64,000 bases of DNA from NCBI GenBank assembly GCA_050186825.1, contig JBFWYD010000031.1, forward strand, positions 43,999 through 107,998. The letters are read 5' to 3'. A program made the position numbers and the translations under genes. Below are positions 1 to 64,000 of the stretch, piece after piece (within the stretch, counting starts at the first letter, position 1; every line of letters starts with the position of its first letter). The DNA comes from Planctomycetota bacterium (GTDB lineage Bacteria > Planctomycetota > J058). The notes under the pieces were generated by a model. That model did no database searches. It was not told where the DNA came from and saw only the letters and a program-made list of their open reading frames with translations.

Positions 1-173
1 TCCGGCCCCTCGCGCAGGTGGTAGAGGTCGAGGCCCGCCTGCACCCGCGGGCAGACCCGGTAGTAGACGACCAGGTCGCCGTCGTTCGGCCGCCCCGCCG
101 CGCGCAGCCCGAGGCCGAGCGCGAGCAGCAGGGCCGCCAGGACCAGCGGCGCGCGCCTACTCGGCGGCGCCAT
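1..173 (-). CDS. Partial CDS running off the window: N-terminus of a signal-peptide protein
   Basis: ATG (cat at 171-173) gives MAPPSRRAPLVLAALLLALGLGLRAAG..., a typical signal peptide. GC3 is high. It overlaps the stop of the upstream histidine kinase by 17 nt on the same strand. Not in the ORF track because it is truncated at the window edge. Confidence 0.4.
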   Translation of the reverse strand, partial: MAPPSRRAPLVLAALLLALGLGLRAAGRPNDGDLVVYYRVCPRVQAGLDLYHLREGP

Positions 174-1683
174 CGATGGGGAGCAGGACGCGGAACACCG
201 CGCCCTGGCCGGGGCCGTCGCTCTGGACCGAGATCGTCCCGCCGTGGCGCTCGACGGTCCCGTAGACCAGGGCCAGCCCCAGGCCGGTCCCCTCGCCCGG
301 GTCCTTGGTCGTGAAGAAGGGCTCGAACAGCCGGTCGAGGTCCTCGCGCTCGATCCCCATCCCGGTGTCGGCGACCTCGATCAGGAGCCGCCCGCCCTCG
401 CGCCCCACCCGCGCCGCGACCTCGCCCCCGCCGCGCACGGCGTCGAGCGCGTTGAACAGCAGGTTGAGCGAGGCCTCCTTGAGCGCGTCGGGGTCGCCGC
501 GCAGCTCGAAGCGGCCCTTGGGCTCCATGAAGTGGATCGGGTGCTCGCGCGCGCGCGGGTCGAGGCGCGCCAGCTGCACGGCGTCGTGCACGATCTCGAC
601 CAGGTCGCAGGGCTGGACCACGGTCGGGCGCGGGCGGGCGAAGTCGAGCAGGCGGCGGATGATCGACTTCAGCCGGTAGGCCTCGCTCTCGATCGTCTCC
701 AGGTAGTCGGGGAAGTCCTCGAAGGAGGCCACCCGCGCGAGCTCCGGGTCCTGGGCCCGATCGCGCAGGCCCTCGGCGGCGCTGGCGATGACCGTGAGCG
801 GGTTCGCGACCTCGTGGGCCACGCCGGCGGCGAGCCGCCCGACCGCGGCCAGCTTGCGCGCGCGCTCGAGGTCCTTCTCGCGCCGACGCAGCTCCTCGGT
901 GCGCTGGCGGACCTTCTCCTCCAGGTCCTGGCGGCTCTCGCGCAGCCGGTCGGTCATGTCGTTGAAGGCGTGCCCGAGCTCGCCCAGCTCGTCGCTGGTC
1001 ACGACCGGGACCTCGACGTCGAGGTTGCCGCGGCCCACCTCCCGCGCGGCGCGCAGCAGGCGCACGATCGGCTGCGCGGTGGCGCGCGCGAGGACGATCG
1101 CGCACACCACCGTGAACACCACCGAGAGGCTCAGCCCGCCGATGGTCACGTAGGTGTTGAGCGCGTTGGCCCGATCGACCACGGCCTTGGTCGCGAGGCG
1201 CGCCTCGTGCCCGACCGGCTCGATCACGCCCGTCTCGCGCACGCGCACCACCTCGCGGAAGGCCGGCTCGGCGCGGTCGAGCTCGGCGAAGCCGCTGCGC
1301 CCGCCCTCCTGCGCCAGGGCGTAGGCCTCGCCCACCTGGCGGTAGACCACGACCGAGCTCTCGATCTCGGCGATGGCGTGCAGCGAGTTGGGGGTGCTCG
1401 TGAGCTTGACCAGGCTGCGGCAGAGGATCACGGTCCGGTCCGCGTGCCGGCGCAGGGCCTGGCGCGCGCGCCCGCTGGGCGGGCTGCCCAGGTCCTCGAT
1501 CGAGGGCAGCTGCGCCAGCTCCGCCTTGATCTGGCCGCAGATGTCGTCGGTCTGGGTGTAGATCTCGAGTCGGTCCACGTCGCGACCGACCACGCGCAGG
1601 CCCCAGGCCGCGGCCAGGCCCTCGAGCAGGAGGAACATGCCCGAGGCGAGGAACAGGAGCAGGAACCGGGTGCGAAGGCGCAT
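157..1683 (-). CDS. Sensor histidine kinase (TM, HAMP-like linker, HisKA, HATPase_c)
   Basis: H-box VAHEVANPLTVI and HATPase motifs DTGMGI...GTGLGLALV are present. The ATG at 1681-1683 (MRLRTRFLLLFLASGMFLL, a TM start) fits better than the ORF-track start at 2082, which would overlap the upstream gene. Stop TAG is at 157. Confidence 0.88.
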   Translation of the reverse strand: MRLRTRFLLLFLASGMFLLLEGLAAAWGLRVVGRDVDRLEIYTQTDDICGQIKAELAQLPSIEDLGSPPSGRARQALRRHADRTVILCRSLVKLTSTPNSLHAIAEIESSVVVYRQVGEAYALAQEGGRSGFAELDRAEPAFREVVRVRETGVIEPVGHEARLATKAVVDRANALNTYVTIGGLSLSVVFTVVCAIVLARATAQPIVRLLRAAREVGRGNLDVEVPVVTSDELGELGHAFNDMTDRLRESRQDLEEKVRQRTEELRRREKDLERARKLAAVGRLAAGVAHEVANPLTVIASAAEGLRDRAQDPELARVASFEDFPDYLETIESEAYRLKSIIRRLLDFARPRPTVVQPCDLVEIVHDAVQLARLDPRAREHPIHFMEPKGRFELRGDPDALKEASLNLLFNALDAVRGGGEVAARVGREGGRLLIEVADTGMGIEREDLDRLFEPFFTTKDPGEGTGLGLALVYGTVERHGGTISVQSDGPGQGAVFRVLLPIDGAAE

Positions 1684-1697
1684 CGCCCGCGCGCCCC

Positions 1698-2174
1698 CTA
1701 GCCGGCGAAGTGACCGCGCAGGGTGGCGAGCACCATCCCCCAGGCGCGCTCGAAGTAGGCCTGGAGCTCGGGCCAGCGCCCGCCCACCCCCCAGCCGAGC
1801 TGGGTCAGCGAGACGCGCGTCCCGGGGCCGAGGGGCTCGAGCTCGAGCACGACCCAGGTGTGCTGGCCGCGCAGCTCGCCGAAGTCCGGCGGCGCATTCC
1901 AGGAGAAGGAGAGCATCCGCTCGGGCAGGTAGCTGAGCACCCGACAGCCCTCGCTCCCGCGCGCGCCCAGGGGCTGCTCGCCGTCGAAGTAGAGCTCGTA
2001 GGCGCCGCCCGGCTCGAGCTCGATCCAGCAGGGGACCCCGAAGAAGCCCTCGAAGCCGGCGCTCGTGGTCCAGGCCGCCCACACCCGCGCGGGCTCGGCC
2101 GGGACCTCGACCGAGAGGCGCAGCGCGGGCGCGGCTGGATCGAGGTCACGGCGGCGAGGCGCGGCGTCGTGCAC
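1698..2174 (-). CDS. SRPBCC / AHSA1-like (activator of Hsp90 ATPase homologue) domain protein
   Basis: 158 aa. PARVWAAWTT...GFFG...SFSW...VVLELEPLG resembles the Aha1/SRPBCC fold. Its stop lies 14 nt upstream of the kinase start, so the two are likely co-transcribed. Confidence 0.7.
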   Translation of the reverse strand: MHDAAPRRRDLDPAAPALRLSVEVPAEPARVWAAWTTSAGFEGFFGVPCWIELEPGGAYELYFDGEQPLGARGSEGCRVLSYLPERMLSFSWNAPPDFGELRGQHTWVVLELEPLGPGTRVSLTQLGWGVGGRWPELQAYFERAWGMVLATLRGHFAG

Positions 2175-2511
2175 GGCGGGATCGTAACCGAGCCCAGGCT
2201 GACAACGCCGGCGACGCGTCGCGGGGAGGAGCCGGGACGGATCGGCCGCGGCGGCGACCTAACTCGTTGCTCCCCGAGCGCGGGGGTGGCACCTCCCCTG
2301 CCCGGGGCCGAGACGAGAGAGAGCGGGTTCGTCTTCCAACACCTCTCGTGTCCTTGAACCAGCCCTTCCCGCTCGCCCCCTCCTGTGTAGGACCCGACCG
2401 CCGGGTGTGCGCTCGCCGCACGGCCCGCGGAGCGAGCGTGAAGCGCACACACCCTGTGCGCACCCCGCACGAAGGCCGCCCCCAGGCGGCTAGGAAGTCC
2501 GAGGAGTCCCC

Positions 2512-3645
2512 GTGAGACCGCACCTCCCGCTCTGTTCCCTGGGTCTGATCGCCTGCGCGCTGGCATCGCCGGCGGCCGCCGCCGATGCCCTCGACCCGAT
2601 CCGCGCGGGCCAGGGGCTCCTGCGGCGCGGGGCCCGCGGCGCGGCGGTCGGCACGCTGCAGCGCTTGCTCAACGAGCGCGCGCGCGAGTCGCTGGTGGTC
2701 GACGGGGTCTTCGGCGTGCGGACCGAGGTCGCGGTGCGCAGCTTCCAGGGCGCGCAGCGGCTGAGCGTGGACGGCGTGGTCGGCCCGCGGACCGTGGCCG
2801 CGCTCGACGCGCTCGCCGGCTCGACGCCCCGCGCGCCCTCCCCCACGCCCCCGCGCGCGCCCGCGCCGCCGCCCGGGGCGGGCGGGATGCGCTCGATCCC
2901 GCCGCGGCCCGCCAACGCGCGCGGCGGCCGCCAGGTGCTGGCCTCGACCGACGGGATGTCCCTGGCGGCGCGCGGGCGCGCGCTGACCCAGGAGCTCCTG
3001 GCCGGGAACCTGCCCGCCTTCGAGCGGCGGCTGGTGCCCCTGACCCTCAGCGGCGCGGGCGGGGACGGGCGGCAGCACAGCCTGACCGTGTGGGTCACGC
3101 CCGACTACCTCGCCGTCGGCGACGACGGCGACTTCGTGCGCGTGCCCCTCGACCCGCTCGAGGCGCAGCGCGTGGCCGACGCCTTCGGCTGCCTGCTGCC
3201 CACCGCGCGCCTGGTGGACGCCGCCTGGCAGCAGGCCGGCGCCCGGCTCGAGCCGGCCCCGCTCCCGCCCAGCGCGCAGATGCAGGGCAACGACTACCTG
3301 CGCCGGGCCGAGGCCGCGGTCGAGGCCCGGCGGGCGGGGACGCCGCTCGGGACGCTGGTGGCGGGCGTCAAGAAGGACGTGGTCATCACCAACCGCCTGC
3401 TCAGCAACCCGCGCCGGGTCGCGATCTACGGCTGGCACCGCCGGGACGGGCGCCCCTGGCAGCCGCTGAGCACGGTCCACGAGGACTCCTACGCCGACTA
3501 CAGCCACGGGGTGCGGCTCGTCTCGCGCCGGGTCGTGGCCGACGGCAACGCGCGCGACCTCGAGCAGCTCTACCGCGACCCGACCTTCGCCCCCCTGCTC
3601 TCGGGGGAGGGCCCGCTGCGGATCGTGCGCTACGGGACTCCCTGA
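2512..3645 (+). CDS. Secreted protein with N-terminal peptidoglycan-binding (PG_binding_1) domain
   Basis: GTG start preceded by AGGAG. Signal peptide MRPHLPLCSLGLIACALASPAAAA. The PG-binding repeat is LQRLLNERARESLVVDGVFGVRTEVAVRSFQGAQRLSVDGVVGPRTVAAL. It diverges from the SRPBCC-HK operon. Confidence 0.8.
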   Translation: MRPHLPLCSLGLIACALASPAAAADALDPIRAGQGLLRRGARGAAVGTLQRLLNERARESLVVDGVFGVRTEVAVRSFQGAQRLSVDGVVGPRTVAALDALAGSTPRAPSPTPPRAPAPPPGAGGMRSIPPRPANARGGRQVLASTDGMSLAARGRALTQELLAGNLPAFERRLVPLTLSGAGGDGRQHSLTVWVTPDYLAVGDDGDFVRVPLDPLEAQRVADAFGCLLPTARLVDAAWQQAGARLEPAPLPPSAQMQGNDYLRRAEAAVEARRAGTPLGTLVAGVKKDVVITNRLLSNPRRVAIYGWHRRDGRPWQPLSTVHEDSYADYSHGVRLVSRRVVADGNARDLEQLYRDPTFAPLLSGEGPLRIVRYGTP

Positions 3646-3731
3646 GCCGGCGCGCGCCCCATGGGCGATCGCGCTGTTGTCAGCGCTCCCGGCCTGGTCT
3701 AGAACCTCCGCCCCGAACTAAGGAGGGTCGA

Positions 3732-5426
3732 ATGTTCAAGGCCAGGAGTGGCTGGGTGCTGGGTTGCTGGGCGCTGGCGCTGGCGCTGGCGGCCAGCAGC
3801 AACGCCAGCGCGGCGGAGTGGTGGGTCAAGGCTGGCGCCAGCGGCAAGGGCGACAGCAAGGACGCCCCCGCCGGCAGCCTCGCGGACGTGCTCGAGCAGG
3901 TCACGCGTGGCGACGTCGTGCACGTGGCCGAGGGCGAGTACAACGGCAAGGGCGGCACCGGCGAGTTCCGGATCGGCGTCCCCGACCTGACGCTCGCCGG
4001 CGGCTACAGCGCCGACTTCTCGGCCCGCGACCCCTTCAAGCACGTCTCGCTGCTGCGCCGCAAGGCGGGCGTCAAGACCGACTACACCAAGACCGAGGGC
4101 GGCCTGATCTGCGTCGACCCCGACGCCCACAAGGAGGCGCGCTTCTCCAGCTGCTCGGGCCTGATCGTGGACGGCTTCGTCCTCGATGGCGCCACGCGCA
4201 ACGTCTACAACGCGAACGACCACCGCCTGGCCGCGCAGGGCTCCTGGAAGGAGTCGCTGATCAAGCTCGCGGCCGCGGACTTCTACACCACCGCGAACAT
4301 CAAGATCCGCAACTGCGTGCTGCTCAATTGCTACAACATGGGGATCGAGATCAAGTGGTTGGGTGACCAGAACGAGATCACCAACTGTCTGATCGTGAAC
4401 AACATGATCGCCGGGATCGACGCGCGCGCCGCGCAGAGCCCGCCCAGCGCGCCCGGCGCCCCGGAGAACTACCCCGAGACGAAGCTCACGATCAAGGGCT
4501 GCACGGTGGGCTTCAACTGGGAGCACGACAAGGCGCAGATGGCCAACGGCGTGCTCCTGGGCGGCAAGGGCACGTTCACCATCACCGACAACGTGTTCGC
4601 CTGGTGCGCGGGCAAGAGCAGCGCGGGCGTGCGCGGCGCCAAGGACGGCGACGCGGTCAAGGGCAACGTGTTCTGGATGACCAGCGACGCCGCGAGCGCC
4701 GGCGGCGACAACGCCGCGGCCGACCCCGGCTTCGCCAAGCGGATGTCCAAGGCCTGGTTCACGCCCTTCACCGGCTTCGCGGCCCGCTACGGCAAGCTCG
4801 AGCTCGACGGGATCAACGCCGAGCGCAAGGCGGCCGGCCTGGACCCGATCGAGAAGCTCGGCCAGGCCATGGCGCCGGAGCTCTGCGCCTGGGGCGTGGC
4901 GCTGGAGCCCAAGCTCGAGGAGTTCGTGACCGCCTTCAAGGCCGACCAGGAGGGCAAGGGCTGGAACCCGGCCGGCCCCTTCGAGGCCTACAAGGAGCGC
5001 GCCTGCGCGCTGCCGGGCGGCAAGCCCGGCGCCGAGGGCGACTACCAGGCGATCGAGTTCACCGACCTGCTCAGGAAGGGCGGCAAGGACCTGGCGGACG
5101 GGACCAAGGTCAAGCTCAAGCTCACGCTCCGCACCCGCGCGGCGCGCTACGGCGACAAGCAGCACGGGCTGGTCGGCAACGAGTACCTGCAGGTCGAGGT
5201 CGGCAAGCCGGGTGAGAAGGTGGCCGGCAACACGACGAACAAGCTGTTCGCCTACTTCGTGCACGGCGCGCAGCCGAACCTGGTCTGGAACCGCTTCGGC
5301 AAGCGCGGCGCCAACGCCAAGACCCAGGGCGGGGTCGAGGCCACGGGCACGCTGTTCAAGACCTCCCAGCCGGCCAACGGCGCCGTGCCCTACGTGCTCG
5401 TGATCGACCACCTCGGCGAGCCTTGA
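3732..5426 (+). CDS. Secreted right-handed parallel beta-helix (pectin-lyase-fold) repeat protein
   Basis: Strong SD AAGGAGGG lies before ATG 3732. Signal peptide MFKARSGWVLGCWALALALAASSNASA. Beta-helix repeat signatures NCVLLNCYNMGIEI / NCLIVNNMIAGID. Unusually Lys/Gly-rich for this genome. The ORF-track start at 3090 is an upstream read-through artefact. Confidence 0.75.
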   Translation: MFKARSGWVLGCWALALALAASSNASAAEWWVKAGASGKGDSKDAPAGSLADVLEQVTRGDVVHVAEGEYNGKGGTGEFRIGVPDLTLAGGYSADFSARDPFKHVSLLRRKAGVKTDYTKTEGGLICVDPDAHKEARFSSCSGLIVDGFVLDGATRNVYNANDHRLAAQGSWKESLIKLAAADFYTTANIKIRNCVLLNCYNMGIEIKWLGDQNEITNCLIVNNMIAGIDARAAQSPPSAPGAPENYPETKLTIKGCTVGFNWEHDKAQMANGVLLGGKGTFTITDNVFAWCAGKSSAGVRGAKDGDAVKGNVFWMTSDAASAGGDNAAADPGFAKRMSKAWFTPFTGFAARYGKLELDGINAERKAAGLDPIEKLGQAMAPELCAWGVALEPKLEEFVTAFKADQEGKGWNPAGPFEAYKERACALPGGKPGAEGDYQAIEFTDLLRKGGKDLADGTKVKLKLTLRTRAARYGDKQHGLVGNEYLQVEVGKPGEKVAGNTTNKLFAYFVHGAQPNLVWNRFGKRGANAKTQGGVEATGTLFKTSQPANGAVPYVLVIDHLGEP

Positions 5427-5985
5427 GCCGAGCTGCGGATGCCGAGCGTTCACGCGGGGGCGGGAGCTGGGGCGAGAGCGCCAGGGAGTGAACGTCCTGC
5501 TGGCGACCGGGCGCGCAGCGCCCGGGCGGCAGCAGGTCGACGCAAGCGGAGTGGTCGAGCGCAGCTCGACCTCCGCGCCAGCGAACGCTCGGCCTCCTTG
5601 CTCGGCTCAATGGGCGGAGGCGGGTCGCTGCGGGCAAGCGGGGCTGCGGCACCGCGGAGGGTGATTGCGAGTCCACCCGGTCTCGGAGCTGACGCCCGAC
5701 CTTCAGCGCCAATGCGCCTTGAAGAGTAGGGCTGGCCCCCCCGGCGCGGTCTCTCTCACTAGGGGGCAGTGAAGTCGCATAGAGCGCGAGCAGGGAACCT
5801 GATCGACGATCGCAGCGCCCAAGCGCAGGGTTCTACGGAGCTCCATGCCCCGAGTCGAACATCTGCGGGCGAGGTCACCAAGCTCGTGAGCTAGGCTAGG
5901 CGCCGGCAGCGCCGCCCGATCGAAGCCGAGGGGTTCGCGAAACAGGCGCTGGATTCCGCTCGCCCCGCCGGGCATCCTCTGCGGC

Positions 5986-8955
5986 ATGACGCGCCGCCCG
6001 CTCTCTCGCCCCGGCCTCGCCGCTCGCCCCGGCCTCGCCTTTGGCCTGCTCCTCCTGCTCGCGCTGCCCTGCGCGGCCCAGCCGCACCCCTTCGGGGGCG
6101 AGGTGCTCGACCTCGTGGGCGAGGCCGAGCAGGTGCGCGCGGCGACCACGCCCGCGGCCCGCCAGCAGGCGAGCGAGCGCTTCCTGAAGACCCTCTACCG
6201 CGACCCCTACCTCAAGGAGCTGGGCCCGCGGATGCACCTGGAGCGCTTCGTCTCGGCGCTGGCCGCGGGCGAGCCCTTCGACGCGGCGGCCTTCCGCGCC
6301 GCGGCCAAGGACGCGGTGGCCCGGCACCAGAACCTGACGGCCGACGTGGGCGTGGCCGAGCTGACCCAGAAGATGCAGGTGGTCGAGCTGGCCTTCACCA
6401 CCCGGCGCGCGGGCCCCGGTGCGCCGCGCGGGCCCCCCGTGGACGCGGGCGAGTTCGCGCGCCACGACATGGCCGAGGTGCTGAACAAGGGCGACACCAA
6501 GCTCCTGAGCATGGAGCGCGTCCCCGGCGCGAGCGTGCTGCTGCTCAACGACCGGGTCTCGCTGCCCGGGGAGGGCTCGCGCACCGAGCTGGCCCTCGAC
6601 CTCTACGGGCGCGTGCTGACCGGCGAGGGCGGCGGCCACGGCGACCTGCGCGGCGGGCTGGCGCACCGCGAGGTCGGGCGCGCGGTGCTCTCCCCGACGC
6701 GCACGCATCCCCTCGGCGCCGAGACGGCGGACGTGCTCAAGGGCGTGGGCCCGACCCCCTTCGCCGGCAACCGCTTCAACTCGAAGGCGACCGGCACCTT
6801 CCCCCTGCCCGAGGCCGTGCGCGACTGGAACCAGACCGAGACCCTGCGCAAGGCGGGCGTCGCGATCTACGAGCCCGTGGCGATCGTGGCGCTCCCCTAC
6901 ATGGAGTGGAGCGCGAGCGAGGGCTGGCGCCCGGTGGCGGTCTACGTGCGCCGCCCGCGCGAGAACCTGCGCGTCTCGGACCTCGACCACCTGAGCGACG
7001 CCAAGAAGCGGCTGCTGCTGGAGAAGCTCAGGGGGAAGATGCAGGCCGAGCTCACGGGCGTCGGGCGCGCGGACGCGCTGAGCGACGTGGACGTGGTCCG
7101 GATGTTCGTCGAGCGCATGGGCCGCACCGCCGGGATCTTCCAGGGCGGGATCGGCGAGGGCCGCTACTACTTCCACGGGATGCTCCACGACCAGAACGTG
7201 AGCCTGATGGGCGAGATCGTGGACGTCGGCAACAGCGATGGCGTGCTCGAGTCGCGCGAGGCGATGCGCAAGGCCTGGGAGGCCAGCAACTACACCTGGT
7301 GGCCCGAGAAGCTCAAGGAGTACAAGGACCTCAAGGGCAACGTCGAGACCGCGGTCCTGTTCCGGCTGGCGCGCCGCTACAACGAGGCGCTGAAGTCGGT
7401 CACGGGCGGCGGGATGAGCGAGGCCGAGCTGACCGAGCTGTTCAAGGCCGCCTACCGCGAGGGCCGGCGCGGCGTCTCGGCCAGCGACCCCAAGCTGACC
7501 CTCCGCGCGCGCACGCCCGAGGCCGTGGCCAAGAAGCTCGACGAGCTGCGCCGCCCCGACGGCACCGTGGAGTGGAGCAAGGTCGCGCGCGACCGGGCCC
7601 TGGTCGAGGGCGCGGGCCTGGCGAACTTCACCCTGGCGCTGTTCCTCAAGGAGCTGGCCGCGGTGGCGGCCACAGGCGACCGGGCGCGGATCGAGGAGTT
7701 CTTCGACGGCCTCCTGACCACCGACTTCTACGAGGACTACGGCCTGTTCGTGGCCGGGGCCAAGCTGGGCGAGGTCGCCTACACGCGCTACCTGCAGCGC
7801 TTCGTCAAGCCGCGCTTCGTGAACGGCGTGCTCAAGACCAACCTGGTGCTCGCGACCGGCATGGCCCTGCCGCTGATCGTCGAGGGCAAGTTCGAGGGCA
7901 AGGCCTTCGCGATCTCGGTGGCCTCGCTCGGGCTCTCGTCGGCGGCGGTCAAGGCGGGCGTGGCCGGGATCGAGTGGGTGCTCGACATCAGCAAGGCGCG
8001 CGAGGCGGGCGTGCTGGCGCGCCTGAGCGGCGCCGGCCGCCTGGCCAAGCTCGGCGGCTGGTTCTACACGGCGGCCGAGCTGGCGGTCGTGCTCTACGTG
8101 GCGGACGAGCTCGAGACCCGGGTCAACGCCGCCCTCGACCAGAAGGCCGCGCGCGACGCGCTGGCCGCGGCGGGCCGCGACTTCCTGGCGGCCACCCGCG
8201 GCGGACGCACCCAGGAGGTCGAGGCCGCGGCCGAGGCCTACCACCAGGCCTGGATCGACTACCGCAACTTCCTCTACCGGCCGCTGGAGCAGGACGAGCT
8301 GGTCCTGGCCGAGCGCCTGCAGCGCTCGGCGCGTCAGGCCAAGCTGCTCGCCGACAAGCGCGCGGCCACCCTGGAGCGAGTCTCCCAGCAGCCCGCCCTG
8401 CGCCAGAGCATCGAGCGCCGCTACGGCTCGCTCGAGGCCTACGCGGACGCCCTGGCCAAGGAGGAGGAGGAGCAGGTCCGCGCCGAGGTCAACACCTACC
8501 TCGACTCCTACAACAAGACCCGCGCCGAGCACCTGCGCGCGGTCTACGAGGACGGCCGGCGCCGCGGCGCGCTGCTCGGCGGGCTGGACGACCTCGACTG
8601 GCTGCTGCGCGGGGGCGAGGCGCACGCCGCGGGCGACCCCTTCGGGTCGCGCGACGACGTGTTCGCGAGCTGGGGGCGCGGCCGTGCTCGTGGCCGCCTG
8701 GACGACGCCCTGGGCGGCGCGTCCGCCAACCGCCTCCAGGCCTACGACGACGAGGCCGAGGTGTTCGCGGCCGTGGCCGGCGCCCTGCGCCGCTCGGGCC
8801 GCGGCGACCTGGCCGACCTCCTCGACGCCCGCCGCCGCGGCGTGCTGCAGCTCCAGGCCATGGACAAGGACCTGGTCCGAACGGGCGGCGTGGTCGACAC
8901 CCGCAACCGCGCCGGCATCAGCGAGCGGATGCGCGCCGCCACGCCGGGGCGCTGA
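5986..8955 (+). CDS. Large secreted protein with a SelO/YdiU-like (protein-kinase-fold AMPylase) active-site motif
   Basis: 989 aa with signal peptide MTRRPLSRPGLAARPGLAFGLLLLLALPCAAQP. The motif YYFHGMLHDQNVSLMGEIVDVGNSDG closely resembles the SelO signature HGV(L/M)NTDNMSILGETIDYGP. Amino-acid composition is diverse, unlike the antisense ORF 5896-8967, which is Ala/Gly/Arg low-complexity. Confidence 0.75.
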   Translation: MTRRPLSRPGLAARPGLAFGLLLLLALPCAAQPHPFGGEVLDLVGEAEQVRAATTPAARQQASERFLKTLYRDPYLKELGPRMHLERFVSALAAGEPFDAAAFRAAAKDAVARHQNLTADVGVAELTQKMQVVELAFTTRRAGPGAPRGPPVDAGEFARHDMAEVLNKGDTKLLSMERVPGASVLLLNDRVSLPGEGSRTELALDLYGRVLTGEGGGHGDLRGGLAHREVGRAVLSPTRTHPLGAETADVLKGVGPTPFAGNRFNSKATGTFPLPEAVRDWNQTETLRKAGVAIYEPVAIVALPYMEWSASEGWRPVAVYVRRPRENLRVSDLDHLSDAKKRLLLEKLRGKMQAELTGVGRADALSDVDVVRMFVERMGRTAGIFQGGIGEGRYYFHGMLHDQNVSLMGEIVDVGNSDGVLESREAMRKAWEASNYTWWPEKLKEYKDLKGNVETAVLFRLARRYNEALKSVTGGGMSEAELTELFKAAYREGRRGVSASDPKLTLRARTPEAVAKKLDELRRPDGTVEWSKVARDRALVEGAGLANFTLALFLKELAAVAATGDRARIEEFFDGLLTTDFYEDYGLFVAGAKLGEVAYTRYLQRFVKPRFVNGVLKTNLVLATGMALPLIVEGKFEGKAFAISVASLGLSSAAVKAGVAGIEWVLDISKAREAGVLARLSGAGRLAKLGGWFYTAAELAVVLYVADELETRVNAALDQKAARDALAAAGRDFLAATRGGRTQEVEAAAEAYHQAWIDYRNFLYRPLEQDELVLAERLQRSARQAKLLADKRAATLERVSQQPALRQSIERRYGSLEAYADALAKEEEEQVRAEVNTYLDSYNKTRAEHLRAVYEDGRRRGALLGGLDDLDWLLRGGEAHAAGDPFGSRDDVFASWGRGRARGRLDDALGGASANRLQAYDDEAEVFAAVAGALRRSGRGDLADLLDARRRGVLQLQAMDKDLVRTGGVVDTRNRAGISERMRAATPGR

Positions 8956-9006
8956 GGCGCGGGGCACTCACTAGGTCAACCGCTTGATCGGCTGCCAGCG
9001 GCTTCC

Positions 9007-9070
9007 GTGCTCGTGCTCGTGCTCGTGCTCGTGATCGTGATCGTCGACGTGAGCGTGGACGTGATCGCGA
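9007..9070. repeat. Hexanucleotide microsatellite (GTGCTC)5(GTGATC)2 and degenerate copies
   Basis: Direct reading: gtgctcgtgctcgtgctcgtgctcgtgatcgtgatcgtcgacgtgagcgtggacgtgatc. Confidence 0.8.
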
Positions 9071-9133
9071 CTACGACTCCGACCACGAGGGAGCCCGACC
9101 ACGGATCGGAGACGCGCCCTCGCACGGGGTGGT

Positions 9134-9341
9134 GATCTCCGCGATCTCTGCGATCTCTGCGCTGATTACCAGCGCCCTCGCACGACCTCCCGACTCCGCC
9201 TCGGAGCGAGGACTCCGCGTCGAGGGCGCACTCCGCGAAGCGTGCCCGAGTCCGGGTTCTCGGGCGCGATCCGTTCCGGATTCGCCATGAGCCGCGGGAG
9301 CGTTGGATTCAAGCGCAGAGATCGCAGAGATCGCGGAGATC
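9134..9341. repeat. Perfect 29-bp inverted repeat pair (arms 9134-9162 and 9313-9341) flanking ~150 bp; MITE-like or large hairpin
   Basis: Left arm gatctccgcgatctctgcgatctctgcgc. Right arm gcgcagagatcgcagagatcgcggagatc is its exact reverse complement. Each arm is itself an (AGAGATCGC)3 triplet. Confidence 0.8.
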
Positions 9342-9380
9342 GCCCCGTGTGAGCGGGCGCGCGTAGCCGAGGCGAGCCGC

Positions 9381-9710
9381 TCGGACTCGGACTCGGACTC
9401 GGCCTCGGTCTCGGACTCGGTCTCGGACTCGGACTCGAACTCGAACTCGGACTCGGACTCGAACTCGAACTCGGACTCGGAATCGGAATCGGAGTCGGAG
9501 TCGGACTCGGACTCGGACTCGGGCTCGGAATCGGACTCGGACTCGAACTCGGAATCGGAGTCGGAATCGGAGTCGGAATCGGACTCGGACTCGGGCTCGG
9601 ACTCGGAATCGGAATCGGAGTCGGAGTCGGACTCGGACTCGGACTCGGGCTCGGAATCGGACTCGGGCTCGGAATCGGACTCGGCCTCGGACTCGGGCTC
9701 GGGCTCGGAC
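9381..9710. repeat. (GACTCG)n hexanucleotide microsatellite, ~55 units with point variants (GAATCG, GAGTCG, GGCTCG)
   Basis: Direct reading. It is open in two frames on both strands (DSDS... / SESE...), which creates the spurious ORFs 9303-9848(+) and 9071-9712(-). Confidence 0.85.
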
Positions 9711-9717
9711 ACCCCGA

Positions 9718-10130
9718 CCCTTCGCGTTCCTCCGCGTCTTTCCCGGCCTCACTACACCGAGGGCCCCTTCGCGTTCCTCCGCGTCTTTCCCGGCCTCACT
9801 CCACCGCACGAGGCTTCGCGACTCTGCGCCTTTGCGCCTTTGCGTTGAACGAACCGCGCTGGCAGCTCCTTGACCCCTCCGCCTTCCAGAGCACGCCCGC
9901 GAATCCGGCGGGCCGCGCACCACGACGGCAGGGTCCCGGCTGCGATTCCGATTCGCGGGCGCGCGGCGGGAGGCGAAGGACCAGGAGCTGCGACGGCGGT
10001 TCATTCAACGCAAAGGCGCGAAGGCGCAGAGGCGCGAAGAGGTCGTGGAACTTCGAGGGCGGGAAAGGAACGAAGACCGCGAAGCTCGCGATCGACTTCG
10101 AGGGCGGGAAAGGCACGAAGAACGCGAAGG
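9718..10130. repeat. Imperfect large palindrome: two direct 36-bp repeats (9718-9753, 9765-9800), an 18-bp inverted pair (9836-9853 / 10000-10017), and two inverted-orientation 34-bp repeats (10051-10084, 10096-10130)
   Basis: cccttcgcgttcctccgcgtctttcccggcctcact occurs twice. cttcgagggcgggaaaggaacgaagaccgcgaag occurs twice and is ~70% identical to the reverse complement of the first repeat. gcctttgcgttgaacgaa pairs with ttcattcaacgcaaaggc. The symmetry centre is near 9920. Confidence 0.75.
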
Positions 10131-10185
10131 TCGGGTCGTGGGTCGCCTCGGTCGAGATAGGCGGACTCGGACCCGACCTCGGTCC

Positions 10186-11970
10186 CTACTCCTTCTCCCC
10201 CTGACGCAGCACCAGGCAGCGGTCCACGGGCACGTCCTCGAGGACCGTGCGCCGCAGCTCGCGGCTCGGCCAGAGGACCTCCAGGCGGTCGACCTTGGTC
10301 GCAGCGCCCAGGCCGAAGGCGGCCTCGCGGGCGTCGACGTGGCCGGCGTGGCCGCGGGCGCCCACGACCTCGCGCAGGTAGCGGCGACCGCCGGCCCACA
10401 CCGTGACGCGCGCGCCGTAGGCCTCGGGGCTGGCGCCGCCGCGGGCCGCGCCCGCGCCCACCAGGCGCACGTTCAGCCAGCGGCGCTGGCTGCCGACCTG
10501 GTTCTCGAACAGGGCGGGGCGGAGCACGCGGCCCTGGCGGCGCTCGGCGGGGAGGCGGTTGTTGCTGTTGCCGACCAGGATGTCGACGTCGCCGTCCTTG
10601 TCGTAGTCCGCGAGGCTGAGCGCGGTGCAGTTGTCCCACGCGAGCCCCGCCGGGCCGGTCACGTCCACGAAGTGCCCGGGGCGGTCCTGGCGGAACAGCC
10701 GCGCCCTGTTGTCGTCGGGGTACTCGCCCGAGGCCACGATCAGGTCCTGCCAGCCGTCGTTGTCCACGTCGGCGAAGCCCGCGAACAGGTCGCCCTGGTT
10801 CCAGCTCGGCGTGACGTGCTGGCGCGCGCACACCGCCTCGTCGCGGCGGAAGCGCAGCGGCGGTCCCTCGTTCCAGAGCAGGCTCGAGCGGTCGCTCGAG
10901 GGCCCGGCCCAGGCGTGGGTGATCTCGCCCAGGAACACGTCCACGCGCCCGTCGTTGTCCACGTCCGCGGCCGGGGCGTCGAAGGTGTTGCCGTTGGCCC
11001 GGAAGGGGAGCTCGTCGGGGCGCTCCTGGCCGTAGCGCCGCCGGAACATCTCCTTGATCTCCTTGCTGTAGGTGCCGCTCTCGTCCTGGTCGCCCGCGAA
11101 GCCGGTCTCGGTGCCGACCTCGCGGAAGGTGCCGTCGCCCTGGTTCAGGTAGAGCAGGTTGCGCTGCCGGCCGTAGGCGCAGAGCAGGACCTCGGCGCGG
11201 CCGTCGCCGTCGAGGTCGGCGAAGGCGACCCCGAAGATCGGGCGCCGGCTGTCGAGCCGGCCGGGCTCGGGGCGGAGCGCGAGGCCCGCCTCGCGGGTCA
11301 CCTCGCGGAAGCTGCCCCGGGGGCCGCCCGCGAGCAGGCGGACCGGGTAGGCCTCGAGCTCGGCGCCGCCCGCCTTGTAGGTCGAGCCCAGGACCAGGTC
11401 CAGCCGCCCGTCGTGGTCGCGGTCGAAGAGCCCGCCCGCGACCACGGGCTCGGGCTCGAGCGGCAGCGGGCGCAGGTCGGGCTGGAAGCGGAGGGGCCCG
11501 GTCTGCCAGTGGACCCGCGCGCGCGGGGCGGGGGCCTTGCGCTTGGGGTCGCTGGGGTCGTCGGCCCAGATCACCAGCGCGTCCTGGTCGCCGTCCTGGT
11601 CGAGGTCCGCGAACAGCGTCAGCGCGGGGGTCGGGGCGTCTGGCGCGATCCCGAGCGCGTCCGGGACCTCGACGAAGCGGCGGCCCCCGCCAGGCGCGGG
11701 GACGTTCCGGAACAGGCGCCGGTTCGCGAGCATCACGTCCGGCCAGGTGTCGCCGTCGACGTCCACGAAGCAGCAGCGGTGCGCGAACAGCTCGGCGGGC
11801 AGCCCGCGCTCGCGCGCCACCTCCCGAAACCAGGGGGACTGCTCCTGGGGCTGGCCCTGGGGCTGGGGGGCGTCCTCGGCGCGCGCCGCGCCGCCGCTGG
11901 AGGCCAGGATTAGGAGCGTGGCCGCGGCCAGGAGCGCCAGCGCCCGCGCAGCTCGAGACGGGGTCGTCAC
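10186..11970 (-). CDS. CRTAC1-family protein (FG-GAP/VCBS repeats, C-terminal ASPIC/UnbV domain), secreted
   Basis: Signal peptide MTTPSRAARALALLAAATLLILASS. Repeated DxDGDGxxD FG-GAP motifs. The C-terminal stretch RVTVWAGGRRYLREVVGARGHAGHVDAREAAFGLGAATKVDRLEVLWPS matches UnbV_ASPIC. Confidence 0.85.
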   Translation of the reverse strand: MTTPSRAARALALLAAATLLILASSGGAARAEDAPQPQGQPQEQSPWFREVARERGLPAELFAHRCCFVDVDGDTWPDVMLANRRLFRNVPAPGGGRRFVEVPDALGIAPDAPTPALTLFADLDQDGDQDALVIWADDPSDPKRKAPAPRARVHWQTGPLRFQPDLRPLPLEPEPVVAGGLFDRDHDGRLDLVLGSTYKAGGAELEAYPVRLLAGGPRGSFREVTREAGLALRPEPGRLDSRRPIFGVAFADLDGDGRAEVLLCAYGRQRNLLYLNQGDGTFREVGTETGFAGDQDESGTYSKEIKEMFRRRYGQERPDELPFRANGNTFDAPAADVDNDGRVDVFLGEITHAWAGPSSDRSSLLWNEGPPLRFRRDEAVCARQHVTPSWNQGDLFAGFADVDNDGWQDLIVASGEYPDDNRARLFRQDRPGHFVDVTGPAGLAWDNCTALSLADYDKDGDVDILVGNSNNRLPAERRQGRVLRPALFENQVGSQRRWLNVRLVGAGAARGGASPEAYGARVTVWAGGRRYLREVVGARGHAGHVDAREAAFGLGAATKVDRLEVLWPSRELRRTVLEDVPVDRCLVLRQGEKE

Positions 11971-14900
11971 CGCGAGTCCTCCGGGGCGGGCGCCGAGAGC
12001 GCCACGCGGAAGCCCTGGTCCGGCGAACGGCGCGCGACGCCGAAGCCCGCCCGGGTGTAGCTCTGGAAGGCGAAGTGGATCTCGCGCGCCCAGTCGCCCC
12101 CGCGCATCACGGCCTGCGGCTCCTTGGGGTCGCGTGGGACCGGGTTGCTGTAGTCCACGAGCTCACCCGCGGGCCAGGGGGCGAACAGGTCCGCGGTGAT
12201 CTCGGTCAGGTTGCCCGCCATGTTCAGGCAGCCGAAGGGCGAGGCGCCCTCGGGGAAGGCGTCGATGGGCGCGGTGAAGCGATACCCGTCCTCGGGGTCG
12301 TAGCGGTTGAGCAGCCGCGAGCTGGGCGGCGTGGGGCCCCAGGGATAGGCGCGCCCGTCCGGCCCGCGCGCCGCGTACTCCCACTCGAGCTCGCTCGGGA
12401 GCCGCAGCCCGGCCCACTCGCAGTAGGCGCGCGCGTCCTCCTGCGAGACCCCGTGCACCGGGTCCCGATCGCCGGCCGCCGCCTTCGACTTGGGGTCCGA
12501 CTCGGTGAGCATCCGGCCGGGCACCTCCGAGGGCGTGACCTTGATCGCGAAGCGGCGCGAGAGCTTGGCCCGCTTGGCCTCGACGCAGAAGCGGTCGAAC
12601 TGGGCCCAGCTCAGCTCGTACTTGCCGACGAAGTAGCCGCGCGTCAGCCGCGCCGGCCGGGGCGGCGGCACGTCCCAGTTGTCCACCGAGTTGGCGCCGG
12701 GGTTGAAGAAGGGGTCCGGCGGACCGCCCGCGGTGAAGCGCCCGGGCGGGACGTAGACGAACACGCTGCCGTCGCGCTCCCACACGTATTCGCGCGGCCG
12801 CTCGGGGTCGGGGCGCAGCCCCGGCGGCAGCGGCGGGCGCGGGTCGAGGCGCAGGTACCAGCCGGGGAGCTCGCCCACACAGCGAACGCGCACGGTGGCG
12901 GTCCCCTCCTGGCCGAGGGTGTCCGTGGCGTGGACCTCGAGCGTCTGCTCGCCGGGCTGGATCGCCACCCGGAGCGCGAAGCTCCCGTCGGCGCGGGTCG
13001 GCTCCGTCTCGTTGCCGGCGCCGCCCGCGACCCACACCTGGAGCCGCCCCGAGCCGGTGGTCCGACCGCGCACGGTCACGCGGGGCCCGCGCACCTCCGC
13101 GCCGTCGGCTGGGGCCTCGATCACGATCACCGGCGGGCGCCCCAGCCGGGCGCCCTCCCGGGGGGCGCGCGCCAGCGGGCCGAGGATGGCGACCGTCGCG
13201 GTCAGGAAGCCCAGCGCCAGCGCGGGCGCGACCAGCCAGCGCGCGCGCTGCAGCGCGCGCGACACCGGGCCGATCGGCCGCGCCTCGGTGGGCTCGCCGC
13301 GCTGCGCGCGCGCGAGGTCGCTCGCCAGGGCGTTGGCGTCGGGGTAGCGGTCCTCCGGCCGCGCCGAGAGCGCCTTGAGGCAGATCGCCTCGAGCTCGCG
13401 CGAGATCGTGCGGTCCAGCGCGCGCGGCCGGGTGGGCCTGGCCTCCTGGATCTGGTGGAAGAGCTGGAAGGCCGAGGCGCCGCGGAAGGGGCGTTCGCCC
13501 GTGAGCACCTCGTAGAGCACCACGCCCAGGGCCCACACGTCGGTGGCGGGCCCCTGGCGCTCGCGATCGCCGGTCACCTGCTCCGGCGCCATGTAGGCGG
13601 GCGTCCCCAGCTGGGTCCCGGTCTGCGTGAGCCGCTCGAGGTTCGCGGACGAGGCGAGCCCGAAGTCTGTGACCCGTACGCGCCCGGCGCCGTCGACGAG
13701 CAGGTTGTCCGGCTTCAGGTCGCGGTGCACCACGCCGCGCTCGTGCGCGTAGCCGAGCGCCTCGGCCGCCTGCCTCACGAGCTGCAGCCGCGAGGCGGGG
13801 GGGCGGTCGCGCGCCGCGCTGAGCAGGTCACGCGCACCCTCGACCAGCTCCATGACCAGGTAGAGGCCGTCCACGCCCTCGCTCCCGGCCTCGAGCACGT
13901 GCACGATCCCCTGGTGGCGCAGGCTGGCGGCGAGCTCGCCCTCGCGGCGAAAGCGCGCCTGGGCGGTGGGGCTGGGGGTGGAGAGCAGGATGCGCTTGAT
14001 CGCGACCTCGCGGCCCGTGGCCGCCTCGACGCCGCGGAACACCGCGCCCATCCCGCCGCGCCCGATCTCCTCGACCAGACGGTAGGCCCCCAGGCCCTGG
14101 CCACGCGGAGGCGAGGCGGCGGGCCGCGCGCCGCCGCCGTCCTCGTCCCAGCGCGTGCCCTCGTCGATCGCGCTCTCCGCGCCATTCCCAGGACCGCCCC
14201 CAGGAGTCCCAGGACCCTTCCGCGCCGGCGAGGCCCGCGAGCCCTCGGCGCGCGTGGCCTTGGCGTCGTCCTCGTCGTCGTCGTCGAAGGTCGTCTCACT
14301 CGCGGCGTTCTGCCGCCCGCCCGGACCCGCGTAGGCCGGGATCCCCTCTTGGTCCTCGGCGTCCCAGAGCGTGGCCTCGCCGGCGTCCGACTGGTCCGCT
14401 GGGCCCTGCGCCGCGCGCCGCCGCTGCTGGGGCGGCGGCGTCGGGGCGGAGCTCGGCGGCGGCGGCGCCGGCGGCTCGTCCTCGTCCTCGCCCCCCACGT
14501 CCCAGTGGGTCCGCTCGGCCTCCTCCTGCCCCTCGCCGCCCACGTCCCAGTAGGTGCGCTCGGCGGCGTCCTGGCTGGCGGGCCCCGAAGACCCCGACCT
14601 GGAGCTCGCCCCAGGACCCGACGACTCCGCGCCCGCGCCTGCGCTGTCCGCCGCGAGGGCCGGTTGATCCCACGAGGTCGTCGCGTTCGCGTCCTCGGCG
14701 GGGGCCGCCGGGGTCGTCGGCGCGCCCCAGGAGGTCTTGGCGTTGGGGTCGGGGGCCTCCTCCAGCGAGGTCTTGCTCGGGTCGAAGGGCGGCGGGGTCG
14801 GGCCGGGACCGCCGACCGCGGTCTCGCCGCCGCGCTCGTCGACGCTCGTCCCGCCCTCGTCGACGCTCGTCCCGCCCTCGTCGATGACCGTCGAGCCCCC

Positions 14901-15290
14901 GCGCCCGTCCTCGACGACGCTCGAGCCCCCGCCGGCATCGACCACGGTCGTGCCGCCGCGATCGTCGGGCTGGGCGTCGGGTTGGGCGTCGGGCTGGGCC
15001 TCGGGCTGGGCCTCGGGCCGTGTTGGGTCGAGCACCTCCACGAAGCGCAGGGTGGTCCCGCCCGAGACGCGGGGCTCCGCGTCGGGCGGCGGGAGCACGG
15101 CGCCGAAGCGCTGGGTGGTGACCCCGGCGGAGAGCACGACCTCGGCGATCGACTCCTCGCTCACCCAGCCGCGCTCGACCAGGGCCTGCCGCAGGCCGCC
15201 CGGACGCAGCTCGCCGAGGAGGCTGGCCAGCTGGCCCGCGCTGACGAGCTTGCGAGACAGGAGCTGCTTGGCCAGGGCCGCGTCGTCCAC
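11967..15290 (-). CDS. Ser/Thr protein kinase fused to a C-terminal formylglycine-generating-enzyme (FGE-sulfatase/SUMF1) domain; N-terminal MshEN-like segment
   Basis: Kinase motifs GRGGMGAVF, VAIK, HRDLKPDNLL, DFGLA and TPAYMAPE, followed by a TM helix. FGE domain motifs GVSQEDARAYCEWAGLRLPSELEWEYAARG...RGGDW. GTG start. There is a 4-nt overlap with the downstream CRTAC1 gene. The long antisense ORF 12075-15764 is rejected. Confidence 0.9.
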   Translation of the reverse strand: MDDAALAKQLLSRKLVSAGQLASLLGELRPGGLRQALVERGWVSEESIAEVVLSAGVTTQRFGAVLPPPDAEPRVSGGTTLRFVEVLDPTRPEAQPEAQPDAQPDAQPDDRGGTTVVDAGGGSSVVEDGRGGSTVIDEGGTSVDEGGTSVDERGGETAVGGPGPTPPPFDPSKTSLEEAPDPNAKTSWGAPTTPAAPAEDANATTSWDQPALAADSAGAGAESSGPGASSRSGSSGPASQDAAERTYWDVGGEGQEEAERTHWDVGGEDEDEPPAPPPPSSAPTPPPQQRRRAAQGPADQSDAGEATLWDAEDQEGIPAYAGPGGRQNAASETTFDDDDEDDAKATRAEGSRASPARKGPGTPGGGPGNGAESAIDEGTRWDEDGGGARPAASPPRGQGLGAYRLVEEIGRGGMGAVFRGVEAATGREVAIKRILLSTPSPTAQARFRREGELAASLRHQGIVHVLEAGSEGVDGLYLVMELVEGARDLLSAARDRPPASRLQLVRQAAEALGYAHERGVVHRDLKPDNLLVDGAGRVRVTDFGLASSANLERLTQTGTQLGTPAYMAPEQVTGDRERQGPATDVWALGVVLYEVLTGERPFRGASAFQLFHQIQEARPTRPRALDRTISRELEAICLKALSARPEDRYPDANALASDLARAQRGEPTEARPIGPVSRALQRARWLVAPALALGFLTATVAILGPLARAPREGARLGRPPVIVIEAPADGAEVRGPRVTVRGRTTGSGRLQVWVAGGAGNETEPTRADGSFALRVAIQPGEQTLEVHATDTLGQEGTATVRVRCVGELPGWYLRLDPRPPLPPGLRPDPERPREYVWERDGSVFVYVPPGRFTAGGPPDPFFNPGANSVDNWDVPPPRPARLTRGYFVGKYELSWAQFDRFCVEAKRAKLSRRFAIKVTPSEVPGRMLTESDPKSKAAAGDRDPVHGVSQEDARAYCEWAGLRLPSELEWEYAARGPDGRAYPWGPTPPSSRLLNRYDPEDGYRFTAPIDAFPEGASPFGCLNMAGNLTEITADLFAPWPAGELVDYSNPVPRDPKEPQAVMRGGDWAREIHFAFQSYTRAGFGVARRSPDQGFRVALSAPAPEDSR

Positions 15291-15363
15291 CGAGGACAGG
15301 TTAGTCTCGCGCCCGGCCGATGGGTGCGCGAGGGTGCGCCCTTCTGCGCCGAGGGGGTGGGAG

Positions 15364-15711
15364 ATGGCCGAGAACGAACCGGTCGAGCCCGTGGGCGTCG
15401 AGCTCCAGGACTCGCGCGGGCGGCTGCTCGTGCGCTGGAGCGACGGGGCCGAGACCAGCGCGCCCTATCGCGAGCTGCGCCTGGCCTGCCGCTGCGCCCT
15501 GTGCGTCGACGAGCTGAGCGGCGCGCCGCTCCTGGACCCGAACACGGTGCCCGCGGGCGTGGGCGTCAGCGGCTGCGAGGAGGTCGGCCTCTACGGGCTG
15601 CGCATCGCGTGGGACGACGGGCACAGCACCGGGATCTACACCTGGCGCCGGCTGCGAGCGCTGGCCGGCGCGCCCCAGGCCGGAGGTCCCCAGGAGGGCA
15701 CCCGTGGCTGA
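15364..15711 (+). CDS. DUF971 (gamma-butyrobetaine hydroxylase-like N-terminal) domain protein
   Basis: MAENEPVEPVGVELQDSRGRLLVRWSDGAETSAPYRELRLACRCALC... matches the DUF971 pattern. The ATG at 15364 is in frame with ORF 14737-15711, whose 5' part is antisense to the kinase. Confidence 0.7.
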   Translation: MAENEPVEPVGVELQDSRGRLLVRWSDGAETSAPYRELRLACRCALCVDELSGAPLLDPNTVPAGVGVSGCEEVGLYGLRIAWDDGHSTGIYTWRRLRALAGAPQAGGPQEGTRG

Positions 15712-16528
15712 GCTCCCCGTTGCCGAGGTCCGCGCCGAGCGCGACGGCGCGGCGCTGCGCCTGATCCTCGACGCGCAGGAGCGCGGCAACTCGCTCGACG
15801 CGGCCATGCTCGCCCGCCTGGCCGAGCTCCTGGGCGAGGCCGCGGCCGACCCCGAGGTGCGCGTGGTCGTGCTCGAGGGCGCGGGCACGCGCAGCTTCTC
15901 GACCGGATACCACGTGCCCTCGCTCCTGGCGGAGCTGGAGCGCGGGCCGAGCGTGAGCGACTTCGAGGACCACCCCCTCGAGCGGGCGCTGCGCGCGCTC
16001 GAGGCCCTCCCCCAGCCGAGCGTGGCCGTGGTCCGCGGCAACGCCTACGGCGCCGGCTGCGAGCTGGCCCTGGCCACCGACCTCCGGCTGGCGGCGCGCG
16101 ACGCGCGCTTCTGCATGCCGCCGGCGCGCCTGGGCGTGCTCTACAGCGCCACCGGCACCCGGCGGCTGCTCGAGCTGGTCGGCCCCGCGCTGACCCGCGA
16201 GCTCCTGTTCACGGCCTGTGTGGTCGACGCGGAGCGCGCGCTCGCGATCGGCCTCGTGAACCGCCTGGCCGCGCCCGAGGCCCTCGACGGCGCCGCGCGC
16301 GGCCTGATCGGGGAGATCGAGGCCAACGCGCCGCTCTCGCTCCGCCACCACAAGACGATCCTCAGCCGCTTCCTGGCCGCGGCCCCCCTCGACCAGCAGA
16401 CCCTGACCGAGGTCGCTCAGCTGCGCGAGGAGTGCTTTCGCTCGCCCGAGTTCGCGCGCCGAGCCGCGCGCCTGGCCGGCCGCGGCGGCCCGCCGCGCGA
16501 GCCCGAGAGCGGCGGCAGGTCGGCCTGA
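15704..16528 (+). CDS. Enoyl-CoA hydratase/isomerase (crotonase) family protein
   Basis: Crotonase motifs VVVLEGAGTRSFSTG and AVVRGNAYGAGCELALATDLRLAARDARF. GTG start overlaps the DUF971 stop, indicating translational coupling. Confidence 0.85.
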   Translation: MAELPVAEVRAERDGAALRLILDAQERGNSLDAAMLARLAELLGEAAADPEVRVVVLEGAGTRSFSTGYHVPSLLAELERGPSVSDFEDHPLERALRALEALPQPSVAVVRGNAYGAGCELALATDLRLAARDARFCMPPARLGVLYSATGTRRLLELVGPALTRELLFTACVVDAERALAIGLVNRLAAPEALDGAARGLIGEIEANAPLSLRHHKTILSRFLAAAPLDQQTLTEVAQLREECFRSPEFARRAARLAGRGGPPREPESGGRSA

Positions 16529-16605
16529 GCGGGCCCGCGCCCGCCCGCCTCGTCTCGGACCACGAGGGCTGGGATCCCCCCCGGGGCAGGGGATAGACTG
16601 CGCGC

Positions 16606-17184
16606 GTGATCCACTTCCGCTGCGGGGGCTGCAACCAGCTCATGTCCGTGCGTCCCGAGTTCGCGGGACGCTCGGGCAACTGCCCGAGCTGCGGCCGGCC
16701 CTTCGTGACCCCGCCGTCCTCGACGGCGGACCCGATGGCCACGGCCCCGCCCACCAACCTGCACGGCGTGTCGCGCGGGGCGTCGCCCCCGCCCCAGGCC
16801 CTGACGACTCAGCCCCTGGCCGCGCCGCCCCCGCCGGCGCCGCTGCCCACGTCCACGGGCCGCGTGGCCGCCGTGGCCGCGGCGCGCGCCAGCCTCGAGG
16901 TGGTGCACGGTCCGGGCGGCTTTCAGGGCAAGACCCTCTCGCTCGACCTCAGCAAGCCGATCGTGCTCGGGCGCGACCCGAGCGCCGACCTTCGCATCCC
17001 GAGCGAGCGGGTCAGCCGCCGCCACTGCCAGCTCCAGGCCTCGCCCCAGGGGACGGTGCTGGTGGACCTCGGCTCGAGCAACGGGACCCTGATCAACCAG
17101 GTCCGCGTCAACGGCTCGCAGCTGCTCCAGGCCGGCGACTACATCCAGACGGGCGACTGCCTGTTCCGCTACTCCCCTTCCTGA
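16606..17184 (+). CDS. Zinc-ribbon + FHA-domain protein
   Basis: N-terminal CGGCNQLMSV...NCPSCG is a zinc ribbon. C-terminal FHA motifs are PIVLGRDPSADLRIPSERVSRRHCQLQ...LVDLGSSNGTLINQVRV. Confidence 0.75.
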   Translation: MIHFRCGGCNQLMSVRPEFAGRSGNCPSCGRPFVTPPSSTADPMATAPPTNLHGVSRGASPPPQALTTQPLAAPPPPAPLPTSTGRVAAVAAARASLEVVHGPGGFQGKTLSLDLSKPIVLGRDPSADLRIPSERVSRRHCQLQASPQGTVLVDLGSSNGTLINQVRVNGSQLLQAGDYIQTGDCLFRYSPS

Positions 17185-17981
17185 GGCCGCGCCTGGCCGC
17201 CCTGGGCCTGGCCGCCCTGGGCCTGGCCCCCGGGGGGGGCGGCGCTGCCCCCCTTGCCCGGCCAAAGGAACTTCAGGAGCTCGGTGACCACGAAGCGGGC
17301 CGCGTCCGGGTCGCGCCACCAGGTCTCGACCTCGGGCGCGGGCGCAGGGCAGGACACGACCTCGAAGTCGTCGCCAGCCTGCGCGCGGAACAGCCGCGCG
17401 GCGCGGCGCGAGTGCCAGGCGGAGGTCACGAGCAGCACCACGGGGCGGCGCTCGCCCACAGGCGCGAGCCGGGCCCGCAGCAGCGCCAGGCTCAGCTCGG
17501 CGTCCTCGGCCGTGGTGGTGGAGCGGTCCTCGCGTAGCACGCGCCCCGCGGGCACGCCGCGGGACTGGGCGCGCGCGGCCATCACCTCGGCCCAGGTCAG
17601 CTCGCCGTAGAGCTGGCCGCCCGCGACCACGAAGGGGCCGTCTGGGACCCACCCGGCCCGGAACAGGGCCGCAGCCGCATCGACGCGGCCGCCGTGGTGG
17701 TCGCCTCCGAGCACGACGAGCGCGTCCGCGCGCCGCGGCGCCTGCACCTCGATCAACAGCAAGCCCGGCGCGGCCCGCAGCAGGCCCGGGAGGGCGACGA
17801 GCAGCAGGAGGGCCAGCCCGCCGCAGCCGAGCGCCAGGCGCCGGCGCCGGCTGGCCGGGGCCGGCGCGCCGGCTGGCGCCGGGGCAGGCCCAGGGATGGG
17901 CTGGGTCTGGGGCTGGGTCTGGGGCTGGGTCTGGGGCTGGTCGTCCACCTCGGCGCCGAATGATACGCCGACCCGCGGCAC
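17169..17981 (-). CDS. DUF218 / YdcF-ElyC-SanA family membrane protein (start uncertain)
   Basis: DUF218 core ALVVLGGDHHGGRVDAAAALFRAGWV...VVLLVTSAWHSRRAARLF. (QPQT)4 is encoded by a 12-nt repeat near the N-terminus. The N-terminal 150 aa of the ORF-track frame (to 18482) is antisense to the FHA gene and is rejected. Candidate GTG starts are at 17981 and 17951. Confidence 0.6.
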   Translation of the reverse strand: MPRVGVSFGAEVDDQPQTQPQTQPQTQPIPGPAPAPAGAPAPASRRRRLALGCGGLALLLLVALPGLLRAAPGLLLIEVQAPRRADALVVLGGDHHGGRVDAAAALFRAGWVPDGPFVVAGGQLYGELTWAEVMAARAQSRGVPAGRVLREDRSTTTAEDAELSLALLRARLAPVGERRPVVLLVTSAWHSRRAARLFRAQAGDDFEVVSCPAPAPEVETWWRDPDAARFVVTELLKFLWPGKGGSAAPPGGQAQGGQAQGGQARPQEGE

Positions 17982-18023
17982 GCCCGCCTTGTCTCCCCGG
18001 CCCCGGCGCGCGATCCTGAGCGA

Positions 18024-18512
18024 GTGGCGCTGACGCTCGCGAGCTACATCAAGGACGGCAACACCCTCGACCCCGAGGCCTTCCGCGCGCGGCATCCGCA
18101 CCACGTGCTCGTGGTCGAGCCCTTCGCGGTGGAGGAGGAGCCGGAGCTCTCGACCTCGGCCGGCGGCGACTTCGCGGGCGGCCTGCCGATGGTCTACCCG
18201 ATCGCGCGCCAGGACTCCCACGCCCTCGGCGACCGGGTCACGATCGGGCGCACGGGGAACAACGACATCCACATCAACGCGCCGGACGTCTCGAAGTACC
18301 ACGCCTACCTGGTGCGCGAGGGGGACACCTTCAGCTACGTGGACGCCGACTCCAAGTTCGGCTCGTGGGTCAACGACGCGCCGGTGGCCGCGGGGGAGCG
18401 CGTGCGCCTGAGCAGCGGCGACCGGCTGCGGATCGCCTCGGTCAAGGCCACGATCTTCGACCCCGAGGGCTTCCAGGTCCACGTGTGCCGCGGGCGCGGG
18501 CAGCGCGCGTGA
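18024..18512 (+). CDS. FHA-domain protein
   Basis: FHA motifs DRVTIGRTGNNDIHINAPDVSKYHAYLVREGDTFSYVDADSKFGSWVN. GTG start. Its stop overlaps the next gene's start (GTGA). Confidence 0.7.
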   Translation: MALTLASYIKDGNTLDPEAFRARHPHHVLVVEPFAVEEEPELSTSAGGDFAGGLPMVYPIARQDSHALGDRVTIGRTGNNDIHINAPDVSKYHAYLVREGDTFSYVDADSKFGSWVNDAPVAAGERVRLSSGDRLRIASVKATIFDPEGFQVHVCRGRGQRA

Positions 18513-19516
18513 GGCGGGCCCTGGCCGCGGCGCTGGCCCTGGCCTGCCTGAGCGGCTGCGGCAGCCTCTCGGAGGCGACCGTCGACAACACCCAGCTCGC
18601 CGGCGAGGTCCCGACCGGCCTGGGCCGCTACCTCGAGGTGCGCGTGGACGCGCCCGGCGAGGCGCTGCAGCGCGAGCTGCGCGAGGCGGTCCGGCGCGAG
18701 TTCGTGCGCGGTGGCCTGTTCGAGCGCGTGCGCGACCTCGAGCCCGGCGCCGCGCGCTCGCCGCAGGTCAGCGAGCTGCGCGTGGCGGTCGAGGCGCGCC
18801 ATCACGAGCAGCTCTTCGACCTCTTCGAGTGGACCGACGCCTACGTGGAGCGCTACGAGCTGACGATCGAGCTCCGCGACGAGCGCGACAAGCAGGTGCT
18901 GCGCGGGCACATCACGGGGCTCGGCGTGGACGCGGTCTCTGAACCCGTGTTCGTGGACGATGCCAAGCGCGAGGACGTGCGCCTCTCGGCCCTGCACGAC
19001 GCGGCGATGAAGATGTCGCGCGCCCTGCGCCAGGCCGCCAACGCGCGGGCGGCCAAGGCCTACGAGAGCCTGCCCCAGGTCGAGCTGGCCCGCCCGGTCG
19101 GCCTGGCCCTGCTCGGCTGCGACGACGACCAGAGCCTGCGCCAGCTCCAGTCGCCCGTGCTGCTCCACCACCTGCGGCGCGCCTTCCCCAGGCTCGGCAA
19201 GAGCTACCTGCTCGTCGCCCAGACCGACCTCGACGCGGCCCTCGAGGAGCCGGTCGCCTCCTTCCTCGACCTCCCCGCCCACCGCCTCCAGCCGATCGCG
19301 GCGCGCCTCCCGCAGGCCTCGCTGTTCCTGGTCGGCAAGGTCGAGGCGCAGGCGGGGGAGGTGCGCTGCACCGCGCGCGTCCTGGATCGCAAGGGCGCGG
19401 TGGTCGTGACCCACGAGGCCAGCGCGTCCGGCCTGGGCGCCCTCCCCGTGCTCGCGGCCAAGCTCGCCCGCGGGATCGCCCAGAAGCTCCAGGCCCTGGA
19501 GCGGCAGGGCTCCTAG
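18509..19516 (+). CDS. Lipoprotein of unknown function (lipobox LSGC)
   Basis: VRRALAAALALACLSGCGSLSEA is a lipoprotein signal. GTG 18509 overlaps the FHA stop TGA at 18510-18512. It is in frame with ORF 18365-19516. Confidence 0.7.
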   Translation: MRRALAAALALACLSGCGSLSEATVDNTQLAGEVPTGLGRYLEVRVDAPGEALQRELREAVRREFVRGGLFERVRDLEPGAARSPQVSELRVAVEARHHEQLFDLFEWTDAYVERYELTIELRDERDKQVLRGHITGLGVDAVSEPVFVDDAKREDVRLSALHDAAMKMSRALRQAANARAAKAYESLPQVELARPVGLALLGCDDDQSLRQLQSPVLLHHLRRAFPRLGKSYLLVAQTDLDAALEEPVASFLDLPAHRLQPIAARLPQASLFLVGKVEAQAGEVRCTARVLDRKGAVVVTHEASASGLGALPVLAAKLARGIAQKLQALERQGS

Positions 19517-19819
19517 TTCCCGGGGTCCCGCAGACCGCCAGGCCGCTCCTCATGGAGCCAGGTGATCCTGTGGGCCTGACGCGGTGCGCCGTAAGGGCCC
19601 GCAGCCCCTGATCTTCTGGCTTCCGTCCGCCTCTGGACGACGAGGTCGGGTTCAGGCTCACCGAGAAACTGGGGTTCGTGCCAGAAGCGGTTCAAGGGTC
19701 CATCTTCGGACGCCGTTCAGCCTCCATACACCAAAGGAGTTGATCTTTTCTTTCAGCGATCTGGCGCCGGGCACGTGCGTCGCTCAGGAGGTCCGCGGGA
19801 GCTCCAGGAGAAGGTCGCC

Positions 19820-20812
19820 ATGCACCGGACCGCTATCACGTTCTTTCGACGAGGGGTCGCCGCGTTGGCGCTGGTCAGCGCCCTGGCGATTCCCTCCCTC
19901 GCGCAGGACTACGTGGTCAAGAGCGGCGACACGCTGAGCGCCATCGCCGCGCGCTTCAACACGACCGTGGACACGATCCGCCAGTTGAACGGGCTGAGCG
20001 GGAGCCTGATCCACGTGGGCCAGGTGCTCCACCTCCCGGGCAGCGCGCCGGCCCCAGCCGCCACCGTCGAGCACGTGGTGGTCGGCGGCGACACGCTCAG
20101 CGCGATCGCGGCCCGCTACGGGACGACGGTGGCCGCGATCCGCCAGGCCAACAACCTGCTGACGAACACGATCGTGGTCGGCCAGCGGCTGACCATCCCC
20201 ACGGGCTCGAGCGCGCCCAGCTCGCCCGCCTCGAGCTTCTCGCACGGGTCGTCGACTTCGACCGCCCCGACCGCCCCGAGCACCTCGCCGGGCGCCACCG
20301 TCACCCCGAGCTCGAACCCGGCCGACCGGATCATGCCGGCGATCAGCGCCAACTCGACCGAGCTCGAGGTCCTGGCGCGGATCGTCAAGGGCGAGTGCCC
20401 GGAGCCGGTCCCCTTCGTGGGCAAGGTGGCGGTCGCCGCGGTCGTGCTCAACCGCGTGCGCAGCTCGCGCTTCCCGGACTCGATCACGAGCGTGGCGCAC
20501 CAGCCGCTCCAGTTCAGCTGCTACAACGCGAACGTGCGCAAGCGCCTCTACTGGGGCCAGGTCCCGAGCTGGGCCTACGACGCGGCGCGCGCCGCGCTGG
20601 CGGGCCAGGACCCGACCGGCGGCTCGACCCACTACTTCAACCCCTACATCGTGATGCCCAGCTGGCGGAAGCAGATGGTCTTCGTGCGCCGGATCGAGAA
20701 CACGGGCAGCAACGGGCTCAAGCGGCTGACCGCGCACGTCTTCTACCGCCCCAAGGGCGCGCTCGTGGGCGGCCCCGGCATCAGCGGTCTGCTCGGCTCG
20801 ACCCACAACTAG
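19820..20812 (+). CDS. Cell-wall hydrolase with two LysM domains and a C-terminal SleB-like (Hydrolase_2) domain
   Basis: Signal peptide MHRTAITFFRRGVAALALVSALAIPSLAQ. LysM motifs YVVKSGDTLSAIAARFNTTVDTIRQLNGL and HVVVGGDTLSAIAARYGTTVAAIRQANNL. Hydrolase_2 motifs VLARIVKGECPEP...VAAVVLNRVRSSRFPDSI...STHYFNP. RBS AGGAGAAGG. Confidence 0.85.
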   Translation: MHRTAITFFRRGVAALALVSALAIPSLAQDYVVKSGDTLSAIAARFNTTVDTIRQLNGLSGSLIHVGQVLHLPGSAPAPAATVEHVVVGGDTLSAIAARYGTTVAAIRQANNLLTNTIVVGQRLTIPTGSSAPSSPASSFSHGSSTSTAPTAPSTSPGATVTPSSNPADRIMPAISANSTELEVLARIVKGECPEPVPFVGKVAVAAVVLNRVRSSRFPDSITSVAHQPLQFSCYNANVRKRLYWGQVPSWAYDAARAALAGQDPTGGSTHYFNPYIVMPSWRKQMVFVRRIENTGSNGLKRLTAHVFYRPKGALVGGPGISGLLGSTHN

Positions 20813-20816
20813 GCCG

Positions 20817-21380
20817 GTGTCCGGTCCCCCGCCGCGCAGCTTCGTCGGCGTGGACGACGGCCCCTTCGACCCCGACTGGCGCGGCGACGTCCCGCTGGTC
20901 GGGGTCGTCTACGTGGGCCCGCGCCTCGACGGCGTGGTCACGGGGGCGGCCCGCCGCGACGGGCGCAACGCCACCGAGCGGATCGCGCGCCTGATCGAGG
21001 ACAGCCGCTTCGACCCCAAGATCGTGCTCCTCGGCGGGATCGCCGTGGCGGGCTTCAACGTGGTGGACATCCACGCGCTGAGCACGCGCCTCGGGGCGCC
21101 GGTGCTGGTCGTCGCGCGCAAGCGGCCCAACCTGGCGCGCATCCGCGAGGTGCTGCACGAGGTCGTCCCGGGCGGGGCGCGCAAGTGGCGGCTGATCGAG
21201 CGGGCCGGCCCGATGGAGCCGCTCGAGGGGGTGTGGGTTCAGCGCGCGGGCATGAGCCCGGGCGAGGCGGCGCGCGCGCTGCGCGCGACGACCCTCCACG
21301 GGCGCCTGCCCGAGCCGCTGCGCGTGGCGCACCTCCTGGCGGGCGCGCTGGTCCGCGGCCACAGCCGGGGCGGCGCGTGA
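20817..21380 (+). CDS. DUF99 (UPF0215) family protein
   Basis: FVGVDDGPF...PLVGVVYVGPRLDGVV...LLGGIAVAGFNVVD matches the DUF99 pattern. GTG start lies 5 nt after the upstream stop. Confidence 0.6.
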   Translation: MSGPPPRSFVGVDDGPFDPDWRGDVPLVGVVYVGPRLDGVVTGAARRDGRNATERIARLIEDSRFDPKIVLLGGIAVAGFNVVDIHALSTRLGAPVLVVARKRPNLARIREVLHEVVPGGARKWRLIERAGPMEPLEGVWVQRAGMSPGEAARALRATTLHGRLPEPLRVAHLLAGALVRGHSRGGA

Positions 21381-21440
21381 GCGCGGCGCGTGGACGGCGG
21401 CTCGGCGGTCCGCTAGGCTCCGCCGCTGGGAGAGGGCGGC

Positions 21441-22178
21441 ATGGCCGAGGGCGCGCGACCGATTCCGCAGGGTTATCTGGAGCAGTCCCGCGACCCGCTC
21501 AACTCGCTGGTGCTCTGCCTGCCGATCCTGCTCGTCTACGAGCTGGGGCTGTTCGTCAGCCGCGGCGACACGCTGAACGGCGTCGACTTCATCACGGTGT
21601 TCCTGCTCCGCCACTGGGGCACCGAGGGGCTGCTCGCCTTCAACGCCGGGCTGCTGCTGACCTGCCTGATCGCGGTCGCCGCGCTCAGGCGCGGGCAGCG
21701 GCTCCACCCCCAGATCGTGTTCCCGATCCTGCTCGAGAGCGCGGCCTACGCCCTGCTCATGGGCTCGGTGATCGTGCTCGTGATGCAGCGGGTGCTGCAC
21801 CTCGCCGCCGCGCCGCCCCCGCCGCCCAGCCTCTCGCACCGGGTGTTCATCTCGCTCGGCGCGGGCTTCCACGAGGAGCTGGTGTTCCGGGTGGGGATCT
21901 TCGGGGGCGTGCTCTGGTCGCTGCGGCGCCTGCTCCCGGGGGGCAACAAGGCCGCGGCCTTCGTGGTCGCCCTGGTCGTCAGCTCGACCCTGTTCTCGCT
22001 CGCGCACTACGCCGGCGCGGAGCAGTTCCAGCTCCGCTCCTTCGTGTTCCGGCTCCTGGCCGGGGCCCTGCTCTGCGGGCTGTTCGCGACGCGGGGCTTC
22101 GCGGTCGCGGTCTACACGCACACCCTCTACGACATCTGGGTCCTGATCCTGCCCGACCTGATGCGGCGCGGCGGCTGA
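21441..22178 (+). CDS. CPBP (CAAX) family intramembrane metalloprotease
   Basis: Multi-TM protein with GFHEELVFRVGIFG (EExxxR motif), FSLAHY, and a C-terminal H. Confidence 0.8.
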   Translation: MAEGARPIPQGYLEQSRDPLNSLVLCLPILLVYELGLFVSRGDTLNGVDFITVFLLRHWGTEGLLAFNAGLLLTCLIAVAALRRGQRLHPQIVFPILLESAAYALLMGSVIVLVMQRVLHLAAAPPPPPSLSHRVFISLGAGFHEELVFRVGIFGGVLWSLRRLLPGGNKAAAFVVALVVSSTLFSLAHYAGAEQFQLRSFVFRLLAGALLCGLFATRGFAVAVYTHTLYDIWVLILPDLMRRGG

Positions 22179-22240
22179 GGAGGGCGCCCGGGCGGGGTGG
22201 CGGTTAACCTGCTGCCTCTCTCGCTCAGGGGAATGGCCCG

Positions 22241-23554
22241 GTGATCCCACGCCTGCACGTGCTCCTCGACGACCCCGAGGTCCTCGCGACCGAGCTCTCG
22301 GCCGTGGCGCGCGCGGTGTCGCGGGTCACGGAGGAGCCCTTCCCGGACGCGCTGCAGAAGGTCCGCTACGGGCGCGGGATCGTGGCGCGCGGCCTGCTGC
22401 CCAAGCCCGCGCGCGAGCTGACGCGCGCCCTGGCGCGCCACGGCTTCGGCGCCTTCCTGGTCTCGGACGAGGAGTTCGTCGCCGCCCCGCGCGCGCGCCG
22501 GGTGGGCGGGGTGGAGCTCCGCGAGGGCGGGCTGTCCTTCAGCCTGCGCGGCCGCGAGGGCGCGCCGCCGATCCGGGTCGACTGGGAGGAGGTGTGGGCG
22601 ATCCACCCCTGCGCCCTGCTGCTCGAGGCCGGCAGCGAGGAGCGCGAGGCGCTCCCGCGCCGGGGCGATCCCCTGGGCGGCCTGGCCCCCGAGGCGCTCA
22701 AGCTGCTCAAGTCGCTCCGCCGCCAGCGCGAGAAGGAGCGCACCCCCGTGCGCCTGGCGATCGAGGTCCTGAGCGCCGGCCCGACGATCTACCGCCTGTC
22801 CTCGGGCGACACCGGGATCTACGCCAACCTCGAGCGCAAGCACGACCACTCGCTCGAGAACTTCCTCGAGCTGCTCCAGACCCTGCTCGCCGCCGCTCCG
22901 GAGCGCGTGCTCGTTCCCCCGAGCACGCGCCGCTTCCTGGCCCAGCACGAGGTCGAGCACGTGCTCTTCGCCAAGCGCGAGGCGCTGGAGAGCTTCACGG
23001 CCTGGATGATCCAGGCCCGCCTCCGCGGTCACACCTTCGAGGAGGGCGCGGAGGAGCTCGAGGACGACGAGCTCCAGGACGGCGACGAGGCGATCGTGAT
23101 GGGCGAGGCCTCGGGCGAGGACCCCGAGGCCGAGGACCTCGAGGACGAGGACCTCGGCTCGGACGACGAGCTCGAGGACGAGGACGAGGACGACGAGCTG
23201 GAGGACGAGGACGACGAGCTCGAGGACGAGGACGAGGACGAAGCCGAAGCTCCCCAGGAGGCTGGCGTCCCGATCGGCGCGCCCGTCGAGGGCGAGGCCC
23301 GCGCCGCCGAGGAGGAGCCCGCACCCGACGACGACCACGAGGTCCGCGCCGCCCTCGAGCACTTCGAGACCACCTCGCGCCTCGACCAGGCCGCGATCGA
23401 GGCCATGCTCACCCAGTCGCGCGACCTCGACGAGGACCTCGAGGAGGAGGAGCTGCCGGTCGACGACGGCGAGGTCCAGCAGGCCCTCGACTTCTTCGAC
23501 GGCCCCTCCGGCCCCTGGGACGTGAGCAAGCTGCTCGACAGCGAGGAGCGCTGA
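22241..23554 (+). CDS. Hypothetical protein with a long poly-acidic (D/E-rich) C-terminal tail
   Basis: 437 aa, GTG start. The N-terminal 270 aa has diverse composition. It is followed by EDDELQDGDE...DEDEDDELEDEDDELEDEDEDE. Antisense ORF 22127-23362 is rejected. Confidence 0.6.
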   Translation: MIPRLHVLLDDPEVLATELSAVARAVSRVTEEPFPDALQKVRYGRGIVARGLLPKPARELTRALARHGFGAFLVSDEEFVAAPRARRVGGVELREGGLSFSLRGREGAPPIRVDWEEVWAIHPCALLLEAGSEEREALPRRGDPLGGLAPEALKLLKSLRRQREKERTPVRLAIEVLSAGPTIYRLSSGDTGIYANLERKHDHSLENFLELLQTLLAAAPERVLVPPSTRRFLAQHEVEHVLFAKREALESFTAWMIQARLRGHTFEEGAEELEDDELQDGDEAIVMGEASGEDPEAEDLEDEDLGSDDELEDEDEDDELEDEDDELEDEDEDEAEAPQEAGVPIGAPVEGEARAAEEEPAPDDDHEVRAALEHFETTSRLDQAAIEAMLTQSRDLDEDLEEEELPVDDGEVQQALDFFDGPSGPWDVSKLLDSEER

Positions 23555-23603
23555 CCCCCCGCGCGCTTGCCGCCCCCGCCGCCCTGGGCCAAGATCCCCG
23601 CGC

Positions 23604-23677
23604 GGGCGCGTAGCTCAGTCGGCTAGAGCACTTCCCTTACAAGGAAGGGGTCGGGGGTTCGAGTCCCTCTGCGCCCA
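23604..23677 (+). tRNA. tRNA-Val (anticodon UAC)
   Basis: GGGCGCGTAGCTCAGTCGGCTAGAGCACTTCCCTTACAAGGAAGGGGTCGGGGGTTCGAGTCCCTCTGCGCCCA folds as a cloverleaf. It has a TAGCTCAGT...AGAGC D-arm, anticodon loop CTTACAA, a GGTTCGAGTCC T-arm, and acceptor stem GGGCGCG/UGCGCCC. Confidence 0.9.
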
Positions 23678-23856
23678 TGGGATCAAGGCCTCGTCGTCGC
23701 CGCAGGCGACGGCGCTGACCCGCAGGCGGAACGCATCGGCAGGAGAGCGTCCGGGCCGCACGCCATCCCTGCGCCGCCCCTGAGCTTGCGAGGCCCGCCC
23801 CAACCCACCCTGCGGACCGCGGCTTGCCCCTCCGACCGGCGAGGAAGGAGGTCCGC

Positions 23857-24783
23857 ATGTCGCTGCTTCGCAAGCTCCTGAGCCAGTCCGTCGAGGTCCG
23901 CGCCCTCGACTCGCACCTCCCGGCCGATCGGCTGCTCCTCACCCGCCCCGAGCTCGAGCGCTGCCGCGCCGAGGCGACCCGCCTGGGCTTCCGCCGCCTC
24001 GGGCCGATCCTCGAGACCCTGCGTCCGCTCGGGCTCGCGCTCTTGCGCCTCCCGGGCGAGGTGTGGGTCCACGAGTCGGGGACCTTCCTCTCGCTCGCGA
24101 CCTACAGCTACTCCTTCAGCGCCCGGCTGACGGACGGCCGCTACCTCCTCACCTGGGGGCACGAGGGGGAGCCCTACCGGACCCACACGGCCCGGGTCGA
24201 GTACTCGGACGGTGACCTGGAGCAGACCCTGCGCGCGCACCAGGAGACCCTGGGTCGGAGCGGGGGGGCGGTCGAGGTCGGTCGCGACCTCGACGCGCGT
24301 GTGGCCTCGGTCCGCCGCTTCTACGAGCGCGACTGCCCCGTGGGTCGCCTGGTCGGCTGCCTGGTCGCGCCCCTCTTCCTGCACGTCGCGCTGTGCGCCG
24401 TCCTGTCGGCCGCCATGCTCTGGCTCCCGCTGATGGTGACCCCGCCCGAGTCGCGGGCCGTGCTCGCGGCGCTGGGCGGGCTCATGACCCTGGCCCTCGT
24501 CCTGCTCCTGCGGGTGCCGCAGGGGAGGGCCGTGGCCTGGCGCCCGCGGCCGGAGGGCCTGGGCTCGTGGCGCCGGGAGGCGCGCGTCCAGGCCGCGACG
24601 CCACGGCCCGCGCTGGCGCGCTGCCCCTTTTGCCACGGCGGAGTGGAGGCGCGCGACACCTCGGTGTGCGGGCGGTGCCTGGCGCGTCATCACGACGAGT
24701 GCTGGGACGCCCACACCCGCTGCGCGAGCTGCGGGGACGAAGCGCGCCTCGGCCCCGTCGCGCGGAGGAGCGTGGCGGCTTGA
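23857..24783 (+). CDS. Hypothetical membrane protein with C-terminal Cys/His zinc-finger-like motif
   Basis: ATG 23857 is preceded by GGAAGGAGG. Two TM helices (LVGCLVAPLFLHVALCAVLSAAMLWLPLMV; LAALGGLMTLALVLLL). The C-terminus CPFCHGG...CGRCLARHHDECWDAHTRCASCG is zinc-finger-like. Confidence 0.6.
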   Translation: MSLLRKLLSQSVEVRALDSHLPADRLLLTRPELERCRAEATRLGFRRLGPILETLRPLGLALLRLPGEVWVHESGTFLSLATYSYSFSARLTDGRYLLTWGHEGEPYRTHTARVEYSDGDLEQTLRAHQETLGRSGGAVEVGRDLDARVASVRRFYERDCPVGRLVGCLVAPLFLHVALCAVLSAAMLWLPLMVTPPESRAVLAALGGLMTLALVLLLRVPQGRAVAWRPRPEGLGSWRREARVQAATPRPALARCPFCHGGVEARDTSVCGRCLARHHDECWDAHTRCASCGDEARLGPVARRSVAA

Positions 24784-25428
24784 GCGAAGAGCTCGCGGCT
24801 GAGGGTCCCTGCGGACCCTGAGCCGTCGCGGTCGGTGACCCCGACGGCCTTGTCCGCCAGGAACAAGAGGAGCGGAGCCCCGGGACCGTACCCCAGGCCG
24901 CGGCCAGCACGAACAGGCCGTAGAGGAGCGGCGCGAGGACGCCGAAGGGACGCCCGGCGGCGCTCGCCACGGCGCCCGTCAGCAGGCTCCCGAGCCCCAG
25001 GCCCTGGACCAGCGAACGCCAGCGGGTCCTCGACACGCGATAGGCCAGCGCGCCTGCGTGCAGCGTGGCAGCCCCACCCAGCGTCAGCGCTCGCTCGGGG
25101 AGCGGGAGCTTCGGCGCGAGCGCGAGGTGGCTGCGGATCGCCTCGCCCGCCGCGGCCAGGCCCGCGGCCGGCCCGAGCCCCCCGAGCAAGGCCGAGGCGT
25201 AGGCGAGCTGAGCGTGCGCGCAGAGCCTGCAATGCGTCGGGCCGGTGATCGCGCGCGCGCGCGGCTACCTGGGCGGGAAGCGCCTCTACCAGGTGTTCCT
25301 GCTCGCCGGTCAGCGCGAGTGGAACGAGAAGGACGCGGGCCGGCACCGCGACTCCTTCGAGCTGCTCGACTGAGCAGGGGCCCGGCCCCGAGCGGCGACG
25401 CGCGGGCGCGCGCCGGTAGACTCCGGCG

Positions 25429-28302
<2,874 letters not shown>

Positions 28303-28304
28303 GC

Positions 28305-28919
28305 GTGTCGCGCCTGTTCGCGGCCCTCTACGACCTGTGCCTCGGCCGCGCCGAGGCCGCGGGCCTCGCGGCCTGGCGCGCCGACCTGCTCGCGCAGCTC
28401 GAGGGCCGCGTGCTCGAGCTCGGCGCCGGGACCGGGCTGAACCTCGCCCACTACCCGGCGGAGCTGGAGCTCGTGCTGAGCGAGCCCGACCCGCACATGC
28501 GCGCGCGCCTGGAGGGACGGCTGGAGTCGGCCGCGCAGGCGGCGGAGCTCTCGCCCGCCGGCGCCGAGGCGCTGCCCTTCCCCGACCAGAGCTTCGACGC
28601 GGTGGTGGGCACGCTCGTGCTCTGCACGATCCCCGACCCCCAGGCGGCCCTGCGCGAGGTCGCCCGTGTGCTGCGCCCTGGCGGACTCTTCCTGTTCGTC
28701 GAGCACACCGCCAGCGAGGACCCGACCACGCTCCGCTGGCAGCGCCGCCTGGAGCCGCTCTGGCGGCGCGTGGCCGGCGGCTGCCACCTCACGCGCGACC
28801 CGCGCCCGCTCCTGGTCGAGGCCGGGCTCGAGCTCGCCGAGCTGCGCGCCGAGCCGCTCCCGCGCGCCCCGCGCCTGCTGCGCCCGGCCCTGCGCGGCTG
28901 GGCGCGCAAGGCCCTGTAG
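28305..28919 (+). CDS. Class I SAM-dependent methyltransferase (Methyltransf_11/25-like)
   Basis: SAM-binding motif VLELGAGTGLN...AVVGTLVLCTI...LRPGGLFLFVEH. GTG start sits 2 nt after the kinase stop and GGAGG lies 5 nt upstream. In frame with ORF 27387-28919, whose 5' part is an artefact. Confidence 0.8.
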   Translation: MSRLFAALYDLCLGRAEAAGLAAWRADLLAQLEGRVLELGAGTGLNLAHYPAELELVLSEPDPHMRARLEGRLESAAQAAELSPAGAEALPFPDQSFDAVVGTLVLCTIPDPQAALREVARVLRPGGLFLFVEHTASEDPTTLRWQRRLEPLWRRVAGGCHLTRDPRPLLVEAGLELAELRAEPLPRAPRLLRPALRGWARKAL

Positions 28920-28923
28920 AGCA

Positions 28924-29742
28924 TCAGGGCTCCGCGCTCAGGAGCGCGCGGGTCAGCCCGCTCGCGGCGGCCTGGATCGCGCCCAGGAGCGGCGCGCCGG
29001 ACCCGAGGTCGCTGCCCCGGCCGTTCAGGCTCGTGCAGACGTGCAGCCGATCGCCCTCGAGCGCGCCTGGCTCGAGCAGCTCCGCCTCGGGGGGGAGCTC
29101 GAGCTTCGCGCGGACCACGCGCAGGAGCTCGCGCCGGTCCTCCTCGTCCCCAGGGACCGCCAGCCAGGCGTGGAGCCGCGTCTCGCCGGCGCCCCGCTCG
29201 GAGGAGCTCACCTTGAGCTCGAACGCGCGCTTCCCCGGGTAGGTCGCGCGCAGGTCCAGGACCTTGACGTGCTCCCGGTCGGGCGCGCCCACGTCCAGCT
29301 CCACGCGCAGCCCCGTGCTCCCCGAGGGCAGCGCCTCCAGCGCCGCGAGCGCAATGGCCAGGCGCGCTCCCTCCAGGCGGGGGACGTCTCCCCAGGCCGC
29401 CGCGTGCTCACGCTCGGCGCGCGCGTTGCGACGGAAGCCCCACCATCCCACCACCCCGCACGCGGCGGCCAGCCCGAAGCAGGTCCAGCGGAAGGTCGGT
29501 CGGCCCGTCAGGTAGGCCGGATGGGTCCCCAGGGAGAAGCAGCCGAACAGCGCGAGCACGAACCCGACCGAGGCCCCTCCCGCCCCGAGCAGGAGGCCCC
29601 AGGGCCAGCCCCCGGACGCCCGCGACCTTGCCTCTCCCAGCGCGAGCAGTGCGCGCACCTGCGCGGTCACCTCGTCGGCGGCGCCGCGGGCGCGGAACAC
29701 GCCGCCCTCGACCTTCTCGAGCAGCTCCGCGCGGGCGCTCAC
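28924..29742 (-). CDS. Two-TM membrane protein, paralogue B of the adjacent gene (unknown family)
   Basis: Paralogous to gene 29739-30653, with the same layout: ~50 aa cytoplasmic, two TM helices (GLLLGAGGASVGFVLALFGCF / WTCFGLAAACGVVGWWGF), a ~170-aa C-terminal domain ending LTRALLS. GTG start at 29740-29742 overlaps the upstream stop (GTGA). The long 5' extension of ORF 28924-30864 is low-complexity and is rejected. Confidence 0.6.
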   Translation of the reverse strand: MSARAELLEKVEGGVFRARGAADEVTAQVRALLALGEARSRASGGWPWGLLLGAGGASVGFVLALFGCFSLGTHPAYLTGRPTFRWTCFGLAAACGVVGWWGFRRNARAEREHAAAWGDVPRLEGARLAIALAALEALPSGSTGLRVELDVGAPDREHVKVLDLRATYPGKRAFELKVSSSERGAGETRLHAWLAVPGDEEDRRELLRVVRAKLELPPEAELLEPGALEGDRLHVCTSLNGRGSDLGSGAPLLGAIQAAASGLTRALLSAEP

Positions 29743-30653
29743 GACCGGCTGAGGAGCCCGCGCGTCAGGCCGCGCGCGAGCGCGAGCGCCGCGGCCAGGG
29801 GCTCCTCCCCGAAGCCCTGGTCCCAGCCGCCCGCGAGGCTCACCTCGAGCACGACCGCCTCCCCCTCGAGCTCGCTCACGGCCAGCTCCGCCGCTGCGGG
29901 AAGGTCCAGCGCCCCGCGCGCCGCGCTCAGCAGCTCGTGGCGCAGGTCCTCGGGGCCCGGCTGGCGCAGCTGGGCCCGGAGCCGGGTCTCGGCCACGATC
30001 TCCTTGCACTTCAGCTCGCCGTCGGGCCGCCGACCCCAGCGGACGCGCTCCTCCCGGTCCACGCGGAGCTCGTAGCGGCGCTCGTCCGCCAAGGAGGCGG
30101 ACAGCTCGAGCGCGCGGACGCTCGTGCGGTCGACCCACTCGCCGCCCTCGACGTCGCTGCGCTCGCGCTCCAGCCTGTCGGCTGCTCCCAGGTCGACCGC
30201 CACCTGCAGCGCGGCGCCCCCCGGCAGCGCCTCGACCACCTCCCGCGCCAGCTGCGCGCGGCGCGGCAGGAAGCCTGGCACCTCCCCCCAGGCCTCCTCG
30301 AAGGCGCGGTCCAGGCGCTGGCCGCGCTTGAAGCCCCCCACGCCCACGCCCAGGAGGACGACCGCCAGGCCCCAAGTCGTCCCCCACCAGATGGGGCGCG
30401 AGACCGGGAAGGAGGCGTGGGTCTGGAACATCAGCCACCCGAAGAAGGCGAGCGCCACGCCGCCCACGAGGCCGCCGACTCCGAGCAAGGTCGCGGGGTC
30501 TTCGAAGCGCGCTCGGGCGGCCCGCTCGCGCCCCTCGGCCAGGGCATGCAAGTCGCCGACCAGCGCGGCCACCACCTCGGCCGGCCCCTCGGCGCGGAAG
30601 CTCCAGTCGTCGGTCCGCTCCAACACCCGCCGTCGTTCGTCGCTGGTCAGCAC
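29739..30653 (-). CDS. Two-TM membrane protein, paralogue A (unknown family)
   Basis: 304 aa, GTG start, diverse composition. TM helices GVGGLVGGVALAFFGWLMF and WWGTTWGLAVVLLGVGVGGF. The C-terminal domain ends LTRGLLSRS. Divergent from the MVP gene. Confidence 0.65.
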   Translation of the reverse strand: MLTSDERRRVLERTDDWSFRAEGPAEVVAALVGDLHALAEGRERAARARFEDPATLLGVGGLVGGVALAFFGWLMFQTHASFPVSRPIWWGTTWGLAVVLLGVGVGGFKRGQRLDRAFEEAWGEVPGFLPRRAQLAREVVEALPGGAALQVAVDLGAADRLERERSDVEGGEWVDRTSVRALELSASLADERRYELRVDREERVRWGRRPDGELKCKEIVAETRLRAQLRQPGPEDLRHELLSAARGALDLPAAAELAVSELEGEAVVLEVSLAGGWDQGFGEEPLAAALALARGLTRGLLSRS

Positions 30654-30778
30654 CTGGGCAGTCTAGGCAGAGCGCTCCTCTGGAAGGCCCCGCGCCGCGC
30701 GCCTTTCTCGCCCCCGCGGACCGGCCCCAGCGCCGCCCGGGCGCCAAGTAGGATCCGCGCCGACCAGAGGAGGGACCC

Positions 30779-40000: not shown

Positions 40001-40437
40001 CGGCCGAGGACCGGCGCGCCTGCCTGCGCGCGGGCATGGACGCCTACCTGGCCAAGCCGGTCCGGCTGGGCGCCCTCGAGGCCGTGCTGGAGGAGCTGTT
40101 CCGCGACCCGCCCGCGCTCGACCTCGAGCACCTCGAGCGCCTGCAGGCCGCGGGCGGCGCCCGGCATCCGCGCCTGGTCGAGGAGCTGGTGCAGGTCTTC
40201 CTCGAGGACGCGCCCGAGCTGTTCGCCGAGGTCCAGCACGCGCCCGCGGGCCCGGCCTTGGCGCGCGCGACGCACGCCCTGCGCGGCGCCTGCCTCAACC
40301 TGGGCGGGGCCGAGGTTGCGCGGGTGTGCGCCGACCTCGAGCGCTTCGCCGGGCGCGGCGAGCTGCGCGCGCAGCTCCAGGCGCAGGTCGAGCGCGAGCT
40401 CGAGCGCATGCTCGCGCAGCTCCGCGCCCGTCGCTGA
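37039..40437 (+). CDS. Hybrid sensor histidine kinase / response regulator (PAS-GAF-PAS, HisKA, HATPase_c, REC, Hpt)
   Basis: H-box ANVSHELRTPMNAVIGMAELL. HATPase RDTGMGIAAERMHLLFEPF...GTGLGLAICSGLV. Receiver VLVVEDHRLNQRVV...LVLMDVQMPRLNG...AKPV. Hpt-like HALRGACLNLGGAEVARVCADLE. Antisense ORF 36946-40566 is rejected. Confidence 0.9.
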   Translation: MSKLRQRLAAEQTTLLLDGCGRVLARGGVLSPALGDPALGEDLLATLGERGAAGLSDLRRDLERCLGGEAERTAGQGAGLAWSLQRLEGAGGASVLLELSPLVAGPTHEDDAELFRRIFERSIDGVGVLDARDGTYLLQNDAHRELVGYSDRELTGQTPAIHLHPDDATAVLQALQAEGTFRGEVRSTARDGTARWIELAAFTVQDEAGAPRYMVGIKRDATPRRRAEEAGRLRQGLRETVHSLLTWSRSDLALRAQLQGALMELLLVPWLELSPYGAVFLTEPDGADPEVLLRAAATNFSPEVDRLRWSAGRATTLAGEPVPDPQPERLLWAPLELGEQLQGLLVVRSRGEPSPLQRHSLGALAGALAGMVARRRALDALEESQRRFSELATSIPGVVYQYELRPDGSASFPLVSDSAEALLGLSPALIQADASLAFQRIHPDDLPGLYESIRVSAEQLTTWTYEYRHLLPSGEQRWHRGVSNPRRLANGAVRWSGVIVDITDRHEGEQELRLAKEAAEAATRAKSRFLANVSHELRTPMNAVIGMAELLLGTALDGSQLEYAETIRASADSLLLLIDDLLDVTRVEQDRLELELAPCDPRALVEGALAELAERAARKGLALASIFEGPVPGRVVADRGRLRQVLVNLLSNAVKFTAAGEVVVAMRATPRPGSERGLLLELSVRDTGMGIAAERMHLLFEPFRQLEDEPQEGTGLGLAICSGLVGLMGGRIWCESEPGRGSVFSFTCPVEPDGAHEPQRPGSGALPRLRAREVALVVGNEAERRMLEQQCERWGLHAHPCADLAAAAPLLQEPEPAVELLLLDASPEHLAALERAPCAVPVALLLTVRQAAPTPAQAEALGVVGNLRKPVRLEALLALFGEQLAASAPRPGTPPPAALAASLPLRVLVVEDHRLNQRVVTHQLAHLGYRAALAGDGLEAVRLVEQEPFDLVLMDVQMPRLNGLEATRRIRELLRPGPRIVAMTASASAEDRRACLRAGMDAYLAKPVRLGALEAVLEELFRDPPALDLEHLERLQAAGGARHPRLVEELVQVFLEDAPELFAEVQHAPAGPALARATHALRGACLNLGGAEVARVCADLERFAGRGELRAQLQAQVERELERMLAQLRARR

Positions 40438-40580
40438 GGTCGCTGGTCGCCGCGCGCCGAGAACCCTGACCGCTCCGTCCGCCGCAGGGCCTCCCCCGCG
40501 CGAGAGGGCCGCCCCTCCCTGTGATAGAACCCTGGCCCGCCCGGCCCTACCGTGGCCAGGGCCCAACGGACGGAGGCGCC

Positions 40581-42128
40581 GTGTCGGCCGAGTCCCCCGT
40601 AGACCGTCTGGAGCGGATGCGCCGCGAGGCCCTCGAGGGCGGCGGCGCCAAGCGCCTGGCGGCGCAGCACGCCAAGGGCAAGCTCAGCGCGCGCGAGCGC
40701 ATCGACCTCCTGGTCGACCCCGGGACCTTCGAGGAGCTCGACGCCTTCGTCCGCCACCGCTGCCGCGACTTCGGCATGGAGGAGACCAAGGTCCTCGGCG
40801 ACGGCGTGATCACCGGGCACGCGCGCGTGGACGGGCGGCGCGTGTTCCTCTTCTCCCAGGACTTCACCGTGCTCGGCGGCTCGCTGTCGGGGGCCTACGC
40901 GGCCAAGGTCGTGAAGATCATGGACATGGCGCTCAAGGCGGGTGTGCCCCTGGTCGGCCTCAACGACTCGGGCGGGGCGCGCATCCAGGAGGGCGTCGAG
41001 AGCCTGGGCGGCTACGCCGACATCTTCCTCCGCAACGTGCTCTCCTCGGGCGTCGTCCCCCAGATCTCGGCCGTGCTCGGCCCCTGCGCCGGCGGCGCGG
41101 TCTACTCGCCCGCGATCACCGACTTCACCTGCATGGTCGAGGACACGTCCTACATGTACGTGACCGGCCCGAGCGTGGTGAAGACGGTCACCGGCGAGGA
41201 GGTCGACCACGACGGCCTGGGCGGCCCCGAGGTCCACGCCCGCACCAGCGGCGTGGCCCACTTCAGCCGCCCCGACGACGCGAGCTGCCTGGCGCTCGTC
41301 CGCCAGCTGCTCTCCTACCTGCCCTCGAACAACGCCGACGACCCGCCCCGCGCCGAGGTCCGCGAGCCCGAGGGCGACGCGCTCGAGCTCGACCGCCTGG
41401 TCCCGCTCGACCCGAGCAAGCCCTACGACATCAAGGACGTGGTCCGGCGCGTGGTCGACGAGGGCAGCTTCCTCGAGGTCCAGGCCGACCACGCGATGAA
41501 CATCGTGGTCGGCTTCGCGCGCCTGGGCGGGCGCAGCGTGGGGATCATCGGCAACCAGCCGAACCACCTCTCGGGCGTGCTCGACATCCGGGCCTCGATC
41601 AAGGCCGCCCGCTTCGTGCGCACCTGCGACTGCTTCAACGTCCCGCTGGTGACCTTCGTGGACGTGCCCGGCTTCATGCCCGGCCGCGACCAGGAGTTCG
41701 GCGGGATCATCAAGCACGGCGCCAAGCTGCTCTACGCCTACTGCGAGGCCACCGTCCCCAAGCTGACCGTGATCACGCGCAAGGCCTACGGCGGCGCCTA
41801 CGACGTCATGAGCAGCAAGCACATCCGCGGCGACCTGAACTACGGCTGGCCCTCGGCGCAGATCGCGGTCATGGGCGCCAAGGGCGCGGTCGAGATCATC
41901 TTCCGGCGCGAGATCCTGGCGGCCAAGGACCCCGAGGCCGAGCTCCAGCGCCTGACCCAGGACTACGAGGACCGCTTCCTCAACCCCTACGCGGCGGCCG
42001 AGCGCGGCTACCTCGACGCGGTGATCCACCCCCACGAGACGCGCGCGCGCCTGATCTCGGGGCTGGAGCTGCTCGAGACCAAGCGCGACCAGAACCCGCC
42101 GCGCAAGCACGGGAACATTCCCCTCTAG
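40581..42128 (+). CDS. Acyl-CoA (propionyl-CoA-type) carboxylase carboxyltransferase beta subunit
   Basis: The PccB/AccD5-family carboxyltransferase is conserved throughout ([21 protein letters not shown]...[26 protein letters not shown]...). GTG 40581 with GGAGG 5 nt upstream is preferred over the ORF-track GTG 40521. Confidence 0.9.
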
Positions 42129-42142
42129 GGAGGCCAGCGCCC

Positions 42143-43654
42143 ATGCGCATCGACACCGTGCTGATCGCCAACCGCGGCGAGATCGCCGTGCGCGTGATCC
42201 GCGCCTGCCGCGAGACCGGGCGCCGGGCCGTCGCGGTCTACTCCGAGGCCGACGCCCACGCCCTGCACGTGCGTCTGGCCGACCAGGCCGTGTGCATAGG
42301 CCCGCCCGAGGCGGCCAAGAGCTACCTCGACGTCCAGAAGATCATCGCGGCGGCCAAGGCCACGGGCGCCCAGGCCGTGCACCCGGGCTACGGCTTCCTG
42401 GCCGAGCGGGCGGAGGCCGCGCGCGCGGTCGAGGACGCGGGGCTGATCTGGATCGGCCCGCGCCCCGACACGATCGCGGAGCTGGGGGACAAGCTGAGCG
42501 CGCGCGCGATCGCGGTCGAGGCCAAGGTCCCGCTCGCGCCCGGGAGCGACGGCCCGGTCAGCCTCGAGAACGTGGGCGCCGTGGCCGAGGCGGTGGGCTT
42601 CCCGCTCCTGCTCAAGGCCACCGGCGGCGGCGGCGGCAAGGGGATCCGCCGCGTGCTCCGCCCCGAGGACCTGGCCGGCGCGCTCGAGCGCGCCCAGGGC
42701 GAGGCCCGGAGCGCCTTCGGCACCGGCGACGTCTACGTCGAGGGCCTGGTCTCGCCGGCGCGGCACATCGAGGTCCAGATCCTCGGCGACGGCAACGGCC
42801 GGGCGATCCACCTCAACGAGCGCGAGTGCTCGCTCCAGCGCCGCCAGCAGAAGGTGGTCGAGGAGACCCCCTCGCCCTTCGTGACCCCGGCGCTGCGCGC
42901 GCGGATGGGCGCCGCCGCCGTGGCCCTGGCCGAGCGCGTCCGCTACCGCGGCGCCGGCACGGTCGAGTTCCTGGTCGACGAGTCGGGCGCCTTCTTCTTC
43001 CTCGAGGTCAACGCCCGGCTCCAGGTCGAGCACCCCGTGACGGAGTGGATCACCGGCGTGGACCTGGTCCGCGCCCAGCTCCACGTGGCCGAGACGGGCA
43101 CCCTCCCCCTCGAGCAGGACGAGATCGGCATCCACGGCCACGCCATCGAGCTGCGGGTCAACGCCGAGGACCCCCAGGCCGGCTACACGCCCTCGGTCGG
43201 CCGCGTGCACGGGCTGCGCATCCCCGGCGGCCCCTTCGTGCGCGTCGACACCGCGCTCCAGGAGGGCGACGAGGTCACCCCCTACTACGACTCGCTGGTC
43301 GCCAAGCTGGCGGTGTGGGGGGTGGACCGGCGCCAGGCCCTCGAGCGCTGGGCCGCGGCCGCGCGCGCCTTCCACCTGGGCGGGATCGAGACCACGCTGC
43401 CCCTGGTCGAGCGCCTGGTCGACGACGAGGACTTCCAGGCCGGCCGCTTCCACACCGGCTGGCTCGAGCCCTGGACCGAGCGGCTCGAGGACCGCCCCCT
43501 CTCGCGCGAGGAGCGCGAGCTGGTCGCGGTGGCCGCCGCGCTCAAGGCGCACGCCGCCGGCCAGGGCGCACGCCTGCTGACCCCCGGCGCCAGCGCGGGC
43601 CCGAGCCCGTGGGTGCTCTTGGGCCGCGCCGACCGCCTGCGGGTCCGGGGCTAG
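42143..43654 (+). CDS. Biotin carboxylase (acyl-CoA carboxylase alpha subunit, BC domain only)
   Basis: Biotin carboxylase motifs IANRGEIAVRVIRACRE, HPGYGFLAE, KATGGGGGKGIRRV and EVNARLQVEHPVTE. ATG 42143 with GGGAGG RBS. The 5' extension of ORF 40316-43654 is an artefact. Confidence 0.9.
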   Translation: MRIDTVLIANRGEIAVRVIRACRETGRRAVAVYSEADAHALHVRLADQAVCIGPPEAAKSYLDVQKIIAAAKATGAQAVHPGYGFLAERAEAARAVEDAGLIWIGPRPDTIAELGDKLSARAIAVEAKVPLAPGSDGPVSLENVGAVAEAVGFPLLLKATGGGGGKGIRRVLRPEDLAGALERAQGEARSAFGTGDVYVEGLVSPARHIEVQILGDGNGRAIHLNERECSLQRRQQKVVEETPSPFVTPALRARMGAAAVALAERVRYRGAGTVEFLVDESGAFFFLEVNARLQVEHPVTEWITGVDLVRAQLHVAETGTLPLEQDEIGIHGHAIELRVNAEDPQAGYTPSVGRVHGLRIPGGPFVRVDTALQEGDEVTPYYDSLVAKLAVWGVDRRQALERWAAAARAFHLGGIETTLPLVERLVDDEDFQAGRFHTGWLEPWTERLEDRPLSREERELVAVAAALKAHAAGQGARLLTPGASAGPSPWVLLGRADRLRVRG

Positions 43655-43664
43655 GAGGACCGCC

Positions 43665-44192
43665 GTGCACTACCGCGTCGAAGTCCAGGGCGAGACCTTC
43701 GAGGTCGAGCTGAGCGAGGACGGCCAGGGCCTGGCGGCCCGCATCGGCCAGGGCGAGTTCGCCCCGGTCAACCTCGAGCCCGCCCCGGCCCCGCTGCACC
43801 AGCTCGCCTGGGGCGCGCGCCGCGCCGCGCTCCGCCTCGAGGAGCACCCCCACGAGCCGGGCGTGCTGCGCATCGCGCTGCCCGGCCGCGGCGTCCTGAA
43901 CGTCGAGCCCCTCGACGCCCGCGCCGTGGCCGCCGGCGAGGGCCGCGCCGCGAGCAAGGCCAAGGGCCCGGGCGTGCAGCGCAGCCCCATGCCCGGCGTC
44001 GTGATCGAGGTCCGCGTGGCCGCCGGCCAGGAGGTCCAGAAGGGCCAGATCCTGCTGATCCTCGAGGCCATGAAGATGCAGAACGAGATCCGCGCCGAGC
44101 GCCCCGGCGTCGTCTCCGCCGTCCACGTCAGCGCCGGCCAGGCCGTCGCCGGCGGGGCAAAGCTCTTGGAGTACGCCGCCCTGGCGGAGTAG
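43665..44192 (+). CDS. Biotin carboxyl carrier protein (biotinyl/lipoyl domain)
   Basis: The C-terminus GQEVQKGQILLILEAMKMQNEIRAERPGVV carries the EAMKM biotinylation motif. GTG start with a GGAGG RBS. Confidence 0.85.
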   Translation: MHYRVEVQGETFEVELSEDGQGLAARIGQGEFAPVNLEPAPAPLHQLAWGARRAALRLEEHPHEPGVLRIALPGRGVLNVEPLDARAVAAGEGRAASKAKGPGVQRSPMPGVVIEVRVAAGQEVQKGQILLILEAMKMQNEIRAERPGVVSAVHVSAGQAVAGGAKLLEYAALAE

Positions 44193-44464
44193 CGGGTCGC
44201 GATCCCAGACGGAGAGCGGATGGCGACTCGCGCGGAGTTCCTGAGAGAGAGCTGGGGCAGCCTGATCGACTCCAACCTCGGCGAAGGCTGGATGTCTGCG
44301 GGCCGAAGTAGGCCGAAGTAGGCGGACGCCTCCCCTCCGTGGGATCGTCCCGTGCGCGTCCCAGCGTCCCTTTCAGCTCCTGCTCATCGCGCGCAACGAG
44401 GCGGCGGAAGCCCCGCGCGCGCCGGGCTCCGCCGTCCTGGCGCGGGCCTTGCACCGCGTCGCAC

Positions 44465-45706
44465 ATGATCCGCCCTGCGCTGCTCGTCCCCTGCCTGCTC
44501 CTCCCTTGGGTGTGCGCCGCGCAGACCGTCACTCCCGCGGCCGGTCACTACCGCGTCGAGGGCACCGACCAGGAGCTCGGGGTCTACACGGCGCGGGTGG
44601 AGCTCGACGCGCAGGGGCGGCTCTCGGGTGAGGCGCGCTTCGCGGACGGGGCCGAGGGCGCGCTGAGCGGGCGCGCCCGCGCGGGGCGTGACGGGCGGCT
44701 CGAGGTGGCGGCCACGCTCAGCAAGGAGGTCGAGGACCGCCGCGGCCTGAGCGGCGTGCTGGCCCACGTGGGCGTGCATCGCCAGCGGACCCTCAGCCGG
44801 GCGGGGTCGACCCGCTACCGCGCGCTCGGCGACGGCTGGATCGGCGCCTACCTGGCCCGCGGGCAAGAGGACGAGCGGCGCGGGGTCGAGCGCTGGGCGC
44901 GGCTCTCGGCCGAGGTCACCGTGAAGCTCCGGGTCATGACCTGGAACGTGCTCGGCTTCAAGACGAGCTGGGCCTCGCGCGAGGGCAAGCTCGCGGCCGT
45001 GATCCGGCGCGAGGCCCCGGACGTCCTCTGCCTCGAGGAGGTCAACGGCGTGACCCGCGGCCGCGGGACGCAGGCCGCGCGGCTGGCCAAGGCCGCCGGC
45101 GGCTACGAGGTGGTCTTCGAGGGCGCGCGCAGCCGGACCTTCCTCGGCCTGGGCTGGGAGGGGAACGCGATCCTGGCCCGCGGCAAGGTCCTCGAGCGCG
45201 CCCGCTTCGAGCTGCCCTCGGGCCCCGCCGAGCTGCACGCCCTCGGCCGCGTGGTCGTCCACGCCCGCGTCGAGCTCCGCCCCGGCGTCTGCCTCGACGT
45301 GTTCGCCACGCATCTCCACCAGAAGCAGGACGACGCAGGCAAGGCGCACCGCCTCGACCAGGGCCAGGCCTTCCTGGCCTGGCTCCGCGGCCGCCCCGAC
45401 CGCGGCCCACGCTTCATCGCGGGCGACTTCAATGAGGCCCCCGGCGGCAAGCTCGTCCCGCTCCTGATCGGCCAGGGCGGCTTCCTCGACGGCTGGGCCG
45501 CCGCCAATCCGGGCCAGACCGGCGGCACCTCCTCCACGGGCCGCCGGATCGACTACCTCTTCTTCCAGGACCCCGCCCGCCGCAAGCGCGCCCGCGTGCT
45601 CCGCGCCTGGACCGTCGGCCCCAACGAGCGCGGCGACGAGGGCCCGATGCTCTCGGACCACCGCGGGATCGTGGCCGACGTCGAGCTCACCCTGCCGCGG
45701 AGCTGA
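44465..45706 (+). CDS. Secreted endonuclease/exonuclease/phosphatase (EEP) family protein
   Basis: Signal peptide MIRPALLVPCLLLPWVCAAQ. EEP motifs VMTWNVLGF...DVLCLEEV...GDFNE...LSDHRGIVADVEL. Confidence 0.8.
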   Translation: MIRPALLVPCLLLPWVCAAQTVTPAAGHYRVEGTDQELGVYTARVELDAQGRLSGEARFADGAEGALSGRARAGRDGRLEVAATLSKEVEDRRGLSGVLAHVGVHRQRTLSRAGSTRYRALGDGWIGAYLARGQEDERRGVERWARLSAEVTVKLRVMTWNVLGFKTSWASREGKLAAVIRREAPDVLCLEEVNGVTRGRGTQAARLAKAAGGYEVVFEGARSRTFLGLGWEGNAILARGKVLERARFELPSGPAELHALGRVVVHARVELRPGVCLDVFATHLHQKQDDAGKAHRLDQGQAFLAWLRGRPDRGPRFIAGDFNEAPGGKLVPLLIGQGGFLDGWAAANPGQTGGTSSTGRRIDYLFFQDPARRKRARVLRAWTVGPNERGDEGPMLSDHRGIVADVELTLPRS

Positions 45707-45758
45707 GCGACCCGCTCCTCCCCTGACCGCTGGTGTCGAGCGACGGAGCGGAGCGCGA

Positions 45759-47888
45759 TCAGCCGGCCAGGAAGGCCCGGACCCGCTCGCGCAGGCGCTC
45801 GCCGCCGCGCCCGGGGGCGCGGGCTTCGACCAGCTCGGCGAAGGCGTCCACCAGGGCGGGGCGCTCCGCGACCAGCGGCTGGAGGTGCTCCTTGCCGATC
45901 TCCCACACCACCGCGCCCTCGAGCGAGCGCACGGTCGCGCTGCGCTCGGCGCCCGTGAGCAGGGACAGCTCGCCGAACACCGCCCCGGGCGCGAGCAGCG
46001 CCACGGGCTCGTCGGTCTCGCCCTGGCGGCGCAGGACCTCGAGCTCGCCCTCGGCGACCACGAACAGCGACGACCCCGGGGTCCCCTGGACCAGGATCCG
46101 CTCCATCGGGGCCAGGGAGATCGGCCGCACCGCCACCGCCAGCCGCGCCCGCTCCTCGGTGGTGAGCGGCGCGAAGAGCGGGGTCGCCTCGAGCAGCCGC
46201 TCGACCGCCGAGACCGAGGTGCTGGGCGGCGCCTGCGGCTCCTCCTCGGCCTCGAGCGTCGGCCCGTAGCCGTCGTGGCGCTGCAGCCGGGCCAGGCGCG
46301 CGGCGTCCCGCTCCATGTGGCTGTGGAGCAAGCTGACCTGGAGCGGGACGCACTCGGCGCCGGTGTGGTCCATCAGCCGGCGCGCCCGCGCCCAGTCCGC
46401 GACGTCGTTCATGGACGCCCGGTACTGGCTGCAGGCGGTGACGAACAGGCCGTCGTTGTCGCCGAACAGGCCGAGGATCGGCCTGGCCACCCAACCCAGC
46501 CCGCGCGGGGCCAGGTCTCCCTTGCGCAGCCAGAGCACGAGGTGCCGCACCGCGCGCGGCACGTGGTCGAGCTCGGGGAAGGCCGCGCCCACCTGGCGGA
46601 GCACGGCCCGCTCGGCGTCGCGGAACACCCGGTGCCAGGACTCCTGCGCGTTATAGGGGTTGGGGCCGGCCAGGTCGATCGCCCACTTGAGGTCGTCGTG
46701 GTGCGCGTGGAGGAAGGCCAGCGTCGCCTCCCGCTTGCGCAGGAGGTTCGCCCCGGCGACCGGCCCCAGCCGCGGCACGCCCGAGAGCGCGATCGCGCGC
46801 TTCTCCCACACCCCGCGCCAGGCGGCCACGTCGAGCTTCTCGCGCAGCGGCGCCCAGGCCGGTCTCTCCTCGAAGGCGCACCGCTCGGCCGGGCTCAGCG
46901 CGTCCCCGAGGTCGTCCTTGACGGCCTCGAAGATCCCCAGGCAGGTCAGCAGCTCGAGGTAGAGGCCGACGTCGAGCAGCCAGCGCGGGTTGGAGAAGAA
47001 GCGCCCGGCGCCGGCGATGTCGGCGATCAGGGCGCGCATGTAGAGGTCCGCCTTGTCGGTGCCGATGCGCAGCACCGGGTACCAGGGGTGCATCTCGTGC
47101 GAGAGGTCGGACACGCCGGCGGCCTCGGCCTGGCGACGCGTGTCGGGGATGACGACGTCCTCCAGCACTCGCCGGTAGAGGCTGCCCAGCCGGCGCCCGT
47201 CCACCACCTCGACCCGGACCTGCGTGGCGGAGAGCAGCGCGCCGCGGCGCTCCAGGCGCAGCGAGACCTCGACCTCCTGGTGGAAGGCGTGCCCGAAGCT
47301 GAAGGGGTCCGGCTCGGTGGCGGCGGCGCGCAGGCGCTGGCCGGCCTGGTCCCAGGACCAGCGCGCGCCGGGCAGCAGCGCCTCGTGCAGGTCGAGCGCG
47401 ATCACGAAGGAGCCGCGCCCGGCCTCCTCCCACTCGGCGTCGCGGACCCCCACCTCGCCGCCGCTCTCGCGGGTCAAGGTCTGCGGCCGGATGGGGACGC
47501 CGACCCAGCCCGGCACGGGGTCGGCGACGCCGTCGGCCCCGAGGAAGACCAGCGAGAGGCGCAGCTCCAGCTCCCCGAGCGCCGCGGGGTCGAGGCCCTC
47601 GACGCCGCTGACCCGGTAGAGCAGGTAGAGCAGGTCGCGCTCGGCGCCGTCCCCGAGCAGCAGGCCCACGACCTCGCTCGAGCCCAGCCCGGGGGAGGTC
47701 AGCTCGTCGGCCGGGCGCCGCCCGCGCACGAAGGGGACGAAGGCGCAGGCAGGGACGCGGCGCCCCGCCGCCGCCTCGAGCGCGTCGAGCGCGCCGCGCA
47801 CGGCGGACAGGCGCGCGCTCAGGTCCAACCCCTCGACCGGCGCCGTCAGGAGCGTGGAGAGGCGGTCGTAGAACTCGGCTTCGCGCAC
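45759..47888 (-). CDS. Protein with a C-terminal cyclic-nucleotide-binding (cNMP) domain; large N-terminal domain of unknown function
   Basis: cNMP motifs FAPLTTEERARLAVAVRPISLAPMERILVQGTPGSSLFVVAEGELEV...FGELSLLTGAERSATVRS. GTG 47888 with AGGAG 7 nt upstream is preferred. The ORF-track start at 48080 would read through the tandem repeats. Confidence 0.75.
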   Translation of the reverse strand: MREAEFYDRLSTLLTAPVEGLDLSARLSAVRGALDALEAAAGRRVPACAFVPFVRGRRPADELTSPGLGSSEVVGLLLGDGAERDLLYLLYRVSGVEGLDPAALGELELRLSLVFLGADGVADPVPGWVGVPIRPQTLTRESGGEVGVRDAEWEEAGRGSFVIALDLHEALLPGARWSWDQAGQRLRAAATEPDPFSFGHAFHQEVEVSLRLERRGALLSATQVRVEVVDGRRLGSLYRRVLEDVVIPDTRRQAEAAGVSDLSHEMHPWYPVLRIGTDKADLYMRALIADIAGAGRFFSNPRWLLDVGLYLELLTCLGIFEAVKDDLGDALSPAERCAFEERPAWAPLREKLDVAAWRGVWEKRAIALSGVPRLGPVAGANLLRKREATLAFLHAHHDDLKWAIDLAGPNPYNAQESWHRVFRDAERAVLRQVGAAFPELDHVPRAVRHLVLWLRKGDLAPRGLGWVARPILGLFGDNDGLFVTACSQYRASMNDVADWARARRLMDHTGAECVPLQVSLLHSHMERDAARLARLQRHDGYGPTLEAEEEPQAPPSTSVSAVERLLEATPLFAPLTTEERARLAVAVRPISLAPMERILVQGTPGSSLFVVAEGELEVLRRQGETDEPVALLAPGAVFGELSLLTGAERSATVRSLEGAVVWEIGKEHLQPLVAERPALVDAFAELVEARAPGRGGERLRERVRAFLAG

Positions 47889-48007
47889 GGTGAGCTCCTG
47901 CCAGGGCCAGCGGGGTCGGGAGTCTACGAGCGCCCCCCCCCGAGCCACCACGCTCGACTCGCGAGGGGCCGAAGGAGGCCTCGCGCCTGCGCGGCTCCCC
48001 CCCGGCC

Positions 48008-48215
48008 GCCAGGGCGGCCCAACCCATGGCGTCAACTTCCCCGCCCTGGCGCTCCGACCAGTGGCGTGACCCATCTCCAAGCCTCACCAAGGCGGCCCAA
48101 CCCAAGGCGTCAGCTTCCCCGCCCTGGCGCTCCACCCAAGGCGCCAGCCCTATCCAAGCCAAGGCGGCCCAACCCAAGGCGTCAGCTTCCCCGCCCTGGC
48201 GCTCCGAACCCAGGC
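48008..48215. repeat. Three tandem ~75-bp direct repeats (units start at 48008, 48087 and 48159), each with a 47-bp conserved core containing an internal 9-10-bp inverted repeat
   Basis: The core ccaaggcggcccaacccaaggcgtcagcttccccgccctggcgctcc is repeated 3x, with gccagggcgg...ccgccctggc stems. It lies between the GGDEF gene and the cNMP gene on the same strand. Confidence 0.85.
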
Positions 48216-48226
48216 GTCAGCCTAGG

Positions 48227-48306
48227 CTCTGAAGTGGGGATCCGCGCCGCTCACCCCCCCCTCGCCCACACCCCACGCCCCCACGGCGCGGATCCCCACT
48301 TCAGAG
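48227..48306 (-). terminator. Perfect 23-bp inverted repeat (hairpin, 34-nt loop) at the 3' end of the GGDEF gene; putative intrinsic terminator or attenuator
   Basis: ctctgaagtggggatccgcgccg pairs with cggcgcggatccccacttcagag. The right arm overlaps the gene's stop codon at 48301-48303. There is no U-tract. Confidence 0.55.
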
Positions 48307-49584
48307 CTGGTTGACGAACTCTGCGTTCGTCATCCAGCGGCCGCCGCCGAACACGCGGATCTGGTTGACCGACTGGCGCAGGGCCTCCTCGTCGCGGCGC
48401 GCCTTGAGCTGGCCCTTCTCGATGTCCTCGAGCGCGCGCTGGGCCAGACCCCACAGGTCCTCCCAGGAGCCCTTGGCGAAGGGGATCACGCGCAGGCTGA
48501 TCGTGACGTCGCCGCTCTCGAGCAGCTCCTCGGCCTCGAAGCGGGTGCTGATCACCTCCTTGCTCAGGCGCACGGCCCACATGCACAGCTCGCCGGGCTG
48601 GAGGAGGGGCAGGATCACGCCGAAGCCCTCGTGGCCGATCCGGCCCGGGAAGCCGGCCTCGTAGGTGGTGCCCACGTTCAGGGTGTGCTCGCGGCAGCGG
48701 CGCCACACGGCCGCGCCCACGCCGGCGAGCACGTCCGAGACCTTGTGGCTGACCATGGCCGGGTCGACGCGGGCCGAGGACTCCAGCGTCTGCTTGTAGA
48801 GCTTGAGGGTGTCGACCATCCCGACCACGAAGCCGCCGAACAGCTTGCCCTGGGTCAGCTGGAACAGGCTGATCTGGCGGCGCAGCTCCTCCTGCAGGAA
48901 GGGCTCGGTGAACAGCCCGGTGACCGGGTCGCGGAGCTGGCAGCGCGGCGCGATCAGCGCGTTGGCCAGCAGGCTGCGCATGCTCTTCTCGACGTCCGCC
49001 AGCTCGCGCCGGATCGGGGTCTTGAACAGGGCCAGCACGCCGACCCGCGTCTTCTCGGTCACGCGCCCGGCCCGCTTCTCGAAGCGGAGCGGGATCGCGA
49101 GCACCGAGAGGTCGCCCGAGCCGAGGTCGTCCTCGGGCTTGGGGTCCTTGAGCAGCACGATCTTCTTCTCGATGTCGCAGCCGTAGAAGGCGTCCTCCTC
49201 GAAGGCCAGCGCGATCGCCTTGAGCGCGGCCTGCTGGGCGACCTCCTCGGAGTAGGGCACGGGCTTGCCCGGCTCGAGGTCGGGGAGCTGCTTGGCGTCG
49301 TTCTGGCACACCTGGTTGCCCTCGCCGAAGCCGCTCTTGACCGTGAGCACCCAGTCGCCGTCGTCGGGCAGGGCGCGCACCGCGGGGTCGTAGACGAAGA
49401 GCGACACGTCGTCGCAGTTGAGCGCGGCCTTGAGCCGGCCCCGCACCGCGCGCCCGGTCTCCTCGGCGTCGCCGCCCTCGAAGACCCCTGCCAGCCCTTC
49501 GAACAGCCGGGTGAGGAAGTCCTCGCCCTCGTCCGTGATGCCCTTCTTGAAGAAGAACCGGGTCCAGCCGCTCTCCTCGGCCAT
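48301..49584 (-). CDS. GAF-like + degenerate GGDEF domain protein (signature is RIGHEGF instead of GG[D/E]EF)
   Basis: GGDEF fold RDPVTGLFTEPFLQEELRRQ...FGGFVVGMVDTLK...EAGFPGRIGHEGFGVILP. The altered active-site motif suggests an inactive cyclase or a receptor. Confidence 0.8.
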   Translation of the reverse strand: MAEESGWTRFFFKKGITDEGEDFLTRLFEGLAGVFEGGDAEETGRAVRGRLKAALNCDDVSLFVYDPAVRALPDDGDWVLTVKSGFGEGNQVCQNDAKQLPDLEPGKPVPYSEEVAQQAALKAIALAFEEDAFYGCDIEKKIVLLKDPKPEDDLGSGDLSVLAIPLRFEKRAGRVTEKTRVGVLALFKTPIRRELADVEKSMRSLLANALIAPRCQLRDPVTGLFTEPFLQEELRRQISLFQLTQGKLFGGFVVGMVDTLKLYKQTLESSARVDPAMVSHKVSDVLAGVGAAVWRRCREHTLNVGTTYEAGFPGRIGHEGFGVILPLLQPGELCMWAVRLSKEVISTRFEAEELLESGDVTISLRVIPFAKGSWEDLWGLAQRALEDIEKGQLKARRDEEALRQSVNQIRVFGGGRWMTNAEFVNQL

Positions 49585-49651
49585 GGCCTCTCTCCTTGCT
49601 GGCGAGCCAGGCCCGGAGTGTATGCCGGGGGCGAGGCCAGGTGTGAGGCGC

Positions 49652-51559
49652 TCAGCCGCCCGGCTTGTGGGACTCCGTGGGCTTCGCGCCCTCGCTGGCC
49701 TTGCCGACTCCCGGCAGCGGCAGGTGGTAGCCGGCCACGGGGTCCGTGAAGGTCGGCTTGCTCAGCTCGAGGTACTTGAGCACCAGGAAGGTCCCGACCG
49801 CCACGTCGATCAGCAGGAACACGAAGAGCACCAGGGCCCCGGCGCCCAGCACGCGCGCGGAGCCGCCCTGCGCCGGGCCGGCGTCGTCCTCGCGCAGGCC
49901 CTTCAGCAGGGCGGGCACCTGCTCGCCCTTGCGCACCCGGCGCAGGTCCTGGACCAGGTCGTTGACGTTCTTGTAGCGGTCCTGCGGGGTGTAGCCGCCC
50001 AGGTTCCTGATCACCTGGGCCAGGCCAGCCGAGACCGGGGGCGCGCCCTCGGGGCGGGCCAGCGGCGGAAGCTCCAGGTTGAGCTGATCGAGCAGCGACT
50101 GGACCGGGTCCTCGGCGAGGAAGGGCGGATGCCCGCTCAGCATGGTCCAGGCCACGCAGCCCAGCGCGTAGAGCTCGGCGCTCGGCTCGACCTTGCCGGC
50201 GTCCACGGTCTCGGGCGCGAGGAAGCCCGGCGTTCCGATCACCTCGCCGCCGGCCGAGAGGAAGGCCAGCTCGGGGCGGGCGCGGGCCAGGCCCGCGTCG
50301 TCGAGCACCCAGCTGCCCGGCCGCTCGCGGCGGACCTTGAGGTAGCTCACGTCGCCGTGCACGAAGGAGCGCGCGTGCAGCGTGGCCAGGGCGGGCGCGA
50401 GCTGCTCGAGCACCAGCAGCACGTCCTCCTCGCCGAAGGCCACGCCCTGGGCCAGGAGCTCGGCGACCGTGCCCCCGAGCGGAGGCTCGTGCGCGGCGTA
50501 GAAGCAGTCCTTGGTCCGCCCGGCCCCCAGGCAGATCGAGAGCGAAGGGTGGTCCACGCGGCAGGCGCGCTCGCCGCGCCCGGCCAGCCGCTGCATCTCG
50601 TCGGAGTAGCCGCCGATCAGCGGGAAGATGCGGAGGACGACCGGCTCGCGGCTGGCCTCGTCGCGCGCCAGGTAGTGGCGGACCCCGCGCTCGAGCTTGA
50701 TGAAGCCCTCGACCTTGAAGGTGCCGACCTCCTTGCCCAGGTAGGGGTCGCCCTCGGGGGCGGGCGCCAGGCGCTGCTCGAGGCGCGCGAGGGCCTCGGC
50801 GTCCTCCTCGGCGCTCCGCTCGCGCCGCTGCCACTCGTCCCCCTGGCCGGGGAGCGCGCGGTGGCTCGAGCTGGAGAGGGCGCGCATCCGCCCGCTGGAG
50901 CGCGCGGAGACCTTGGCCTGCTCGCGGGCCCGCTCCTCGCGGTCGAGCTCGGGGTCGTCGGCGAACTCCACGTCCCCCGCGGCCGGCAGGTCCGCGCCCC
51001 CGGCGCCGACGGGGCCGCCGCCCGGCGCCGCGGGGACCTCGCGGTCGTCGGAGAAGGCGAGGTCCTCGTCCTCGAGGGCCGCCATGTGGTCGTGCTCGAT
51101 GCGACCCGTGGTGGGGGCGGCCCGCTCGTCCGAGAACACCAGGTCGTCGTCGACCCCGTCCAGGCCAGCGCCGGGCGGGGGGGCCTCGTTCGCGGGGGGC
51201 GCGGCCGCGCCCCCCCCCGAGGCCTCCGTCGCGAGCTCCTCCTCGGCAGGAGCGGCGGGCCGCGGGTGGTGCCCGCTGCTGGTCGCACGCGGCGGCGGGG
51301 CCGGCCGGGGCGGGCGCGGATGCTTTCCGCTGGGTCCGTGGGGCCCAGGGCCGCTGGGCACGCGGCCCGAAGGGGGACGCCCGCCGGGCGGCGGCGGCGG
51401 ACGGCGACGACCGCCGGCCGAGGGGGGCGGGCCGCTCGGCGCGCCAGGGCGCGGGCCGGGCGGCCCGCTCGGGCGGCGGCGCGGTCCAGCTCCGCCGGGC
51501 CCGCCGGGAGCGTGGCCGCCGGGCGACTGGCCGTCGGCAGGGGGGCCGCCGGCGCTCAC
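49652..51559 (-). CDS. Protein-kinase-like domain protein (atypical: HGD and DAG in place of HRD and DFG, VAIK Lys absent) with Pro/Gly-rich disordered N-terminus; start uncertain
   Basis: The C-terminal 360 aa is kinase-like (FVHGDVSYLKV, VLDDAGLA, GTPGFLAPE), followed by a TM helix. A candidate GTG at 51557-51559 overlaps the upstream gene's stop (GTGA). The alternative ATG is at 51085. Upstream of 51559 the ORF-track frame is an Arg-rich artefact overlapping the PEGA gene. Confidence 0.55.
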   Translation of the reverse strand: MSAGGPPADGQSPGGHAPGGPGGAGPRRRPSGPPGPRPGAPSGPPPSAGGRRRPPPPPGGRPPSGRVPSGPGPHGPSGKHPRPPRPAPPPRATSSGHHPRPAAPAEEELATEASGGGAAAPPANEAPPPGAGLDGVDDDLVFSDERAAPTTGRIEHDHMAALEDEDLAFSDDREVPAAPGGGPVGAGGADLPAAGDVEFADDPELDREERAREQAKVSARSSGRMRALSSSSHRALPGQGDEWQRRERSAEEDAEALARLEQRLAPAPEGDPYLGKEVGTFKVEGFIKLERGVRHYLARDEASREPVVLRIFPLIGGYSDEMQRLAGRGERACRVDHPSLSICLGAGRTKDCFYAAHEPPLGGTVAELLAQGVAFGEEDVLLVLEQLAPALATLHARSFVHGDVSYLKVRRERPGSWVLDDAGLARARPELAFLSAGGEVIGTPGFLAPETVDAGKVEPSAELYALGCVAWTMLSGHPPFLAEDPVQSLLDQLNLELPPLARPEGAPPVSAGLAQVIRNLGGYTPQDRYKNVNDLVQDLRRVRKGEQVPALLKGLREDDAGPAQGGSARVLGAGALVLFVFLLIDVAVGTFLVLKYLELSKPTFTDPVAGYHLPLPGVGKASEGAKPTESHKPGG

Positions 51560-54252
51560 CGGTCCTCCCGCCGTCCGAGCTCGCGGATCCGCCGCTCGAT
51601 CCCCTCCTCGACCACGCTGCGCAGGTGCTCGAGGTCGGCGTGGATGGTGCGCGAGATCTCGCCGACCTTGAGCCGTCCGCCGGGGTACTGCGTGACCGGG
51701 CGCGCGTAGCGCTCGTCGAGCTCGAGGTCGAGCGGCTTCTCGGTGCCCCAGCCGTGGCTGCGCCGCACGTAGAGCGTGACCTGGAAGCCCGTCAGGTAGA
51801 CCTTGCTGCCGTCGATCTCGTTGACCGTCTGGACCAGCGCGCGGAAGCGGTTGGCCAGCTTCAGCTCGCTCAGGAAGTCGGCCTCCTGGGTGAAGTCGAG
51901 GGTCTTGCCGCTGGGCGGCGAGCCCTTGAGGATCCCCTCCTTGAGCATCACGTAGGAGGTCCAGCCGGAGCTGCTCTGGGTGGGCGAAGGGGAGGGGCGC
52001 GGGCTGGGCGAGGTCCGCGGCGAGGCGCTCGCGCTCGGGCTCGGGCTCGGCGTCTGGGTCGGGATCGGGCGCGGCGGGGTGGGGCTGGCCTTGGGTCCGC
52101 CCGAGCGCTCGAGCTTGAAGAACACCCGCGGCTCGTCGCCGAGGTCGTCGAAGGTCAGCTCGCGGACCTCCGGCTCGTGGCCCTGGAGCGAGACCTTGAG
52201 CCGGACCGTGCCGCGCAGGGGGAGGTTGAGCTGCGCCTGGCGGTACTCGATCCCGTCCACCTCGACGCTCGCGCCCGGCGGCTCGCTCACGACCTGGACG
52301 GCGAGGAGGGTCTTCTCCAGGCGCGAGGGGAGGGCCGAGTAGTCCTTGCGGATCCGGCGCGCCAGCTCGACCGCGTCGCGCCCCGAGCTCGACGCGAGCT
52401 GCGCGGCGAGCGACTCGAAGGCCTTCTGGTAGCTCGCGAGCTCGCGCCGCAGCCGCAGCAGCGGCACCGAGAGCGCCTCCGACTGCGCGCTGGTGGCGAG
52501 CTGGTCGAGGTGGTGCTGGAGCTCCTCCACGTCGGAGCACTGCCTCCAGGGCAGGCGGCTGACCACGTCGCGCGCGCGCTGCACGTCGCCGCGGATCTGC
52601 TCCAGCTTGCGGGTCGCCTCGCGGGCGGCGACGGCGGGGGCGCCCTCGCCGTCGCAGAGGGGCGTCAGCCGCCGCACGGCGTCGTCCAGCGCCGGCATCA
52701 CCTGCTTCCAGGTCGTCGTCCGGGCCAGCTCGTCGCCGATCGTGGTCGCGGTCTCGCGGTAGGCGCGCTGCTCCTCGGCCTTGGCCCGGAGCGGGAAGTA
52801 GCCGGCGCCCAGCGCGAGCCCCACCAGCACCAGCGCGGCCAGATGCATGGTGCTCACGCCGGCCGCCCGCGCCAGCCGGCGGCGGTCCTCCTCGTCCCCG
52901 AGCGCCATCAGCTCGGTGGCGACGTTGCGCGCGTCGTCGGCCCGCCCCTCGCGGCGGAGGCGGTTCACCAGCCGCTGGCCCGCCTCGCTGGCGGCCTTGT
53001 GCCGCTTGAGCTTCACCAGCGACTGCACGAAGAGCTCGAGGGTGGGGGTCTCCTCGCGGAAGCCCAGCGCGCGCTCGAGCACGCGCCGCGCGCGCCCGGG
53101 CAGGTTCAGCCCCAGGTAGCGCCGCCCCAGGTCCTCGGACGCGCGGGCCGCCTCGTCGCCGCGGTTGGTCGCCCACAGGCCCTGCACCAGGCCTTCGCGC
53201 GCCTCGAGGTCGTCCTCCGAGTGGCGGAGCGCGTCCGAGAAGGTGCGCACGGCCTCGTCGGCCCGCCCCTGCTCCATCAGCACCCCTCCCGCGCGGGCCA
53301 TGTGGCGCGCGGCGCGCGCCTGGTCGCCCTGGGCCGCCGAGTTCTTGGCCAGGCGCAGCCGGCGCAGGAGTTGGTTCAGCGCCTGGTCGATCGCCTCCTC
53401 CATCTGGCGGATCCGCTCCAGCTCCGCCTTCTTGTCGCGCGGCTTGCGCGTGATCTCGAGCAGCCCCTTGAGCGAGAGCTCGTGCAGGCGGCTCGCGACC
53501 TCGAGCTCACCCACCCGCAGCTGCTGGGCGAGCTCGCGCGCGCCCTGCCCCGGCTGCTCGGCCACCGTCCTGAGGAAGCGCAGCCGGGCGCGCCCGGCCG
53601 CGCCCTCGCCGAGCGGCTGGCCGTCCTCAGCCGCGGCGCGCCCCTTCTGGGTGGGCTCCACGATCACGTCCATGGACGAGACCGTGCGCCGGACCTCGGC
53701 CACGCCGCGCACCCGCTGCTTGATCGAGGTGATCAGCGCCGGGACCCCGATCGAGAGGGTCAGCGCCGAGAGGTCGCGCCGCTGCATGACCTCGATGTCG
53801 GGCTCGCCCGTGGCGACCTCGTACTGGGGCTCCTCCCAGAACAGGCAGTCGAGGATCACGTCCTCGAGCAGCTCGCGCACGACCTCGTCCACCTCGGGGG
53901 GCTTGAGCCCCAGGTCCTGCACGAGCACGTCGCGCTCTTCGCGCTGCTGGCCGGGCTGGGCGCGGGCCACGATCTGCGCCACGCGCCGCGCGTCCTCCTC
54001 GGTCAGGAGCCCGCCCTGGACCAGGCGCCGGCGCAGGGAGGGCAGCTCGCGCCCGGCGCTGATCACGCGCAGGCCGCCGCGCGTGAAGAAGCAGCACAGG
54101 TCGAGCATCCCGTCGCTGATCGTCAGCGAGCCGTAGAGCTTCTCCTCCTCGAGCAGCTCCAGGGCCTGCGTCGCCCCCGCCACGTCGAAGTCGCCGCTCA
54201 TGGTGCGACGCTTGATCGCGCGTGCGCCGCCAGTGAGTTCGGGGGAGGCCAT
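51556..54252 (-). CDS. DUF4388 + TPR-repeat + PEGA-domain protein
   Basis: N-terminal DUF4388-like SGDFDVAGATQALELLEEEKLYGSLTISDGMLDLCCFFTRGGLRVI. TPR-like helical repeats, a TM helix (MHLAALVLVGLALGAGYF) and a PEGA domain (PPGASVEVDGIEYRQAQLNLPLRGTVRLKVSLQGHEPEV). A Pro/Ser-rich linker is also present. Confidence 0.8.
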   Translation of the reverse strand: MASPELTGGARAIKRRTMSGDFDVAGATQALELLEEEKLYGSLTISDGMLDLCCFFTRGGLRVISAGRELPSLRRRLVQGGLLTEEDARRVAQIVARAQPGQQREERDVLVQDLGLKPPEVDEVVRELLEDVILDCLFWEEPQYEVATGEPDIEVMQRRDLSALTLSIGVPALITSIKQRVRGVAEVRRTVSSMDVIVEPTQKGRAAAEDGQPLGEGAAGRARLRFLRTVAEQPGQGARELAQQLRVGELEVASRLHELSLKGLLEITRKPRDKKAELERIRQMEEAIDQALNQLLRRLRLAKNSAAQGDQARAARHMARAGGVLMEQGRADEAVRTFSDALRHSEDDLEAREGLVQGLWATNRGDEAARASEDLGRRYLGLNLPGRARRVLERALGFREETPTLELFVQSLVKLKRHKAASEAGQRLVNRLRREGRADDARNVATELMALGDEEDRRRLARAAGVSTMHLAALVLVGLALGAGYFPLRAKAEEQRAYRETATTIGDELARTTTWKQVMPALDDAVRRLTPLCDGEGAPAVAAREATRKLEQIRGDVQRARDVVSRLPWRQCSDVEELQHHLDQLATSAQSEALSVPLLRLRRELASYQKAFESLAAQLASSSGRDAVELARRIRKDYSALPSRLEKTLLAVQVVSEPPGASVEVDGIEYRQAQLNLPLRGTVRLKVSLQGHEPEVRELTFDDLGDEPRVFFKLERSGGPKASPTPPRPIPTQTPSPSPSASASPRTSPSPRPSPSPTQSSSGWTSYVMLKEGILKGSPPSGKTLDFTQEADFLSELKLANRFRALVQTVNEIDGSKVYLTGFQVTLYVRRSHGWGTEKPLDLELDERYARPVTQYPGGRLKVGEISRTIHADLEHLRSVVEEGIERRIRELGRREDR

Positions 54253-54389
54253 CGAGCACGAGGGTAGTCTTCGCGGCGGTGGCGAACAAGCACGCGTGGG
54301 GCGGAGTCTCGGCCGGCTGGCCGGGCCCGCACCCCCCTGCTAAGCTCCCTCCGAGCCGCGCAGCACCCCGTTCGGGATCAAGGACTTCG

Positions 54390-55511
54390 GTGGAGCCACC
54401 CACCCTCGTGATCGTCCAGGAGAAGGGCGCGCCCGTGCGCGTCCCGATCGCGGCCACCCTGATCCTGGGGCGCGACCCGCAGAACCCCGTCGCCCTCGAC
54501 GACGGCTACCTCTCGCGCCGCCACTGCGCGATCGCCTTCCGGGACAACCGGGTGATCGTGCGGGACCTCGAGTCCTACAACGGCACCTACGTGAACGGGC
54601 AGCGCATCCACGAGGAGTGCTACCTGCTGCCGGGCGACGTGCTCAAGGTCGGCCGCACGCGCCTGTTCGTCGACTTCGGCGACGTCGAGGCCCAGAGCGG
54701 GCTCAAGATCTACTCGCCCGACCTCCAGGACCGCAAGGGCGTGCAGCCGGTGACCACGGTCAAGCCGCCCGAGCTGCTCACCGCCTACCAGGCGGCCGTC
54801 GCGGCGGCGAGCGCGACCGGACCTGCCACCAACCCGCTCCAGCAGAACCCGATGACGGGCGAGTCGAGCTACGGGCCGGCCACGCGCACCCAGCGCCGGA
54901 TCTCGCCCGACGACAAGACCCCGATCCCGCCCGCCGCGGTGGAGGAGAGCGCCATCGCGCGCGGCGCCTCGCGGGGCGAGAAGGAGCGCGCGAGCATGCG
55001 CGTGATCGCGCAGATCACCCGCGTGCTCACGAACATCACCGACCTGCAGGAGTTCTTCGACTACCTGCTGGCGCGGGTCCTCTCGGTGATCCCCGCCGAG
55101 CGCGGCTGCATCATGCGCCTCAGCCCGGACGGCCGCAGCCTCTACCCCGAGTGCGCGCGCAGCGCCCTGCCCAAGCGCAGCCACGCCGAGGCGCTGCGGC
55201 TGGGGATCAGCCACACCATGGCCCGCAAGGTGATCTCGGAGCGGGTCTCGGTGCTGGTCAACGACGCCGTGATCGACCAGCGCTTCAAGCACGCCAGCTC
55301 GATCCAGGACCTCCAGGTGCGCTCGATCATCTGCGCGCCGCTGTGGCTCGGCGAGCAGATCTCGGGGCTGATCTACCTCGACCACATGATGCACGCCTAC
55401 GCCTTCACCGAGGCCGACCGCGACCTGCTGATGGCCGCGGCCAACATCGCCGCCCTCGGGCTGGAGCGCGCCGCGGCCCTGCCCTCGAAGGGCTCGCGCA
55501 GCCGCCAGTAA
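54390..55511 (+). CDS. FHA + GAF domain protein
   Basis: FHA motifs LILGRDPQNPVALDDGYLSRRHCAIAFRDNRVIVRDLESYNGTYVNG. C-terminal GAF LQEFFDYLLARVLSVIPAERGCIMRL...ICAPLWLGEQISGLIYLD. GTG start in frame with ORF 54279. Antisense ORF 54378-57239 is rejected. Confidence 0.8.
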   Translation: MEPPTLVIVQEKGAPVRVPIAATLILGRDPQNPVALDDGYLSRRHCAIAFRDNRVIVRDLESYNGTYVNGQRIHEECYLLPGDVLKVGRTRLFVDFGDVEAQSGLKIYSPDLQDRKGVQPVTTVKPPELLTAYQAAVAAASATGPATNPLQQNPMTGESSYGPATRTQRRISPDDKTPIPPAAVEESAIARGASRGEKERASMRVIAQITRVLTNITDLQEFFDYLLARVLSVIPAERGCIMRLSPDGRSLYPECARSALPKRSHAEALRLGISHTMARKVISERVSVLVNDAVIDQRFKHASSIQDLQVRSIICAPLWLGEQISGLIYLDHMMHAYAFTEADRDLLMAAANIAALGLERAAALPSKGSRSRQ

Positions 55512-55739
55512 CCAGCAGCCAGTAGTCGCCGCGGGCCGATCCGGTTCGCGAAGGGCGCAGGCGCGGTTCGTCCCTCCTTTCAGTCCCCTTTCAGCGCGGC
55601 CCGCGCCGGCGGCCCCGCCGCGCCCGCGCGCCCGCGCAAGACCACGCCGCGCGACGAGTTGCTCGCGGCGCGCCGCGCTCGCGCGCGCCCCGGCACGTCC
55701 CCTGCAAGGAGGCCAGGCGGAAGGAAGGAAGGAACCCCA

Positions 55740-56843
55740 ATGATCCGCCCCAGCCTCGTCGCCCCGCTCGTGGCGCTCGCCACCTGCGCCCTCGCTGCGC
55801 CCGCCTCCGCGCAGGGGATCTACCGCGTCACCGCCACGACCCTCAACGTGCGGAGCGGCCCCTCGACCCGCTACGCCGTCGTCGGCCAGGTGACCCGCGA
55901 TCAAGCCGTCTACGTGTATCGCTTCACCAGCGGCTGGGCCGAGCTCTCCTACCGCGGCCAGCGGCGCTTCGCGTCGGCCAGCTACCTGCGCCGCAACACG
56001 CCCGCGCCCGCGCGCCCCGCCCCGGCGCCCGCGCGCCCCGCCCCGGCGCCCGCGCGCCCCGCCCCGGCGCCCGCCCCGCGCCCCGCCCCCGCGCCCGCGC
56101 CGGCCGCGGTCACGCGCACCGGCCGCGGCTCGGGCAGCCGCACGGTGGGCAGCAGCACCCTGGGCGCGGTCTGCTCGCGCGAGAGCGTCAGCCGCCACTC
56201 GCGCGCCACCAGCGAGGCCAACGACAGCAGCGCGTTCACCGGCCGGCTGCTCGGGCGGCGCCCCCGCCTGGGCGGAGCGCGCGCCCAGGTCCGCAGCCGC
56301 AACAGCGACCGTCGCATCGAGACCAAGGTGTTCCGCCTCGAGGTGCTCGGCCGCGAGTTCTCCGTCCCCAGCGCCGGGATCGAGAAGAGCTTCCCCTGGT
56401 TCGAGGACGTGACCCTCTGGCGCGGCGGCCTGGGCCCGGTCGGCGTGGCGCTCAAGGTCGGGGCGGGGATCTCGGCCGGGCTGACCCCCCGCGTCGCGCT
56501 CGAGAACGGCGGCGTGAGCGTGGGCACCGTCGCGTCGGTCTCGGTCTACGGCGAGGGCAAGGTCGAGCTCGACGCGCTCGTGGTGCGCGGGGGGATCAAG
56601 GGCACGCTCCACGTGGTCGAGGTCTCGCTGCCGAGCGGCTACACCTTCAAGCTGACCGGGATCACGTACTCGGTCGACCTGGTCGTCTCGAGCAACATCG
56701 GGCTCAGCGTCTACGTGATCGTCGGCCGCAAGGTGTTCGGGATCGGCTACGAGAAGAAGTTCGAGGTCGAGATCCCCGGGCTCCAGTTCACGCTGGCCGA
56801 GATCCGGGTCCCGATCGCCCACGGCCGCGTGGTCGGGAGCTGA
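55740..56843 (+). CDS. Secreted SH3b-domain protein with a (PAPARPA)n linker
   Basis: RBS GGAAGGAAGGAA. Signal peptide MIRPSLVAPLVALATCALAAPASAQG. SH3b domain IYRVTATTLNVRSGPSTRYAVVGQVTRDQAVYVYRFTSGWAELSY. A 21-nt tandem repeat (~55997-56100) encodes PAPARPA x4. Confidence 0.75.
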   Translation: MIRPSLVAPLVALATCALAAPASAQGIYRVTATTLNVRSGPSTRYAVVGQVTRDQAVYVYRFTSGWAELSYRGQRRFASASYLRRNTPAPARPAPAPARPAPAPARPAPAPAPRPAPAPAPAAVTRTGRGSGSRTVGSSTLGAVCSRESVSRHSRATSEANDSSAFTGRLLGRRPRLGGARAQVRSRNSDRRIETKVFRLEVLGREFSVPSAGIEKSFPWFEDVTLWRGGLGPVGVALKVGAGISAGLTPRVALENGGVSVGTVASVSVYGEGKVELDALVVRGGIKGTLHVVEVSLPSGYTFKLTGITYSVDLVVSSNIGLSVYVIVGRKVFGIGYEKKFEVEIPGLQFTLAEIRVPIAHGRVVGS

Positions 56844-56964
56844 GCGTGCCCTGCCCGCGCCCCCCGCGGCGCCCCTGAGCGCGCTGCCCGGACCTTTTCT
56901 TTTCTCCCTCGGCACGAACGCCCGACCTGCTCCCGACCTGAACCGGTCGGGAGCAGCGCTCGTT

Positions 56965-58884
56965 GTGGCGCCTCGACCTACGTCGCAGGCACGGGCGGTG
57001 CCCAGGAGCGAGCCGGAAGGAAGAGAGGGAGCCTTGACCCGCAAGACCAAGACCTCGATCGCCCTGGGCGCCGCCCTGGTGGCCCTGCTCGTGCCTGCGC
57101 TCGTGAGCGTGCTGGGGGAGGCCCCCGCGCCGACGACCGCGATTCCCCTCGCGCAGGCGACCTCCGCGCCCGCCCGGCGCGCCCGCGCGGCCCGGCCCCT
57201 CGCCACCCGCGCGGGCCAGCGCGCCGCCGCCCTGCCCACGACGCTCCGGCGCGCCCCCGGCCACGAGCTCAGCTACCGGGTCCGGCTCGCCGCGACCCTG
57301 GTCGAGGAGCGCGAGGGCGCGCTCAGCCCGCTGGTGGCGCTCCGCGGCGAGGGCCAGGTCGTCTCCCTCTGCTGCCGCGCCGACGCGCGCGGCCTGCGCG
57401 TGGTCGAGCGGCTGACCCTGCCCGGCTTCCGCTGCGAGGGCCTGGAGCCCGCCGAGGCGGCGGCGCTCAGCGCCGACCTCGAGCGCGGCGTGGACCTGGT
57501 GCTCGACCTCGGCCCGCGCGGCGAGCTGCGCCGGCTCGCCATCGAGGGCGCGCGCGGCGCCGCCACGGCCAACCTGCTCCGCAGCTGGGCCGGCGCGAGC
57601 CGCTTCGTGCTCCCCGCCGCCCAGACCGACGAGTGGGAGGCCGCGGGCTACGACGCCGCGGGGGCCTGCCGCGACGCCTACCGCGTCACGGGCGTCGCGA
57701 TCGACGGCGTCTCGGTCCAGCGCCGGCGCAGCTTCCTCGCCAGCGAGGCGGCCCGGGGCGAGGGCGGCCTCGAGGGCGTCCTGCGCCCCTCGGGCGCGCT
57801 CGGCCACCTGGGCGGCCGCGAGCAGGTGCGCGTGCAAGGGCTCGGGCCGGCGCTGGTCTACACGGCGGAGCACGAGCTCGCCTACCTGAGCGAGCGCCAG
57901 CTCGACGCGGCGACCCTCGCGGTGCGGACCCCGCGCGGCGAGCCCGCCTGGGACGAGGCGCAGTCGCTCACGGCCCGCGGCGCGGAGGCCGCGCTCGGCC
58001 TGGACGAGGCGCTGGCGCTCGCAGCCCGCGGCGCGGGCGAGGGCCTCCTGCCCCTGCGCGGCGTGCTCCGCCGCGACGCCGCCGCGGCGGCGCGCGTGGG
58101 CGCGCTCGCGGCAGACGCGGCCCAGCCCGAGGACCTGCGCCGCACCCTGATCGACGCCCTGGCCGCGGCCGAGACCCCGTCCGCCCAGCGCGCCCTGCTG
58201 GAGCTCGCCCGCACGGCGCCCCTCTCCGCGCGGCTCCTGCCCAACGTCTACCTCGGGCTCGGTCAGGCGCCCGAGCCCCTGCCCGAGGTCGTGGCGCACC
58301 TGACGGCCGCCCTCGACGCGCAGGAGGCCCCGCGCGCCGAGTGGGCCACCCAGGCCGTGGGCTTCCTGGCGAGCAACGCGCGCAGCGCCGAGCTGCAGGA
58401 GGCGCTGGCCGCGACCCTCGAAGGCCGCCTGGGCGGCGCGCGCGACGAGCTCGTGCTCTCGGCCCTGGGCAACGCCGGCCTCGAGCGCAGCCTGAGCCCG
58501 GTCGGCGCCTACCTCGAGCGCGCCGACGCGGCCCAGCGGCGCGAGGCCGTGTTCGCGCTGCGCAAGCTCCCGAGCGACGAGGCCGGCGCCCTGATCGCCC
58601 GCGCGCTCGCGGCCGACCCCAGCGTGGACGTGCGCCGCGAGGCGGCCCGCGCCCTGGCCTCGCGCTCGCCGGAGGAGAGCCTGGGCGGGCTCGAGCGCGC
58701 GCTGCGCGCCGACGAAGACGAGGGCGTGCGCCTCGAGGCCGTGCGCACCCTCAAGGCCTGGCTGGCCGAGACCGAGGCCGAGCTCGACCCCGCCGTGCGC
58801 GGTGACCTCGAGCAGACCCTGGCCTCGGCCGCCGGCGACGCCAGCCCCGCCGTGCGTGAGGCCGCCCTCGAGCCCCGCTCGTAA
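56965..58884 (+). CDS. Membrane-anchored HEAT/PBS-lyase-repeat protein
   Basis: N-terminal TM IALGAALVALLVPALVSVLG. C-terminal HEAT repeats (VDVRREAARALAS, DEGVRLEAVRTLK, SPAVREAALE). An alternative TTG start at 57034 has GGGAG upstream. Antisense ORF 56788-58947 is rejected. Confidence 0.7.
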   Translation: MAPRPTSQARAVPRSEPEGREGALTRKTKTSIALGAALVALLVPALVSVLGEAPAPTTAIPLAQATSAPARRARAARPLATRAGQRAAALPTTLRRAPGHELSYRVRLAATLVEEREGALSPLVALRGEGQVVSLCCRADARGLRVVERLTLPGFRCEGLEPAEAAALSADLERGVDLVLDLGPRGELRRLAIEGARGAATANLLRSWAGASRFVLPAAQTDEWEAAGYDAAGACRDAYRVTGVAIDGVSVQRRRSFLASEAARGEGGLEGVLRPSGALGHLGGREQVRVQGLGPALVYTAEHELAYLSERQLDAATLAVRTPRGEPAWDEAQSLTARGAEAALGLDEALALAARGAGEGLLPLRGVLRRDAAAAARVGALAADAAQPEDLRRTLIDALAAAETPSAQRALLELARTAPLSARLLPNVYLGLGQAPEPLPEVVAHLTAALDAQEAPRAEWATQAVGFLASNARSAELQEALAATLEGRLGGARDELVLSALGNAGLERSLSPVGAYLERADAAQRREAVFALRKLPSDEAGALIARALAADPSVDVRREAARALASRSPEESLGGLERALRADEDEGVRLEAVRTLKAWLAETEAELDPAVRGDLEQTLASAAGDASPAVREAALEPRS

Positions 58885-58924
58885 CGAAGCAAGCGTGAGG
58901 CACAGACGAGAGCAGGAGAGCACT

Positions 58925-59317
58925 TCTCCTCGCCACAAGTGGTTCAACTCCGCTCAGGAGTCGGATGGGACCCTGCGTGTAGCGGGAATCGTCTCGGCCC
59001 TGCTCCAGGACCCTCCGCTGCCGGTGATCGGGATCGAGGAGCCCGAGTTGACCGTCCACGCCGGCGCCATTCCCCTCCTCTACGACTTCATCAAGCAGAC
59101 CTGCGGCAGAAGCCAGGTCCTGCTCACGACCCACAGCCCCGAGCTCCTGGACCTGCTCGATGCCGACGAGGTCAGGGTCGTCGACCGGCGTGATGGAGAG
59201 ACGAGCGTCGCGCCAATGGAGGAGCAGCAGCGCGGCGCGGTCAAGAACGGCCTGCTCACCCTCGGAGACATCTTGCGCACCGAAGGAGTGCGTCAGCAGG
59301 TCCTGTTCCAGGATTGA
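58925..59317 (+). pseudogene. C-terminal fragment of an AAA_21/ABC-type ATPase (Walker B, D-loop and H-loop only); gene relic
   Basis: VIGIEEPELTVHAGAIPLLYDFIKQTCGRSQVLLTTHSPELLDLL is the C-terminal signature of AAA_21/OLD-type ATPases. No Walker A-bearing N-terminus exists, because the upstream sequence belongs to the HEAT gene. Local GC is ~58%, against ~71% nearby. Confidence 0.55.
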
Positions 59318-59319
59318 CG

Positions 59320-59448
59320 ATGGGGCGCGGATACCTGTTGGTCGAGGGCCATGGCGAAGTCAAGGCGATGGGGAACCTGGTCAACCGGCTCTGGCTGGAT
59401 CTTGGCCTCCTATTCGTACCCCGGGCACAGCCCACCCTCGGCGAGTGA
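59320..59448 (+). pseudogene. Truncated DUF4276 N-terminal fragment (43 codons)
   Basis: MGRGYLLVEGHGEVKAMGNLVNRLWLDLG matches the DUF4276 start (M..L.vLVEGqTE..fv..L) and then stops prematurely. It sits directly after the ATPase fragment. Confidence 0.5.
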
Positions 59449-59475
59449 ACGCCCGCGCCGCGGTAGATTACGGGT

Positions 59476-63039
<3,564 letters not shown>

Positions 63040-63161
63040 TCACGCGACGAATCGCGAGTGGTCGCGCGACGACCCGACCGCCCTGCGCGATCACCCCCGA
63101 CGAGAAAGGTCCCAACAGCCCGGTGATGTGACAGTGGAAAACCCACCCGCGAGGTGGCCTT

Positions 63162-64000
63162 ATGTCCCCCGCCGTGCTGGACCCCGCCGAGCCCTCCCTG
63201 CCCCCCTTGCCGATGGGTGACCGCAACCGCCTCCTGGCGGTCGAGCACCCCGACCCGCACTCCGTGCTCGGGCCGCACGCCCTGAAGGGCAAGGGGGTGG
63301 TGCTGCGCGCCTACCACCCGGACGCGATCGCCATCGACTGCCTGCGCGGCGACCACGAGCTCGCGCTCGACCCGGTCGACGATGGGCTGTTCGCGGCGCT
63401 GCTCCCCGAGGGCGCCAAGACGCATCCCTACCGGCTGCGCTACACCTTCCCCGACGGCTCGAACCACGAGGTGTGGGACCCCTACGGCTTCAGCCCCAGC
63501 CTGGGCGAGCTCGACCTGCACCTGATCGGGGAGGGGCGGCACCTGCGCCTGTGGGAGGCCCTGGGCGCGCACGCGGTGGAGCACGAGGGCGTGGACGGGG
63601 TGCGCTTCACGGTGTGGGCGCCCGCGGCGCGCCGCGTGAGCGTGGTCGGCGACTGGAACCGCTGGGACGGGCGCCGCCACCCGATGCGCTCGCTGGGGCG
63701 CTCGGGGGTGTGGGAGCTCTTCGTGCCCGAGGCCCGCGTGGGCCAGCTCTACAAGCTCGAGGTCAAGACGGCGACCGGGGCGATCCAGCTCAAGGCCGAC
63801 CCGCTGGCGCGCAGCGCCGAGCCGCCGCCCGGGACCGCCTCTCGCATCGCGGGGCCGGCGCACCACCAGTTCCAGGACGCCGCCTGGATGAGCGCGCGCC
63901 GGACGCGGGACCTGCGCCGCGCGCCGCTCTCGATCTACGAGGTGCACCTCGGCTCCTGGCGCCGCGACGAGCAGGGGCGCCAGCTCAACTGGCGCGCCCT
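63162..64000 (+). CDS. glgB: 1,4-alpha-glucan branching enzyme, N-terminal part (continues beyond the window)
   Basis: N-terminal MSPAVLDPAEPSLPPLPMGDRNRLLAVEHPDPHSVLGPH... Then FTVWAPAARRVSVVGDWNRWDGRRHPMRSLGRSGVWELFVPEARVGQLYK is the classic GlgB N-terminal/CBM48 region. Confidence 0.9.
   Translation, partial: MSPAVLDPAEPSLPPLPMGDRNRLLAVEHPDPHSVLGPHALKGKGVVLRAYHPDAIAIDCLRGDHELALDPVDDGLFAALLPEGAKTHPYRLRYTFPDGSNHEVWDPYGFSPSLGELDLHLIGEGRHLRLWEALGAHAVEHEGVDGVRFTVWAPAARRVSVVGDWNRWDGRRHPMRSLGRSGVWELFVPEARVGQLYKLEVKTATGAIQLKADPLARSAEPPPGTASRIAGPAHHQFQDAAWMSARRTRDLRRAPLSIYEVHLGSWRRDEQGRQLNWRA

Follow-up and report, generated by a model that had tools for sequence, protein, structure and literature searches.

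Tandem repeats and two long palindromes in a convergent intergenic spacer of an uncultured Planctomycetota bacterium

Our analysis showed that the 1230-bp (1.2-kb) spacer that separates a convergent gene pair in an uncultured Planctomycetota bacterium, at positions 8956-10185 of the window (the whole stretch of DNA that was analysed, 64 kb long), is non-coding, with tandem repeats making up about half of it and two long hairpin-forming palindromes, P1 and P2, lying in it as well. The original prediction of an abnormally repeat-dense non-coding stretch between convergent genes was thus confirmed at these coordinates. The reading that we favour, with a probability of roughly 55%, is that the spacer consists of non-coding repeat DNA that has expanded locally, an STRR/REP-like cluster whose most likely effect is the formation of hairpins in transcripts. 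One building block of this cluster, TTCAAC followed by 8-base CGCAAAGG repeats, is found between the genes of many uncultured bacteria from soil, peat and sediment.

The spacer and its flanking genes

Two genes converge on the spacer:

5986-8955, plus strand: upstream convergent gene, 989 aa, hypothetical; GC3 0.985; its stop codon is the left edge of the spacer
10186-11970, minus strand: downstream convergent gene, FG-GAP / ASPIC-UnbV repeat protein, 594 aa; GC3 0.982

The product of the downstream gene matches the Pfam families FG-GAP_3 (7e-31) and UnbV_ASPIC (5e-15), and the gene shares a 4-nt overlap with a Ser/Thr kinase-FGE gene (11967-15290); the homologues of the upstream gene show a weak SelO match. 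The GC3 periodicity of the flanking genes ends at both stop codons, with none in the spacer outside the hexamer tract described below, and no promoter-like site was found in the spacer. An Rfam scan of the window returned sub-threshold miRNA-like hairpin matches only. Since the upstream-gene homologues, which come from other Planctomycetota MAGs, do not exceed 65% identity and lie beside different genes, synteny yielded no comparative alignment of the spacer; the 3' spacers of these homologues measure only 23-59 bp. The orthologous spacers of Polyangiaceae hold other, unrelated repeats.

Two related palindromic modules

In a scan of the whole window for inverted repeats, P1 and P2 ranked first and second. 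Their parts are as follows, with the strand given where one applies:

9121-9350: P1 palindromic module, arrays and core, with a perfect 30-bp inverted repeat
9134-9162: P1 left 9-mer array, (GCGATCTCT)3
about 9168-9307: P1 core, palindromic
9308-9343: P1 right head and array, ATTCAAG-CGCAGAGAT x3, which aligns with P2 and with a locus from the genome collection, L009
9715-10135: P2 palindromic module, outer units, octamer arrays with heads, and core
9718-9811: P2 left outer units, 2 x 47 bp, with a 35-nt exact core common to both copies
9813-9849, minus-strand sense: P2 left octamer array and head, octamer family
9850-10003: P2 palindromic core, between the heads
10004-10040: P2 right head and octamer array, TTCAACGCAAAGGCGCGAAGGCGCAGAGGCGCGAAGA, octamer family
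10033-10122: P2 right outer units, 2 x 45 bp

The inverted repeat originally described as a perfect 29-bp pair (9134-9162 / 9313-9341) is indeed perfect and extends to 30 bp (9134-9163 / 9312-9341), forming the outer part of a 226-nt hairpin. Folded as DNA, P1 reaches -87.9 kcal/mol (z = -8.9), a value equalled by none of 200 shuffles; its 78-nt arms are 73% complementary and its arms overall are 66% identical. P2, folded over 9705-10185, reaches -169.9 kcal/mol (z = -9.8; 0 of 100 shuffles as good), and its arms are complementary at 87% over 62 nt and at 80% over a further 30 nt, with an overall identity of 70%. The ~410-bp imperfect palindrome that had been predicted corresponds well to P2, but the repeat units of 34-36 bp attributed to it do not, the outer units being 47 bp long on the left and 45 bp on the right. 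The RNA folding energies of the region are nearly the same on both strands, and mismatches of the G.U type show no clear strand bias (6 vs 12 in P2 and 5 vs 3 in P1).

P1 and P2 share a common plan, in which a palindromic core of ~150 bp is flanked left and right by a head, TTCAA(G)CGC, and 3-5 outward units of 8 or 9 bp. The heads point to the centre and the arrays run outward, and all four arms read as the head TTCAA(G)CGCA[AG]AG, 3-5 units and then CCYCGTGYG. In P2, TTCAACGC occurs alike at 10004 on the plus strand and at 9849 on the minus strand, and each arm has four full octamer units and the beginning of a fifth; P1 has the head TTCAAG and three copies of the 9-bp variant. The alignment of P1 with P2 stands at z = 8.4 against shuffles, and judged by their sequence the two are related modules. 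Complementarity fades outward, to CACGGGG / CCCCGTG at P1 and CCCGACC / GGTCGGG at P2. A separate stretch at 8976-9005 (GGTCAA...GCTGCCAGCG) resembles the end of the P2 core and may tentatively be viewed as a third arm, its MAFFT alignment being unconvincing.

Hexamer arrays and the coding question

The spacer contains two arrays of hexamers:

9006-9120: left hexamer array, (CGTGCT)4(CGTGAT)2, then degenerate hexamers (CGTCGA, CGTGAG, ... CGACTC, CGACCA)
9380-9712: hexamer tract, GACTCG and variants, 55 units, running outward from the P1 right arm with shared polarity

In the left array, TRF finds 6.5 copies with 96% matches at 9006-9044 and 10.3 copies with 84% matches at 9006-9067. An array was correctly announced here, but not its description as (GTGCTC)5, since the actual order is (GTGCTC)4(GTGATC)2 followed by degenerate hexamers. 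The RNA of this array does not fold more stably than shuffled sequence (z = -0.3 and -0.6), and its ORFs of 42-43 aa are repeat artefacts; an exact look-up of the 42-aa ORF at 9007-9135 gave no match, and the only ORF in the spacer among the gene calls of the NCBI record is one of 42 aa within this array. The microsatellite predicted as (GACTCG)~55 was described accurately, with 55.2 copies found by TRF at 9380-9710 (87% matches, score 445). TCG is invariant in its units and variation is confined to the first three bases; the variants are paired, in steps of 12 bp, and a block of 10 units is repeated at an offset of 126 bp. In agreement with the view that this is no CRISPR array, the units of the locus are contiguous and direct-repeat analysis shows no spaced family.

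Runs of the GACTCG type often encode Ser-Asp repeats, and an acidic Ser-Asp or Ser-Glu peptide, raised as an option in the original prediction, would have to be read from an ORF at 9303-9848 (plus strand) or at 9071-9712 (minus strand). The hexamer period and the reading of GACTCG as Asp-Ser do recall the Ser-Asp repeat surface proteins, two frames are open with a third-position GC of 0.85-0.95, and (GACTCG)4 has 71 matches in viral contigs, a number that also means that the motif is not specific to this locus. However, the Glu codons of the plus frame are GAA 10 times and GAG 6 times (10/16 GAA), whereas all 110 Glu codons of the flanking genes are GAG (GAA 0/110), and the minus frame needs GAT 10 times, a codon used once among the 112 Asp codons of the flanking genes (GAC 111, GAT 1). 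Because its GAA/GAG usage is opposite to that of the flanking genes, the GACTCG tract is non-coding. The non-repeat parts of the two ORFs have a GC3 of 0.67-0.77 compared to 0.98 in real genes, both ORFs start and end inside palindromes, one of them at a TTG within a palindrome arm, and both are without a real Pfam match and absent from the gene calls of the NCBI record. Unlike in the Ser-Asp repeat proteins, there is no gene around the tract, the codons are incompatible with the host and palindromes lie on either side. The peptide, set aside on codon usage, is extremely improbable.

Dense palindromes and microsatellites typify some origins, termini, recombination sites and switches, and the spacer is mildly enriched in GATC (13 observed vs 7.4 expected). 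We nevertheless consider it very far from probable that it serves as oriC, as a terminus (dif), as a recombination site or as a phase-variable switch, functions that had been put forward for it. No DnaA box (at up to one mismatch) occurs anywhere in the window, no dif-like sequence was found, the lowest-GC 30-mer is still 50% GC, so that no AT-rich stretch is present, and the cumulative GC skew is flat over the locus, with no switch. A dnaA/dnaN or xer context was not seen among the few neighbouring genes examined. With a gene 3' end on either side of the tracts, and neither a promoter-like site nor a reading frame to act upon, a change in tract length would have nothing to switch.

A dispersed family of octamer arrays

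The inner arms of P2 belong to a family of arrays defined here as TT(C/T)AA-CGC(AAAGRCGC)n, with the head directly before the first CGC and at least two tandem CGCNRAGN units. The 24-mer TTCAACGCAAAGRCGCRAAGRCGC occurs in at least 120 metagenome contigs, plus 4 viral contigs; a less specific 19-mer from a P2 arm has 6 matches in 596 Gb of genomes, five of them due to chance and one, L009, real. The only parts of P2 that match the metagenome family are 9808-9849 and 10003-10044. The term REP family used in the original prediction is apt for these inner arms, as members of a dispersed family, but not as regards the GTAG/CGTC tag, which they lack.

Among the matches listed, there are 242 arrays in 124 loci, with 2-5 units per array and a host GC content ranging from 39 to 74%. 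These arrays form 64 hairpins of the order head-array-loop-array'-head', and the heads-inward order is rare among them (4 neighbouring array pairs). The head is TTCAA in 157 of the 242 arrays and TTTAA in 21 (178 together), a count biased by the fact that 136 of the listed arrays were selected by a TTCAA-containing pattern. Several arrays per contig are common, and some contigs hold many, such as the 12 within 12 kb of locus L134; the 64-kb window has two canonical octamer arrays, plus two nine-mer variants. The hosts fall into at least three phyla: Acidobacteriota (Pyrinomonadaceae), Myxococcota (Polyangiaceae) and, with the present MAG, Planctomycetota. The arms of P1 and P2 fit the family in head, unit number and intergenic position, and differ from its usual order in their heads-inward arrangement. 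L009, a four-arm cluster of alternating orientation that includes head-to-head junctions, resembles the present locus, and the P1-type 9-mer is found with an AAC head at a further locus, L139.

The elements of the family are intergenic, with flanks that are mutually unrelated except at orthologous loci; a greedy ORF caller, which placed 65 of the 124 elements 'inside an ORF', was too crude. At six orthologous loci an element has been kept 10 nt upstream of the start codon of uvrC, where the head and three units are preserved and the remaining spacer has diverged, a position at odds with a pure terminator. When the arms of 32 two-headed hairpins were compared, 36% of the pairs were complementary at the variable unit position vs 47% expected by chance, and thus the arms do not covary; the CGCAAAG 7-mer is invariant in the family. 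Together, the absence of arm covariation and the invariant 7-mer suggest that it is the sequence, rather than the pairing, that is conserved, and this points to a binding site or a mobile origin. Such an invariant 7-mer without covariation, combined with orthologous retention and with the recurrence of the 24-mer in at least 120 contigs, in hosts of three phyla and of 39-74% GC, would be unexpected for simple terminators or for species-specific REPs.

A terminator role for the family was considered and rejected. Thirty-eight percent of the elements, vs 9% of random positions, are at most 30 nt away from the stop codon of a long frame, but this test gives too high a figure because GC-rich contigs contain antisense open frames. 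A count of the gene ends that face the elements among the matches listed, by a crude neighbour orientation, showed no clear preference (108 3' ends vs 92 5' ends). The G.U asymmetry was likewise discarded as a sign of selection at the RNA level, as the head-anchored test showed no arm covariation; an ungapped comparison (64 vs 59) was out of register and uninformative. Rfam scans of six family loci gave only sub-threshold miRNA-like hairpin matches, the family being absent from Rfam, and a literature search with the octamer strings returned primer coincidences and no relevant paper.

It is possible, as a tentative reading of these sequences, that the dispersed intergenic arrays of TT(C/T)AAC and CGCAAAGR constitute an undescribed, cross-phylum family that resembles REP and STRR elements yet is defined by its conserved sequence and not by base pairing. 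This would imply a dedicated recognition factor, for which a binding protein and an enzyme that mobilises or extends the arrays are both conceivable, and which would be shared or transferred among Acidobacteriota, Myxococcota and Planctomycetota; the present locus would then be an arm that was copied twice in inverted orientation, with arrays mutated and expanded into 6-, 9- and 47-bp families.

A more specific proposal is that CGCAAAG, recurring every 8 bp beside a TTCAAC head, is recognised by a hypothetical protein that binds DNA or RNA and is common to these phyla, and that the locus is a cluster of such sites, for example for a nucleoid or insulator function. The idea of a protein-binding array, already voiced in the original prediction, is if anything strengthened by the invariant heptamer in arms that do not covary, and the occurrence of an identical sequence in three phyla across so wide a range of GC content, as well as the retention of the head and three units before uvrC, agrees with it. 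On the other hand, an 8-bp period mismatches the helical repeat, and the heptamer is missing from most of the 1.2 kb (the hexamers, the 47-bp units and the cores). The few arrays in the 64-kb window make a genome-wide binding role in this host unlikely, and as an account of the locus we regard a binding array as rather unlikely.

Somewhat less likely again is the possibility that P1 and P2, with the octamer arms as terminal repeats, are inserted non-autonomous elements (MITEs) or the remnants of such elements; a miniature or decayed transposable element had already been named in the original prediction. P1 and P2 resemble MITEs in being small and non-coding with terminal inverted repeats, and family members reach several copies per contig in some hosts; the perfect 30-bp repeat of P1, the long arms, the relatedness of P1 and P2 and the presence of hexamer-like sequence on both sides of P2 are compatible with insertion. 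In many contigs, head and array pairs flank a unique core of 5-150 nt in the manner of terminal inverted repeats, and such pairs occur several to a contig and at high density on a mobile element with integrase and ParB. However, neither P1 nor P2 has a target-site duplication, there is no abutting direct repeat at either end, the palindromes fade into their flanks, and the hexamer-like sequence beside P2 is a remnant of the tract rather than a duplication of fixed length. The flanks of the family show no consistent duplication either. Searches by blastn and with mismatch-tolerant motifs found no second copy of the 29-bp inverted repeat, the 47-bp units or the cores in the 64-kb window, plasmid BLAST with both halves of the region gave no match, and the 47-bp unit pattern had no matches in viral contigs, where the 9-mer array had two, one a coding coincidence and one a real array. 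In addition, the heads of P1 and P2 face inward, a geometry unlike that of MITEs and opposite to the common arrangement of the family, and their arms are tandem arrays rather than unique terminal repeats. No transposase gene lies beside the spacer, the flanking and next downstream genes having other functions or no Pfam match.

The source being a metagenome-assembled genome, the palindromes or the length of the tract could also have been made by the assembler, and in this respect it is of concern that a Logan contig, which agrees at 100% with the window up to position 10111, ends there within the P2 right arm, and that the 126-bp internal duplications of the tract exceed many k-mers. At least one public contig (L097), a perfect whole-contig palindrome, is a fold-back assembly artefact centred on an octamer hairpin, a point of practical use. 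Fold-back arms would be 100% identical, however, whereas those of P1 and P2 show 66-70% identity and contain indels, and a different gene follows on either side. Furthermore, an NCBI MAG contig (JBFWOT010000054.1) is identical to window positions 5494-18955 at 100% and without gaps; as the window reaches 5.5 kb further than this contig does, the region is present in more than one record. Contig ends hold no excess of family elements (8 observed vs 8.4 expected). An artefactual origin is therefore improbable, although the number of hexamer units could be wrong.

Relation to known repeats and proposed origin

By design, the closest match to the octamer family and the local arrays is the cyanobacterial STRR, which consist likewise of short tandem units in dispersed intergenic DNA and can pair with an inverted array into hairpins, with transcript stabilisation as a proposed function (PMC2670836). 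STRR units are 7 bp long and belong to filamentous cyanobacteria, whereas the units here are of 6, 8, 9 and 45-47 bp. The octamer family further differs in its conserved TTCAAC head, its Planctomycetota, Acidobacteriota and Myxococcota hosts, and a unit sequence that is common across phyla; the STRR-like dispersal is seen in other hosts of the family, not within the window. REP sequences, for which roles in termination, mRNA stabilisation and supercoiling have been proposed, carry a GTAG or CGTC tag at the end of a 20-40 bp stem-loop (PMC3733652). With REP, BIME and REPIN elements the family shares extragenic hairpins whose stem bears a short, conserved tag at its base, arranged singly, as inverted pairs or in alternating clusters. 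In contrast to REP, its tag is TT(C/T)AAC (TTCAAC / GTTGAA), its stems are variable numbers of tandem 8-mers and its octamer sequence crosses phyla, where REP are usually species-specific; the element is not of high copy number in the window, and no RAYT-type transposase was present among the few neighbouring genes examined.

We propose that the spacer was seeded by a short dispersed element, a TT(C/T)AA head with tandem CGCAAAGR units. The short spacers behind the upstream-gene homologues and the unrelated repeats in the orthologous Polyangiaceae spacers speak for a local origin. The order of the subsequent events is inferred: a segment with one arm would have been duplicated in inverted orientation, giving a palindromic module with the core in the centre, heads inward and arrays outward, and this module would have been duplicated again into P1 and P2, which later diverged, the P1 unit now being of 9 bp. 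Strand slippage may then have lengthened the outer arrays, most of all the hexamer tract, to its 55 units. Transcripts reading through from either convergent gene would be predicted to fold into very stable hairpins, of 226 and ~420 nt, which could halt or slow polymerases that read through and shield the 3' ends, in line with what has been proposed for REP and for the cyanobacterial STRR. Hairpin formation at the convergent 3' ends is in our view the most likely effect of the repeats, a putative role at the RNA level. A convergent spacer would tolerate such growth because it has no promoter or reading frame, and the remainder of the repeat DNA is perhaps selectively neutral.

The locus is thus probably of little consequence for the host genome, being a permissive convergent spacer in which self-amplifying repeats have accumulated. 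Its wider interest lies in the building block, a 24-nt sequence with so broad a distribution in environmental contigs. If the family is undescribed, what recognises or spreads CGCAAAG arrays becomes a tractable question, as its Pyrinomonadaceae and Polyangiaceae hosts are groups with cultured members.

A small hairpin after the FG-GAP stop codon

A third, smaller structure follows the downstream gene:

10128-10184, minus strand: small hairpin, directly after the FG-GAP stop; inverted repeat 10128-10148 / 10159-10179; UUCGCGUUCUUCGU next on the minus strand

A consensus terminator scan found no canonical terminator in the region, the small hairpin included. The minus-strand RNA of this hairpin folds at -34.2 kcal/mol (z = -2.5), and UUCGCGUUCUUCGU on its 3' side counts as U-rich only in comparison with the rest of this genome; the hairpin is terminator-like. 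It also holds a hexamer-like remnant, CGGACTCGGACCCGACCTCGGTC (10162-10184), which matches 23 nt of the tract at 91% identity.

Organization of the repeat-rich spacer

The spacer at 8956-10185 (1230 bp) is flanked by two convergent genes, both with a GC3 of 0.98, in a window of about 75% G+C.

Genes flanking the spacer
5986-8955, + strand: upstream gene, 989 aa, no above-threshold Pfam match
10186-11970, - strand: downstream gene, FG-GAP/ASPIC repeat protein (Pfam)

Its length is exceptional, since the other three downstream spacers (15290-18024, gene calls of the NCBI contig) measure only 42-77 bp; homologues of the upstream gene, none above 65% identity, are followed by spacers of 23-59 bp and have different neighbours. 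The gene at 11967-15290 (-), whose 1107-aa product carries Ser/Thr kinase, C-terminal FGE-sulfatase (formylglycine-generating enzyme-like) and glucodextranase-B-like domains, shares 4 nt with the FG-GAP gene, and the two therefore probably belong to a single operon.

All the elements named in the original prediction were found in the sequence, some with a different make-up. The proposed (GTGCTC)5 array is present, but reads (GTGCTC)4(GTGATC)2 and then continues in degenerate hexamers; the perfect inverted repeat was confirmed, at 30 bp rather than 29 (9134-9163 / 9312-9341); the GACTCG tract (9380-9712) does contain 55 units, at 87% matches; and the large palindrome lies at 9715-10135, with outer units of 47 and 45 bp instead of 34-36 bp. 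This palindrome, P2, and a second palindromic module, P1 (9121-9350), are the two strongest inverted repeats of the 64-kb window. The single-strand fold of P1 reaches -87.9 kcal/mol (z = -8.9 versus shuffles) and that of the P2 region -169.9 kcal/mol (z = -9.8). As RNA, neither strand folds more stably than the other, and the palindromes show no clear strand signal in their G.U-type mismatches.

Read from the palindrome centre outward, the order of parts is identical in all four arms of P1 and P2, and further arrays of the same polarity extend the arms past the last of these parts.

Parts of the arms, from the centre outward
Part 1: palindromic core, about 140-150 bp
Part 2: head, TTCAA (TTCAAG in the P1 right arm, degenerate in the P1 left arm)
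Part 3: 3-5 short units (CGCAAAGG / CGCGAAGG / CGCAGAGG in P2, CGCAGAGAT in P1)
Part 4: motif CCYCGTGYG
Outer array, P2: two 45-47-bp units on each side
Outer array, P1 right: the 55-unit hexamer tract
Outer array, P1 left: degenerate hexamer array, shorter than the tract

Judged by their sequence, P1 and P2 are diverged copies of one common module, since their alignment scores z = 8.4 in a shuffle control. A 23-nt hexamer-like remnant lies beyond P2, within a small hairpin after the FG-GAP stop codon; from the arms, their outer arrays and this remnant, it follows that the spacer as a whole is a series of arms whose orientation alternates.

More than one record carries this region. The 5986-8955 protein has an exact match in the NCBI MAG GCA_050250455.1 (contig JBFWOT010000054.1, 'Planctomycetota bacterium'), and window 5494-18955 equals the terminal 13.46 kb of that contig with zero mismatches. 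Because the window runs 5.5 kb beyond the contig's end at 5494, it comes from another, longer record of this organism; the protein record also names a further contig, of 116,720 bp, which indicates at least two assemblies. Window 10111-13401 is covered, at 100% identity, by a Logan contig from SRR27751815, which breaks off within the repeat region. The overlapping records thus match the region exactly (the Logan contig where it overlaps), the number of hexamer units being its least secure feature. An assembler fold-back was ruled out, as the P1 and P2 arms are only 66-70% identical, with indels, and lead into different genes. One of the metagenome contigs compared, L097 (4812 bp), is itself a near-perfect end-to-end palindrome centred at about 2413 on an octamer-array hairpin, a fold-back artefact of a public metagenome assembly.

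Coding, replication and mobile-element readings

A Ser-Asp or Ser-Glu repeat peptide encoded by the tract, which the original prediction had allowed for, is not borne out, the tract's codon usage being unlike that of the flanking genes. Read as Asp-Ser, the tract would contain 10 GAA and 6 GAG codons (0 and 110 in the flanking genes), and read on the opposite strand, ten GAT codons (1/112 in the flanking genes). Outside the tract, a gene-like GC3 signal is absent from every spacer frame. Within it, TCG is invariant and variation is confined to the other three bases. Variant units stand next to each other in pairs, and a block of ten units has a second copy 126 bp away; slippage and segmental duplication leave such a pattern, selection on a peptide does not.

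Nor did a replication or recombination site find support: neither a DnaA box nor a dif-like site nor an AT-rich stretch was found at the locus, and GC skew is flat across it, with no change. The idea of a phase-variable spacer fared no better, as our scan found no promoter-like site. It found no consensus terminator either. Rfam gave no match for the window. The units are contiguous and without spacers, in agreement with the view that this is not a CRISPR array. A MITE or other transposable element is likewise disfavoured. No target-site duplication bounds P1 or P2, the region's sequence does not recur elsewhere in the 64-kb window, and plasmid BLAST and viral scans with the P1- and P2-specific parts were negative.

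A dispersed family of head and octamer arrays

The genome-collection scan yielded one true relative, the contig L009, with four arms TTCAACGC(AAAGGCGC...) in alternating orientation at its extreme end, behind a small gene that we take by eye to encode a CsoR-like protein. The generalised pattern TTCAACGCAAAGRCGCRAAGRCGC, derived from L009 and the window, matched at least 120 metagenome contigs and 4 viral contigs; a less specific 19-mer, for comparison, gave five chance matches in 596 Gb of genomes. The flanks of the matches are mutually unrelated, so the shared part is the short element itself, a head TT(C/T)AA followed by tandem 8-bp units. We counted 242 arrays of 2-5 units each (124 loci, 606 kb, GC 0.39-0.74), the first CGC being preceded by TTCAA in 157/242 and by TTTAA in 21/242 (136 arrays were selected through a TTCAA-containing pattern). 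An inverted partner accompanies 64 arrays, giving head-array-loop (5-149 nt)-array'-head', and some contigs hold several copies, e.g. 3 hairpins in 4 kb. Besides the present Planctomycetota MAG, neighbouring proteins place those hosts that could be identified in Acidobacteriota/Pyrinomonadaceae and Myxococcota/Polyangiaceae, the Polyangiaceae call resting on 96% identity to a Byssovorax MAG. The densest carrier seen, L134 (IMG/VR UViG_3300014202_001126, 1-12149), has twelve arrays in 12 kb and encodes a phage-type integrase and a ParB-like protein, which suggests a possible route of inter-host transfer. At L139 (6000-6140), L074, L090, L114, L118, L042 and L112, other short-period arrays of a similar build stand next to the octamers or in their place: CACAGAGG / CGCAGAGAT following an AAC head, CACGGATTT and AACGATAT. 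They suggest a wider superfamily of heads with short-unit arrays.

The spacer shares three of four features with this family, but its geometry is reversed, with the heads inward. Cyanobacterial short tandemly repeated repetitive sequences (STRR) and REP/BIME clusters are nearest in design, but the spacer units are not heptamers and its element lacks a GTAG or CGTC tag; MITEs differ by their target-site duplication. As these defining features are missing, we file the locus as a variant among dispersed short-tandem-repeat hairpin elements.

Family elements are intergenic, with no clear preference for gene 3' ends (108 gene 3' ends versus 92 gene 5' ends face them). Proximity to stop codons (38% versus 9%) looked positive and was discarded, since antisense open frames distort this test in GC-rich contigs. 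At six orthologous loci (L014, L034, L054, L082, L083, L131), a head and three units lie 10-11 nt upstream of a GTG/ATG start; from its translation, the gene that follows presumably has a UvrC-like (GIY-YIG) N-terminus. The element is kept there, and the remaining spacer is unalignable, with other short arrays (TTCTGACT x4; AAATCCGTG x3). Across 32 hairpins whose arms both carry a head, the heptamer CGCAAAG never varies, and position eight of the units is complementary across the arms in only 36% of unit pairs versus 47% by chance; it is thus sequence, not pairing, that is conserved. A generic terminator accounts for this pattern less well than a recognition site or an element that spread recently. 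The locus itself probably matters little to the cell; of more interest is the family, whose repeats are widespread, cross phyla and are defined by their sequence and not by structure. We found no description of it, neither an Rfam model nor, among the papers searched, one containing the octamer strings.

Proposed origin and possible effect of the spacer repeats

We propose that the repeat DNA of the spacer was amplified locally, with a head and octamer element as its seed. An arm-bearing segment would have undergone inverted duplication to give a palindromic module, which we favour over two independent insertions because the modules are palindromic through their centres. Given the relatedness of P1 and P2, the module would then have been duplicated again, and slippage would have expanded the arrays, as their variants are arranged pairwise and blockwise. 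Such local growth is in keeping with a second repeat-rich spacer at 47,940-48,307, which holds tandem 72-bp (x2.9) and 35-bp (x3.5) repeats with CCAAGGCG motifs and a perfect 24-bp inverted repeat (48226-48249 / 48284-48307) overlapping the stop of ORF 48301-49584 (-). At one orthologous spot, repeats differ by lineage: L059 has an octamer hairpin after the gene, Chondromyces crocatus CP012159.1 (L211 11130-11250) five copies of the 18-bp unit GAGCCGGGCGTCGTTTCA, and the Byssovorax MAG (L212 11090-11330) an unrelated palindrome of about 230 bp. These orthologous spacers show that 3'-end spacers in such large GC-rich genomes readily gain lineage-specific repeats. Read-through transcripts of both convergent genes would form hairpins, most probably the main physical consequence of the repeats, an effect likewise proposed for STRR and REP elements (PMC2670836, PMC3733652).

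The window contains other tandem repeats. A 15-bp unit (x13, 90% matches) at 26482-26678 lies in frame within a 957-aa ORF (25429-28302) and encodes ERAGP/ERAGS pentapeptides; it is thus a coding repeat, unlike those of the spacer. From its sequence, we take the N-terminus of this ORF to be Ser/Thr kinase-like. The TRF repeats at 23105-23241 and 36505-36661 consist of acidic GAGGAC/GACGAG-type units and of AAGAAGGCCACC-type units, the latter giving Lys/Ala-rich repeats if translated; these repeats probably belong to low-complexity coding regions.
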